From: Squalus acanthias
Taxonomy: Eukaryota
Direction: 5' to 3'
NCBI GenBank assembly: GCA_030390025.1
Contig: CM059432.1
Coordinates: 67,706,001-67,770,000 of the forward strand
DNA: 64,000 bases
The notes under the pieces are model-generated. The model saw only the letters and a list, made by a program, of their open reading frames with translations. It was not told the DNA's origin and ran no database searches. How positions within the stretch are numbered: the first letter of the stretch is position 1; each line of letters opens with the position of its first letter. Both the position numbers and the translations under genes were made by a program. Below, piece after piece: positions 1 to 64,000 of the stretch.

Positions 1-110
1 GCATCTCACTCTCTAACCAAATGGCACCACAGGTGGCTCAGCTGTACATGGAGGGAGGAGGAAGATCGGGAATGCAATAGTGATAGGGGATTCAATAGTT
101 AGGGGAACAG

Positions 111-1777
111 TGTAAGGGTTTCTGACCCGTGTGGCTCTGTGCTCAGCCTGGGTGCTAGTGCGAGGTTAGGCCTTGTTGCCTGTTCTGGTCTCCAGCCAGT
201 CTGGGAGCACTAGACACCTGTGAGTGGTTCGACCCACTCGCCCTTACGGTTCTGACACTGGACTTAGGTGCGAGAGCAATAATGGAGAGAAAAACTCAGG
301 TAGACCCGGTTGAATGGTGCGAAATGGAAAATCTTTATTGCATATTATTCAAGATTATGAACTACATGTCATAAGCACAGATTAATGACAGTACAATCTT
401 ACACGCAGTTATGTAACTAATTTCAGGGAAACGAGGAACGAACGACACATCGTAAATGGGGGCACACATTACAGTTATCCTTAAAACTTAAACCCTCCCC
501 TATCAATACCTGCTCTAAACTAGATTTGTAGGATCGAGACTCATGCTCACCACTCGTGATAACTCGGAGAATTCCGAAAACTCTGATCGGATGTTTTCCC
601 CGCAGCACCTGATCACCCACGTGTTGATCAGGGGTCTCTGTACCCCACTTGTTTACTCGTTTCTGCTCCGGCTAGCAGGCTGGACCGTCTGCTGTCATGA
701 AGATCTGTGTTGTCCTCGGAGTTCCGACACGACTCGAAAAATAGTCTTCCTGTGCCCTCGCACTGATTCGATAAAACTCAAAGAATAGTCTTCCGATGCC
801 AGTTCTGTAGAACTCAAAGATGGTCTTCCTGGGCAAGGAAAGTGTCTATTCGACCTACAGGCACGGTCGGGGCTTACTGACCGTGGCGATACGTATGGTC
901 GTCTTCTTCTCTTCTCATCTCATCTCATCTCATCTCATCTCATCTCGTCTCGGGCCTTCGGTTCCAACACCGTTTACCGACTTCTCGGGATGGTGTGCCC
1001 GTTTCAAAGCTTCACAGCCCAGTTCCACACAGATCTTCGCGGCAAGCCACGAGGCTGATCCTGGCGGATCGTAAAGTTCAACAGTCTTTAAAAGCTGCAA
1101 GAGACAGAGACACGAGGCAAGCGGCAAGGAGTCGAAAGGATAAGAGAAAAATGGACGGTTGCAGCTTACAGTTATAGTGCGAACACTCTTCTTTTTCCCG
1201 CCCAACCTTAATGTCTTTTCTTTTGTTAGGGTTTTGGCGCTCAAATTTCTTGTATAGGGTGATCTCCGTTTAATGGGTTTCGGGGATACTCGTAACTGTC
1301 TGAGTACCTGTTAATACTTTTCCAATGTGTAACCGGTCGGTATTCTCCCTGAGGGGTTTTGGGGCTTCCAAATGTTTTCTGTAACTACCCGCAAACGGCT
1401 CTCTCATCGTAGAGTCGTGGGGATTTTGCATATTAATGTCTTTGGATGGGTTCTTGATCGCTTGGTACAATAGCCCTTATTCGCACCTGGGAGACCGATT
1501 CCAGTATTTATGTGTATACTGCAAACCCATAATGTCTCGTGTATTATCTCAAATGTGCTGAGTCTTGATCGATCTCGCACAAATGTTTATTGGAACGCCA
1601 TCTTGTCTGCTTATCGAAAAGTCTAGAATGTTCTGCCACGAGGCGTGGCGGCCATTTTTACAGGCTGCTTGTGTCCACTTTGAAAACCTGACAGCATTCT
1701 GCTGAAATAAAACTGTTTGAACGAAACTATGTGTTTTCTCCTTATTTATAAAATCGCGATATATTGCGAATTCTACA
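111..1777 (-). repeat. 3' LTR of provirus (1667 bp)
   Basis: Direct repeat of 11202-12859. Minus strand reads TGTAGAA...CCCTTACA. AATAAA at 339-334 and a (TCTCA)n tract at ~913-946. Confidence 0.95.
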
Positions 1778-1789
1778 GTCCCTCCTGTT
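1778..1789 (-). promoter_or_regulatory. Polypurine tract of provirus
   Basis: Minus strand AACAGGAGGGAC immediately precedes the 3' LTR. Confidence 0.7.
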
Positions 1790-2228
1790 GATGCGAATAA
1801 CTCCGCTTATCGTATCAAAAAATATTGTGGTGAGCAATATTATCTCGATTTCTCCAGATCCAGAAAAATAATCCCCATAACTTAAACTATCTAGGGTCTT
1901 TGCGTCGTCCTTATTTCCCAAAAAATTACATTCTTATAACACCGCAGGCATTATTTGCCTTTAAACTTACACCACTTGTTTTCCTTCCAGGCGTAACCAG
2001 GCCGATGCCTCTCGTATCACCTGTATATTCACATTTTTTATTTAGGGAAAGGAAAAACAAAACAAAACCAAACAATCATATTTAACAACAACACCATCAC
2101 CAAAAATAATCAAAACCAACTCTTAAACATGTCAAGTTCCGAACGTAATTACAGTTTCTGAGAAAATCACGATCGATTACAACACTTCCGAGGTGCACGT
2201 GGCAAACGGGAGTGACGCCATTTTCCGA

Positions 2229-4580
2229 TTACACGGTGCTTTCATCGTGCACGCGCACGTAACGTTCTCGCCACTCTCCCGTGTTTTCGTTCTTGGTGAG
2301 GCGTTTGCCTCTCTTACAATGTACGACCAATAAGTATACCACAATAAACACTTGGCATACAACTAAAATGTGGGAGGCTATTCTAATCCAGGAAGGCACT
2401 TCAATGTTGGTGAACAGATTCCACCACGGTGGAATTACTATGTCCAGAATGTCCGTCCCTATTTCGACAGTTTTCTGCTCTAAAGTGTAAAAATGTTTTT
2501 GTGACACCGCGACGGCTTTTAAAAGCTTGGTGAGGTGTTCAGGGAGAGGGGGAATGAGGTATCCGAAATGCGCGACGAATCGCTGCAGGTCGGTGAAGTT
2601 CTCTTTTACGGTAAGATGAACCGTGGATGGTTCAGGGATTGGGACAATTCGCTGTTGTGCTACTTGAACTTCTGCCCTGGGTTTAAAACAGAAACTGCTG
2701 TCACTCACCGGACACCGGCTACGGTTTCCATGCTGGTAGTGTTGCGCTGCAGTGGTAACACAATATGTTCCACCCCCGATGTATGCAACCTGCGGAGGCA
2801 CATGATCTTGTGCCATTGCCTCCATGGTGCAATTCATGGACTTGGCGCCAGCCGTTCTGAACCCGCACTGTGGTGGTAAAAAGGCATTCACGTGCTGGGG
2901 ACACAGTATTATGTGTGCTCCCCTGCCACGACAACCAGAGAGATCTGTACCTGTCATCGTTTGCTCCCAGCGGATGACGTAAGGTGGAACCGCTGCATAG
3001 CGAATGTGGGCTCCCCCCTGAATGACACCAATGTTCTCTACCCGATACACCGGGGCGGGCTTTGCTGTGTCGCCCAAAACCGTCATACGTAAAACTATAC
3101 CCATAATGGTATGGTTTGATCGTCCGCAGTCCACGGGGACTGGGTATGCTTCTGAAGCTAGCCTGAGCTGGCACGGGCTTAATGCGTTCTGAAAAGGGTG
3201 GAGCGCCCGCAGGTGTTTGTTACTTATCCAGGACGGGACCAAACCTTGTTTTAAATCCTCCAAATTACTGCGGCCCTCGCCCAGTAACCACGCCCCGTAA
3301 AGCATGCACACCTCGTTCTGCGCAGCTTGATCGGATGCATTCCGATCTTCCCTAATCAGGGCATTTACCGTTCTCGCGTGTTTCTCTAGTTCAGCTATTA
3401 TTTCTTTTAAATGGAGAGTCATGGCTTGGTCCTCGTGTAAACCCGACCCAACCACCTTATTTTCATCTGTGAGAATGTCTTTTAATTGCGTTTTTAAGCC
3501 ATTAATCTGGGTCTGCAGCTCCACGCTGTCTAGAGCGTTGACCACAGATGTACCTGTGTTGAAAGCAGTGAACGCGTCGTTCACAACACCCCTTCTTTGC
3601 CTCCCCACCTGATCAAAGACTTCATGTGGTGCGGTGTACAAACTTGTTTTATCAATTTCCGCGAAATCGAATTCGTAAAATTGTCTGAACATCTTGGTCA
3701 ACAGGACCTGATATAACTGTTCCGTCTTTTTGGGGCACCACTCTGGTAACCGCACCTCGGTGAGATTTAAAATCACCGAGGCCACCGCGTAATGTACCCC
3801 CTGAAATAGTATCTGGTCTGTGGGGACCAGTACCAAACCATTCCCGGGTCCCTTACTGGTTTTAGGGCACCCTTCTTCCTTAGCTAGAACCACCGGAATC
3901 GTGGGCGGGGCTTTGCGTGGGCGCGTAATGAGTTCAGTGGCATTTACTGGGATCGGGGAGAATGGGGCCCCGCACCCCCTGGTGCTCGCATCTCACCTCA
4001 TCCCCTGTCCGTTATCCTGCCATTGATTAATGAAAAATATGGAGATGCCTTTGGGGCAAACGTACTTTGACCCCCACATACATACATAAATTCCCTCATC
4101 CGGTTCCCACCATTTGTCCCAACAGACTCTCACTTGTCCGTTTGTCCCCGTAATTGTCCGATGGGTATTATTACCCAGTCGTTCCCACTCGACCGAAGAG
4201 TTCCTCATGTTTTTGCTCAGCTTTCGCAGCCACCACCATCGGCTCAATGGGACATTCCCACTGCAAGTCAAACAAATCCGTTTGCCGACGGTGACGCTGA
4301 TCCTGGGTGCGATGCTCCTTACTTTGGGGCACAGTAAAGAAGTCTCTTGGTAGGCAAACCCCGATGTGCTGGAATACTCCGTTGAGTTCGTTCCCAGCCA
4401 TCCTGGCCACCTTCCCTTGTGGAAATAGGTGGTGGTCTCCTCAGCCTCTCGTCTTCCGGTCCCATCCACCGCGATGGGGGCCGTGTCCCCGGAGCATCCA
4501 AACACCACGACATCCTTGGTGCGGCCTCGATAGGCCAATCCACATCCGATTGCCGCGAGCAATACTAGGATTCGTTCCAT
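2229..4580 (-). CDS. env: Envelope glycoprotein: signal peptide + Ig-like domain + F-like class I fusion protein, with one in-frame TGA at 3993-3995
   Basis: MERILVLLAAIGCGLA signal peptide. ORFs 3993-4796 and 2229-3893 are in the same frame (GMR*DASTRG...). RQRR|GVVNDAFTAF furin site and fusion peptide, heptad repeat, Cys-rich region, C-terminal TM helix and short tail. Confidence 0.88.
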
Positions 4581-4891
4581 CCTTCCTTGGTTCCTGTGAT
4601 CAGATAGAATGAGGTAGCCAGCCTCGCAAGAGTCTCTGGCTTTTGTGAAGGGTGAGCGGGTCCCCTGACCTCGCCTCACGTAAGCTTCAATGTTCGCTGG
4701 ATAAACTTTAACTAAACCTATCTCTAAAACTCCCATCATTTTACTTCTTTCTGTTAAACAAAATTTAACTACCGACTTAAACCGATTTAAAACCAAAACC
4801 TCATAACCTTATCTAAAACTATAAACTTATTCTTAACCTTGAACTATAAACTTATTACTGTACAGCGCCGCCCGTTCCCAGGGCGGCCCCT

Positions 4892-7800
4892 TTAAATTCT
4901 GAAAATGCTTCCGCGAGCTCTTCCCGACGGTGGGAGGGCATTGACCCCTCCCTTTGATCTGCCACAGCCTGTTGCTGCTGCGCTGGGACTGGGCTCTTCC
5001 TGGGCTGCCTTAACATTGAGTCTACGCCTTGGGGCAGTCTGGGGACTTGACCATATCTTCCTGGGCTGGGGTATCCGACCTGACCTACGGAGAGTTACCG
5101 GGGGCAGGAATCCCAGGACCGACGGACCGGGTTCCGAGACTTCCACCGTGGCGACCTGTGGTCCCTCCACAGTTGCTGGCTCCGCCTCCCCTGGCTCCGC
5201 CTCCCTGAACTCGGGACCTGCAGCTTGTGGCACCTTCCTACTCGGCCCAGCAGGCGGCCCTTCACTCGCAGTCCCTACCTCCCCCGAGGGCAGGACGTTC
5301 AAGGCGGGCGGCCCGGGCTCTGAGGCTTCCATCGCCACGCCCTGTAGTCCCACCACAGCGGCTGGCTCCGCCTCCCCTGGCTCCCCCCCCCTGCGTTCGG
5401 GACCTGTAGCTTCGGTTTCCACCCTGTGTGGATCTCTATCTGCAGCCCCTGTCCCCCCTATACCTGAATCGGGGGCGACCCTTTCGTCCTCCGATTCCAG
5501 CTCTTCCTCGTCACTACCTTCACTATCCTCATCTTCGTCGAGCTCCTCGAACTCTCCCTCATCTGACTCCCAACCCCACAAAAATGTCTCACAATTTTCC
5601 AGGATGTCCCCTTCCCTGATGCAAGCTGCTTTGCCTGCCTGTGTGCCCTGTGGCCCTACCTGGGGCTGCGAGTCCCCACTCGCAGGTTTTGCCCCTGTGG
5701 TTGGCCCTTGTGCACCTGGCTTGTACAGTTTGCACTGGTTTACGTGGAACCACTTAGTGCGCCGAGGTACCTTTACGGCGTATACCATGGGACTCGCCTT
5801 ATCTACAATGTTGTAGGGTCCCATATACAGTGGTTCCAGACTCCCTACTCTGGCGTAGTTTCTGACCATGACCTGGTCTCCTACTTCCCACTCCCACGTT
5901 TTGCGGGGTTCCAGCAACAGGCGATTGCCCTGATGCTGCCTTCCCATGTTCCCAGCCGCCTGCTCATAAACCTGCTTCAGGCGCTCCAAGAGGGTCTGGA
6001 CGAACTTGTCCCTGCTTATCTCTTGGAGCTGACCCTCAGTGAGCACCGGCGCTAGCACATGGGTGGGGATTCGCATGATCCTCCCAGTCATCACCTCGTG
6101 CGGGGAATACCCCGTACTTTTTGACTGACTGGCCCGGACCCCCATGAGGACTAGAGGCAGAACCTCCGCCCATTTTTGGGGCGAGTTCATAGTCTCTTTC
6201 CTCAATTTTTCCTTCAGGGTCCGGTTCATGCGTTCAACAATCCCGGATGACTGGGGATTGTGTGCTACGTGCCATTTCCCTTCAATGCCCAAAAGCATGA
6301 GGGTGTTCTGCATCACCTGGCCGGTGAAATGACTCCCTTGGTCTGACTCCACAAAACGGGGAAGTCCCCACCGCGAGAACACTTCCCAGACCAAGATTTT
6401 TGCAGTACCCAGTGCCGTAGCTGTTCGACAGGGGAAGGCTTCCACCCATTTGGAAAACACATCCACCAAGACGAGGCAGTATTTATAGCCTCCCTGGGTG
6501 GTGGGCAGGGGCCCTATATAGTCGATCTGTATCGACTGCCATGGTCCCTCTACCCTTCTTACGTGCCCCATGGGCACTTTCCTTTTCTGGGGGTCTGGGT
6601 TGTTTGCAGCGCACACGAGACAGCTTGCACAGAACTCGCGGACCTGTTCCCTGAGCCCCGGCCACCATCCCGCTTGCTCTACCCGTTGCCAGGTAACCTC
6701 GGGCCCGGGGTGCCCTGCCCCTGGTCCCTCGTGAGCCAACTGGAGGAATTCCCTCCTGTGCTGCTGCGGCACAACCCACTGCTCTTCGCGGAACAGCATG
6801 CCTTCCTTAACTGAGAGGGTTGCCGTACTGTACGGACCCTCTACCTGCTTCCCCTCAGCAAGGGTTTTGAGGACTGCTTTTAGGGCGGGATCCTGGTTCT
6901 GGACGGTCTTAAGGTCTAGGGGCAATGCTACCCTGGTGTTCCCAGGATTCCCGTCCCTGCCTTGGATCGCTGTCATGGGTCTGGGCCCATAGGGGTCCCA
7001 GAAAATGCCGTTGCGGGCACCCCCCCTGGCTAGCGCATCCGCCTGCTGGTTGCCCTCCCCACGGGGCTCTGTGGAGGAGTGAGCCTTCACCTTATGGATG
7101 AAAATCTCCCCTTCCTCCCCTACTGCTGCTAGGATATTTTCCAGCAAGGGCTTCACCGTTAAAGGTCGCCCGTCCGCGGAGGTGTATCCACGGCGGGACC
7201 AAATGGCCAGGTATTCCGTACACGAATTACATGTGAACATACTGCCCGAGCAAATCGTGTATGGGGTTGGGAAAATTTCTGGGTGGGTAACGACGTACAC
7301 CACTGCAGACAGCTCAGCCTGCTGCGCGCTCATAGTGCTAGGGAGCTTGATCGCCAGGGCAAGGTTTGCCGCAGGGTCATAAACTCCGCACCCTGTGAGT
7401 CGTTCGCCAGCAGATACTGTGCTGGAACCATCAACATAAATCTCGCGCCCAGTGGGATGTATCCCGGCCCGCAAGCCTATGTTGACTTCCCACACCCCTT
7501 CCACCGAACACTGGTGGGCTGTACCGGGGTATACCAAATTGGCCGCAAGCCTGGGCTCGCAAAGACCTTCAACTCTAAGATCCATCTGGGAAAGAAGAAG
7601 GGTCCAGCGCGCAATACGCGCGCTGCTTACGGTCCCATCTTTAATCCTCCCATCTAGAAGCATCTTAGTTGGTGTGTGATGGGTGAGGAGAGTGATGGGA
7701 GAGAGCCCTGTGAAGATCGCTGATCTTTTCACAGCCCAATGCGTGGCTAAAAGGTGCCTTTCGCAATTGGAGAAACTTCTCTCCACATCCGTTAACACCC

Positions 7801-9391
7801 TGGACGAATATACAACCGGCCTCAGCTTGCCGTGGCGCTCTTGGAGCAGCACAGCGCTCAAGCTGTCCCCGCTGGCAGCTACCTCCAGGAAAAACTCCTT
7901 CCCCCCATCTATGGCCCCTAAAGCTGGCGCGGTCTGCAGATCCCTTTTTAACTTCTCGAAGGCTGCTTGGCAGCCCTCGTCCCAAGACCACTCCACTCCC
8001 TTATGGAGGAGTCAGAGCAGCGGCGCCGCTGTGGCTGCATAGTCTTCGATAAAATCCCTGCAGTAACCGGTCAGTCCCAAAAAGGACCTCACACCCCTTA
8101 TGGTGTTGGGAATCGGTAACTCTTGCACCGACTCCCTCCTAGCCTTATCTATGGCTCTTTCCCCAGCGCGAATGGTCAGCCCCAGGAATTTTACTTCCTG
8201 CTGACCGATACGTGCTTTCTTAGGGTTTACTTTAAAACCCTTTCTCGCTAGCAGCTCCAATAACTCGGCCAGCAGTGGTCCATGCTCCTCCCTTGAATCC
8301 GTAAATAGGAGCAAATCATCCACGTACTGCACTATCTGATTGGGCTGACTAAACTCTTTTAAACTTCCTGCCATACACTGATGGAAAATACTGGGGCTGT
8401 TGTGGAAACCCTGTGGCAGACAGTTCCATGTGTACTGTTGTCCTTTGAAAGTAAAGGCAAACTTGTACTGGTCCTCTCGCCGCAGCGGGATGGACCAAAA
8501 ACCGTTTGAGATATCCAGCACCGTGAACGTGGTCGCGGACGCTGGGATACTCCCTATTACGTCAGCGACTGCTGCTACCGTGGGCGCACAGGCGAGAATG
8601 TTACTGTTAAGGACTCTGTAGTCCACCGTGGCCCTCCACGAATTATCCGGCTTCCTAACCGGCCATAATGGGGAGTTCACGTGTGTGGCTATCGGCCTCA
8701 ACACGCCCTGCTGCACCAAGGAGGACATTGCTGTCTCCATATCGGGTTCTGCTTCTTTGGGGAAGTTATACTGCTTTTGGGGCCGGGTCATGGGGTCCCC
8801 ATCTACGCTGACCTCAAACCCGGTAACCCTCCCACAATCGTGCTTGTGGGTTGCAAACGCGTGCATATTATCTGACACGTACGTTTGCATGTCCGTTGGG
8901 ACATCCGCGACCATAAGCCCGAGGTCGTAGCCTCCGGATGGCTTCATGGTACACAGGACCCCTGTTTCTTCCTCCCCCGGAATTACCACTACCTCGCCGT
9001 CTCCACCCTTAGCCCCCCAGAGACAGTGATTCCTGAGGTCCACGAGGATCCCGTGCCCTGATAGGAGATCGGACCCGAGGATACCTCTCCCACCCCCCTC
9101 ATGCCATTTCATCAGTATGCACTTCCACGTGATGTGGAGTGCTCCTAAACGAATGGATAGCGGAAGGGAGAACGCGTCAGCCTGTTCTTTTCCCGTGAAC
9201 CCCGCTAATGTGAATGGGACCTTGGTAGATAGCGGTGAGTCAAAAGGGCTATCTGTATGAATCACGGTGCAAGAAGCTCCCGTGTCCAACAAATAACTAC
9301 CCTTCTGTTGCTCTACCTCCATTTCCACCAGGGGTCGCTTCCACGCATCATAGCTGAGCGGACACAGGTAGACGGGCTGCGCGGGCTCTAG
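4892..9391 (-). CDS. pol: Pol polyprotein (protease, RT, tether, RNase HI, integrase, acidic tail) with one in-frame TGA at 8012-8014
   Basis: LLDTGAS protease; LPQG and YVDD RT; degenerate Gypsy-type RNase H (LEVAAS...RPVVYSSR); second RNase H (IYVDGS, AQQAEL, HKVKAH, GNQQADALA); HHCC, D-D-E integrase and GPY motif. ORFs 8012-9328 and 4892-7996 share one frame (APLL*LLHKGVEW). Confidence 0.93.
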
Positions 9392-11197
9392 TCATTGGGT
9401 ACTATTAGATGGGCCTGTGGCACCTGCGGGGCCGGTAGCAACCGCCACTTTTCCATGCGCACTCATGAGGTTACGCATGGCTCCCAACACTGTTTCGATC
9501 GCGTCGGGAGGGATGGGTGCACTAGCTTCCCTATCAGAGACAGGCGCCTGGGCTCGGGCTGCGGGATTTTTATCCCTGGAATCCTTCCAAGGGTTCCTGC
9601 AGTTCTTGTGCCAGTGCCCTGTCTTCCCACACCCGTAACAAGCATTACTGGCCTGCGGCGCGCGGTTACCCTCCTGATGCCACTCCTTTTGAGCCGGGGC
9701 TGCGGGTCGTGCCTCATGCACCTTTCCCTTAAGGGGACGTGCTCCCATACTTCTGGTATTACGGTACCCCACCGTGAGTCGATTTAGGACCGACTCCTCT
9801 GTAGTGGCGGGGTCAGTGGGATCAAACCACGCTTTTGCCTGCTCCCTGACGGCTGGCAAACTGTTGGTTACTATACACCTGAGCCAATGAGTTAAGCCGG
9901 TGTCTGTCACATCGGCGCACTCTGGCGCACCTGGGCAGCTACGCTGGTATACTGGCCACAGCCTGTCGGCGAAAACCTTCGGGGGTTCTCCCTCCATCTG
10001 CACTGTCTGTCCTAGTCTAACAAACGGACCTTCATCGTCCGCTCCCAATACTTCTAGGACCTCATTTCTTAGTGCCCCATAGGTCTTAGTTCCCCTCTTG
10101 CTCTCGTCTGAGAGACACTGAAGGATCGAACTACCCAATGAGAATAACAGCATCTTTGCTGTTTCCCCATCGTCGCAGCCGTTAATGGCTGCGGTTTGCT
10201 CTATTTCCCTAAAATGTACGGAAGGGTCGTCTGACTCGGCCAGCTTCAGTACGTGACTGATCATAATCCTCAGCTGGTGTGAGCTGTGAGGCAACACAAG
10301 CTGGTTGAGGAGATCCCCTTGTTCCCCACCGTCTCTGTTCGGGCCCCTTTTGATGCCCGTGACCGGACACAACGGTCCCGGTTCCACTTCTACCTCGGTG
10401 GGCTCTTTCGTTACTTCCACCACTTTCTCCCTTACCCAGGTTTCCGAATAGCTGGGTGGCGCGGAGGGCATAGTGGCTAATACTTCCTCTGCTTTGTTCG
10501 GTGGGGATTTCTGAAATCCCTCATCCACTAGCGGCTGGTGTGCTGACGGACTGATAAGGCACACCATGCCGTGCGCTTTGTTCACGGCCCTTTTAAGGTG
10601 CTCTATCTCCTTTTGGCAGACGCTGTGATCGGCCCCCTGAAATTTATCCTCGAGGGCCATCTTATATGCCGCCCTAACCCCCGTTAAGCTCTCTTCCTGG
10701 GCTTTTATTTGGGCAGCTTGGCGGGCACATCGTTCCTTTAGTCTGCCCTCACTTAACTTTGCCTCAGTGACCTGGCACTCGAGGTAATCTATTTTTGCTT
10801 TATGGTGGCTGGTGACTACCTGGCGTTCTTGATGCAACGCATTTAAATTCGTAATGAGCAACTGCCCCCCAGTGACCTTCTCGTCCATTTCCACCTCTAA
10901 ACGCCTGATCCGAGCTGCTTGCGCTGTAATGACCTGGTCCGAAATTTGGACTTGTCTTTTATAGCACATCAGCCAGACCGCTTTCTCCACTGTCTTTTTG
11001 TGTTCCTTGCTATCTGTCCACCTCTCGGCTGCCTCTAGTGGACACTTATCCACTAGCAGGTCACTTATCCATTTCTTAGTTAAATTTACTTTTCCGAACA
11101 CATAATCTGCTATTCTCTCTTCCATGACATTTCGCCCAATCATACCAAACTCTAACACATTACCCTCTCGCTGCCAGTGTCCTGCCGCGGTCGCCAT
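9392..11197 (-). CDS. gag: Gag polyprotein (N-terminal coiled coil, PSAPPSY late domain, capsid-like region, one CCHC zinc knuckle)
   Basis: 601-aa ORF directly after the LTR, with CYGCGKTGHWHKNC knuckle, heptad-rich N-terminal third and PSAPPSY. Confidence 0.9.
   Translation of the reverse strand: MATAAGHWQREGNVLEFGMIGRNVMEERIADYVFGKVNLTKKWISDLLVDKCPLEAAERWTDSKEHKKTVEKAVWLMCYKRQVQISDQVITAQAARIRRLEVEMDEKVTGGQLLITNLNALHQERQVVTSHHKAKIDYLECQVTEAKLSEGRLKERCARQAAQIKAQEESLTGVRAAYKMALEDKFQGADHSVCQKEIEHLKRAVNKAHGMVCLISPSAHQPLVDEGFQKSPPNKAEEVLATMPSAPPSYSETWVREKVVEVTKEPTEVEVEPGPLCPVTGIKRGPNRDGGEQGDLLNQLVLPHSSHQLRIMISHVLKLAESDDPSVHFREIEQTAAINGCDDGETAKMLLFSLGSSILQCLSDESKRGTKTYGALRNEVLEVLGADDEGPFVRLGQTVQMEGEPPKVFADRLWPVYQRSCPGAPECADVTDTGLTHWLRCIVTNSLPAVREQAKAWFDPTDPATTEESVLNRLTVGYRNTRSMGARPLKGKVHEARPAAPAQKEWHQEGNRAPQASNACYGCGKTGHWHKNCRNPWKDSRDKNPAARAQAPVSDREASAPIPPDAIETVLGAMRNLMSAHGKVAVATGPAGATGPSNSTQ
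11179..11196 (-). promoter_or_regulatory. Primer binding site, tRNA-Arg(TCG)
   Basis: Minus strand TGGCGACCGCGGCAGGAC, 5 nt after the 5' LTR, is complementary to ...GTCCTGCCGCGGTCG-CCA, the 3' end of vertebrate tRNA-Arg(TCG) as I recall it. Confidence 0.85.
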
Positions 11198-11201
11198 TTT
11201 C

Positions 11202-12859
11202 TGTAAGGGTTTCTGACCTGTGTGGCTCTGTGCTCAGCCTGGGTGCTAGTGCGAGGTTAGGCCTTGTTGCCTGTTCTGGTCTCCAGCCAGTCTGGGAGCA
11301 CTAGACACCTGTGAGTGGTTCGACCCACTCGCCCTTACGGTTCTGACACTGGACTTAGGTGCGAGAGCAATAATGGAGAGAAAAACTCAGGTCGACCCGG
11401 TTGAATGGTGCGAAATGGAAAATCTTTATTGCATATTATTCAAGATTATGAACTACATGTCATAAGCACAGATTAATGACAGTACAATCTTACACGCAGT
11501 TATGTAACTAATTTCAGGGAAACGAGGAACGAACGACACATCGTAAATGGGGGCACACATTACAGTTATCCTTAAAACTTAAACCCTCCCCTATCAATAC
11601 CTGCTCTAAACTAGATTTGTAGGATCGAGACTCATGCTCACCACTCGTGATAACTCGGAGAATTCCGAAAACTCTGATCGGATGTTTTTCCCGCAGCACC
11701 TGATCACCCACGTGTTGATCAGGGGTCTCTGTACCCCACTTGTTTACTCGTTTCTGCTCTGGCTAGCAGGCTGGACCGTCTGCTGTCATGAAGATCTGTG
11801 TTGTCCTCGGAGTTCCGACACGACTCGAAAAATAGTCTTCCTGTGCCCTCGCACTGATTCGATAAAACTCAAAGAATAGTCTTCCGATGCCAGTTCTGTA
11901 GAACTCAAAGATGGTCTTCCTGGGCAAGGAAAGTGTCTATTCGACCTACAGGCACGGTCGGGGCTTACTGACCGTGGCGATACGTATGGTCGTCTTCTTC
12001 TCTTCTCATCTCATCTCATCTCATCTCGTCTCGGGCCTTCGGTTCCAACACCGTTTACCGACTTCTCGGGATGGTGTGCCCGTTTCAAAGCTTCACAGCC
12101 CAGTTCCACACAGATCTTCGCGGCAAGCCACGAGGCTGATCCTGGCGGATCGTAAAGTTCAACAGTCTTTAAAAGCTGCAAGAGACAGAGACACGAGGCA
12201 AGCGGCAAGGAGTCGAAAGGATAAGAGAAAAATGGACGGTTGCAGCTTACAGTTATAGTGCGAACACTCTTCTTTTTCCCGCCCAACCTTAATGTCTTTT
12301 CTTTTGTTAGGGTTTTGGCGCTCAAATTTCTTGTATAGGGTGATCTCCGTTTAATGGGTTTCGGGGATACTCGTAACTGTCTGAGTACCTGTTAATACTT
12401 TTCCAATGTGTAACCGGTCGGTATTCTCCCTGGAGGGGTTTTGGGGCTTCCAAATGTTTTCTGTAACTACCCGCAAACGGCTCTCTCATCGTAGAGTCGT
12501 GGGGATTTTGCATATTAATGTCTTTGGATGGGTTCTTGATCGCTTGGTACAATAGCCCTTATTCGCACCTGGGAGACCAATTCCAGTATTTATGTGTATA
12601 CTGCAAACCCATAATGTCTCGTGTATTATCTCTAATGTGCTGAGTCTTGATCGATCTCGCACAAATGTTTATTGGAACGCCATCTTGTCTGCTTATCGAA
12701 AAGTCTAGAATGTTCTGCCACGAGGCGTGGCGGCCATTTTTACAGGCTGCTTGTGTCCACTTTGAAAACCTGACAGCATTCTGCTGAAATAAAACTGTTT
12801 GAACGAAACTATGTGTTTTCTCCTTATTTATAAAATCGCGATATATTGCGAATTCTTCA
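11202..12859 (-). repeat. 5' LTR of provirus (1658 bp)
   Basis: By eye it differs from the 3' LTR by ~7 substitutions, one 1-bp indel and two fewer TCTCA units. Confidence 0.95.
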
Positions 12860-13639
12860 ACAGAGAGGTGTTTCCACGACTGCAGACGTGAATCCAGGAT
12901 GGTATGTTGCCTCCCTGGTGTCAGGGTTAAGGATGTCACTGAGTGGCTGCAGAATATTCTGAGGGGGGAGGATAAACAGCCAGAGGTCGTGGTCCATATT
13001 GGTATCAACGACAATGGTAGAAAGAGGGATGAGGTCCTGCAGGCAGATTTTAGGGAGCTAGGAAATAAATTAAAAAGCAGGACCTCAAAGGTAGTATTCT
13101 CCAGATTACTCCCAGTGCCACAAGCTAGTGAGTATAGAAATAGGAGGATAGAGCAGATGAATGCGTGGCTGGAGAAATGGTGCAGGAGGGAGGGCATAGA
13201 TCTCTGGGACATTGGATCCAGTTCTGGGGGAGGTGGGACCTGTACAGGCCGGACGGGTTGCACCTCAACAGAGTTGGGACCAATATCCTCGCGGCGAGGT
13301 TTGCTTGTGCTGTTGGGGAGAATTTAAACTAATTTGGCAGGGGGATGGGTACCAGGATGTAGCATTAGAAAGGAGAAACAAGGTGAACAAAAGATTGGGA
13401 GAGACAGACAGCACTAGAGTAAGAAATGGTACTGTATTAGGTGGGGTCAGACTAATAGAGAATACAAGAATGTCTAAGATAGGTTTACAGTGCATGTGTG
13501 TAAACGCACGAAGCGTGGTAAATAAGGTTGATGAGCTGCAGGCACAAATAGCGACATGGGAATATGATGTCGTGGCGATAATGGAGACCTAGCTCAAAAA
13601 CAGGCAGGATTGGGTATTAAATATTACTGAATATAAGCT

Positions 13640-13860
13640 GAGACTGGAAGGAGTGGACCTGGAGGGAGCACAGCGAGAGCGGAGCAGTTAAAAGGAGCAG
13701 TCCCGAGCGGCAGGAGTATGAGACTGGAACGAACGGATCTGGAGGGAGCACAGTGAGAGCGGTGCAGTTAAAAGGAGCAGTTCTGAGCAGCAGGAGCCTG
13801 AGACTGGAAGGAGCGCACCTGGAGGGAGCACAGCGAGAGCGGAGCAGTTAAAAGGAGCGG
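13640..13860 (+). repeat. 80-bp tandem repeat (~2.75 copies) in CR1 5'UTR
   Basis: GAGACTGGAA... units start at 13640, 13720 and 13800. Confidence 0.85.
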
Positions 13861-16800
13861 CAGCAACTCAACAGAGGCAGTTTTTGAAAAGTGACGTCAG
13901 AGTAAAAAAAGTGACGTCAGCACAAGGGAAGGAGCTGATTGGTGAGTAGCTGGTGAGTGTATTTTTTTTTTAAGTTTATAAGTTTATTTCTGCTAAATTA
14001 GTTAATAGCCAATTGAATAGAGGGAAAAAGCTGACTGGTGAGTAGCTGGGGAGTGTTTTTTGTTAAGTTTTAATTTATTTCAGCTGGGTTAGTTCTTAGT
14101 CTATTAAATAGAGGCATGGCAGGGCAGCTCAGTCTCGTGGAGTGCACATCCTGTGCCATGTGGGAAGTCTTGGATGCTTCGCATAGCCTGGACAACCACA
14201 TGTGCAGGAAGTGTCACCAGCTACGGCAGCTCGAACTCCGGGTTTCGGAGCTTGAGCAGTGGCTGGAGTCACTGCGGTGCATCCGCGAGGCTGAGAGTTA
14301 TGTGGATAGCACGTTTCTAGAGGTGGTCACCCCGCAGCTTAAGAATATGCAGGCAGAGACGGAATGGGTGACTGCCAGACAGAAGAGGAGGACCAGGCAG
14401 GTAGTGCAGGAGTCCCCGGAGTGCATCGCACTCTCCAACCAGTATTCTGTTCTGAGTACTGGTGAGGGTGATGGTTCCTCTGGGGAGTGCAGCCAGAGTC
14501 AAGTCCATGGGTGGCTCAGCTGCACAGGGGGGGAGGAAAAAGATTGGAAGAGCAATAGTGGTAGGGGATTCGATAGTTAGGGGAGCAGACAGGCGTTTCT
14601 GCAGCCGCAGATGTGATTCCAGGATGGTAGGTTGCATCCCTGGCGCCAGAGTCAAGGATGTCACTGAGCAGTTGCAGGTAATTCTGAGGGGGGAGGGTGA
14701 ACAGCCAGAGGTCATTGTCCATATCAGTACCAACGACATAGGCAGAAAGAGTGATGAGGTCCTGCAGGCAGAGTTTAGGGAGCTAGGAGAGAGATTAAAA
14801 AGCAGGACCTCAAAGGTAGTAATCTCCAGATTACTCCCGGTGCCACGTACTAGTGAGTACAGGAATAGGAGGATAGAACAGATGAATGCGTGGCTGGAGA
14901 GATGGTGCAGGAGGGAGGGCTTTAGATTCCTGAGGCATTGGGACCGTTTCTGGGGAAGGTGGGACCTGTACAAGCCAGACGGGTTACACCTCAACGGAGC
15001 TGGGACCAATATTCTCGTGGGGAGGTTTGCTAGTGCTGTTGGGGAGGGTTTAAACTAGCTTGGCAGGGGGATGGGCACCAGCATATAGGAGTAGAAAAGA
15101 GGAATAAGGTGCATAAAAGAGTGAGTGTGTTGGATAGTACTAGAGAAGAGAGTACTAAAGGCAGTAGTAGTACCATATTAGATAGGAGCAGACTAAGAAA
15201 GACTACAAAAATTCAAAAATGGGTTTAGAATGCATATACGTAAACGCACAAAGTATGGTGAATAAGGTTGGTGAGCTACAAGCACAATTAGCCATGTGGC
15301 AATATGATGTTGTGGCAATAACGGAAATGTGGCTTAAAAATGGTGAGCACTGGGCACTTAATATTCAAGGGTACAAGGTGTTCAGAAAAGATAGGGAAGG
15401 AAAAAAAGGAGGTGGGGTGGCAGTGCTGATTAAGGAAGACATTGTAATGTTGGAAAGGGAGGATGTTCTTGAGGGGACAAGGACAGAATCCATTTGGTTA
15501 GAGTTGAGGAGCAAAAAGGGTATGATTACGTTATTGAGGGTATTCTCTAGGCCTCCAAATAGTGAGGGGGAGGTAGAGGAGCAAATCTGCAGGGAAATCA
15601 CAGAGATATGCAAGAGCTATAGAGTGGTGATATTGGAGGACTTTAATTACCCAAATTATAATGCAAGGGTAAAGGGAAAGGAGGGGGAGGAATTTTTGAA
15701 ATATGTTCAGGAGAATTTCCTTGACCAATATGTTCTTGGCCCAACTGGGAAGGAGGCATTGCTGGATCTGGTGCTGGGGAATGAGGTGGGCCAGGTTGAC
15801 CAAGTATCTGTGGAACTTCTAAACTGGAATAAGGCTAACTTCAATGGGATGCGAAAGGTTCTAGCCAGGGTAGAATGGAACCAAAGACTGACAGGAAAAA
15901 CTGTAACGGAACAATGGGTGATCTTTAAGGAGGAGATGTTCCAAGTACAGGCTAGGTACATTCCAACAAGAGGGAAGGGTAAGGGAACCTAAGCAAGGGC
16001 TCCTTGGATGACGAGGGAGATAGAGAAGATGATGAAACAAAAAAAGAGTGTGTATGATGCATGTCAGGTGAATTCTTCATGGGAGAACCAGACCAAATAC
16101 AATAAGTTGAGAGGAGATGTGAAGATGAAAATAAGATTGGCAAAGAGAGAATATGAGAGTAGAATGGCGGTTAACATAAAAGGGAACCCAAAAATCTTCT
16201 ACCAGCATATAAACAGCAAGCGGGTGTAAGAGGCGGGGTGGGACCTATTAGAGACAAAGAAGGTGATATATGCTTAGAGGTGCAGGGCAAATCTAGAATA
16301 CTCAAAGATTACTTTGTATCGCTGTTTAGTAAGGAGGTAGATGCTGACAAAATACCGGTAGAAGTGGAAAAAGTAGAAACAATGGAAGGGGTGAAAATTA
16401 ATAGACAGGATGTTCTCGAAAGGCCAGGTATGCTTAGAGTGGACTAGTCGCCTGGTCCAGATGGCTTGCATCCCAGGTTGCTAAGGGAATTGGGGGAGGA
16501 GATAGCGGAAGGGCTTGCCATAATTTTCCAATCTTCCCTAGATACGGGGGAGGTGCCTGAGGATTGGAAAGTGGCAAATGTGACACCATTGTTCAAGAAA
16601 GGGTGTAAGGACAATCCCAGTAACTACAGGCTGGTCAGTTTAACATCAGTGGTGGGTAAAGTTTTAGAAACAATAATCAAGGAAAAAATTAACGGGCACT
16701 TGGAGAGCCAACACGGATTTGTAAAAGGCAGATCGTGTTTCACTAATCAAATTGAATTTTTTGATGAAGTAACAGAGAGGATTGATGAAGGGAATGCAAT

Positions 16801-17962
16801 GGATGTTGTCTACATGGATTTTCAGAAGGCGTTTGACAAAGTACCACATAGAAGGCTTCTTAACAAACTTGAGACTCATGGAATAGATGGGTCAGTGGCA
16901 GCTTGGATAAGGAATTGGCTTAAGGACAGAAAACAGTGAATTGTGGTAAATAGCTGTTTTTCAGACTGGAGGATGGTAGACAGTGGTGTACCCCAAGGGT
17001 CAGTGCTGGGGCCACTGCTTTTTTTGATATATATAAATGACCTGGATATTGGAATACAGAGTAGAATTTCTAAATTTGCTGATGACAACAAACTTGGGGG
17101 TGTGGCAAACAGTGATGATGATATCAATCGACTGCAAAAGGACATGGAAAGGCTAGCAGAATGGAAGTGTGAGGTGATGCATTTTGGCAGAAGGAACAAG
17201 GAGAGGCAATATACACTTAATGGCACAGTTTTAAAGAATGTGCAGGGACAGAGAGACAGAGAGACCTGGGAGTTAATGTGCATAGGTCCCTGAAGGTGGC
17301 AGGACATATTGAGAGAGTGGTTAGCAAAGCATATGGGATCTTGGGCTTCATAAATAGAGGTATTGAGTACAAATGTAGAGAAGTTATGTTGAAACTTTTT
17401 AAAGCGCTGGTTAGGCCACAACTGGAGTATTGCGTCCAGTTCTGGTCACCACACTTTAGGAAGGATGTGAATGCCCTTGAGAGGGTGCAGAGGAGATTTA
17501 CCAGAATGGTTCCGGGGATGGGGGATCTTAGCTACAAGGACAGGTTGGAGAAGCTGGATTTGTTTTCATTAGAGCAAAGGAGGTTGAGGGGTGATTTGAT
17601 AGCGGTGTATAAGATTATGACGGGTTTGGATAGGCTCAACTGGGAAAGGCTGTTCCAACTAGTTGATGGTACAAGGACTAGGGGACACAGATTCAAGGTT
17701 TTGGGCAAGAGATACAGTGGGGATGTGAGGGAAAACCGTTTTACGCAGCGAGTGGTGAGGACCTGGAATTCGCTGCCGTCGGCAGTGGTGGAAGCGGAGA
17801 CACTCAATGTTTTCAAGGGGAGACTGGATAGGCACCTGAGGGAAATAAACTTGCAGGGCTACGGGGATAGAGCGGGGGAATGGGACTGACTGGATTGCTC
17901 TACAGAGAGCCGGCACGGACTCGATGGGCTGAATGGCCTCCTACTCTGCTGTTATGACTCTA
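13640..17962 (+). mobile_element. Near full-length CR1 LINE (5'UTR, zinc-finger/esterase ORF1 14116-15058, APE-RT ORF2 ~15219-17889), with frameshifts and stops
   Basis: CxxC..CxxC plus leucine zipper, GDS and DGLH esterase motifs, APE motifs, SPGPDG, PQGSVLGP, KFADD, RPQLEYC. The (TATGACTC)n tail continues at 18735-18746. Confidence 0.92.
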
Positions 17963-18734
17963 GGGCTGGATTTTCAATGACCCGTGGAGTCGGGTTTGGA
18001 GGCGTGTGGGGGGTTAAAGTTGCAAATTCGGGGGTCCCGACCCCATCCCGACTCCATTCCGCCTCCACGCAATTTTGACAAAATTGGTCGCGGTGTTCCC
18101 GACTCCGTCCGGCCTCCAAGAGGCGGGAGAGGCCATTAAAGCCCTTAACAAGCCCTAAATTGGCTCTGTAATGCCATTTTGAAACGTTTTAGCTAGTTTA
18201 ACCCTTTTCCGACATGAAGTACGCCTGATGTGAAACACGCCAGTGAAACCTGGTGGGAGCACAAGTGGATAGCTGACTATCAGCTGCAGGTCCACTATTA
18301 CAACGGAGATGTGATGAAGATAGTAGTAGTATTGTGATGAAGGTAGTAGTAGTATTAGGTCTGAAAGTCGCCTCTGATGCTGCTGCATTGAATGTCTTCA
18401 GAGACTGCCTGGGAGGAGTTGTTTGCAAAAAAAATTCATTCTCTCTCTCTCTCTCTCTCTCTCTGAGATGCTGCTCATTTTGCATCCAGGTCCTCTCACA
18501 GCAAAGGCCAGGCAATCTCTGAGACCAGGCAGTCTCTGACCTGCAATGATGACATCATCAGAGACGACTTTCAGACTGAAACCACTAATTGGTTCATGGG
18601 TTCCCACATGCTGGAACTAAATTGCCCAATTAAGTGAAAATTGCATCAATCTCCCACATCCAATTGCAGGCAGATGGATAACACGAAATGCGGATGGCAC
18701 GACCACAACCCACCCCAGTATCAAAATCCAGCCC
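17963..18734. mobile_element. Non-autonomous Harbinger-like MITE in CR1 tail
   Basis: TIR GGGCTGGATTTT/AAAATCCAGCCC with TA on both sides. Shares internal sequence with 42216-42566. Confidence 0.8.
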
Positions 18735-20847
18735 TATGACTCTATGTTCAGTTGAGATAGGGAAGGAAAGAAAGGAGATGGGGTGGCAGTATTGATTAAA
18801 GAGAATGTTACAGTGCTGGAGAGAGAGGATGTCCTGGTGGGGTCAAGGACCTCTATTTGGTTAGAGTTAAGAAACAATAGAGATGTCATTACACTACTAG
18901 GTGTATTCTATAGACCACCAACTAATGGGAAGGATATAAAGGAGCAAATTTGCAGGGAAATTAGAGAGTTGCAAGAACTATAGAGTAGTGATAATGGGTG
19001 ACTTCAACTATCCTAATATAGACTGGGATAGTAATAGTGTATAGGGCAGAGAGGGAGAAGAATTTCTGAAGTGTGTTCAGGAGAAGTTTCTTCATCAGTA
19101 TGTTTCCGGCCCAACAAGGAAGGAGGCATTGCTGGATCTGGTTCTGGGGAATGTGGTGGGTCAAGTGGAGCAAGTATTAGTAGGGGAACATTTAGAGAAC
19201 AGTGGTCATAGTATCATAAGGTTGAGATTAGCTATGGAAAAGGACAGGGAGCAATCCAGAGTAAAAAATACTTAATTGGATGAAGGCTAATTTCAGTGAG
19301 TTGAGAATGGATCTGGCCTGGGTAAATTGGACTCAAAGATTGGCAGGCAAATCTGTAATGGAACAATGGGCTGCCTTTAAAGAGGAGATGGTTCGGGTAT
19401 AGTCGAGGTACATTCCCACGAGGTAAAAGGTAGGGCAACCAAAGTCGGAGCTCCCTGGATGTCGAAAGAGATAGAGAGAAAGAGGAAGCAGAAAAAGGGC
19501 GTATGACAGATGTCAGGTTGAGAATACAAGTGGGAATCAGGCTGAATATAGAAAGTTTAGAGGGAAAGTGAAAAAGTAACTAGGAGGGGCAACGAGAGAG
19601 TATGAGAATAGATTGGCAGCTAACATAAAAGGAAATACAAAAGTCTTCTATAGGCATATAAATGGTAAACGGGTAGTAAGAGGAGGGGTGGGGCTAATTA
19701 GGGACCCAAAAAGGAGACCTACGCATGGAGGCAGAGGGCATGGCTGAGGTACTAAATGAGTACTTTGCATCTAAATGAGTCTTCACCAAGGAGGAAAATG
19801 TTGCCAAAGTCATAGTGAAAGAGGAGGTAGTTGAGATACTGGATGAGATAAAAATTCATAAAGAAAAGGTACTAGAAAGGCTGGCTGTACTTACAGTAGA
19901 TAAGTCACCAGGACAGGGTTGGATGCATCCTAGGATACTGAGGGAAGTAAAGGTAGAAATTACGGAGGTACTGGCCATAATCTTCCAATCCTCTTTAGAT
20001 ACGGGGGTGGTGCCAGAGAACTGGAGAATTACAAATGTTACACCCTTGTTCAAAAAAGGGTGTAAAGATAAACCCAGCAACTACAGGCCATTTAGTTTAA
20101 CCTCAGTGATCTTTTAGAAATGATAATCTGGAACAAAGTTAACAGTCACTTGGACAAGTGTGGATTAATTAAGGAAAGCCAGCATGGATTTGTAAAAGGC
20201 AAATCGTATTTAACTAACTTGATTGAGTTTTTTGATGAGGTAACAGAGAGGGTTGATGAGGGCAATGCGGTTGATGTGGAGTACATGGATTTCCAAAAGG
20301 CGTTTGATAAAGTGCCACATAATAGGCTTGCCAGCAAAGTTGAAGTCCATGGAATAAAAGGGACAGTGGCAGCATAACGAACTTGTCTACGTGACAGGAA
20401 ACAGAGAGTAGTAGTGAACGGTTGTTTTTCAGACTGGAGGAAGGTTCACCGTGGTGTTCCCCAGGGGTCAGCACTAGGACCACTACTTTTCTTGATATAT
20501 ATTAATGACTTGGACTTGGGTGTACAGAGCACAATTTCAAAATTTGCAGATGACACAAAACTTGGAAGTATAGTGAACAGTGAGGAGGAGAGTGATAGAC
20601 TTCAAGAAGACATAGACAGGCTGGTGGAATGGGCAGGACACGTGGCAAATGAAATTTAACGCAGAAAAGTGCGAAATGATACATTTTGGTAGGAAGAACG
20701 AGGAGCGGCAATATAAACTAAAGGGTACAATTCTGCAGGGGGTGCATGAACAGAGATGCCTGCGAGTATATGTGCACAAATCGTTGAAGGTGGCAGGGCA
20801 GGCTGAGAAAGCTGTTTCAAAAGCATACGGGATCCTGGGCTTCATCC

Positions 20848-21330
20848 TGGACACTGAGACAACGTATGAACGAGCACCGCGCAACAATCGCCAGGCAGGA
20901 TTGTTACCTCCCAGTCGGGGAACACTTCAGCAGTCAAGGACATTCAGCCTCGGATCTGCGGGTAAGCGTTCTCCAAGGCAACCTTAGAAACACACGACAA
21001 CGCAAAATCATCGAGCAGAAACTGATAGCCAAGTTCCGCACTCATGAAGACGGTCTCAATCGGGATCTTGGGTTTATGTCACGATACATGACGTGATCCG
21101 GACTCGAGTCGTCGTTAGCTTGTTCACAGATGTGATTCCCAGTAAAAAAGTAAAAATTTTCCCAGTAAAAAAGTAAAATTTTTTTTAAAGCTTTTCGTTT
21201 TACATACAGACGGCAGCTTTTGACACGTTGGAACCCCTGCGACTACACCTCATTGTCTCAGTTGTATCTTGCTATGTCTTTTGATGTGGTACCTTCCTGG
21301 CTGACTTAATTAACTTTATCACACCTCGGC
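20848..21330 (+). mobile_element. Penelope-like element 3' fragment (GIY-YIG endonuclease C-terminus) inserted in CR1
   Basis: RMNEHR...VGEHFSSQGHS...EQKLIAKFRTHEDGLNRD motif; CR1 is interrupted at GILGFI|RGIEYK. Confidence 0.8.
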
Positions 21331-22084
21331 AGATATAGAGGCATAGAGTACAAAAGCAAGGAAGTTATGATGAACCTTTATAAAACCCTGGTCTGACTTC
21401 AACTGGAGTTTGTGTCCAATTCTGGGCATCGCAGTTTAGGAAGGATGTGAAGGCCTTAGAGGGGGTGCAGAAAAGATTTACAAGAATTGTTCCAGGGATG
21501 AGAGACTTCAGTTATGTGGATAGACTGGAGAAGCTGGGGTTGTTCTCCTTAGAGTAGAGAAGGTTGAGAGGAGATTTGATAGAGGTGTTCAAAATCATAA
21601 GTGGTCTAGACAGAGTAGATAGAGAGAAACTGTTCCCATTGGCGAAAGGGTCGAGAACCAGAGGACACAGATTTAAGGTGATTGGCAGAAGAACCAAAGG
21701 TGACATGAGGAAAAACTTTTTTACGCAGCGAGTGGTTAGGATCTGGAATGCACTGCCTGAGAGGGTGGTGGTGACAGATTCAATTGTGGCTTTCAAAAGG
21801 GAATTGGATAAGTATCTGAAGGAAGAAAATTTTGCAGAGCTACGGGGGAAGGGCGGGAAAGTGGGACTAGCTGAAGTGCTCTTGCACGGAGAGCCAGCAC
21901 AGACTCAATGGGAAAAGTGGCCTGCTCTGTGCTGTAACCATTGTATGATTCTATGATTCTATGATTTTAAGTGGTGGGGACTGTAGTTGCATCTTCTCAA
22001 TTCTGGTAACATCTTTGTAAATCTTTTCTGCACTTTCTCCAGTGTTTCAATATGCAAGCCAGGGTTGCAATGAGTGAATGACTT

Positions 22085-22402
22085 ATATCCCTTTAGCAGA
22101 GAGGTCAATAACCAGGGGGTATAGTTTTAAATTAATTGGTCGAAGGATTAGAGGGGAGTTGAGGAGAAACTTTTTCACCTAAAGGGTGATGGCTGTCTGG
22201 AACTCACTACCTGAAAAGGTGGTAGAGGCAGAAACTCTCATCACATTTAAAAAGTACTTGGATATGCACATGAAGTGCTGTAACCGCCAAGGCTACGGAC
22301 CAAGAGCTGGAAAGTGGGATTAGGCTGGATAGCTCTTTTTCAGCCGGCACAGACACGATGGGCCAAATGGCCAAATGCCGTAACATTTCTATGATTTCTA
22401 TG
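22085..22402 (+). mobile_element. CR1 3'-end fragment
   Basis: Similar to the other CR1 3' ends, with an ATGATTTCT tail. Confidence 0.75.
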
Positions 22403-23595
22403 AGATCACTGGGAATATCACAAAGTATCAGAAATGGAGGAAATTATTTTGAATGCACTAAAATAAATTAGCTTGATCATCTCATGCCAGTACTTGAAAG
22501 GCATTACATGATTACTGATTAACATCAATGAAATGAAAATCAAATGGGTTCTATAAAGGGCCTGCAATTCAGTCCACCAGATTACTGGCTCCGTATTTCA
22601 TAGTTTTGTCTGGAAGACCAATAAGGGATAATTGATCTTCCAGATGTTCACCACATTTGCATCTACCATGTGCAGCAATGGGAAATTATTTTTGTTTCGT
22701 CTTTCCTTTTCAAAATTCTTTTTAATTTCAGCATTATCTGCAGTCAGCCTATTCTCAGTTGTGCAGATTTTGTTCTTCCTACCATTATTGTTGCTGTCTT
22801 GAAGAGAATTGTATCAATACTACTTAGGTATGATATGGAGTGAAACTGGAAAGAGCAGTCAGTGAGTCGTATATCAACTGACTTCTGATATACATTCTCT
22901 CTTGTTTTAATATTCTAATGGCTATTCAAAGTATGTAAAGTACAAGAAGCATAGTTAATGTAGGAAATATGTGATGTTTTTTTCAGCAAGTGAGTTTGGG
23001 GAATTGTATTTTTAATGTCAAATTAATAATCTTAGAAGTCCTTGAAGTATTTCACAGTCATGATGCATAAAGTGTAACATGAATAATACATAAAGCTTAA
23101 TGAGGAGTTTCAGTCTAACTTTAACCTTTTATTATATATTAAAATCAATTGTAAAAAAAATAATATTTTCACAAAATGCAAAAGAAACATATGCTTAAAT
23201 CACATAAATGATATAATAATCTGTGCTGCAGTAACTGGCCATAATGAAAATTGATAATTACTTACTGTTAAAGGGCAAAATATGACTAAATACATTAAAT
23301 AAATTAATATTGAAAATTAAAGAATGGGGTGTCTACTGCAATAGACTGACAGAATCACGATACTCATCATGAAGGAGTCTTGAGTAGAACAATAACCAAA
23401 CACAAGCAACATCTTATTATCTTAGCTTTTCAAAAGGAATTAGACGATGATAGCATCAAAACAACTGATTAATCTTTGTGATTCTCAAAAAGAAGGGAGT
23501 GATGCATTACAGTTTATGGAAAATTAGGTCTAAAAATTTGATCATGCCCAAAGAACGGGTGCACAGGGACCACGTAAAATTGGTGCTGGCAGTTG

Positions 23596-26420
23596 AGGGT
23601 TAAATTGGGCCATGTAGCACCCATTTTGTAGGTGCTATGCAGCCAACTACGACTCAATAGGATCTGAGATGTGCGCACATACTTTTGATGGGAAGCGTGT
23701 AGGACAGCATCTTGGTAAAGAGGTTTGCGCGCATGCTCCTAACGACTGCCAGCAGCATGCAGAGCAGGGAGATCATGACACGAATCAGTGTGCAACGCTG
23801 ATTTGAAGCCGCCACTGCCATTTTGCAACTCCACACTCTAGCCAACGCTCTATCTTAATCTTGCACAGCTGAACACGATGTTAAACAGCATGAAGGACCC
23901 ACACCAGCGCTACTTAAAGGAATCATGACATACTTACAGAATAGTTGTTGGATTATTGCTTCTGGCTGCTGGTGCAATTGTAGTTGTTTTTGGAGGTTTC
24001 CTGTATTTTAAAATTTAAGTAAGTCCTCTACAGGAGTGGTCTGGCTGGTCTTGCAGTACTTTTTGTGTAATAGTGTCAGCTGTAGCTCAGTTGGTTGCAC
24101 TCTCGCCTCTGAGTCAGAAGGATTGTGGGTTCAAGTCCCACTCGAGGGACTTTGAGCACTGAAATCTGGGCTGACACTCCAGTGCAGTACAGAGGGATGC
24201 TGCACTGTCAGAAGTGCCATCTTTTGGATGAGATGTTAAACCGAGGCCCTGTCTGCTCTCCCAAGTGAATGTAAAAGATCCTGTGGAGCTATTTTGAAGA
24301 AGAGCAGGGGAGTTACCCTAATGTCCTGGCCAATAGTTATCCTGCAATCAACATCACTTAAAAACAGATTATCTGGTCATTATCACATTGCTGTTTGTGG
24401 GAGCTTTCTGTGCGCAAATTGGCTGCCATGTTTCCTACATTGCAACAGTGACTACACTTCAAAAAGTACTTCTTTGGTTGTAAAGTGCTTTAGGAAGTCC
24501 TGAGGTTGTGAAAGGTGCTATATAAATGCAGGTCTTTCTTTTTTATTTAAAATATTGTGCTGAAAAAAGTTGCTTCCAGACATGGGTGGCCTGATAGGGC
24601 TTTCTCTGGATATTAAACCTGACTGGGAGAATGAAGAGAGGCCACACAGAGCAGGGCAAGCTGCTAGAAGAGGGAGGGGGAGGAGGAGGAGGAGGAGGGG
24701 GAGAAGGGCTCTCAGCAGGATGCCTGTAGGGAGTAATTCTCTTAACTCAACTTCAGTAAAAACCAATGCATGAGACATCTCCACTTCACATACTTGATCG
24801 TGACTGAAATCTGCCAACTGCTGCAGCCACAACTGTAACCTCAAAGCAGGGAAAGGACATCATTGCTTATGTCTGTCAAAGTTATGGTGGCTCTTAATTT
24901 TTAGGTGACTGGCTCCTTCTAGGCTTCTGCTGGAGATATAAGTAGCATAATCACAATTTGCAGTACACAGAGAGACAGTTTAATCTCAATCCCTCTTGCC
25001 AGAGACAAGCAGGCAGAGCGAGCAGGAGGGTTTGCACAGATTGCAGGCTTCCCCATTGACTACACACACATTGCGGCCCGTAATTTGCGGCATACGCGAA
25101 AACCCAGAACTTGCGATCTGTCCAACTTCTGCCCAGCGAATGCCCGTGAAATTCTTACACCTGGTAAAAGCAGGTGGAAGGCTCAGGCCATTTAGTTCAG
25201 TTCGTTCCATCGTGGGGCCGTAGATCGCATTCATCTGTCACGGGTTGTATGTCTACTATATCTATTTCAATCGCATGTAGTATCTGATTATGCTTAAACT
25301 GTAGCTCTCTAATAAAAAGCCTTACAACTCCTAAGACCCTTTGGGTAATGTGTGTCTGACCTGTGATCCAAATCTTACACCCTTCTCACACCTCCACCAC
25401 CTCCAGCCTCACTATTCACAATGCTCCCCTCCCTCGCTTCCCTTCACAATCACTGAACCACACTTCACTCCACCTACTTCATCTCATACACTCACACATA
25501 CCACTATTGCAACCTTCAGTCCCGCACACTTCACATCACATCTTACACATTGCATACCAACTATTCAACCATGACAGACACATTCTCTAAACACCTCACA
25601 AGACTGCCATTAACACACTCTCTTCGTTCTTACAAGAGAAAGTCATGCACAACCTGAGACAGGACGCTGCCACTGGAGAAGGTCAAGTCTGCCTGCATAC
25701 CCTCTCCCCCATGGAAGAAAACATGCTGGCCATCACGGGCAGGGCAGAGTCATGACCGTGGTGACAGGCAATGCTGGAGGAGATGTCACACAGGGTTTCT
25801 TCACACCGTATCCTTTTCTTCCTTCCTTACTTCTATCTCACCCTACACACTCTACATGACAAACTGCCGCTGCTATCAGCAGCCACTTCTCTCTCCATTC
25901 ACATTAAATGTTAACCGATGTACCTCTCTTTCATTTCAGGTGCTGAAAATGTAGAGATACCTCTGGTAATTCAGGAAGAGGAGACCAGCCTTCCTGAAGA
26001 TGCATCGTCACTCGATCTCACCCTTGCAAGCACCACGTGTATTTTGGAGGCTGGGCTAGAGGAGGGGATGTCACATGGTGTAGGAGCTAGAGCAGGGGGA
26101 GAGAACGCCACAGGTGCCAGCTTCCCAGAGAATGGGATCGCATACTAGAGGACTCAGGTGCAGACTTTGAGGGCCCAAGCTAATAAAGAAGGCTGATGGA
26201 CATGTACCAAGAAATGCTAGGTGCACTGGCCTCAAGGCCCGCAGCTGCCTGAGGTCGTCCACTACAGCTATCTGGTGTCCTCAATGGAAGCTCAGCAGCC
26301 TTCCACCTCCCAAGCTGTAGCCACTGGGGAACCACTTCTTAGAAGCACTAGGATAATTGCACAAGCACAGAAGACAGGCACTAAGTGCTTGCACAAGGAT
26401 GATTCATAATTATTTCTTTT
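23596..26420 (+). mobile_element. Degraded Harbinger-like relic (transposase N-terminal and Myb-gene fragments), boundaries approximate
   Basis: Arg-rich transposase N-terminus and a VKV..ALNF...GS remnant at ~24580-24950. Fragments at ~25630-26400 resemble the Myb-gene exons of the 30-34 kb element. Confidence 0.5.
24075..24547 (+). mobile_element. tRNA-derived SINE (Deu/SacSINE1-like) with L2-type tail
   Basis: A box TAGCTCAGTTGG, B box GGTTCAAGTCC, central GGATGAGATGTTAAACCGAGG and tail GCTATATAAATGCA. A second copy lies at 26720. Confidence 0.75.
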
Positions 26421-26719
26421 AACTATTAGATACAGATGGAATGGAGTTGATTTGATAAATTTGATATTTCTTCTGGATTTGGTATTGATATTATTTGTAG
26501 TGAAGTGAGGGCCTGAAAGAAGGCAATTGGATTGTAGTAGTAAGGACGGTAATGATAAGGATTGAGAGACTGTTGGTGTATTGGGGATGGGAGGGATGGT
26601 TTAGGTGAAACGCTGTTCAATGAGTCTCTCTGATAGCTCTGCCAGTGAGAAGGGTTAAGTGTATAACAGGCGACCGATTCGCTACAGCCCATTTGACGCC
26701 TTTTGCAGTAGGCTTGATT

Positions 26720-27672
26720 ACCATGGCTCAGTGGTAGCACTATCGCCTCTGAGTCAGAGGGTTTATGGGTTCAAGTCACAATCCACAGATTTGAGCACAT
26801 AAGCCAGGCTGAGGGAGTGCTGCACTATCAGAGGTGCTGTTTTTCGAGTGAGACATTAAACCGAAGCCCCGTCTGCCCTCTCAAGTGGATGTAAAAGATC
26901 CGATAGCACTATTTTGAAAAAGAGCAACAATAACAACAACTTGCATTTATATAGCGCCTTTAAAGTAGTAAAACATCCCAAGGTGCTGCACAGGAGCATT
27001 ATCAAACAAAATTTGACACTGACCCACATAATGAGATATTAGGACAGATGACCAAAAGCTTGGTCAAAAATGTAGGTTTTACAGAATGTCTTAAAGGAGG
27101 AGAGTGAGGCGGAGAGGTTTAGGGAGATATTTCCAGAGCTCAGGGCCTCGGTAGCTGAAGGCACAGCCGCCAATTGTGGAGCAATGAAAATCAGGGAAAG
27201 AGCAAGAGGCCAGAATTGGAGGAGCACAGAGATCTCAGAGGGTTGTAGGGCTGGAGGAGGTTACAGATATAGGGAGGAGTGAGGCCATGGAGGGATTTGA
27301 AATCAAGCATGGGAATTTTAAAAGCGAGGCATTACTGGACCGGGAGCCAATATAGGTCAGTGAACACAGGGTTGATGGGTGAACGGGACTTGGTGCGAGT
27401 TAAGATATGAGTTTCGGATGAGCTCAAGTTTATGGAGGGTGGAAGAGCAGGAGAGCTCTTCTCTGTGTGCTGGCCAATATTTATACCTTAGCCAACATCA
27501 CTAAAACAGTTTATCTGGCCATTATCTCATTGCTGTTTGTGGGACCTTACTGTGTGCAGATTGGCTGCTGCATTTCCTACATTACTACAGTGACTAGACT
27601 TCAAAGTAAGTCATTGGTTGTAAAGCGCTTTGAAATATCCTGAAAGGCTCTCTATAAATGCAAGTTCTTCTT
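26720..27672 (+). mobile_element. Second tRNA-derived SINE copy, interrupted by an L2 fragment
   Basis: Colinear with 24075-24547 apart from the insertion at 26927-27442. Confidence 0.75.
26927..27442 (-). mobile_element. L2 LINE 3' fragment with 7-bp TSD
   Basis: Reverse tail CAACAACTTGCATTTATATAGCGC; AAGAGCA is duplicated at 26920-26926 and 27443-27449. Confidence 0.75.
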
Positions 27673-27866
27673 AGTTTGCTTCAGGTCTCCGTTAATGTTC
27701 ACATGGATGTGCATGTTGAAGATAAACAAACTCTTGGGTATGAAGGAAGATCATCCTGGCAAATCGTTGAGGCTGGATCACTGATATTATATTGCTAAGA
27801 GCTTATTGCTCAAGCTTATTTATATTTTAATTGAAGGTGCCTATCATAGTTTTCCCATAGTTCAAT

Positions 27867-29300
27867 TGTGAAGAAATATGCCATATTTCAGAAAAATACA
27901 CCATCCTATGAAATAATTCTGATTAAAACATGACAAACTAGGTTTGAAAATCTGAAAGCCTCAACAAGGAAAAGCTGTAAACACCATACAGGCTTTTGAG
28001 ATAAGATAAGTTGTTGACACTGAAACAATAGCCTCATTGAAACAGAGGGTTAGAGGTTCCTGAAAGTCTGAAGTTTTGGAAAGAGCACAATGGTATAATG
28101 TTAAGGTGTCATAAACCAACACTTCGGGAAATGAAACACAGAACATTAAAGAAAATTATGCCTTCATAAATATGACATCAAATGAAACACAGGAGACATC
28201 AAATGGAACAGGAAACACGATTATGTGTTGCAACCAGTTGAGGTAGCTAAGAAGACAATGAGATACCCGGTTGAGGTGTTTTTAATTTACATGTTGTAAA
28301 AAGATACAAACAGAAGACTTTCATAAATATGACATCAATAGATGCAACAACCATCACATTGTTTTTGTGTTGAACTTGGAACACCTAGGAGACATGAAGT
28401 CTGTAATACAACCAGCTGAGGTGACTTAAGAATTGAACAGGAGACCTTTGTAAAAATGACATCAAATAGAACCACTGCTGTCACATTGTTTTTATGATAA
28501 GTTTTGATAAGTTTTGAACACCTAAAGGAGGAGACATCATTCTTAATGCAACAAATGAACTGACTGTAAGAATAGCAGGGGTCAACAGAAAGATGACTAG
28601 AGATAATTAGCTTACATCAGCAGAAAACTTCAAAGGATATACTACTGAAAAAAGGGTATAAAATATAGAACTTTCAAATAGGAAGACAGAATTTGCTGGA
28701 AGGGGCAAGCGATTCTCAGCTTCAGAGACAGGCTCTGAAATCTACAACTCTTTGAGTCTCGGGTAATCAAAGATATTTGATTTTGGTGGATATCCTGGAA
28801 TAAGAATAAGACATGGAAATGTAAAAATGTAACGATGTTAAGATTTGAGAATAAGGATCTCTGAGAATAAGAATTGTAAGCTATTTGTTTTTGGAATTGT
28901 TAAAGTCGCGATTGAATCACCAGCTGTAATTACATATCGGTTCTTTAATAAATCTATATATTTTTAGAATTGTCTCACATAGTACTTCTGTATCAAACTC
29001 GCAAACTCAATCTCTGTACACTCTTTGGTGAGGAGTTGCAGAATTCTGGGGGAGTTTTCCGGACCCTCATGATATCCGGAAGGTTACAGTCTAGTTAAAC
29101 TTATTAAAAGTGCTATCTGGAGGATGGTAACATCTTCAGGTCGTTCCTTTCCTTTAGGGAGAGATAGTCTGGACCTTTAGACCCAATTAAGTGTCATCTA
29201 GGATTCGGCTACCTCTAACTTTAGTTGAAGGTGAACATCTGGGGAATATGCCTGATCTGGGGTGGCCCGAAAAGGGCTAGGACTAGTAATTATCCCTTCA
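27867..29300 (+). mobile_element. Probable solo LTR (1434 bp)
   Basis: TGTGAAG...CCCTTCA flanked by CAAT on both sides; internal direct repeats, TATAAAA at ~28657 and AATAAA at ~28947. Confidence 0.6.
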
Positions 29301-29389
29301 CAATTAGTGAGGTCTTAGTGAGGACTACTAAAGTAACTGCCTATTAAACTGGGGAACATCTAAAATTTTCACTAAAGATGCAACAGAAT

Positions 29390-29720
29390 GATTCAATGGT
29401 GTATTATTTCAAATTATCCATAATGATCAAATAGGTTTGTAAAGGAAACAAACATGATTCAAAGATTAGTAAATGTTATCCATGAAACCAGGTCTTGATG
29501 AACAATGAAGTTCAATGATCTGGAAGCAAAATTTTGAAAATTTGACTTTGGCATGAATTTTAACAGTAGCATTAGGATCCTGTATGACAAACCCTTTGCT
29601 TCCCTTTTCTCAAAAGGATTAATTTCTTTCCCATTCGTTAGCTAATGAAGTATGAGGTAGGATTACCCTTGGTCCTCCCTTCTCTTTGCATTGGCAATTG
29701 TTTGCAGACACTGAATATCA
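29390..29720 (+). pseudogene. Ancient L1/Tx1-like RT relic
   Basis: Degenerate DQ.GF, I..LY..P and R.G.PL.P.LFALAI-like motifs. Confidence 0.45.
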
Positions 29721-30604
29721 AAATCCGAGTGTGAGCGGCAAATTACACCATAGGCTCAATTTTAACCGGGAGCGGGAATCAGGCAGGAAGGTAGCGAGGT
29801 AAGCATTAAACATGTGCTTAACGCTTTAAATGGAGCATAGTTTGATGATTCCCAGCCAGTCACAGTAATTTGATGGTTTTGTCTCTACGTAAGAGTCTCT
29901 TGTGTTGATTGATGTTACATCAAGAGGTAGAATAGGAACAGTTCCTGCAAACAAATAAACAGAGATATATTCAACATAATAAAGAAAAATTCTAAGCAGT
30001 TTAAGCATAAAAAATGATTTTAAGGGAGTCCCATATACATTGGAAAAATAACAGGAAAACTATCAGGACTCTGTGGCTGCGATTTTGCCGGCGCTCAGAG
30101 GGCGGGTTTGGAGGCGGGTCAGGAGTGAAAATCTAAATGATTGTGAACTCGCCGTCAACCCGCCTCTACGCAACTTTGCAAAGTGTCGGGTCTGGGAGTC
30201 CCGATCAGACCTGACACCAAGCGGCGGGAGAGGCACTTAAGGCAGGTAACAGCTTGTTAACTGCCTGCATAATCCTATTTCAGCAGGATCTTCCCATTTT
30301 ACTACATTTTCAGCGTGTTGCACGTCGTGCGACAAACACGCTAGCTGATTGTGCCGGGTTCAGCAACTAGCTGAATTCTTGACAGCTGGTCCTGCAGCAT
30401 AAAAGCGGATCTGAAACATGGCTGACTTTCAGATGCCCGAACTTTGTGTTTTGAGGTTTTGGAACACATTTTGCAGGTCTATTGAGTTTGTAAGTATTTA
30501 AGCTGGGATCCATATGCACTGTGACCTCCTTGGAAAACCCTCTCCCCACATTGACTGAGCGCTTATAACATCTGTTCCTCAACTGAGATATATATAACAG
30601 CGGA

Positions 30605-31822
30605 ATGGGAACCATTTATATCCTCTCATGCTGGTCCTCAGAATCGGAGGAAGAGCAGCCGCGGCAGCAGCAGAACCAGGTACAACAGCACCAGCAACAA
30701 CAGGTGTGCCAACCTTGTCCTCAGCCACCTGATGCTGCACAGGGCAGAGAGCGTCAGCGCAGGGCTGCACCTCGCCGCAGGAGATACTCCCAACACAGGG
30801 TTTACAGGCAGAGGATGAGTTTCCTCAACATGAGTGAGCAGCAGTGCCAAAGGAGGCTGAGACTTTTGCGAGAGGTAGTCGCTGACATATGCGCAATGCT
30901 GCACCAACACCTGGAGCCCAGAGGAGTGGGTGGACACTCCTTATCAGTGGCTGTCAAAGTCACCACCGCACTCAACTTTTTTGCTTCAGGGTCCTTCGAG
31001 GGATCAGCAGTAGACATCAGCGGCATATCCCAGTCGGCCGCACACACTTGCATCACGAAGGTTACCGATGCCCTCTTTGCAAAGTCGTACAATTACATCC
31101 ACTTCTCCATGGATGAAGCAAATGTAACTGCGCATGTGGTTGGCTTTGCAAATATGGCAGGCTTGCCAAGGGTGCAGGGCGTCATAGACTGCACACATGT
31201 GGCCATGAGGGCATCCCATCACAACCCACCTGCATTTGTCAACCGCAAGGGCTTCCACTCCCTTAACGTCCAGCTGGTGTGTAACCACAAGAAGAACATT
31301 ATGCCTGTTTGTGCCAAGTTCCCTGGCAGTTGCCATGACTCGTTCATCCTGCGGCAGTCTACTGTGCCTCAGCTGTTCAATCCGCCAACCCAACTTTCCG
31401 GATGGCTACTTGGAGACAAGGGCTATCCCCTGAAGATGTGGCTAATGACACCGATAAGGAGGCCATCAAACGAAGCTGAGGAGCACTACAATGTGAGCCA
31501 CATTTCCACCAGAAGCATCATAGAGCAAACCATCGGCTTGCTCAAAATGCGATTCAGATGCCTCGACAGATCTGGTGGAGCCCTACAGTACTCACCAGCC
31601 AGGGTGTCCAGAATCATCGCGGTCTGCTGTGCACTGCACAACATCGCACAGTAGCATGGCTTACCGCTGCCTGAGGAACAAGTGGCTCAGTGCACAGCCT
31701 CTTCCTCCTCGGAGAAGGAGGAGGAAGACTTTGTGGAGGCGGATGTGCCAGTTCCACCAGCACGCGAGCACATTGCTGGCTGTGAGGCAAGGGATGCACT
31801 AATGCATGCCAGATTTGCATAA
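30605..31822 (+). CDS. Harbinger (HARBI1-like) DDE transposase with premature TAG at 31652-31654
   Basis: [60 protein letters not shown]. The frame continues past the TAG through an acidic tail to [12 protein letters not shown]. Confidence 0.9.
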
Positions 31823-32108
31823 GTTTATGAAGCAAACACATGTGGCAGCCACATGGAAATGAGTGTCTAGCCAACCTTCTTAACACACCATACAGCATCT
31901 GTACAATAAACTGTGGGTTCCTATCACTCTCACCACCATCATTACAGATGAAAGGCGCCCTGACCCCTCACTGTGACACTTCCACTTCTGGGCACACATA
32001 GGCCAACTCTTTGAATATTTGCCATCGCATTTCTTTATTACAATTGAAATAACGTTGAGAATCTTCACTTTGTATTCGATCAAAACACCCAAGTGACTAC
32101 CCTTGTGA

Positions 32109-33989
32109 CTATTTGTGTGTTAACTTTCTCTTACACATGCTTCTATGTGGTGCTTCCCTGGTGGCTTCAGCAGATGTTGAGGCACCTTGCTTACTTACAT
32201 GCTGCACCTGCTTCGACACCTTTGGCGGGCATCCTCTGGGTTTGGGAGCCTGGGAGGGCTCGGCAACAGTCTGCTCCTCCTGCGGCTGTGCAGGGACTGA
32301 GAAGGCCATCTCAGTTGGGTGAGGAATCTGGGGCTCTGACCGAGGGCTCCGCAGTGGCATGGGAGTGTGAGCACTTGGAGAGGAGCCCACACTTCCTTGT
32401 TGTCGACCACCAACATCCCTCTCATGGGTCGCCTGCACTTCACTGCTAGCTAGTAGCTGTAGAGCACCTTGCTGCACATCAGTGGGGCCATGAGGACCCG
32501 TCTCTGTACTGAGAGTCCTCATAACGGGGATGTCCATGTACCTCTGGTTCCTCTCCTCAATAGATGCCCATCTATCCTCCATAGCAGACCATCTATTTTG
32601 AAGAGTCACTATGTTCATTTGCATCTGGCGATTTATGTCCTTCATGGAGGTTGCCATCCATTCCGTGGTGGCACCTACATTCGCCATTGAGTGCACCACG
32701 GCATTGCTCATGTTTGAGATAGACTCCTCCATTCTCTGCACACTCGCAGTTACCGTGGATGCAAACCCTGTCAGAGACTCCTGCACTTTTTGCTGAAGTT
32801 CCAGCACCGCTCTCTTTCTGGATGGCCCCAGAGGCACAGAGTCCACATGCAGCTGAGCAGAGCTAGGAGCGCCCTGCGGCCTCCGACGAGGACTCTCCAC
32901 TGCTGTCGCTGTCTCCACCATCTGCTGATGCTCACTTGTGAGCTGTGATACACCAGGTGACAACACTAATCTATCTCGCACATGACCCACCGAGGTGTGC
33001 GTCTCTGCGCTGGTGCTGCGAGTGCTCGATTCTGCTGACACTGCGCCCTCAGAGGTTGCAGCTTCCTCTGAGGAGCCTTCCGGCTCTTCTTCCTGGACAG
33101 TGGGGAGGGAGGCTCTCGATGGTCCTGTGGGGGAGTAAAGGCATGAGTTAGACATGTGATATTAACGTAACAGACACATCTAATTGTGCAGATGATCAGA
33201 ACTCAATCTGTATGAACATCAGATGCCATATCAGTCACTCATGCAATCTAAATGAGAGGGTTGCAAGTCTATTCTGTCACCAGCTTGCTCTACTGTGCCC
33301 GTCTCTCTGTCCCCCACTTCCAGCTCCTCAGCACCTCTGACGATGTTGAGAGCAGCCTCCTCAGCGGTGGTCAAGTGCGCCATTGAAGGTGGCCCTCCTC
33401 CTGTCCTCCCCCTCTCCCTCTTATTGTGGGCTCTCTTTTCCTGCAATGAAGGACACAAGTGGAGTTTGAGTGAGAACGTTGGAGTGAGTGTAGAAATCCA
33501 TAGCATAGATGCTTAGAGGGAGACAAAGATGGCGTGAGGTGCCAATGCCAAGGGCCCTCCCTGTGCGTTGTTAGTTGTCATTGCATAACAGTGATAACGA
33601 GTGTGAGGGGTGCATAGTAGAATGGTGAAGTGATTCTGTAAGGGATGTAATGGTAAATTGGGATGTGCAGGAGTAGGTTGACAATGCAGAGTGCTGGTAA
33701 TGAGAGGAGATGGGGAGCAGATTGAAGGTAAGTGTGATGTTATACTCACTTTTGCTGAGCGTAGCAGATCATTGAACCTTTTGCAGCACTGCACCCAGGT
33801 GTGTAAGCACAAAGACCTGGCACTAACCTCCTCAGCAATTTGCAGCCAGGCTGCCTTGGTTTGCTGAGGAGGTTTCCTCCGTCCATTTGAGGGAAGCAGA
33901 ACCTCTTTGCGCCCTCTCACTCCCTCCACAAGAGCATGGAGGGAGTCATCATCGAATCTTGGAGAGGCCTTTCCTCTTGAAGCAGTTAT
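32109..33989 (-). CDS. Harbinger Myb/SANT-like DNA-binding protein, 3 exons (33989-33750, 33440-33281, 33124-32109); start codon apparently ATG>ATA
   Basis: PRF...W..IAEEV...TWVQC.KRFNDL and RTGGGP motifs. GT/AG junctions keep the frame (phase 0 then phase 1). The paralog at 56211 begins ATG ACT GCA. Confidence 0.8.
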
Positions 33990-34359
33990 CTCGCTATCTG
34001 CCACACAAAGAAGCATCAGAATATGAATGAAAAACCACAAGGCTGCATGGGCCCCTTAAAGCTCCTGAATGGAAGACATCAGCAGAGGCGAGCAGCAGAC
34101 CCGAACCCACTGATTGGGCCGGGTAACACACACGACGGGCTTAATAAGCCCAGTTAAGGGAAAATAGCTAATTCAGAGCGGCTGAAACCAGCAGCGGTAC
34201 CGGAACCCGGCAACCAGCCAACCCGACTCCAACCCGCCGCCGATGGTAAAATTGCGGCCTGAGACTTTGATGTGTTATGAAATTGTGTGGGCTATACAAT
34301 CATTATGGCAAGTGGTTTGGCATTGCATGACATCCTGGGACAAATTCCGCTATAGTTGC

Positions 34360-37300
34360 TGTCGTAAGAATGAGCCTTACGCGTGGTAAACTTAATGTAA
34401 GCTTTAATCAACTTAAAACGGTGCTGCATACAAAAGAGGTCTTACCCTATGCCTCTTCCAGAGCTAACTGATCAGTCCAGTATTTATCCTGGACTGATTA
34501 CAGGAAGTGATGTCATACAGGAAGCTGAAAAGTGTTACCACATTCTCCCCCCCCAAAAGATTAGGAGGCCGGAATGCTCCCTCCATTTCGTAGCCGTTGG
34601 ATGAGGGAGAGCCGCACCCGTTTGGGTTCTCGTAGCGGTAGAGGGCCCCTAGCCCGTTTACCCGCTGCGGGCCATGGACCAGAGTCCGAGTGCTCCAGCC
34701 CGCTCTGTGAGGGGTCAGAACGATCCTGACCGTGTACTGGTACCCGAATGGGTGTCGGGCAGGGCTGTGGCAGATCCGTTTCTGAGCGTACGGTACAGGG
34801 TTGATCGTGGCTGCGCGTGCGAGCCCCGACGGGCTCATAGTCAGTCTGCCCCAGGTCGGCACGCTGGAGTGAGGTACCAGCCGGCGTTAGATCCCGATCA
34901 TGATGAGAGGCACCTGGCAAGCCCAGAGATGTGCCTGGTACAATATCATCCCCTGGTGTCCCTCTATGTTTCGGCGGGCAGGGAGCCAGATCCCGCAATG
35001 ACACGGTAGATTCCCGACCGTCAGGATACCGAATATAGGCGTAGGTAGGGTTGACGTCAGTGAGCTCAACCTCATCTACCAGGGGGTCATTCTTAGACGC
35101 CCGGACATATCTTCGGAGTAGCACTGGTCCCGGTGTAGTCAGCCACGACGGGAGAGATGTCCCATAGGATGAGCGACGCTGAAATCGGAAGAACCGTTCA
35201 TGAGGCGTCGTATTTGTGGCGGTCGAAAGGAGGGACCGTGTGGAGTGTAATGCGTCTGGAAGTACTGCTTCCCATTGCTGGTTGGGTAGGCCCCGAGATC
35301 TCAAAGCCAGACGTACCGCATTCCAGATGATAGCGTTAAAACGCTCGACTTGCCCATTCCCAACCGGATGATAAGGCGTCGTTTTGCTGGCAGCAATACC
35401 CCGTTCCGAGAGATAGGCCTTGAGTTCTCCCGACATAAAAGAAGGGCCCCGATCTGAATGAACATAGGATGCCATGCCACAGAAAGCAAATACCTGTTCA
35501 AGGCAGCTGATAACCGTGGTTGTCAGCATATTGGGGCAGGGAAAGGCAAACGGAAAACGAGAATACTCATCAACCATTGTTAATAGATAAGTGTTGCGAG
35601 TCGAAGAGGGCAACGGCCCCTTAAAATCGATGCTAAGCCTTTGCATTGGCTGGGTCGCATGTATGAGTATACCACCCGAGGGGCGGAAAAACCGAGGTTT
35701 CAATTCCGCACAGACTCTGCAGTCCGAGCACATCTTCTTTACATCCCCGGTAGAGAATGGGAGATTTCGGGACCGCACGAAGTGCAGCATGCGAGTAACG
35801 CCTGGATGACACAACCCATCATGGATGTCTACGAGCGTAGAGGGTGCCATGGCGGAGCAGAATGCTCGTGTGAGGGTATCCGGAGCCACATTCTCCTTGC
35901 CAGGTCGATAGTGGATGGTGTAACCAAAAGAGGCCAATTCCAGCCGCCAAAGCTGGATTTTATTATTTTTAATTTTGGTCCGTTTTCGATTATCGAGCAT
36001 GAAGGCGACCGATCGCTGGTCCGTGATTAAGGTAAAGTGCTGGCGAGCCAGGAGATGACTCCACTTCCGTACTGCCTCTATGATGGCTGTAGCTTCTTTC
36101 TCGACTGGAGGATAATGTAGCTCAGCCCCTTGAAAAGTCCTGGACAAAAATGCCACCGGACGACCTTCCTGATTCCGAGTGGCTGAGATTGCCACCTCCG
36201 AGGCATCACACTCAACCACGAAAGGAAGACTCTCATCAATGGAGTGAAGAGCCGCTTTCTCCAACTGCTTTTTCAGGAGGTTAAAGGCTGCAACAGCCGT
36301 TGTGTCTAGTGGGAATGTGCTGGCCTTCAGTAGAGGTTGGATTCGGTCCGAGAAGTTAGGAATCCATTTCGCATAGTATGCAAACAGGCCGAGGGCCCGG
36401 CGCAAGGAGGCCGGATTCTTAGGTGGCGGGAGTTCTTGGAGTGGGCGAAGCCTTTCAGGGTCAGGTTTAATGATGCCATTGCCCACACAATAGCCAAGGA
36501 TGTTGATAGTTGGTTGTGACTCAATGGATTTAGCCGCATTCAAAGTCAAATTACGGTGCTGGAGTGCATCCCAAAATCGTTGGAGATTGGCGTCATGTTC
36601 CTGCTGATTGCGACCTGCGACAGTAATATTGTCCAGATAAGGAAACGTATCCTTCAAGTCTTCCTGTTTGACCAGGTCATCCATTGCTCGCTGGAAGACA
36701 GCCACTCCATTAGTGACCCCAAAGGGGAGGCGACGAAATTGATACAGCCGCCCATTGGCTTCAAAGGCTGTATACTGCTTGTCTGAGACCTTCAAGGGTA
36801 CCTGATGATAGGCGCTTTTCAGATCATAAGTCGAGAACACCGTGTACTCAGCCAATTTATTAACCATATCATCGATGCGCGGCAATGGGTATGCGTCCAA
36901 GTCCGTATACTGATTGATGGTCTGTGAATAGTCAATGCACAGCCGTTTCTTGTGAGGTTGTAGAGGGTTCTTAACAATAACGACCTGGGCGCGCCATGGC
37001 GACGAACAAGGCTCGATGATATCCTCTGCTAAAAGCCGAGAAATCTCAGCCGCAATAAAAGACTGGTCTTCCTGACTGAAACGGCGTGACTTTGTTATAA
37101 TCGGTTTGCATCGAGGAGGGATACTGGCAAACAGTGAGGGTTCATCCAGTGAAGCTGCTGACAAGGCACAGAACGGTAATCGAGGTCGTATATTAGAAAT
37201 AGTGAGTTCAGGTTTGGATCCGCCGAACTCAATGGTAAGCTTCTTATGCTGCTTTTGAAAATCCAGCCCTAAGATAAGATCACTACATAAGTCCTTGAGC

Positions 37301-38779
37301 ACCGAAAGCCGGGTGGAGGGATACCTGTGACCTTTAAGCATTATTTCAACTACACAGAAGCCAGAAATTCTGGTATTAAGTGATGACTGAGCCATCGCAA
37401 CTGCCTGGTCCGATGGAAAAACATGTAGCTTTAACTGTGCAACAGTCTGTTCCCTAATGAAACTATCAGTGCTACCTGAGTCAATTAAGGCATCTAAAGT
37501 ATGTCCCTTAATTGATGCTTTTGTAGCTGCATGGAATAGATTCTGAGGACAAGCAGCTGTAATTGGTGTCGTTGCACAAAGAGTGGCTGAAATTCTAGGT
37601 GTGTTTCTTCGAGAAAAAACCCGAGAGGAAGCACGATAGTTTTTAGTTGGAACATCCTGATAGGCCCTTACTGGGGCAGTTCGGTAGGACTTAGTTTGAT
37701 AAGCCCTCGTAGAGGCTCTTGATAGGCAAACCTTTACAAAATGACCCTTTTTGTTGCAATGACTGCAAAACGCATTGCGAGCAGGGCAGAATCTCCGAGG
37801 GTGAAACTCATCCCCACAAAAAAAGCATTTCTTAGATTGCCAAGAGGCTGCCACAGTGGGGTCATCATCCTCTTCATCGGTGAAGTCATCAGATCGATCG
37901 TCAGGGATAAAGTCCTCCCTAATAGAGTTCACCTGTGGCCTCTTAAATTGCCTGACTGTAGTTAAGGCAGCAGACCGAGGTCTGGGCACTGTAAAAAGGT
38001 CTGCATTTCGTTTTGCTAGATCTAGAGAGCAAGCCAGGTCATAAGCTCTCTGCAGCTCAAGTGTCTTACTTTCCAGTAGACGCTGGCGTATAAATGGGGA
38101 GGCAAGCCCGCAGATGAACGCATCACGGATCATTTCTTCGCGGTATAGCTCAGCTGAGGCTGCCCGAAAGTTACAGTCCATACTAAGTCTGCGAAGCTCT
38201 TGGAGGAATTTATCAATGGATTCCTCCGGCCCTTGTTGGGCTGTAGCTAGTAGATGTCTAGCATAGACCTCATTCGGTGTCTTAGTATATAGTCTCTTAA
38301 GCGTCTGAATTGCCTCCTCATAACTGTCCCAGTCTTCCACATATTGAAATACATTCGGGGTGACACAGTTGATGAGTATCCGCAACTTTGAGTTATCATC
38401 AGCTTTGCAATACTCAAGAAAGTTCTCAAACGTGCGATACCAGTGTTTCCACACCTTACCGGCTGCTGGGGTGTTTGGGTCCAAGTCAAGACGCGATGGT
38501 TTAAGGATGTTTTCCATGATGGGTGATTCCCTGGATCCTTAGCTCCGAGTTCGTCCAAAAAGTTTGAGTGCGAAGTTTTTCAAAAGTTGATTAAATTGTC
38601 GTAAGAATGAGCCTTACGCGTGGTAAACTTAATGTAAGCTTTAATCAACTTAAAACGGTGCTGCATACAAAAGAGGTCTTACCCTATGCCTCTTCCAGAG
38701 CTAACTGATCAGTCCAGTATTTATCCTGGACTGATTACAGGAAGTGATGTCATACAGGAAGCTGAAAAGTGTTACCACA
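34360..38779 (-). mobile_element. Intact Ty3/Gypsy LTR retrotransposon (Mag-like), 4.42 kb
   Basis: Identical 183-bp LTRs (34360-34542 and 38597-38779), 5-bp TSD GTTGC, G-rich PPT at 34543-34554 and a single ORF. Confidence 0.95.
34561..38517 (-). CDS. Gag-Pol polyprotein, 1318 aa, uninterrupted
   Basis: Two CCHC knuckles, LIDSGS protease, YLDN RT, ECDAS RNase H, HHCC and DDE integrase. Confidence 0.95.
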   Translation of the reverse strand: MENILKPSRLDLDPNTPAAGKVWKHWYRTFENFLEYCKADDNSKLRILINCVTPNVFQYVEDWDSYEEAIQTLKRLYTKTPNEVYARHLLATAQQGPEESIDKFLQELRRLSMDCNFRAASAELYREEMIRDAFICGLASPFIRQRLLESKTLELQRAYDLACSLDLAKRNADLFTVPRPRSAALTTVRQFKRPQVNSIREDFIPDDRSDDFTDEEDDDPTVAASWQSKKCFFCGDEFHPRRFCPARNAFCSHCNKKGHFVKVCLSRASTRAYQTKSYRTAPVRAYQDVPTKNYRASSRVFSRRNTPRISATLCATTPITAACPQNLFHAATKASIKGHTLDALIDSGSTDSFIREQTVAQLKLHVFPSDQAVAMAQSSLNTRISGFCVVEIMLKGHRYPSTRLSVLKDLCSDLILGLDFQKQHKKLTIEFGGSKPELTISNIRPRLPFCALSAASLDEPSLFASIPPRCKPIITKSRRFSQEDQSFIAAEISRLLAEDIIEPCSSPWRAQVVIVKNPLQPHKKRLCIDYSQTINQYTDLDAYPLPRIDDMVNKLAEYTVFSTYDLKSAYHQVPLKVSDKQYTAFEANGRLYQFRRLPFGVTNGVAVFQRAMDDLVKQEDLKDTFPYLDNITVAGRNQQEHDANLQRFWDALQHRNLTLNAAKSIESQPTINILGYCVGNGIIKPDPERLRPLQELPPPKNPASLRRALGLFAYYAKWIPNFSDRIQPLLKASTFPLDTTAVAAFNLLKKQLEKAALHSIDESLPFVVECDASEVAISATRNQEGRPVAFLSRTFQGAELHYPPVEKEATAIIEAVRKWSHLLARQHFTLITDQRSVAFMLDNRKRTKIKNNKIQLWRLELASFGYTIHYRPGKENVAPDTLTRAFCSAMAPSTLVDIHDGLCHPGVTRMLHFVRSRNLPFSTGDVKKMCSDCRVCAELKPRFFRPSGGILIHATQPMQRLSIDFKGPLPSSTRNTYLLTMVDEYSRFPFAFPCPNMLTTTVISCLEQVFAFCGMASYVHSDRGPSFMSGELKAYLSERGIAASKTTPYHPVGNGQVERFNAIIWNAVRLALRSRGLPNQQWEAVLPDALHSTRSLLSTATNTTPHERFFRFQRRSSYGTSLPSWLTTPGPVLLRRYVRASKNDPLVDEVELTDVNPTYAYIRYPDGRESTVSLRDLAPCPPKHRGTPGDDIVPGTSLGLPGASHHDRDLTPAGTSLQRADLGQTDYEPVGARTRSHDQPCTVRSETDLPQPCPTPIRVPVHGQDRSDPSQSGLEHSDSGPWPAAGKRARGPLPLREPKRVRLSLIQRLRNGGSIPAS

Positions 38780-39377
38780 GTTGCCATGTGACTTTCTGCC
38801 TCAGTACTACAATTTTTCATAAAAGTTCCTGGAGGTAGTGAAAATGCTAATTTCTGAGCAGATCTGAGTGATAGCAAATCATTTAACATGACAAATGTTT
38901 TGCTGTAACAATGATCGAATATGAAACTTCATAGGAAGCAATGACTAAACCATCTTGTTGTGCTGGTTCATTCTGTGCTGTACATGGAGCAGAGTGAACT
39001 AGTACAACAGTTGATGGGAAAATTTTAGCGTATTGTGTGCATAGAAACAAAATATATTGTCAATGAAAAGGAAGATTAAAAATTTGTTGGATTCCTTTTC
39101 TTCATTGGCCATGATAAGGAAAATATTTAATCTTATTTCTCCTGCCAGAATGTTAAACCCAACATCAACTTTAGTGAGTTGTGAGACAATTATGAACCGA
39201 TTGAAATCCTTATGCAACCTATTCGACTGCATTTCATTATAACCTACTGCCCTTTTGCCATTATTTTCGAAAAGACCCAACTGGGGCCAGATGTTGCATA
39301 GTGTGCTGTCAGAACACAAAAAAAATCATTTAGAAATTTAAATCGTATAAATATGCATGAATGAGAAGAAAGAATCT

Positions 39378-40500
39378 AACATAGAAACATAGAAGATAGG
39401 AGCAGGAGTAGGCCATTCGGCCACTCGAGCCTGCTCCGCCATTCAATGCGATCATCGCTGATCATTCAAATTCAGTACCCTGTCCCTGCTTTCTCCCTAT
39501 ATCCCTTGATCCATTTAGCCTTAAGAAATATATCTAACTCCTTCTTGAATATATTTAATGAATTGACCTCAACTGCCTTCTGTGGTAGAGAATTCCACAG
39601 GTTCACCACTCTCTGGGTGAAGAAATTCCTCCTCATCTCAGTCCTAAATGGTTTATCCCTTATCCTTAGCCTGTGACCTGTGGTTCTGGACTCCCCCGCC
39701 ATCAGGAACATCCTTCCTGCATCTAGTCTGTCTAGTCCTGTTAGAATTTTATAAGTTTCAATGAGATCCCCTCTCATTCTTCTAACCTCTAGTGAATATA
39801 AGCCTAATTGACCCAATCTCTCTTTTATACGTCATTCCTGCCATCCCAGGTATCAGTCTGGTAAATCTTCGCTGCACTCCCTCCATGGCAAGAACATCCT
39901 TTCTCAGATAAGGCGACCAAAACTGCACACAATACTCAAGGTGTGGTCTCACCAAGGCCCTGTACAACTGCAGCAAGACATCCTTGCTCCTGTACTCGAA
40001 TCCTCTCGCTATGAAGGCCAACATACCATTTGCCTTCTTAACTGCCTGCTGCACCTGCATACTTACCTTCAGCGACTGGTGCACAAGGACACCCAGGTCT
40101 CGTTGCACTTCCCCTTTTCCCAATCTATTGCCGTTCAGATAATAATCTGTCTTCCTGTTTTTGCCACCAAAGTGGATAACCTCGCATTTATCCACATTAC
40201 ACTGCATCTGCCATGCATCTGCCCAATCACCCAACCTGTCCAAATCATACTGGAGTTTCTCTGCATCCTCCTCACAGCACACACGCCCACCCAGCTTTGT
40301 GTCGTCTGCAAACTTGGAGATATTACATCTAGTTCCCTCGTCTAGATCATTAATATATATTGTGAATAGCTGGGGTCCTAGCACCGATCCCTGCGGTACC
40401 CCACTAGTCACTGCTTGCCACTCGGAAAAAGACCCATTAATTACTACTCTCTGCTTCCTGTCTGCCAACCAGTTCTCTATCCAAGTCAGTACCTTACCAG
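39378..40500 (-). mobile_element. 5'-truncated CR1 LINE
   Basis: PQGSVLGP, KFADD and RPHLEYC motifs; AACATAGA tail repeats. Confidence 0.9.
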
Positions 40501-41507
40501 AACAATCAATCATGCCACAGTAAAGGGCCAGGGTGAACAATTACATCAGGAATTTGTTTCAATTTCAGTTTTTAATTAGGCTTTTTCACTACGTAGGATG
40601 TCATTTCAGATGAACAATAAATAATTTAATAGGATTCTCCTTTTCTGTCACAATTTGTTTTAAATCAACTGATATGAATCAGGATGTATTACTCCTAATA
40701 TCATTTACTCCCAACAGCTTAAACCACAGCAGCTATAGAGTATCAGTTTGTTTTTAATTTACAGTCAGATCACATGTATTGATCCTGGAAGTTCATTATG
40801 TATGTTACCTGCCACAAGTCCATGATGATGGGTCCACCTCCAAAACATTAACCTTTTCTCTTTACAGACCCCGATGGACCCATTGTGTATTTCTAGCATC
40901 ACCTATTTTACTACAAGTCTATGGCATTGATTTTCCAGTTGTTGGAAATGACATATATTTAATTTCACAGTGTTTTCTTATGCATTAACTGATTTGTATG
41001 TTTTTCAAGTGTATTACTATTAAGTTTTCTGTTTTGTTACTCCATGCATACCTCCAGCTGTACAATTTTAATTGGGACATTCGACATTGTAAAACCGCAG
41101 CAGTAGTGTCTAAGATTCCCAAGGTAACAAAGCAGTTGATTTGTTATCTCCGCAGGTTACTGTACTTCTCCCTCAAGCACTGATCCAAATTCAACGCTAT
41201 CAACACATTGAAGGTTGCAGGGTCTGAATCAATGTTCCTAGTTATTAGTTTATGCTCATTGTCTTAAAGGGGCAGCATCTTCAAAAGCTTTTATTTCACT
41301 TATTAACACACGGCACAATAAATTTCATTTAAAAACCTGGATCATAAAAACATAAGAACATAAGAAATAGGAGCAGGAGTAGGCCATTTGGCCCTTTGAG
41401 CCTGCCCTGCCATTCAATCTCAATTCCACTTTCTCGCCCAATCACCATATCCCGTGATTCCCCTAGAGCCCAAAAATCTATTGATTTCAATCTTGAATAT
41501 ACTCAAA

Positions 41508-42206
41508 GGGGGAAAAATTGGGTCACGCCGCTTTTGGGACGCTAACTTCGCCAGGGCGCTACTTTTAGCGCCCTGAAAAAATTAGCGCCCCCGCACCTGA
41601 AATTCACTGGTAGTGCCCCAAGATGGAGTCGGGCGGTACTGAAAGCGCCCTGCCTCCCTCTTGGGGTGCTGCGAGTGAATATCACGTCGCGCCGTGGTAC
41701 TGCAGGCCTTCCTCCCCTTATTAAAGGGGAGGGGCCTTGCGCAGCACAACCTGGGGCCCAGCTGGGCCACCAGGGATCAGAGTGCCGGCAAAAGAGCCCA
41801 GCACTCAAGAGCGCAGCCGGCAACTCGCGGGGGGGCTGCACAGAAGGCCGGGGACAGCAACGGCAGCCAGCAACAAAAATGGCCGCCCGGCACCTCCCCT
41901 TTAATTTGCGCTGCCCTGGCCACAGGTAGGTTCCCCTGACTCTGTCGGTCATAGCGTCCGGCGATAAGTCAGGGGGCGCTACTGAAGATCGTTGCCGGGG
42001 CACAAACGGGGTGCTGCGCAAGGCGATGATGTCATCGCCAGAGGCACAGCGCCGCGGGGCGCTAACGGTTACTGCCGCCGCTAACCTGCCGCTGAATTTC
42101 ATGTGAGGTGTTGGTGGCGCCACCCCCAGGCGCTAGTTGCTTTGCGCCCCATTAGCGCCCTCTTAGGACACTAACGGGAGGCGCAAATCAACTGAATTTT
42201 TCCCCC
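41508..42206. mobile_element. GC-rich Harbinger-like MITE
   Basis: TIR GGGGGAAAAATT/AATTTTTCCCCC with 3-bp TSD AAA. Confidence 0.8.
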
Positions 42207-42215
42207 AAAGACTCA

Positions 42216-42566
42216 GGGCTGAATTTTGAATGACCCATGGAGTCAGGTTTGGAGGCGTGTGGGGGGTTAAATTTGCGGGGTCGGGGGTGCATCCAGGTCC
42301 ACTCACATCAAAAGCCAGGCAGGTCCTCTCTCACCAACAGCCAGACAAGCTCTGAGACCAGGCAGTCAGCAATGATGACATCATCAGAGGCGACTTTCAG
42401 ACTGAAACCACTAATTAGTTCATGGGTTCCCACATGCTGGAACTCAATTACCCAATTAAGTGAAAATGGCATCATTCATCCACATTAATCTGGAGTCGGG
42501 GGGGGGGGGGGAACACGAAATGCGGATAACACGACCCCAACCCGACCCCAAGACAAAATCCAGCCC
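42216..42566. mobile_element. Harbinger-like MITE, internally deleted relative of 17963-18734
   Basis: TIR GGGCTGAATTTT/AAAATCCAGCCC with 3-bp TSD TCA. Confidence 0.8.
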
Positions 42567-43254
42567 TCAGCATCCACAGCCCTCTAGGGTACAGAATTCC
42601 AAAGATTCACAACCCTTTGAGTGAATAAATTTCTCCTCATCTCAGTCCTAAATGGCCGACCCCTTATTCTGAGACTGTGACCCCTGGTTCGAGACTCCCC
42701 AGCCAGGGGAAACATCCTCCCAGCATCTACCCTGTCAAGCCCCTTAAGAATTTTATATCATGTCTCCCAAGCATTTTCTTAGCTCAGAAATTACTGCTGG
42801 TGATATTAGCGGATGAACCCATAACACATTTGCATGACATTCCTCTGCCTATTACTTTAGTGACTGTAGCCTGTTTAAAATAATGGACTTGTGTTAAATT
42901 AGCAGATACAGAAACACCATACAAACACGTTAAATGTTTTATCCACTATTATTGCCAACAGTAACTCCTAGGCTTAGGAAATTAAGAAAGGACATGATCC
43001 AGGTCTTTCAAATGTCAAGAAGCACAGATGCAGATGCAATCAGACTATTTGATATTGAATTTTTGCTGAGCTAAAAGACATAGGTTTAAATTAACAAGCA
43101 TCAGGTAGTACTAGAAATTATTAAAAAATAACTTGTTCTCACAGAGCAATGTATGTGTGGAACTGACTCCCAGCAAAAACATTTGTAACTGTACCGCTTA
43201 ACTCCTTCAAAACAGTGCTCGATAAATCAGAAATTAAAATAAAATGCTGGAAAT

Positions 43255-43720
43255 CATAAAATCATAGAATGATACAGCACAGAAGGAGGCCATTCAGCCC
43301 ATTGTGCCTGTGTCAGCTCTTTGGTAGAGCTATCCGATTAATCCCAATCCCCTGCTCTTACCCATAGCTCTGCAAATACATTCCCTTCAAGTATTTATCA
43401 AATTCTCTTTTGAATGTTACTATTGAATCTGCTTCTACCACCCTTTCAGGCAATGCATTCCAGATCACAACAATTCGCTGTGTAAAACATGTTTCCTGAT
43501 GTTGCCTCTGGTTCTTTTGCCAATTACCTTAAATCTGTGTCCTCTGGTTACTGACCCCTCTCCCCCTGGAAACAGTTTCTCCTCATTTTCACTATCAAAA
43601 CCATTCATGATTTTGAACACCTCTATCAAATCTCCTCTTAACTTTCTCTGCTCTAAGGAGAACAACCCCAGCTTCTCCAGTCTTTCAACGTAACTGAAGT
43701 CCCCCATCCCTGGTACCCAG
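43255..43720 (-). mobile_element. CR1 3' fragment
   Basis: ERLEKLGLFSLEQRKLRGDLIEVFK and TRGH motifs. Confidence 0.85.
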
Positions 43721-43979
43721 TTATTCAAAATGTGAACCAATCCATTCTCTTTGCAGATGCTAATGGATTTGACACTTATTTCCTGCATTGTGGGGTAGAT
43801 TTTCAAATTGCCGCCCAGGCATAAGACTGGCGATGCAGATCGGTCGTACTTACAGAAACTGCCCGATATTTATTTCTATTGATTTTAATGGAAATGAAAA
43901 TTGGATAGTTTTTGCAACAAGCAGCTGATCCACACGCCAGATTTAGACATTGTGATACATCAGGGAGGGAGAAAGTTAA

Positions 43980-45120
43980 CTGACCAAGGCTGGGAACTGA
44001 ATATTCAGGGTTATTTGACATTTCAGAAGGATCGGCAGAAAGGAAAAGGAGGTGGGGTGACTCTGTTAATAAAGGATGAGATCAGTGCAGTAGTGAGAAA
44101 TGATATTGGCTCAGAAGATCAAGATGTAGAATCTGTTTGGGTGGAGATAAGAAATAATAAGGGAAATAAGTCACTGGTGGGAGTAATCTATAGGCCCCCT
44201 AACAGTAGCTACACTGTAGGACAGAGTATAAATCAAGAAATAATGGAGGCTTGCAAGAAAGGTACTGCAATAATTATGGTCGATTTTAATCTTCATATAG
44301 CAAAGGTAGCCTTGAGGAAGAGTTCATAGAGTGTATCCAGGATGGTTTCTTACAACAATACACTGTGGAATCAACCAGGGAGCAGGTTATTTTAGATCTG
44401 GTAATGTGTAATGAGATGGATTAATTAATGATCTCATAGTAAAGGATCCTCTAGGGAAGAGTGATCACAGCATGTTGGAATTTCAAATTCAGTTGGAGGG
44501 TGAGAAACTTGGGTCTCAAACTAGTGTCCTGAACTTAAATAAAGGCAATTACAAAGGTATGAAGACAGAGTTGGCTAAAGTGGACTTGGAAAATAGATTA
44601 AAGGGTAAGACGGTAGATAAGCAGTGGCAGACATTTAAGGAGATATTTCATAACTCTCAACAAAGATATATTCCAATGAGAAAGAAAGACTCTAAGAGAA
44701 GAATCAACCATCCGTGGCTAACTAAGGAAGTTAAGGATCCTATCAAATTGAAAACAAAGGCATACAATGATGCGAAGATTAGTGGCAGGCCAGAGGATTG
44801 GGAAATTTTTAGAAACCAGCAAAGGACGACTAAAAAAATAATAAAGTGAGAGAAGATGGATTATGATAATAAACTAGCAAGAAATATAAAAACAGACAGT
44901 AAGAGCTTCTACAAGTATATAAAAAGGAAGAGAGAAACTAAAGTAAGCATTGGTCCCTTAGAGACTGAGACTGGGGAATTAATAATGGGAAACAGGAAAA
45001 TGGCAGAGACTTTGAACAAATATTTTGTATCGGTCTTCACGGTAGAAGACACTAAAAACATCCCAGTAATAATAGATAATCAAGGGGCTATAGGGAGGGG
45101 GGAACTTAAAACAATTACCA
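43980..45120 (+). mobile_element. CR1 ORF2 internal fragment (APE endonuclease and linker)
   Basis: DRQKGKGGGV, YRPPN, SDH, PWLT and LNKYFVSVFT motifs. Confidence 0.85.
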
Positions 45121-46430
45121 TCCCACCATGGCAGCTGGGGAATTTAAATTCAGTTAATTAAATTTAAAAAAATCTACGGACACGGCAACAGCACATCCAG
45201 TCCAGTCGACCCTGCAAAGTCCTCCTCACCAACATCTGCGGACCAGTGCCAAAATTGGGAGTGCTGTCCCACAGATTAGTCAAGCAACAGCCTGACATAG
45301 TCATACTCACAGAATCATACCTTTCAGCCAATGTCCCAGACTCCTCCATCACAATCCCTGGGTATGTCCTGTCCCACCGGCAGGACAGACCCACCAGGGG
45401 TGATGGCACAGTGGTATACAGTCGACAGGGAGTGGCCCTGGGAGTCCTCAACATTGACTCCGGACCCCATGAAGTCTCATGGCTTCAGGTCAAGCATGGG
45501 CAAGGAAACCTCCTGCTGATTACCACCTACCGCCTTCCCTCAGCTGATGAATCAGTATTCCTTCATGTTGAACAACACTTGGAAGAAGCACTGAGAGTAG
45601 CAATGGCACAAAATGTACTTTGGGTGGGGGACTTCTATGTTCATCACCAAGAGTGGCTCGGTAGCAACACTACTGACCGAGCTGGCCGAGTCCTGAAGGA
45701 CATAACTGACAGTCTGAGCTGATGACAGGTGGTGAGAGAACCAACACGAGGAAAAAACCTACTTGACCTCGTCCTCACCAATCTACCTGTCGCAGATGCA
45801 TCTGTCGATGACAGCATTGGTAGCAGTGACCACCGCACAGTCATTGTGGAGATGAAGTCCTGTCTTCACACTGAGGACTCCCTCCATCGTGTTGTGTGGC
45901 ACTACCACTGTGCTAAATGGGATAGATTCAGAACAGATCTAGCAGCTCAAAACTGGGCATCCATGAGGTGCTATAGGCCATCAGCAGCAGCAGAATTGTA
46001 TTCCACCACAATCTGTAACCTCATGGCCCGGCATATCCCTCACTCTACCATTACCATCAAGCCAGGGGACCAACCCTGGTTCAATAAGGAGTGTAGAAGA
46101 GCATGCCAGGAGCAGCACCAGGCGTACCTAAAAATGAGGTGCCAACCTGGGGAAGCTGCAACACAGGACTACATGCATGCTAAAAAGCGGAAGCAGCATG
46201 CTATAGACAGGGCTAAGCGATCCCACAATCAACGGATCAGATCAAAGCTCTGCAGTCCTGCCACATCCAGCCGTGAATGGTGGTGGACCATTAAACAACT
46301 AACGGGAGGAGGAGGCTCCATGAATATCCCTGTCCTCAATGATGGTGGAGCCCAGCACATGAGTGCAAAAGACAAGGCTGAAGCGTTTGCAACCAGCTTC
46401 AACCAGAAGTGCCGAGTGGATGATCCATAT
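45121..46430 (+). mobile_element. Non-LTR retrotransposon fragment of a second family (APE endonuclease), decayed
   Basis: PDIVILTES, RQDRPTRG, VGDF, PTRGKNLLDLVLTN, SDH and DQPWF motifs. Confidence 0.8.
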
Positions 46431-46499
46431 TGGCGTACTCCTACCTCTGTATACCAAGATTTGTGTATACCATGCAAGTCATGTACAATGATTATTTAC

Positions 46500-48241
46500 A
46501 TAAGAACATAAGAACATAAGACGTAGGAGCAGGAGTAGGTCATTCGGCCACTCGAGCCTGCTCTGCCATTCAATAAGATCATGGCTGATCTGATCTTGGC
46601 CTCAACTCCACTTCCCTGCTCGCTCCCCATAACCCTTGACGCCCTTACCTTTCAAAAATCTGTCTATCTCCACCTTAAATATATTCAATGACCCAGCCTC
46701 CACAGCTCTCTGGGGAAGAGAATTCCAAAGATTCACGACCATCTGAGAGAAGAAATTCCTCCTCATTTCCGATTTAAAAGGGTGCCCCCTTATTCTGAAA
46801 TTATGCCCCCTAGTTCTAGATTCCCACACGAGGGGAAACATCCTCTCTGCATCTACCCTGTCAAGCCCCTTCAGAACCTTATATGTTTCAATAAGATCCC
46901 CCCTCATTCTTCTAAACTCCAATGAGTATAGGCCCAACCTGCTCAACTTTTCTTCATAAGACAACCCCCTCATCTCTGGAATCAACCTCATGAACCTTCT
47001 CTGAACTGCCTCCAATGCAAGTATATCCTTCCTTAAATAAGGAGACCAAAACTGTACGCAGTACTCCAGGTGTGGTCTCACCAACGCCCTGTAGAGTTGT
47101 AACAGGACTTCCCTACTTTTATACTCCATTCCCTTTGCAATTAAGGCCAACATTCCATTTGACTTCCTAATTATATGCTGTACCTAGAAACATAGAAACA
47201 TAGAAACTAGGAGTAGGAGTAGGCCATTCGGCCCGTCGAGCCTGCTCCACCAATCAATACGATCATGGCTGATCATCCAAATCCAGTACCCTGTCCCTGC
47301 TCTCTCACACAGAATCCCCATCGAGCCTGCACCGACACATATCCCACCCTATCCCCGTAACCCCACGTATTTAATTCCCCCTAACATATCCCATCCTATC
47401 CCCGTAACCCCACATATTTAATCCCCCCCTAACACTAAGGGTCAATTTATCATAGCCAAATCAACCTAACCCGCACATTTTTGGACCTGCATGCTAACTT
47501 TTTGTGATTCATGTACAAGGACCCCCAGATCCCTCTGTACCTCAGCATTTTGTAATCTCTCCCCATTTAAATAATAATTTGCTTTTTTATTTTTCCTACC
47601 AAAGTGGATAACCTCGCATTTTCCCACATTAAACTCCATCTGCCAGATTTTTGCCCATTCACTTAGCCTATCTATATCCCTTTGGAGATTCTTTGCGTCC
47701 TCCACACAATTTGCTTTCCCACATATCTTTGTATCATCAGCAAATTTGGCTACATTACACTCAGTCCCTTCATCCAAGTCATTAATATAGATTGTAAATA
47801 GTTGAGGCCCCAGCACTGATCCCTGCGGCACCCTACTAGTTACAGTTTGCAAACCTGAAAATGACCCATTTATCTCGACTCTCTGTTTTCTGTTAGTTAC
47901 CTAATCCTCTATCCATGCTAATATATTACCCCCAACCCCATGAGCTCTTATCTTGTGTAGTAACCTTTTATGTGGCACCTTATCGAATGCCTTCTGGAAA
48001 TCCTAATGCACGACATCTACTTGTTCCCCTTTATCCACCCTGCTCGTTACATCCTCAAAGAATTCCAGCAAATTTGTCAAACATGATTTCCCTTTCATAA
48101 AACCATGTTGACTCTGCTTGACTATATTATGATTTTCTAAATGTCCTGCTATCACTTCCTTAATGATGGACTCCAGCATTTTCCCAATGACAGATGTTAG
48201 GCTAACTGGTCGATAGTTGCCGGCTTTCTGTCTCCCTCCTT
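46500..48241 (-). mobile_element. 5'-truncated CR1 interrupted at ~47185-47487
   Basis: RT motifs in ORFs 46602-47153 and 47466-47852. Confidence 0.88.
47290..47487 (-). mobile_element. HE1-like elasmobranch SINE fragment, fused to a CR1 tail (47185-47285)
   Basis: Minus strand GTCCAAAAATGTGCGGGTTAGGTTGATT..ATGATAAATTGACCCTTAGTGT resembles the HE1/V-SINE core as I recall it. Confidence 0.6.
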
Positions 48242-49291
48242 TGTAGCTTTAAAAAAGCTTTCCATTCACTGTCATTTCAGAAACTTTCAGGACTGAGCTG
48301 TGCGTGACCGCTTTGTTTGTGGGTTGAAAAATGAATGCATCAGAAGTAAATTGTTGACAACCCCTAACTTGACTTTTGACTTAGCTTGTCAGACAGCTAT
48401 GTCGATGGATATGGCCGACCGATACTCCCGAGAGTTCCACGGCATTTCCAGTCTTCAGACAACCGAGGTGAATCAGCTGCAGGCTAAAAGTAAAAGGCAG
48501 TTGGGCCCCAAGGCAACTGGCCAAGGTAACAGTGCATTGAAGTCGTGCTATCAGTGCCTGGGACAACACATCACTCAAAGCTGTCCATATGTGAAGGCAG
48601 AGTGTTTCTACTGCAAGAAAACTGGGCATTTTGCGAAGGCATGCCGACAGAAGAGTAAACTAACTGGCAATGCTAGAAGTAGAAATCGGCAGACACTACA
48701 TACCGTTGAAGAGAAGCAGCAGGACGAGGAGTTTCTGGAGATTCATATCATCAGGAGCACAGAGGTATCTAACAGCGATTCACGAGGTATCGTCATCCAA
48801 GTAGATGTCGCAGGAACCAGGTTGCCCATGGAAATCGAGACTGGTTCATCTGTGAGCGTAGTACCAGAATCACTATATCGCGACAAGTTGTGTGATTATC
48901 GAAGGTAGAGCTGTGAGGCTACTCAGGAGAACAAATCCCTGTAGTAGGACGTGTCACCATACCAGTGAAATACAAGGATCAGTGTCAGAGCTTGCCTCTC
49001 ATAGTAATGGCAGGAGACAAGCCTGCCTTGATAGGTAGTAATTGGTTGGGATCACTGAAGCTGGATTGGCATTAGATTTTTCATGTGGAAGCGAAATTTG
49101 CATCGAAAGATGATGTCATCAAGCAGCATCCGAAGGTGTTCAGCGAAATGGGCAGTCCAATCCAAGAGTTCAAGGCGAGTGTCAGAGTGCAGAAGGACGC
49201 AAGACCAGTTTATTGCAAGCCAGGTCCTGTACCATACGCACTCAAGGAGAAAGTTGAGCAAGAACTCAAAAGACTAGAAACTGAGAACAAT

Positions 49292-50056
49292 GGCCCAGAA
49301 ATTCGCCTCTCCAGCTTGCCGCGGGGGTAAGGATCGCGCGCGCTCTTACCTACCGCACCTGCCGTTGTGTTTTGGGCCCACGGGAACTTCGGGTCTTGGG
49401 CCTTTCCCAACTGCGGGCGCGCAGTGCTTGCGTGTTCCAGGGGCGCAGTTAGTGTGATGCGACCCCTGGGATCACGTGGGCCATGGAGAGCCAATGGCAG
49501 CAGACCATCTTTCATTCATAGATTTGACAGGAGACCTGTCAAATCAGTGAATTGAAATCGGCCCCAAAAGAACAGCTAAACTTAAAATAAATTTTTTAAA
49601 AAAACCATCACATTTATAAAATAACTATAGTTAAATAAATTAACCACTTTAAACAAAAATTTAAATTTTTGAAAAAATTTAAATACTTTTTAAAAGTTAT
49701 AAAAATAAACTTACCTTTCTTTAAAGTATCTAAAAAAGATAAACCTGTTGAAAAAAATTTAAAATTATACTTAATTAACCACTTACCTTGTTCAAAACGT
49801 GTGTTGCGCTTCCTTTTCATTAGCATAGTATCTTCCATACTTAACCTCGCGTAGAAACCTGAAAAAAACCCTAAGTTTGCTGCGTGCGCGCAGCCTCTAG
49901 CACGCACGCGGTTCACCTAGGAACCGCCCCCTTCACCATACCGGAAGTTCCGGTTTCCCGCGCATGCGCAGTGCATGCAGGAAACCGGCACTTCGGGAAG
50001 CAATACGGGTAAGTACACAGTCCGTACTCACCCGGGAAGGGCCGAATTTTTGGGCC
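49292..50056. mobile_element. Harbinger-like MITE within Gypsy pol
   Basis: TIR GGCCCAGAAATTCG/CGAATTTTTGGGCC with 3-bp TSD AAT. Confidence 0.8.
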
Positions 50057-52089
50057 AATAAGGGATTGAAGGGGTAGTGTGTTATTTGGATGACATACTC
50101 ATTTCAGCACCAAACAGGCAAGTCCAGGATGAGGTGTTGAATGAAGTGCTCAAACGGCTGGAGAAGCACAGAGTATGAGTGACAGCTCACAAGTGTGAGT
50201 TGTTTCAAAACTCAGTGGAGTACTTAGGGCACAGAGTAGACAAAGATGGTTTACATCCAACCAAGGGAAAGCTGGATGCAATCAGAAATGCACCCACTCC
50301 CAAGAATGTCTCTGAACTTCGATCATTTTTGGGTCTTTTGAATTATTACGGAAAGTTCCTCCCAAACTTGGCTACATTGTTACATCCACTGAATGAGCTG
50401 TTGAGAAAACAGGTCCCTTGGAAGTGGTCAAAAGAATGCGACACAGCATTTAAAGAGTGTAAAAGCCAGTTAGTAGAGAGTACCATGTTAGTTCACTATG
50501 ATGTATCGAAGGAGATCAAGCTAGCATGTGACACATCTCCGTATGGAGTTGGGGCAGTGATCTCTCATGTACTAGATATTGGGGAGGAGAGACCAATTGC
50601 TTTTGCGTCACGCACTCTCGGTGCCAGTGAGCGGAATTATGCGCAGATCAAAAGGGAAGCTTTGTCATTGATTTTTGGGGTCAAGAAGCTGCACAAATAC
50701 TTGTTTGGTCGTAAGGTTACCATAGTTACTGACCATAAGCCCCTGTTCCAGTAGACCCCAGTTCCAGTAGGGACCATAAGTCCCCAGTTCCAACCTTAGC
50801 TGCAGCCCGAATGAAGAGATGGGCTTTGATTTTGTCAGCGTATATGTATGACATTGATTACAGATGATCAGCTGATCACAGTAAAGCTGATGCTATGTCC
50901 AGGTTGCCATCTCCATCACAAGTTACACCCAATAAGGAACATTGATGAGCTGCCAGTCACAGCTGAAGAGATTGGTAGGGCAACCAAACGTGACCCAATT
51001 ATGTCAAAGGTGTATGATTACTGAGCAAAAGAATGGCCAAACCAGGTATCAGAGGAAGATATCCATCCATACTTCATTTGTAGGAATGAATTATCAGTCG
51101 ATAAAGATTGTATCATGTGGGGAGCAAGAGTGGTTATCCCAAATAGGTTCAGGTCTAAATTGTTAGGAGATCTTCACGACCAGCACCTGGGAATGTGCTT
51201 GACCAAGAGCTTTATGGTGGCCAGGTTTAGATAAAGAGATAGAGTACATAGTCAGTCAGTGTACAACATGTCAATCAGTGAGCAAGAAACCACCATTAGT
51301 ACCATTAAAGCCATGGAAATGGACTCCCAGAGGGTGGCAAAGGTTACATGTAGATTTTGCTGAGCTAGAAGGACAGCAATTGTTCATAGTGATAGGTAGT
51401 CACTCGAAGTGGGTAGAGGTGTTTCCGATGCGGATAATAACATCAAGCAAAACACTAGACAATTTACAAAGATTGTTTTCTTCATACAGCCTCCCAGAAG
51501 AAATTGTGTCTGATTTTTTTCAGAAGAGTTCATGAGCAGAAATGGTGTGAAACATACCAAAGTTTCACTGTACCACCCTGCTTCAAATGGTACAGCAGAG
51601 CACACAGTATAAATTGTCAAACGTGCCCTTATCAAGCAAATGTTGGATTCAAATCAAAAAAGAAATGTCAGTTGTCATTGGACCACAAACTGGCAAATTT
51701 TCTGATTACATATCAGAATACTCCTCATACCACTACTGGTAGAAAACCAGCAGAATTGTTTCTCAAACAATAGCCACGAACCAAGTTCTCATTGTTAAAG
51801 TCAAACTTGGCACAGTCCATGGAAGAGAAACAATCAAGGCCGAAAGAGAGTCATGATAAAGGTAGAGTTAGAGAGAGAAGTGTGAAGTTGAACTAGAAGG
51901 TTAGAGTGAAGAACCATCACCATAAATGGTTAAAGTGGTTACCAGGAAGAGTAGTGAAGATATGTGGCCCTCGCATATATTTGGTCAAGATATTTAATCA
52001 TGGAAAGGTTAGGTTTGTTCACATTGATCATATCTTACCTACAGATGTGGAAGGAGTTGAAAGCTGGGATGATTCAATTTATTCTGATA

Positions 52090-54228
52090 AGAACATAAGA
52101 ACATAAGAAATAGGAGCAGGAATAGGCCACTTGGCCCCTTGAGCCTGCTCTGCCATTCAATAAGATCATGGCTGATCTTGGGCTCAAAGACACTTCCCCG
52201 CCCATTCCCCATAACCCTTCACTCCCTTATCTTGCAAAATTTTGTCTATCTCCACCTTAAATGTATTTAATGACCCAGCCTCCACAGCCCTCTGGGGCAG
52301 AGAATTCCACTGATTTACAACCCTCTGGGAGAAGAAATTCCTCCTCATCTCAGTTCTAAAAGGGCGACACTTTATTCTAAAACTGTGCCCCCGCGTGCTA
52401 GATTTCCCCACGAGGGGAAACATCCTCTCTGCATCTACCTTGTCGTGCCCCCTCAGTATCTTATATGTTTCAATAAGATCACCTCTCATTCTTCTAAATT
52501 CCAAAGAGTATAGGCCCAGCCTGCTCAACCTTTCCTCATAAGTCAACCCCCTCATCTCTGGAATTAACCTAATGAATCGTCTCTGAACTGCCTCCAATGC
52601 AAGTATATCCTTCCTTAAATAAGGAGACCAAAACTGTACGTAGTACTCAAGGTGTGGTCTCAACAATACCCTGTACAGCTGTAGCAGAACTTCCCTGCTT
52701 TTATACTCCAACCCCTTTGAAATAAATGCCAACATTCCATTTGCCTTTTTGATTACTTGCTGTACCTGCATGCTAACATTTTGTGTTTCATGCACAAGGA
52801 CCCCCAGGTCCCTCTGAACTGTAGCATTTTGTAATCTCTCTCCATTTAAATAATAATTTGCTTTTTTATTTTTGCTGCCAAAGTGTATAACCTTGCGCTT
52901 TCCCACATTATACTCCATCTGCCAAATATTTGCCCACTCACTTAGCCTGTCTATATCCCTTTGCAGGTTCTTTGCATCCTCTGCACAACTTGCTTTCCCA
53001 CCCATCTTTGTATCATCCGCAAACTTGGCTACATTACACTCGTTCCCTTCATCCAAGTCATTAATGTAGATTGTAAATAGTTGAGGCCCCAGCACCGATC
53101 CCTGTGGCACCCCACTAGTTACCGTTTGCCAACCGGAAAATGACCCATTTATCCCGACTCTCTGCTTTCTGTTAGTTAGCCAATTCCCTATCCATGCTAA
53201 TATATTACCCCCAATTCCGTGAGCTCTTATCTTATGCAGTAACCTTTTATGTGGCACCTTATCGAATGCCTTCTGGAAATCCAAATACACCACATTCACT
53301 GGTTCACCTTTGTCCACCCTGCTCGTTACCTCCTCAAAGAACTCCAGCATATTTCCCTTTCATAAACCCATGCTGACTCTGCTTGACTGGATTATGATTT
53401 TCCAAATACCCTGCTACTGCTTCCTTAATGAAAGACTCCAGCATTTTCCCAACGACAGATGTTAGGCTAACTGGTCCATAGTTTCCTGCTTTCTGTCTCC
53501 CTCCTTTCTTAAATAAGGGTGTTACATTTGCGGTTTTCCAATCAGCTGGGACCTCTCCAGAGTCCAGGGAATTTTGGTATATTGCAACCAATGCATCCAC
53601 TATCTCTGCAGCCACTTCTTTTAAGACCCTGGGATGCAGGCCATCTGGTCCAGGGGACTTGTCATCTTTTAGTCCCATTATTTTACCAAGTACTATTTCC
53701 TTAGTGATAGTGATTGTCTTTAGTTACTCCCTCCCTGTGGCCCCTTGATTATCCATTATTGGGATGTTGTTAGTGTCTTCTACCGTGAAGACAGATACAA
53801 AATATTTGTTCAAAGTCTCTGCCATTTCCCCATTCCCCATTATTAATTCCCCAGTCTCATCCTCTAAGGGACCAAGGTTTACTTTAGCTACCCTCTTCCT
53901 TTTTATATACTATCTGTTTTAATGTTTCTTGCTAGTTATCTCTCATAATTCATCTTCTCTCTCTTTATTATTTTTTTAGTCATCCTTTGCTGGTTTTTAA
54001 AAATTTCCCAATCCACTGGTCTCCCACCAATCTTGGCAACATTGTATGCCTTCGTTTTCAATTTGATACCATCCTTTACTTCCTTAGTTAGCCACGGATG
54101 GTGCTCCCTTCTCTTAAAGTCTTTCTTTCTCACTGGAATATAATTTTGTTGAGAGTTATGAAATATCTCCTTAAATGTCCGCCACTGCATTTCAACTGTC
54201 ATACCCTTTAATTTATTTTTCCAGTCCA
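52090..54228 (-). mobile_element. 5'-truncated CR1 with well preserved RT
   Basis: 388-aa RT ORF 52184-53350 and upstream SPGPDG ORF. Confidence 0.92.
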
Positions 54229-55929
54229 AATGATGAGTCAGATAGTCTTGTTACAAATAATGTACCAGTAGCAAATCCTACATCAGACGTACTAGAAACA
54301 AGTCCAAGACAAAGTTAGAATTTAAGTCTGAGCCCGAGTCAGGCAGATAAACAGTCTGAAAGTGTAACGAGTCCAAATGTAGATCAAGGTCAGCCCTTGG
54401 AGAAACATTCTCCGCAGGCTCAGCCTAGAATGAGTCAAAGTCCTACAACAAGATCTGAGAGTTCTGTTCAAGAAAGAAGACATCCTCTTCGAAACAGAAA
54501 ACCAGTAGTTAAGTTTAATCTGTAAATATGGAAAATAAGTTAATATCTTTTGTTTGTGTTACAGAATTCTATAGTACAATTTGGAAACATAAAATGGGTT
54601 CCATTTGAGAAATGTATACCAAGAGTTGTGTATACCATGTAAGTCATGTACAATGATTATTTGCTATGATTAACTTCTTCAATAAGGAAGGAGAAGTGTA
54701 ATAGAGCCACCTGGTGGACTACTGATGTATATAACAATAAAGCCATGTGCAATACAGTTCTTACCGGAAGCCATGTTGTGCTGTTGTATATATATGCTGT
54801 GTCTCAAGATATCACAGTCTCCAATGATCAAATGCATCACAGTACATGATGCTCTTCTATTACTGGAGCTTTAGACGGGGTTATTGCCTTTGGAGAGTAG
54901 CAGACAAGGGTTCAACGGGAAATTGGATCAATATTCTGGAGTTGAACCTGACTATATTTAAGGATCAGCGAGTATTTATGCAGAGCTTTCAGTCAGGAGA
55001 TTAAATATATGGGGTTGAGTTCATAACAGGGTAAATATAACAAAAAGGGGCTAAAATACGTCTTGGACATTAGCGCAAAATAGGCGATCGTGAATCAGCA
55101 TCCCATTTTGCACTCAGTCTGATTATCTGGTCCATTGGGCGATAGTGTAAAACGGATTGCCAATTCGCTATTGCTCATTTAGCATTACCACCCAAGGTGA
55201 ATTTCACACCTAATCTGTGGAAGGAGCAAGATTGAAGAGCTGAATAGCCTGTTTCAGTCAATGCTCCTCATGTTCTCTGACGCCATTTAAAAGGAAGATG
55301 CTCTGTGGCTGTAGACAGCAAGAAACGTTCCGAAAGGTACAAAATGGTTGGAAGAGATCCAGAGGGCACCCAGGTTCTCCGAGGCAGCCTTGAAGGCCTT
55401 ACAAGGAGTGTAGGATCCTTATTTAAATATTATAATTAGCATGCGGAATCATTCCAATGAGCACCCTGGACGCCTGCAGAACAGCCCGATCCAATATGGT
55501 GGGCGGCGCACTTCCTAAGAGGGAAGGGCGCGCACGCATCGCCCACCACATTAGATCCTTTGGCACCCATTTTGCCCTAACCCTCTAAAACGGTGCAGCA
55601 CAATCATATTTCTAGGCCCATATCTTCAGATCTTGGCACACTTACTTGCCGATCACTGGCACAAGCATAATAATCTGAGGGACGTCCATCATTCCATGAT
55701 AATGACTGAGAACAGCTACCTCAGTTTGCTCCAGATCAGCAGAGAGATAATTGCAGAGCTTTGATTTCACAATACTATTTGGACCATGCACAAAAAGTTC
55801 GGTGGTCCTGTCGCTATTCCCCCAATTTTTTAAATGTGACTGCCAGGAACCAAAAATCTGCTGCTGTTCCAGCATACTCTCCTCAAAATTTAGGCGGAAG
55901 TATGCCAGAATTTCTAGACACTGGATACC

Positions 55930-57555
55930 ATGGCCGGGATTGGCCTTACCTGGGCGGATCCATAGCGGGCGATGTCGGTGGCGGGTCGCGGCCCCGCTGC
56001 TGGCTCCATCCCAGCCTCTGAAATGAATTTCCGTTGATAGGCCTTGTTAAGCCCACTCAGCACGTTTCCTGGGCCAATTAGAGGAAGCGAGTCTGGTGAC
56101 GCCATTCATGACGCATCATCAGCCGGTTTCCTTAAAGGGACCATGGCCAACTTTTTATTGACATTTGTGCTGTCAGTGTTCTACAGCACTGAAGCGCTGT
56201 AAACACTGACATGACTGCACAGAGGCAGAGGGCTGTACCCAGGTTCTACCTGATTCCCTCCATATGTTTATGGATGAAGTCAGAGCATGCAGGGAGGTCC
56301 TCTTCTCTTCCAATGGGTGGAAGACACCTCCCCAGAAGACCAAAACAGCCTGGTTGCACATTGCACAGGAGGGCACAAGCAGGGATGTGGTCAGGAGGAC
56401 CTGGGTGCAGTGGCGCAAACATTTCAATGATCTCATTAGATCAGGAAACGTTAGTACAAAGCCACATTCAACCTCATCCTGCTGTGCCTCTCATCACATC
56501 CCTATCACTCTGCCTTCCCTACCCTACTCCTGCACATCCTTACTCACACCAATTTACCTTGCACCTCCACCCATCCCTCTTTATCTACATTATCACTTCC
56601 CTATCTCACTAGCCACCCCTCACACTCACCCTCATCTTAGTCCAATCATACCAACTAACAACACACAAGGGTAGGCGCTTGGGTGTTTTATCCAATATTT
56701 ATGTAAAGTTTCTATTAATGTGCTGTCAAACATTCAAATCTTTATTTTCAACAGTCTTGGAGAGATTTGTGTGAACCTTTGGAAGTGGCTTAGTGAGTTG
56801 CAGTGAATGGTGAGACATAATGGTACCCCCCACAATGGTGATGAGTGTGAAAGGAATGGCTTGGGCATTGTAGGGATGCTTTATGGTGTTGGTGTGGGAT
56901 GGTGCCAACCTGGTGCATCATCTAGCAGCCATATGGGTGTACAGCGTAAAGTTAAGTAAATCTGGCCATGATGAGGCCATCCCTGGCCTCCTGGGCAGCA
57001 ATGTGGTCGGGTGCTGATGCCTTGTATCCTGTGCAGCATCAGTTGATTACAGAGAAGGTTGGTGTTGTTGTTGGTGCTGCTGGTGTTGGGGCTGATCATG
57101 GTGGGATTCTGAGGACCAAGGTGAGACAGTATAAACGGCACTCATACTGATGGAGTAGATGGCAGGTGAAGTACAGATGACAGAAGTGATCTGTCAATGG
57201 AGAGAGAGGTAATGAGGTGAGACTGGATGGAAACTTGTGGAAAGACTTGCAGCATGCTGATTCTGTTATGGAAAAGCAGTGAGGAACAGCTTATGACTGA
57301 GGAAGGTGATCTCTGTCAGGTGGAAGCTTTTACTGTACATTTGAAGCTGTCATGTAATCAGCTGGAGCAATGGCCACTGAACTCTCGCCTCAGGTTGACA
57401 GACGTGGTCACCGAACAGCGTGGTTCCTGTAGCCATGAAGTTAAAGTTAAAAAGTAAGGTAAAAATACCTGTTAAGGGTCTGGTAAGTACATTATAATTA
57501 GTTTAGTTGGGTCGTCCGCCGCTGCCTGTCGGGTCTGCTCAGCACTGATAGCCCC
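55930..57555. mobile_element. Internally deleted Harbinger relic (Myb exon + at 56211-56450; transposase N-terminus - at ~56890-57148)
   Basis: MTAQRQRAVPRF...KTKTAWLHIAQE...RRTWVQWRKHFNDL. The Gln-rich N-terminus matches the 30605 transposase. Confidence 0.7.
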
Positions 57556-57556
57556 G

Positions 57557-59890
57557 AACATAGGAACATAGGAACAGGAGTAGGCCATTCAGTCCCTCGA
57601 GCCTGCTCTGCCATTCAATAAGATCATGGCTGATCTGTGACCTAACTCCATATACCCGCCTTTGGCCCATATCCCTTAATACCTTTGGTTAACAGAAAGC
57701 TATCAATCTCCGATTTAAAATTAACAATTGATCTAGCATCAATTGGCGTTTGTGGAAGAGAGTTCCAAACTTCTACCGCCCTTTGTGTGTAGAAGTGTTT
57801 CCTAATTTCACTCCTGAAAGGTCTGGCTCTAATTTTTAGACTATGCCCCAAGTTCTAGAATCTCCAACCAGTGGAAATAGTTTCTCTCTATCTACCCTAT
57901 CTGTTTCCCTTAATATCTTGAAAACTTTGATCAAATCACCCCTTAACCTTCTAAATTCTAGGGAATACAACCCTAGTTTGTGTAATCTCTCCTTGTAACT
58001 TAAGCCTTGAAGTCCGGGTATCATTCTGGTAAACCTACGCTGCACTCCCTCCAAGGCCAATATATCCTTCCTAAGGTCTGGTGCCCAGAACTGCTCACAG
58101 TTCTCCAGGTGTGGTCTAACCAGGGTTTTGTATAGCTGCAGCGTAACTTCTACCCCCTTGTATTCTAGTCCTCTAGATATAAAGGCCAGCATCCCATTAG
58201 CCTTTTTGATTATTTTCTGTACCTGTTCATGACATTTTAATGATCTATGCACCTGGACCCCCAAGTCTCTTTGGACCTCCATGGTTTTTAGCCTTTTACC
58301 ATTTAGAAAGTACCCTGTTCTATCCTTTTTAGGTCCAACGTGGATGACCTCACATTTGCCTACATTGAAATCCATTTGCCAGTTTTGCCCATTCACTTAA
58401 TCTATCGATATCCCTTTGTAATTTTATGCTTCCATCTACACTGCCGACAATGCCACCTATCTTTGTGTCATCGGCAAATTTGGATATATGACTTTCTATG
58501 CCATCATCGAAGTCATTAATAAATACTGTGAATAGTTGAGGCCCCAACACAGATCCCTGTGGGACACCATGAGTCACCTCCTGCCAATTTGAGTCCTTAC
58601 CCATTATCCCTACTGCCTGTCTTCTGCCGCTCAGCCAATTTCCTAACCAGGTCAATAAGTTGCCCTCAATTTCATGGGCTTCTACCTTAGTTAACAGTCT
58701 CTTATGTGGGACTTTACCAAATGCCTTCTGGAAGTCCATATAAATAATATCCATAGACATTCCCCTGTCCACTACTTTAGCAACCTATTAGGTATATCAG
58801 CGTGACCTGCCTTTCACAAATCCATGCTGGCTCTCTCTGGTCAACTGAAAATTTTTGAGGCATTCAGTTACCCTATCCTTAATTATAGACTCTAGCAATT
58901 TCCTGACAACAGATGTTAAGTTAACTGGTTTATAATTCCCTGGCTTCCTTCTCTCACTATTCTTAAATAGCAGAGTGACATGTGCAATTTTCCAATCTAA
59001 AGGAACAGTTCCTGATCGAGAGAACTTTGGAAGATTATAGTTAGGGCAATTGCAATGTACTCACCTACTTCCTTGAAATCCCTGGGATGGAAACCATCTG
59101 GTCCTGGGGATTTGTCATTCTTTAGTGCCATTATTTTCTTCATTACTGTTATTTTACTTACATTAATTTTATTGAGTACCTGTTGCTGATTTAGTTTCCT
59201 TGGGATTTCCGGCATGCAGGATTGGTGGATGCCGGAAATCCTCTACTGTAAATACTGACGCAAAGTAATTATTCAACATGTCTGCCATTTCTTTATTATC
59301 ATTGATAATATTACCGCTTTCAGTTTTTAAGGGGCCAACATTGCTCCTGGCTACCCTCTTTTTCCTAATATAATTGTAAAAAATGTTTTTGTTGATTTTG
59401 ATATCCCTTGCAAGTTTCCTTTCATACTCTCTTTTTGTAGCTCTTACTATCTGTTTTGTGACCCTTTGTTGTTCTTTCTTTCCCATTCGCCAGGATCTGT
59501 GCTATATTTTGCATTTTTGTACATTTTTTCTTTTAGTTTTATGTTGTCCCTTACCTCTTTAGTCATCCATGACTGGTTTTTTTGGTAAGTAGAGCTTTTA
59601 CCCCTCAGGGGTATAAACTGGTTCTGTATCACCTTAAATTCTTTTTTGAACATCTCCCACTGATCTTCTGTCATTTTACCCATTAACAGATTTGCCCAGT
59701 TTACTGTGGACAGTCTCTGTCTCATCCTGTTGAAGTCGGCCTTATCCAAATCTAGAATCTTAGTAGTTATTTCGCGTTTCACCCTTTCAAATGCTACGTT
59801 GAACTGGATCATGTTATGATTGCTATTGGATAAATGTTCACGCACAGTTAGGCTGTTAACTAAATCTGGCTCATTACTCATTACTACCCA
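57557..59890 (-). mobile_element. 5'-truncated CR1 (diverged subfamily)
   Basis: RT and linker ORF fragments across 57642-59935. Confidence 0.88.
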
Positions 59891-60212
59891 AAATTTGGAA
59901 AGGCGCGTTGCGGCGGGTTGACAGCGGGTTCCCAACCCGCTGTCAAAAAAAACACCTTCCCACCCGACCCACCACCAATCCTGCCTGCTGACACCCTGGA
60001 AAATTCCGGCCTATATGTTTTAACCTAGTGACTTCGAATCTGCAATGGCCTTGTGGGAGTGGAGTTTGGTAGAAGCTTCAACATGCTGCCTCTTCAGTGC
60101 CCAACCTAGGCCAATGGTGGTGGGCATTAAATTGTAGCTACCAATGATGGCTCTGAATGTACATCTATAAGATGAACAAAACCCTCTCTTAAAGTTGACT
60201 CAACAACACCTT

Positions 60213-61990
60213 GGGGGAGAAATTCATGCTCACCACAAAAGTTGCCGGTGCCATCGGCAACTGGAGTTAACGGCCGCTGAAAATGGCCACAATGCTAACA
60301 GGGCTAAATTATTCGGGGGGCCGGAGATTGTTGGCGCAGCACTTACCTTCTGTGCAACACCGTCCTGGTGGTGTTAGTGGAGGCATCTGACCCAAAGTTC
60401 CTGTCCAGGTGCAGCGTTCGAGCTTCATACAGCCTCTGGGAGCGAGGTTGTGGAGCTCACAAGGAATTGTGGGCAATGAAAAGGGCTGTGAATTAAAAGG
60501 GCCGCGCACTCAGAACTAATTTAATAAAATGCAGTGAAACAATGCAGTTTTTAGGCCTTTCTGCCCTTCAAAAAAAGTGCTTCAGCACTGACACAAATAG
60601 CTCAGCAATCCAGGGAAGGGGCATCCAGGGTCTCGCACGCAGCACTCCAGCTTTGTGCAGGAGGTCAACACTGCAAGACAGGTCCTCTACACACAGGGGC
60701 CAGGAGGACCTCCAGAAAGAAGGATGTGGGACCACATCACCGAGGCCATCACTGCCAGCAGTGTTGCCTCCACCACCTGCCTCCAGTGCCCAAAGAAGCT
60801 TCATGACCTCAGACCACTGGTCAAGGTCAGTGAATGCATCTTTAAAAGCTGTCTCCTACCAACTGCACCACAAGCCTCACGCACTGCTCAATGCACGACT
60901 CCCCTCCCCCAAACTGTCACCTAAAAGTCCTCAAGGTCAACCAGCAAGGCCATTTGCAGTGTCCTCCACTGAAAGTCAGCAGCCTTCCACCAGCCATGCT
61001 GCAGCCACTGGGGTAGCACTACATGGCATCGGTAGGATAGGCAAAGTCACACACAAGACAGTCACTAAGAGAATGTACATGGGTGATGAGTTGATTTCTT
61101 AATGACATATTGGATGGATAAAGTTGGATTGGAAAGTTTTGCTTTGTGGTGGCTTTTATTTCAGCATCATGGCCAAGAGGGCATTGTGATAGTCAGTAAC
61201 AGATGCAAGGTAAGGTGTGGGAGTAATGTTGAAAGTGGAATTGGGGTTGTGGTCACTGGGACCGTAGGCAGATGATTCCATCCCAGATATCCCGGCCACA
61301 AAGGGGCTGTCTGGGATGCATTCTTCTGTCTGCTTCCTCCTCTTCTGCTTCTTTTTTTTCGGCTTCCTCCTCTTCTGTGACTTCCTCTTCCCTCTGCGAG
61401 CGGATGCTGTAAATCTGAAATGACTGCATAAAATGCTGGAAACACTCAGCTGGTCAGGCAGCATCTTGACCTGAGACGTGAACTCTGTTTTTCTCTCCAC
61501 GGATGTTGCCTGATGTGCTGAGTATTTGCAGCATTTTCTGTCTTCTCAAATGCGTTAATTTACCATCCGAGCCCTTGTAAGCATCCAGCAGCACTCTCTA
61601 CACACTTAAAAGACTTTGCAGCAAGCCACTACTTCAATAAAAATTTTTTAAAAACAGTCCAAATGCTTAAATACAAACTTACCTGAAAGATGTCTGTGTT
61701 CCTTTAAGAGGTGCTGATATCGCCACTGTCAGCCTGCTTGTGCGCCAGGTTTACCTGGCGTGCTTAAGACCCAGCGCTGAATTCAGGACTAGGGTCGAAG
61801 TTCATGTTGGTGACGTTAAGTCGGCATTTTTTTCAGCATGGCGCTGCCAGTTACCAGCAGCACACAGATAAGCACGAAAACGGTGGCTGCTGCAGGACCC
61901 GCCACCAGCTGATGAAAGAGTAGCAGATGGCCTTTTAGCGCCATTTAATGGCGCTAAGGAGTGGCGCTCAGGCCACGAATTTCTAGACCC
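60213..61990. mobile_element. Degraded Harbinger-like relic, boundaries approximate
   Basis: Myb-like fragment (MWDHITEA...QCPKKLHDL) at ~60655-60830; ends resemble GGGGAGAAATTC/GAATTTCTAGACCC. Confidence 0.5.
61429..61541. repeat. Short fold-back repeat (MER6/Penelope-associated type)
   Basis: AAAATGCTGGAAACACTCAGC..TCAGGCAGCATC pairs imperfectly with GATGTTGCCTGA..GCTGAGTATTTGCAGCATTTT. Confidence 0.6.
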
Positions 61991-62338
61991 TTGCATTTCT
62001 ATCCTTTAACATAGTAAAACGTCCCAAGGTGCTTCACAGGAGCGTAATCAGACAAAAATTGATCAACTAAAGATGGAGATATTAGGATGGTGACTAAAAG
62101 CTTCATCAGAGAGGCATGTTTTAAGGAGTATCTTAAAGGAGGAGAGAGAGTTGTGGAGGCGGAGAGATTTTGGAAGGGAATTCCACAGCTTAGGACCTAG
62201 CAGTTGAAGGCAAGACCGCCAATGCTGGGCCAATGGGAGTGGGAGATTCACAAGAGGGCAGAGTTGGAAATACACAGAGCTCTCAGAGTGCTGGAGACGT
62301 TTACACAGATAGGGAGTGGCGAGGCCATGGAGGGATGC
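61991..62338 (-). mobile_element. L2 LINE 3' fragment
   Basis: Colinear with 26940-27300. Confidence 0.7.
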
Positions 62339-63161
62339 AATTTTGAGGGAAAACAACTTCCGTCTAGCTCATTACCTTTCACGTCAGTGTTTTTTTTAAA
62401 AAAAATGTATGAATGCACTTCGCTTTAAAACACAAACCTTAAATGTATTTCTTTTCAAATCTTTCCTGTGGAAAAGTAGTCAAAAAAATCCTGAAATGTG
62501 ACAGTTATTGTTAAAAATAGTTCATTATTTTTTTGAAAACAGACTTTCAAAAGGAGATTCAACTGTTTGGAAAATGCAAGCAATGAGTCAATGTTAGCTG
62601 AAGATACTGTGACAAGCACCCAGACATCAAGAGACGATAGACAACTGCAAGGCAAACTATTCCACACCACTGAGCTGATGGAAATGACAGGATTGTCCCT
62701 AAGTGTAGGTCTTTACATTTTCGCAAATCAAATGGGATTCCTATTTGAAATCCTAGCAAAGGGCAATTTCTGTTTTTATAAAAATGTAATATCTGTATTG
62801 GGTGCAAAATCACATTCATAGGACAATTCAAATAAGTCAGAATTGCTAAGGCATATTTCTCTAACGGTTCATCAAAAAAATGGATTATCCTGAGCTGAAG
62901 TTAAAACATTTGTGTGTTGCGGCAATTTAGCACACAATAAATCATTTTTTTTCCACAGCACGTGTTTTCATTGGAAGTGCAAAATGAAGAGCTTCCAGGC
63001 AAATAAGAAGACTGATGAAGAAACTAGTGCATATTCAAAATATTGCAACATAAGGGCTTTCCTTTTTTCTGCCCATTTGTCCATGAGTACTAAACATTGC
63101 AATTTAAAAGAATCAGTGCATGATCTGGAAAAAAATGTCCTTAATGCAAGGAACTGTTGGA

Positions 63162-63300
63162 CTCTAAGGGAATCAAGGGATATGGGGATCGAGCAGGAAA
63201 GGAGTTGATGTAGAAGATCCACCATGATCTTATTGAATGGCAGAGCAGGCTTCAGGGGCTGTATGGCCTACTCCCGCCCCTATTTTTATGTTCTTATGTA
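63162..63300 (+). mobile_element. CR1 3' tail fragment
   Basis: KGIKGYG-like end with a TATGTTCT tail. Confidence 0.7.
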
Positions 63301-64000
63301 ACATTTGAGTCATATTCTAAATACAGCTGCAGCACATTACATTAAAAAAAAATGCTGAAGGTAAAGTTCAGCCAAATCCAAACTGAATTCACAAAGCTAC
63401 ATATACAGCGTGGATTGACTGATCTCTCAAAAATGTGGAGGAGTTCCGATTATTGCTGCTTCTCCTTCTCCATAGGTAAAAAACTGAATCAACTGTTCAA
63501 ATATGCATTCTTTTAAAGCATAGTTTGCATTACCAAATATAAACTTGACTTCCATTGAACCCATTCAAAGCTATTATAATCTCTGAATTGGATAATGTAT
63601 CTGCAAAAGATTTTGTAATTAGCTTGTTACCTTTTATCTTTAAATATCATCCACTTTAATTATATGCAAAGGGCATGAATAGTATGTTAATATATTCACT
63701 ACACTTGTAGTGCATTTAATTTTCTAGTTGATCTATTTTTAATGTGTAGCGTGGCCAGCAGTCAGTTATGATAAACCTCTCGGTGAGCTTTCTGATGAGC
63801 CTCACAGTTGGCGAGAAACCTTAGCTGATAGCTGCTGCAGACTTCTTTTATTACACAAGTGAGAAATATTACATAAAATTGGAGTTTTCCCAGTTTCCTC
63901 ACTTTTAGAGATGGAAAATGGTTTTCTACCCATTTTTGGGCCTGAAACAGGCAGCATGCTGGCAGTGGAATATGCACATGCGCACGCGCACCACCCGCCC

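Follow-up and report, generated by a model that had tools for sequence, protein, structure and literature searches.

A young, abundant endogenous retrovirus of Squalus acanthias, probably early-branching and canonical, with a predicted Ig-headed F-type envelope

A stretch of 64,000 nucleotides from Squalus acanthias (GCA_030390025.1, contig CM059432.1, positions 67,706,001 to 67,770,000), here called the window, contains a provirus that was initially annotated as a recently infectious lokiretrovirus (loki) or a member of a new sister clade. The question raised by this locus is whether the element belongs to loki and, if not, where among the retroviruses it stands. It is probably a young, very abundant, defective elasmobranch endogenous retrovirus (ERV) of an early-branching canonical group (of clade III type and related to frog and coelacanth ERVs) outside loki, expressed and spread as proposed below.

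The provirus is located on the minus strand. It shows the full LTR-gag-pol-env-LTR order with target-site duplications (TSD) that the initial annotation had described, the TSD being ACAG, and in addition a primer-binding site (PBS) and a putative polypurine tract (PPT; Table 1); together with the RT, these are the features of a canonical-side ERV. The LTRs differ by seven substitutions and two indels, which agrees with the nine or so differences counted before. The 5' LTR is separated from the PBS by 5 nt and carries a candidate TATA box at LTR position 603 and a candidate AATAAA signal at 1430. The insertion interrupted the esterase ORF (Pfam Lipase_GDSL_2) of a LINE, which we take to be of the CR1 type; a copy of this LINE without the insertion is present at 14505-14650. 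No accessory ORF of at least 100 codons between env and the 3' LTR, and no separate ORF of at least 100 codons fit to be smc, was found in the ORF list.

Table 1. Features of the provirus (window coordinates)
Feature	Position	Strand	Basis
Left TSD (ACAG)	107..110		Flank comparison with right TSD
3' LTR, 1667 bp	111..1777	-	LTR comparison, TG...CA ends
Putative polypurine tract	1779..1789	-	Purine run adjoining 3' LTR
env, 783 codons	2229..4580	-	ORF; stop in this copy at 3993-3995
Predicted Ig-fold head of Env, residues ~90-190 best predicted	3996..4535	-	Structure model
pol	4892..9391	-	ORF and Pfam domains; stop in this copy at 8012-8014
Integrase	~5723-6772	-	Pfam
RNase H	~7016-7444	-	Pfam
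Tether, Ty3-RH-like	~7560-8011	-	Pfam
Natural gag stop, UGA-CUAG, in frame with pol	9388..9394	-	10/10 copies; probable readthrough site
gag, 601 codons	9392..11197	-	ORF; first ATG overlapping primer site
PBS, 18 nt, tRNA-Arg(TCG)	11179..11196	-	Complement matches host tRNA-Arg(TCG) genes
5' LTR, 1658 bp	11202..12859	-	LTR comparison, TG...CA ends
Right TSD (ACAG)	12860..12863		Flank comparison with left TSD

Pol was resolved by Pfam into protease, RT (YVDD), tether (PF17919/PF17917), RNase H (PF00075), HHCC and rve domains, followed by an SH3-like C-terminus with a GPY motif and an acidic, repeat-bearing tail. The tether and RNase HI named in the initial annotation are therefore present, and so is the GPY motif, which is, however, not specific to Gypsy (PMC12440569); snakehead retrovirus (SnRV) has it as well. 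Dual RNase H together with an F-like Env had been taken as the mark of loki. Neither is diagnostic: the former is common to all retroviruses and Odin, and the fold or profile of the latter is shared by the Env proteins of foamy viruses (PMC11468914), WDSV and SnRV.

The RT tree comprised 54 rows, with nine loki references picked by motif match to the published alignment and six foamy references; none of the trees contained ERV-L, ERV4, fish foamy-like ERVs or Odin. The window RT was placed inside the canonical retroviruses (100/100), in a group of nine rows with frog and coelacanth ERVs (98/88), whereas loki (99/99), foamy viruses (100/100) and orthoretroviruses (95/90) formed separate clades without it. 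It was not nested in Orthoretrovirinae, with the named alpha, beta, gamma, delta, epsilon and lenti genera, nor in Spumaretrovirinae or Gypsy; the Pol has two RNase H-type domains, which likewise separates the element from Metaviridae. RT identity was highest with the frog and coelacanth group (52-53%), followed by SnRV (44%) and loki (31-38%). Joining the element to loki was rejected by the AU test (p-AU 0.007 and 0.011), and the RT signature was unlike that of every loki row compared in Dataset S3 (PMC7947760). The tether tree agreed in placing the element on the non-loki side (94/99), as did the RT plus tether tree (canonical side, 100/100). Loki membership was rejected on RT signatures, RT tree and AU test. 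An exact degenerate pattern of the loki RT motif, from whose silence absence does not follow, had no match in the element's own genome or in viral contigs. The statement that the reported loki hosts included no chondrichthyans was correct (0/6 chondrichthyan genomes), although it no longer bears on this element.

Several features nevertheless resemble loki. Long LTRs, tether plus RNase H, a similar integrase (IN) and an F-like Env with profile similarity are shared (PMC7947760), and an in-frame UGA-CUA gag stop occurs also in two loki loci. The Env fits the loki description in its signal peptide, RXKR-type cleavage site (here RQRR), fusion peptide, transmembrane segment and similarity to Mononegavirales F, and loki Env was its best profile match (35 bits; hhalign 97%, E 6.7e-11). 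Among the named groups, IN and tether scored highest against loki, above snakehead and foamy, while pairwise RH scores were low and alike across groups. The element differs from loki in its single compact protease region, its Gag CCHC knuckle and its Arg primer. Against membership stand the N-terminal Env head, missing from the two loki Envs compared, and the tether, IN and concatenated trees, all of which place the element outside the loki rows. That the element is a true lokiretrovirus, the first from cartilaginous fish, is accordingly very hard to credit.

The IN tree placed the element on the loki plus Gypsy side (89/100), near the CGIN1-related loki IN clade (100/98) yet outside it. Combined with canonical RT and tether and with loki as best Env match, this could indicate a recombinant whose gag stop, IN and env form a loki-like backbone and whose RT-tether segment came from a canonical retrovirus. 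With Gypsy as root, however, the IN and RT trees branch in one and the same order (loki, the element's group, the rest), so that no conflict is left for recombination to explain, and WDSV Env scored nearly as high as loki Env (32 against 35 bits). Recombination is considered improbable.

In concatenated Pol trees, the group of the window branched after loki and before all other sampled retroviruses, and SnRV was placed with the latter (100/99 under LG+G4; 93/99 under a mixture model with the longest branches left out). Part of the sister-clade proposal thus survives, in that the RT is outside Spuma-, Orthoretrovirinae and Gypsy and the group lies between loki and the other sampled retroviruses; in the careful concatenated trees, the group itself did not come out as a supported clade. 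The best RT, RT plus tether and IN trees likewise separated SnRV from the window's group. One RT alignment gave a weak pairing of the group with SnRV (87/48), another put the group outside all others (76/96), and the snakehead link was rejected by no single partition (p 0.41, 0.22 and 0.11). The element may therefore be an ordinary member of the snakehead-related clade (Huo, clade III), its basal position reflecting slow evolution of the group or a separately derived integrase; integrase swaps are reported for retroviruses (PMC7947760). Snakehead-like ERVs are carried by elephant shark (PMC4422223), and clade III accounts for most chondrichthyan ERV RTs (PMC11089739).

The element resembles SnRV and the clade III ERVs, among them CmiERV lineage I of elephant shark, in its canonical-side RT, in-frame gag stop, Arg tRNA primer, single CCHC knuckle, alignable Env core and chondrichthyan host (PMC6001957, PMC4422223 and PMC11089739). 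The family profile could be aligned with SnRV Env (92.6%), including cysteines common to the two, and gag readthrough, probable in the element, would be shared as well. In contrast, the gag stop is UGA-CUAG here and UAG-G in SnRV, the IN of the element is far nearer loki than SnRV (about 250 against 129 bits), the head of Env has 220 residues compared with an N-terminal region of about 420 in SnRV, and the window element has LTRs of 1.66 kb and no accessory ORF of at least 100 codons between env and the 3' LTR. Assignment to this clade is a serious possibility, at somewhat less than even chances; it would change nothing but the tree position and leaves most of the preferred explanation standing.

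Spumaretrovirinae have a Gag without Cys-His box, express Pol apart from Gag and carry 3' accessory genes. The window element has a Gag zinc knuckle, a pol in frame with gag and no 3' ORF, and its RT is outside the foamy clade. A foamy virus structure was nevertheless the best PDB match of its RT (7kse, E 9e-51), foamy Env was the best PDB sequence match of the Env profile (E 0.006), and a class Ib F-like Env core is shared (8RM1; PMC11468914), although foamy Env has a leader peptide and an inserted RBD instead of an N-terminal signal peptide and Ig head. The nearest Pol relatives are unnamed 'NYNRIN-like' frog and coelacanth elements (P0003-P0008; RT 52-53%, IN 41-43%). The text of the loki supplement (300 of 318 pages, in which line breaks may hide a match) contained none of six peptides taken from the closest frog, coelacanth and unnamed Pol proteins; these relatives are thus not among its RT rows, within that text. 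For the 'NYNRIN-like' Pol relatives and the Ig-headed Envs, compared as separate proteins, no described family was found in the literature. An ERV-L motif scan yielded three loci, none of them with an RT or IN match.

For comparison of copies, ten of at least 39 other listed copies were taken in full. Three in-frame stops are present in the window copy, matching the estimate of about three codons to repair. Those in the RT thumb and in env were found in 0/10 other copies and are private damage; the gag-ending stop, common to 10/10 copies, is natural, so that only two codons are damaged. A 20-mer spanning the gag stop had 1,115 exact matches genome-wide. UGA-CUA(G) is an established context for readthrough (PMC13517186), the first pol ATG comes only after the start of the protease, and the site is a probable readthrough site; no stable RNA structure was found downstream of it (z -0.68). 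Gag has a coiled-coil-like N-terminus, a capsid and one CCHC knuckle. It had no Pfam match, and in ESM Atlas features it was nearest to retrotransposon Gag, Ty3 capsid and zinc knuckle (score 0.92), which is no more than a lead. In the proposed mechanism, the LTR transcript would be primed by tRNA-Arg(TCG), Gag would end at UGA-CUAG with a few per cent of ribosomes reading on to give Gag-Pol, and the integrase would leave 4-bp TSDs.

Env is encoded by one gene for a signal peptide, an Ig-fold head and a paramyxovirus-F-fold core. Two separate ORFs, for an Ig protein and an F protein, were ruled out by the frame, which continues unbroken across the break of this copy in 10/10 copies and in skate and other homologs. 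The named homologs, at 66-77%, come from skate, sawshark and catshark, and on these Env homologs, no host gene being involved, the cartilaginous-fish host of the initial annotation was judged probable; in shark and frog Env proteins with an Ig head (P0064, P0065, P0072, P0099) the Env core is 19-32% identical. Env was not recognised in Pfam and single-sequence PDB searches, which gave only weak Ig matches, and no match was found in the phage collection. The structure model resembled hPIV3 F (E 8.4e-12) and Langya F (Z 12.5 over residues 245-691), which bears out the earlier F-like designation; the predicted F-type fold spans residues 245-711. Env further carries a furin site RQRR (3591-3602) followed by a fusion-peptide-like segment, as well as heptad helices and a transmembrane helix (~2316-2393). 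The F-type fold and the absence of CX6CC from the cysteine list separate this Env from the gamma-/beta-type (class Ia). The head, in a low-confidence model (mean pLDDT 47.7), matched NCAM2 Ig (VIA; Z 10.0, rmsd 2.0 A, 88 aligned) and, in Foldseek, V domains (E 2e-5). Env would probably be made from spliced mRNA and cut by furin at RQRR; host receptor binding would then fall to the Ig-fold head, and membrane fusion to refolding of the F-type core. No splice joint was seen in contigs of four runs covering all 30 bins, a material that cannot show transcription.

The Env family profile detected loki, WDSV, snakehead (21 bits) and foamy (18 bits) Env, but, with E values up to 10 allowed, not a single F sequence of paramyxo- or pneumoviruses in PDB. 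Wang and Han (2022) favoured separate origins for loki and canonical retroviruses, because no Env similarity was detectable between them (PMC9040795). The profile result argues against independent acquisition of Env and suggests that both inherited one common envelope; single versus independent origin is now testable by Env phylogeny. Tentatively, the element and its frog and coelacanth relatives may be the first known canonical lineage to have branched, after loki and Odin but before snakehead, foamy and orthoretroviruses, keeping as an ancestral set a retrotransposon-like capsid, a loki-like IN, UGA-CUAG readthrough and a class Ib F-type Env. Under this scheme, the ancestor of loki and canonical retroviruses already had a single F-type Env, which gamma- and beta-type Envs later replaced, and an Ig fold of host origin was added to the minimal F scaffold for receptor binding. 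Such an N-terminal Ig fold would be a third arrangement by which an F scaffold carries a binding module. While clade III ERVs of cartilaginous fish are known already, no Ig-headed F-type retroviral Env or description of such a family was found in the literature in view, which excluded subscription papers, Repbase and bioRxiv supplements.

The genome-wide copy search proposed in the initial annotation was carried out and gave copies in the thousands, with 3,488 exact matches to an env 20-mer and 2,593 to a primer-site 21-mer. Ratios of pN/pS, for nine copies that are the nearest to the window copy and all compared with it, were 0.10 (env, F part), 0.16 (env, Ig part), 0.24 (gag), 0.22 (PR-RT), 0.23 (tether-RH) and 0.30 (IN). 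Env is thus under purifying selection, the strongest among the genes, which points to spread by reinfection. About 3.4 kb of the interior is missing from 15/68 sampled copies, which must therefore have been copied in trans. These and the very high copy number would also be expected from spread within germ cells by retrotransposition or complementation, with env as a passenger; this is unlikely in view of the selection on env, its retention in the shortened copies and its matches, more numerous than those of primer site and gag stop. The family would instead have multiplied largely through germline reinfection needing Env, carrying along copies that had lost pol but retained gag and env; the elasmobranch genome would thus have seen a very large ERV burst that was recent and depended on Env. 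The provirus is about 1-10 My old, depending on the rate; the term 'recently infectious' is plausible, but at shark rates it could stand for about 10 My. The Ig head of Env, the UGA-CUAG context and the number of copies are additions to the initial annotation.

Analysis of LTRs, TSD and ORFs confirmed the LTR-gag-pol-env-LTR provirus with TSD and nine LTR differences described in the initial annotation. Seven substitutions (4 transitions, 3 transversions) and 2 indels separated the LTR pair (K2P 0.0042), the 10-bp indel being a length difference in a (TCTCA)n microsatellite. The esterase ORF of a LINE was split by the insertion. The 18-nt primer site, located 5 nt beyond the 5' LTR and overlapped by the first gag ATG, was complementary to host tRNA-Arg(TCG) genes. 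These genes form large tandem arrays with 1,623-bp spacing on contig C26 (39-42 Mb), an abundant supply of the element's primer; the gene pattern matched 433 times genome-wide, and tRNA-Ser(GCT) adjoined in two loci read. Gag comprised 601 codons with a single CCHC knuckle; as a lead only, language-model features suggest a capsid akin to retrotransposon or Ty3-type capsids. Pol ran through PR, RT, tether (a Ty3-RH-like domain), RNase H and integrase into a long acidic tail. This tail carries an acidic run, two 129-bp repeats (78% identical) and a basic LRRSGR motif similar to RRRSPR at the Pol terminus of snakehead retrovirus (SnRV); it may have a chromatin-binding role.

Features of the element and of neighbouring sequence (window positions)
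Feature	Position	Strand	Remarks
3' LTR	111-1777	-	TG...CA ends
5' LTR	11202-12859	-	TG...CA ends
TSD			ACAG, both sides of element
LTR microsatellite	925-950; 12005-12025		(TCTCA)n
env	4580-2229	-	
Pol tail	4895-5722		past integrase
Pol tail repeats	5098-5226; 5284-5412		
LINE fragments	12860-22000 and further		stacked
Tandem repeat	13639-13878		80-bp unit
PIF/Harbinger-like transposon	30587-31654		DDE_Tnp_4
PIF/Harbinger-like transposon	33513-34055		Myb/SANT ORF
Gypsy-type element	34561-38538		one open gag-pol frame, 1,325 codons

The element had been assigned to the lokiretroviruses (loki) or, failing that, to a new sister clade. Trees were calculated with foamy, gamma, delta, beta, alpha, lenti and epsilon records, SnRV and loki; loki references were picked by motif and extended by homology, and unlabelled viral records were assigned to groups by motif and length. 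The loki signatures of the RT alignment in PMC7947760 (PLSRWPM or SGWPV; PFGY) were absent from the window RT, which contains LDISNGFWSI and LPQGFHNSP as in the SnRV row of that alignment; this row matched comparison protein P0010 and locus L050. The RT tree, built from 54 rows under LG+G4, placed the window element among canonical retroviruses (100/100) and outside loki (99/99), foamy viruses (100/100) and orthoretroviruses (95/90); there it joined frog and coelacanth elements in a nine-row group (98/88), of which SnRV was a weak sister (87/48). An AU test rejected a constraint joining the window element to loki, whether by itself (p 0.007) or together with its group (p 0.011), and the tether tree agreed. 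Lokiretrovirus identity was thus ruled out by RT signatures, RT tree, AU test and tether tree. The gap in the loki host range given in the initial annotation was borne out by supplement Fig. S1 of PMC7947760, in which none of the six chondrichthyan genomes screened contained loki.

Scores of the window integrase and tether against loki exceeded their scores against SnRV, foamy and gamma, and the UGA-CUA gag stop was common to the element and two loki loci. The best interpretation of these loki-like traits is that they are ancestral and were retained. In the integrase tree rooted with Gypsy, loki branched first, the window's group next and the remaining retroviruses last. Support for the 'all other retroviruses' split was 100/99 with RT+tether+IN (39 rows, LG+G4) and 93/99 under a mixture model with 28 rows, 11 rows including every class II and delta row having been dropped; by partition it was 76/96 (RT), 66/73 (RT+tether) and 96/95 (IN). 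A link of the group to SnRV was rejected in no partition (p 0.41, 0.22, 0.11). In careful concatenated trees the group formed a grade without clade support, with long branches flagged. The sister-clade proposal is partly supported by placement outside loki, foamy viruses and orthoretroviruses; a basal position among canonical retroviruses is likely, in trees without ERV-L, ERV4, fish foamy-like ERVs and Odin. That the group is the earliest-branching canonical lineage, with an F-type Env ancestral to loki and canonical retroviruses and an Ig head added from the host, is a tentative reading given somewhat less than an even chance.

The Env model (44 homologs; mean pLDDT 61) matched F proteins of paramyxo- and pneumoviruses (hPIV3, E 8.4e-12; Langya F, Z 12.5, rmsd 5.7 A, 332 aligned) and the predicted structures of lispivirus, baculovirus, WEHV1, walleye virus (WDSV) and feline foamy glycoproteins. 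The N-terminal part, modelled separately (mean pLDDT 47.7), matched Ig domains of the V and I sets (Z 10.0, rmsd 2.0 A, 88 aligned) and contains the Cys-Trp-'D-x-G-x-Y-x-C' pattern, a hallmark of Ig; database names and weak Pfam matches of distant homologs were consistent with Ig. The Env family profile, run without speed filters, scored 35 bits with loki Env, 32 with WDSV and 21 with SnRV; the loci scored contained gamma and foamy env only in part, and no F sequence of errantivirus or lispivirus was among those compared. Hhalign gave 97% for loki and 93% for SnRV Env. With speed filters, foamy Env was the best PDB match at 18 bits (E 0.006), and paramyxo- or pneumovirus F was not among the 20 matches to E 10. 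The WDSV-type Env (locus L075) matched the F-type profile (E 2e-9) and the fold, so the walleye epsilonretrovirus Env looks class Ib rather than gamma-type. Among the 20 of 51 homologs of the element's Env that were named, those of Rhinoraja, Pristiophorus and Scyliorhinus were 66-77% identical, and those of Mustelus, Chiloscyllium, Heptranchias, Heterodontus and frogs were remoter; judged by these homologs, an elasmobranch host is probable. Annotations in bamboo shark, parsley frog and Mantella include open, full-length F-type Env proteins with an Ig head (proteins P0065, P0072, P0088/P0117; P0099 cluster), the Ig-headed cluster having 16 members; single-copy ones could be domesticated fusogens.

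Of 3,515 pol candidates in the 3.7-Gb genome, 40 were scored, and all 40 were 98-100% identical. Exact patterns matched 3,488 (env), 2,593 (primer site) and 1,115 times (20-mer spanning the gag stop) genome-wide, reversed controls 0 times; these counts may take in close subfamilies. For 68 primer-site matches in the first 115 Mb of contig C1, env lay at full spacing in 40, about 3.4 kb nearer in 15 and at other spacing in 2, with no env match in 11. The recurrent short form, which lacks about 3.4 kb of interior and retains primer site and env, is probably a non-autonomous gag-env derivative.

Ten of 39 other copies listed, chosen as nearest by pol, were examined in full. LTR-LTR distance was 0.0018-0.0067 in nine (one partial; one copy without 5' LTR). 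Five copies had a perfect 4-bp TSD and two a 4-bp TSD with one mismatch; in three it was ambiguous. At 2.2e-9 per year, the rate applied in PMC7947760, the window copy is about 1 My old; the shark rate assumed in PMC4422223, 2.2e-10, gives about 9.6 My. Against the window copy (9 copies, one segmental duplicate excluded), pN/pS was 0.10 in the env F part, 0.16 in the Ig part and 0.22-0.30 in gag and pol; all comparisons share that copy and are not independent. Two copies about 39 kb apart on contig C1 (L015-L018) are a segmental duplication, not two insertions, because flanks, TSD and a 0.8-kb deletion (pol end to env start) are common to both. An LTR related to that of the element (about 79-86% identity) lies within the env of another copy (L021:2265-3979), which indicates a second LTR subfamily active later than that copy. 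Sequencing runs from five organisms contained 25-37% of the sequence words; in four runs all 30 bins were covered, mostly at identities of 90% or above, which indicates close relatives in other samples.

About three codons had been proposed for repair. Three in-frame stops are present; the gag stop is not damage, since it was conserved in all ten copies, invariably as CAA-UGA-CUAG. Readthrough is documented for the context UGA-CUA(G) (PMC13517186). In teleost-type lokiretroviruses, gag and pol are in frame across a UGA-CUA stop (L070:6316-6324, L071:1730-1740); readthrough was not mentioned in the accessible part of PMC7947760. The stops at 8012-8014 and 3993-3995 occurred in none of the ten copies and are private to the window copy, whose pol and env are defective as a result. 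Since the latter stop is absent from those ten copies, env is a single gene in the family; skate and other Env homologs read uninterrupted across its position.

Around the anatomy, folds, selection and copy number demonstrated here, a replication cycle can be proposed. Reverse transcription would be primed by tRNA-Arg, Gag-Pol made via UGA readthrough and env expressed from a spliced mRNA with a candidate donor within the LTR. Env would be cut by furin at RQRR, bind a receptor through its Ig head and mediate class Ib-type membrane fusion. The family may have spread through reinfection, and pol-deleted gag-env copies may be mobilised in trans.

Clade III and snakehead-like ERVs are on record in cartilaginous fish (PMC4422223, PMC6001957, PMC11089739), and foamy Env is known to have an F-like fold (PMC11468914). 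Anamniote Env surveys sought or reported gamma-type Env (10.1101/2021.11.23.469661, PMC12690878), an errantivirus survey leaves vertebrate ERVs for later work (10.1101/2023.10.26.564294), and independent Env origins were argued by PMC9040795. No description of the element's family was found in the literature; Repbase, subscription papers or bioRxiv supplements could contain one.

In the neighbouring sequence, the stacked LINE fragments carry esterase ORF1 and RT, and the Gypsy-type element adjoins or sits within the PIF/Harbinger-like transposon.

Follow-up and report, generated by a model that had tools for sequence, protein, structure and literature searches.

A UGA-CUAG stop between gag and pol as the probable readthrough signal of a deep-branching endogenous retrovirus family

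How does a retrovirus make its enzymes when gag ends in a stop codon and pol simply continues in the same frame behind it? This question is raised by a 64,000-nucleotide stretch of the Squalus acanthias genome (the window), where gag and pol of a provirus are separated by a UGA codon followed by CUAG. The preliminary description of the locus proposed programmed UGA suppression, and this remains the best explanation: we give a probability of roughly 0.85 that Pol in this retrovirus family is made by readthrough of the UGA-CUAG stop.

The provirus and its gag-pol junction

The junction lies inside a young provirus of 12.7 kb on the minus strand, with LTRs that are 99% identical and a 4-bp target-site duplication, CTGT. 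Its pro-pol region has Pfam matches to RVP, RVT_1, RT_RNaseH, RNase_H, Integrase_H2C2 and rve, and the element is an endogenous retrovirus (Retroviridae). Its features are the following:

11202..12859, minus strand: 5' LTR, 1658 nt, TG...CA
11179..11196, minus strand: 18-mer resembling a primer-binding site, 5 nt beyond the 5' LTR
9395..11197, minus strand: gag, 601 aa; its ATG overlaps the primer-binding site, and one CCHC zinc knuckle lies 68 residues before the stop
9395..9397, minus strand: CAA (Gln) codon preceding the stop, with A at -1
9392..9394, minus strand: gag stop UGA, in frame with pro-pol, the proposed readthrough codon; conserved position, no listed variant
9388..9391, minus strand: CUAG at +1 to +4, completing the type II UGA-CUA(G) motif
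9299..9386, minus strand: possible extended stem-loop 3' of the stop, not supported beyond chance
4892..9391, minus strand: pro-pol in the gag frame, with protease, RT, tether, RNase H and integrase (Pfam)
2229..4808, minus strand: env-like frame with an Ig-like N-terminal part, a furin-like site and an F-type fusion-like part (language-model features, leads only)
111..1777, minus strand: 3' LTR, 1667 nt, TG...CA; identity with the 5' LTR 99.0%

Gag has no Pfam family at E<=0.01; by eye, its N-terminal half has the look of a coiled coil. The env-like frame is also without a Pfam hit, and its feature scores of 0.89-0.92 to the Baculo_F, Gypsy and Fusion_gly clusters come with low recognition. 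The primer-binding-site-like 18-mer is identical at 13 of 18 positions to the corresponding stretch near the 5' end of L001, a relative described below, and both stretches presumably fit arginine tRNAs; no tRNA gene that would confirm the primer is present within the window.

Read on the minus strand, positions 9388-9397 give CAA TGA CTA G, with the TGA at 9394-9392, and the preliminary description was right to place the gag stop in frame with pol. The frame reads ...STQ*LEPAQPVYLCPL... across the stop, which sits between the zinc knuckle and the protease, and stays open over 613 codons before and 459 codons after the UGA. The distance to the next Met, given earlier as 63 nt, is 69 nt by our count, the first Met being codon 24. 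A second TGA of the gag-pol frame occurs at 8014-8012, inside RT, and the env-like frame is interrupted by an in-frame TGA at 3995-3993. Because of these extra stops the provirus copy is broken; judging from the stop in RT, it is unable to make full Pol, and the readthrough claim concerns the family.

The type II class of Beier and Grimm comprises UGA followed by CUA or CGG, the motif here being UGA-CUA(G) (PMC13517186). The gag stop is followed by CUA, the downstream frame is open and functional, and the stop is conserved across relatives. The stop and its +1..+4 context are identical to those of the alphavirus nsP3/nsP4 junction and of vertebrate cellular UGA-CUAG sites, as the earlier comparison with these leaky stops had it (PMC13517186). 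The window shows no excess of the 7-mer (4 occurrences vs 8.4 expected), and CTAG follows 13 of the 2100 codons (0.6%) of the gag-pol frame. What stands above chance is the position of UGA-CUAG, not its frequency in the window.

Position of the family among retroviruses

The RT tree had 34 rows and was built without alpha-, beta-, delta- and lentiviruses. A first version, made with a quick method, lacked L003, L005, P0027 and P0054, the first two because of the motif filter and the other two for being too short; the later tree includes L003 and L005. The window RT falls inside the retroviral clade, at 98/98 against Ty3/gypsy and loki-type RT. Gammaretrovirus or Epsilonretrovirus membership was rejected, since the gamma/epsilon clade (100/98) excludes the window RT and the window stop is UGA, not UAG; the RT clade of MoMLV likewise differs from that of the window. 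The best PDB matches of the window RT are foamy-virus RTs. We nevertheless rejected Spumaretrovirinae, since the window RT lies outside the foamy clade (100/100) and pol is in the gag frame, unlike in the four foamy genomes checked (4/4), where gag and pol overlap in different frames.

Lokiretroviruses, whose RT is the sister of those of all other retroviruses, were considered for the NYNRIN-like names and the F-like env, and were rejected because the window RT groups with retroviruses proper: P0028, a loki-type RT by by-eye match to the PMC7947760 supplement, is excluded at 98/98. The F-like env features that the window shares with lokiretroviruses are a lead only, and the lokiretrovirus env test, for Mononegavirales F (PF00523), gave no Pfam hit in the window env. 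Lokiretroviruses were not found in 3 chondrichthyan genomes. ERV4, which according to the accessible portion of PMC4299795 lacks the zinc finger and has a 5-bp duplication, was set aside. The window RT joins amphibian and coelacanth NYNRIN-like Pols at only 82/82, and together with that of L001, whose junction is SnRV-like, it sits in a basal fork without supported grouping. By its RT placement we class the family as a deep-branching, non-gamma/epsilon, non-foamy endogenous retrovirus family, whose host group is probably cartilaginous fish.

Conservation of the stop codon

At the outset the main rival was that decay had created the UGA in a family with a single open gag-pol frame, because the copy has two further in-frame stops. 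Fused frames do occur: P0006 from coelacanth, a distant relative (43%), is annotated as fused, with an amino acid occupying the column of the stop, and gag and pol share one uninterrupted frame in 10 of 24 lokiretrovirus sets (Loki-Bsp and Loki-Ape were left out of this junction reading). Three Gag relatives, P0121 (skate, 56% identity), P0122 (45%) and P0124 (34%), share the terminal motif of the window Gag and terminate at the same place, with 12, 13 and 13 residues after the motif against 12 in the window; the comparison is at the protein level, and the ends of P0122 and P0124 could be contig ends. Gln is the last residue in two of the three full-length Gag relatives. No fused Gag-Pol was present among 2515 long candidates, a weak indication.

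Contigs from four runs of four organisms gave 131 difference sites, of which we examined the best-supported 40. The window copy differs from all others at listed sites 9177, 9310, 9323, 9410, 9609 and 9659. A private decay stop would resemble these sites; none of the best 40 of 131 falls in 9340-9403, which argues against decay, though only one listed contig piece spans the stop with at least 31 letters on each side and rarer variants at the stop may exist. Contigs of a divergent subfamily (two runs) aligned up to 9395 (the -1 base) and could not be aligned beyond it into gag. Unlike the gag stop, the one at 8014-8012 is not shared: all 14 aligned relatives continue past its column. Finally, CTAG would follow a random stop only 0.6% of the time. 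Conservation across copies and relatives, the check suggested in the preliminary description, is thus borne out, with the position kept in three Gag relatives and free of variants among the sites examined. On the sequences compared, the gag stop is a family trait, and we reject decay as scarcely credible.

Word depth peaks at 9352-9372 in three of the four runs; other peaks are equally high, and these peaks therefore carry no evidential weight.

How Pol would be made

A conserved single stop in the leaky UGA-CUAG context suggests that the enzymes are most likely made by occasional readthrough. Ribosomes on the full-length RNA would mostly terminate at the UGA and yield the 601-aa Gag. A few per cent would decode the UGA with a near-cognate tRNA, as CUAG at +1..+4 is expected to weaken termination, and would continue in frame into protease, RT, RNase H and integrase, giving a low Gag-Pol:Gag ratio. 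The inserted residue would be one of those usual at read-through UGA codons, namely Arg, Cys or Trp. UGACUAG sustains at least about 1.3% readthrough (PMC13517186), and the UGA-CUA of SINV alone gives 2.0% in cells (PMC3159437).

Pol might instead start at the first AUG after the stop, through an internal promoter, reinitiation or leaky scanning, or be reached by a frameshift. Indeed, an AUG is available 69 nt beyond the stop, the annotation of P0001 begins at the corresponding Met, and the portion of PMC2194720 accessible to us describes a minor junction promoter in Tca2. The protease, however, begins upstream of that Met: residues 16-23 behind the stop, which precede the first Met (24), align with positions 5-12 of HIV-1 protease, and the Pfam RVP match begins at residue 17. 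Pol therefore cannot simply initiate there, as the protease would miss the equivalent of HIV-1 protease residues 1-12. Moreover, the Met at codon 24 is not conserved in L001, L002, L003 or L005, and L001 and L002 have no Met ahead of the catalytic Asp. Against a frameshift, 9251-9700 contains no X-XXY-YYZ slippery heptamer, and upstream of the junction the two remaining frames stay open for just 3 and 23 codons. We regard separate initiation or frameshifting as extremely improbable. Splicing, as a foamy-like pol mRNA or as an intron removing the stop, would read the conserved post-stop stretch as splice signal plus protease coding. The AG at +38 is a candidate acceptor that would keep nearly all of the protease (upstream pyrimidine share 0.71, vs a 90th percentile of 0.59 over 582 AGs), CUAG itself ends in YAG, and foamy-virus RTs head the PDB matches. 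Yet for the AGs at +4, +6 and +15 the pyrimidine share is just 0.41-0.47, the divergent subfamily is, by eye, purine-rich right before the stop, and both the RT placement and the gene layout differ from those of foamy viruses. Splicing also leaves unexplained why relatives retain just one in-frame stop, set in contexts known for readthrough, and we consider it unlikely, though the least improbable of the alternatives.

The unspliced RNA could also be decoded past the UGA by something other than CUAG: an RNA element at a distance, for which a case has been made in Tca2, or the insertion of selenocysteine. In the part of PMC2194720 that we could consult, Tca2's gag-UGA-pol junction alone directed no readthrough in yeast, a precedent for such an element, and the local fold at our junction is not significant. 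Against this, UGACUAG has been validated in vertebrate cells as a motif that works by itself (PMC13517186, PMC3159437), and no Rfam family, SECIS included, was found at E<=0.5 in 1-13000. This reading is very improbable, and readthrough at UGA-CUAG is preferred.

A downstream structure may also help readthrough. The predicted stem pairs +6..9 with +90..93 and +20..26 with +74..80 at pair probabilities >0.95, and four of the five variants listed for this stretch affect unpaired bases. The GC-rich 3' sequence, for which folding had been suggested, does not fold better than its shuffled versions (z +0.38 over 100 nt with 300 shuffles; z -1.39 over 150 nt), while z ranges from -4.3 to +1.9 over 32 folding windows along gag-pol. 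Rfam gave nothing at the junction but one chance match (E 0.72). The alphavirus stimulatory stem, which begins 8-9 nt after the stop (PMC3159437), thus has no supported counterpart in the window; L001 has a +9 stem, whereas the window has no stem at that place.

Junctions of related retroviruses

Relatives among viral contigs were missed by a scan with a single sequence and recovered with an alignment as query. In four independent deep-branching relatives (L001, L002, L003/4 and L005/6), pol follows gag in the same frame behind a single UAG, which lies 31-32 codons ahead of the catalytic Asp, against 36 for the stop in the window. The context is type III in L001 and L002. That of L005/L006, UAG-CAA-UUA, is the type I motif of tobacco mosaic virus, a class absent from animal viruses according to a 2026 review (PMC13517186). 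The L001 junction matches the published SnRV hexanucleotide UAGGGC, and its RT is 44% identical to that of the window. SnRV and other deep-branching fish and frog retroviruses resemble the window in that a single stop, just ahead of the protease, interrupts a frame shared by gag and pol; SnRV has UAG-GGC (type III), and the window family has UGA-CUAG (type II). SnRV-related ERVs are reported from chimaera in the accessible part of PMC4422223.

Textbook retroviral readthrough uses UAG plus a pseudoknot, and that of the gammaretrovirus MoMLV depends on UAG-G plus a pseudoknot; its in-frame stop with low-level Gag-Pol follows the same logic as proposed for the window. The contrast with gammaretroviruses drawn in the preliminary description stands in part: TAG-G marks the junction in 9 of 10 gamma-type genomes read (for L013 the reading was in a shifted frame), and L020, within the gamma/epsilon clade, has UGA-AGA. 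The contrast is less sharp than claimed, because retroviral UGA junctions have already been published. UGA gag-pol stops, with readthrough proposed, are known from SSSV (UGAAGA), ZFERV (UGACGA) and a Rhinella marina ERV (UGAAGU) (PMC13517186), and for XtERV-S the portion of PMC8278194 that we saw proposes readthrough of a TGA in frame between gag and pol. SSSV, ZFERV and the Rhinella marina ERV share the in-frame UGA of the window, and none of their contexts is UGA-CUA.

Readthrough at gag-pol is a known retroviral mechanism; the signal is new and the mechanism is not. Since UGA junctions are published for fish and frog retroviruses, the new part is the CUAG context, which we did not find described in print at a gag-pol junction of Retroviridae. 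It is nonetheless present, unremarked, in 4 of 24 published lokiretrovirus sequences: with frames read by eye, Loki-Ofa, -Cne, -Pyo and -Sau have UGA-CUAG in frame between gag and pol (PMC7947760 supplement), one of them with a CAA-UGA-CUAG identical to that of the window. The main text of PMC7947760 (Wang and Han) has 0 hits for 'stop codon', 'readthrough' or 'frameshift'.

Taking together the type II stops of the window and the four lokiretroviruses, type III in L001/L002 and type I in L005/L006, we hold it slightly better than an even bet that the window has the first type II signal of Retroviridae and that deep-branching vertebrate retroviruses swap all three Beier-Grimm classes at a homologous junction. 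If so, short context motifs, without a pseudoknot, may be an old retroviral control of the Gag:Pol ratio. The cis-elements of fish and unclassified retroviruses are called unclear by the 2026 review (PMC13517186); a UGA-CUAG retroviral family would offer a signal that is short and open to direct test and, together with its relatives' type I and III junctions, a natural series on class change at one recoding site. Annotation pipelines begin Pol downstream, so the protease N-terminus is lost in these families, and PMC7947760 likewise begins lokiretrovirus pol at a downstream codon.

Junction sequence and layout of the provirus

The provirus has the following extent in the window:

12859 to 111, minus strand: endogenous provirus with LTRs, TG...CA ends and a target-site duplication

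Its LTRs (1658 and 1667 nt, 99.0% identical, with TG...CA termini) are flanked by a 4-bp target-site duplication, and it carries a primer-binding-site-like 18-mer. The reverse complement of positions 9388-9397 reads CAA TGA CTA G, with the stop codon at 9394-9392, and direct reading bears out that this gag stop is in frame with pol; the next Met, previously placed 63 nt away, is in fact 69 nt from the stop (codon 24 after it). The junction frame is open for 613 codons upstream and 459 codons downstream, where Pfam domains for protease, RT, tether, RNase H and integrase follow. The window shows no enrichment of the UGACUAG 7-mer (4 seen, 8.4 expected), but CTAG directly follows a codon in just 13 of the 2100 codons of the gag-pol frame. 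The closest named match to the provirus Gag is a skate Gag (56%), which makes a cartilaginous fish the probable host.

The most likely reading of this layout and of the conserved stop is programmed UGA suppression, as the preliminary description had proposed for Pol. We put at roughly 85% the probability that Gag-Pol is made by readthrough of a UGA weakened by CUAG; the layout and the conservation are observed, and the readthrough, its rate and the residue inserted are inferred. CUAG after UGA would weaken termination, so that a few per cent of ribosomes would accept a near-cognate tRNA at the UGA and continue in frame to give Gag-Pol. The junction would then most likely be a programmed type II site (UGA followed by CUA or CGG). 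The sections covered of a 2026 review (PMC13517186) give at least about 1.3% readthrough for UGACUAG, with Arg, Cys or Trp as the commonest residues inserted at UGA, and UGA-CUA alone from Sindbis gave 2.0% in cells (PMC3159437).

Some further features of the provirus were observed. Its LTRs (111-1777 and 11202-12859) are unusually long, at 1.66 kb, and contain a 5-nt microsatellite that has a different number of copies in each. Within 11179-11201 (minus strand), the primer-binding site, 5 nt past the 5' LTR, shares sequence with the likely start codon of gag (11197) and would thus double as gag coding sequence; three protein relatives (P0121, P0123 and P0124) likewise start with M-A-T. The env frame (2229-4808, minus strand) seems to join a candidate immunoglobulin V-set-like N-terminal domain to an F-type fusion-like part, and this candidate Ig/F-like env accompanies a retrovirus-type RT. 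By eye, the protein relative P0003 likewise has an Ig-like tail; we regard all these env features as leads.

Conservation of the stop

This copy is broken, with additional in-frame stops at 8014-8012 (RT) and 3995-3993 (env), and a decay mutation was therefore the first rival tested for the gag-pol UGA. In favour of decay, a coelacanth record (P0006, 43%) has a fused frame, with a residue occupying the stop column. Against decay, which we reject, three Gag relatives (P0121, P0122 and P0124; 56, 45 and 34% identity) end at the matching position, 12, 13 and 13 residues past the same terminal motif compared with 12 in the provirus, and two of the three share its last residue, Gln; all 14 aligned Pol relatives, by contrast, continue across the column of the 8014-8012 stop. 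Comparison of relatives thus indicates that the gag-pol stop is a trait of the family, in contrast to the RT stop. A search for long fused Gag-Pol forms identified no such form in 2515 candidates, a result of little evidential weight.

Conservation across copies, proposed earlier as a check, also finds support. Contigs from four DNA runs of four organisms were placed on 9100-9700 (524, 301, 85 and 26 records), and none of the best 40 of 131 difference sites falls within 9340-9403, while sites where the window copy differs from all others do appear among these 40. Rare variants at the stop may exist, since this covers the best 40 of 131 sites and, among the pieces listed, a single contig piece bridges the stop by the bridging rule. 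In each of two runs, the alignment of two contigs reaches 9395 and breaks off there, with no alignable sequence farther on the gag side; these contigs point to a divergent subfamily with similarity beginning at the base directly before the stop, which, judging from where the alignment ends, probably keeps the UGA.

Other routes to Pol

Separate initiation of Pol at the first Met after the stop would remove the protease N-terminus, because protease homology begins upstream of that Met: residues 16-23 past the stop align with residues 5-12 of HIV-1 protease and the Pfam match starts at residue 17. Nor is this Met conserved among relatives. A frameshift is opposed by the absence of a slippery heptamer at the junction, where the other reading frames are closed. 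Pol might also be made from a spliced RNA, and a pyrimidine-rich stretch does precede an AG at +38. As for a separate Pol of the foamy type, gag and pol overlap in different frames in all four foamy genomes checked, and the provirus RT falls outside the foamy clade (100/100). The RT tree (34 rows, leaving out alpha-, beta-, delta- and lentiviruses) groups it among retroviruses (98/98), also excludes it from the gamma/epsilon clade (100/98), and leaves it in an open basal fork with locus L001, where it joins amphibian and coelacanth NYNRIN-like Pols weakly (82/82); another RT tree agrees with this placement.

Junctions and downstream structure in related elements

The Pol alignment search gave eight loci, of which two (L007 and L008) are fragments and six are long enough to read. 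The six represent four independent elements, and in all four gag and pol share a reading frame interrupted by just one stop, which lies 31-32 codons upstream of the catalytic Asp versus 36 in the window provirus. Their gag-pol junctions are:

L001: UAG-GGC
L002: UAG-GGA
L003/L004: UAG-CGC
L005/L006: UAG-CAA-UUA (L005:2915-2926, L006:2467-2478)

The L001 hexanucleotide is identical to the UAGGGC junction of snakehead retrovirus (SnRV) in the sections covered of PMC13517186. The L005/L006 junction is the type I motif of tobacco mosaic virus, here in frame between gag and pol of a retrovirus-like element from metagenome contigs with an RT inside the retroviral clade; type I readthrough is stated to be absent from animal viruses in the covered part of the same review. 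The RT active-site motif in L003 and L005 is YCDD, not YVDD or YMDD.

A 7-bp stem, identified by eye from pair lists, is common to four of these loci:

L001:2202-2266, L002:3123-3187, L003:170-231, L004:1291-1352: shared stem

Its first base lies 9 nt past the UAG and it closes after a further 55-60 nt; at two of its pairs, both bases differ between L001 and L002-L004. This predicted stem resembles the alphavirus extended stem-loop, and against shuffles the region is significant in L001 alone (z -2.4). A long-range stem is predicted in the GC-rich sequence 3' of the provirus stop, to which the preliminary description had drawn attention, but the folding of this sequence does not exceed that of shuffles (z +0.38; z -1.39). 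In the part covered of PMC3835772, the stops of SnRV and WDSV were found not to be followed by a pseudoknot.

Relation to known junctions

Readthrough and a UGA stop are already known for retroviruses. UGA junctions in the covered sections of PMC13517186 comprise SSSV (UGAAGA), ZFERV (UGACGA) and a toad ERV (UGAAGU); a retroviral UGACUA is not among the junctions given there, nor do the words "lokiretrovirus" or "shark" occur in them. A TGA also lies at the XtERV-S gag-pol junction (PMC8278194, in part), and the gag-UGA-pol junction of Tca2 need not act through local context (PMC2194720, in part). The first 300 of the 318 pages of the lokiretrovirus supplement (PMC7947760) hold at least 17 matches to the 7-mer, and line breaks may hide more. 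In at least four of its 24 sets (Loki-Ofa, -Cne, -Pyo and -Sau), reading by eye places one of these matches between gag and the protease motif, in frame; in the portion covered, the authors begin pol at a downstream codon and mention neither readthrough nor the motif. In the open full-text literature, most subscription papers being outside this scope, we did not find a retroviral UGA-CUAG gag-pol junction, and this context appears to be undescribed in Retroviridae.

Other elements in the window

34360-38779, minus strand: second LTR element, Ty3/gypsy-type, young, with LTRs and an open frame

The LTRs of this element are 183 nt long and 100% identical, and its single open frame of 1325 aa contains protease, RT, RNase H and integrase. 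The window also contains three tandem copies of an 80-nt unit (13639-13878) and many diverged repeat copies (12861-21800 and 39373-58961) that resemble CR1-type LINE fragments.
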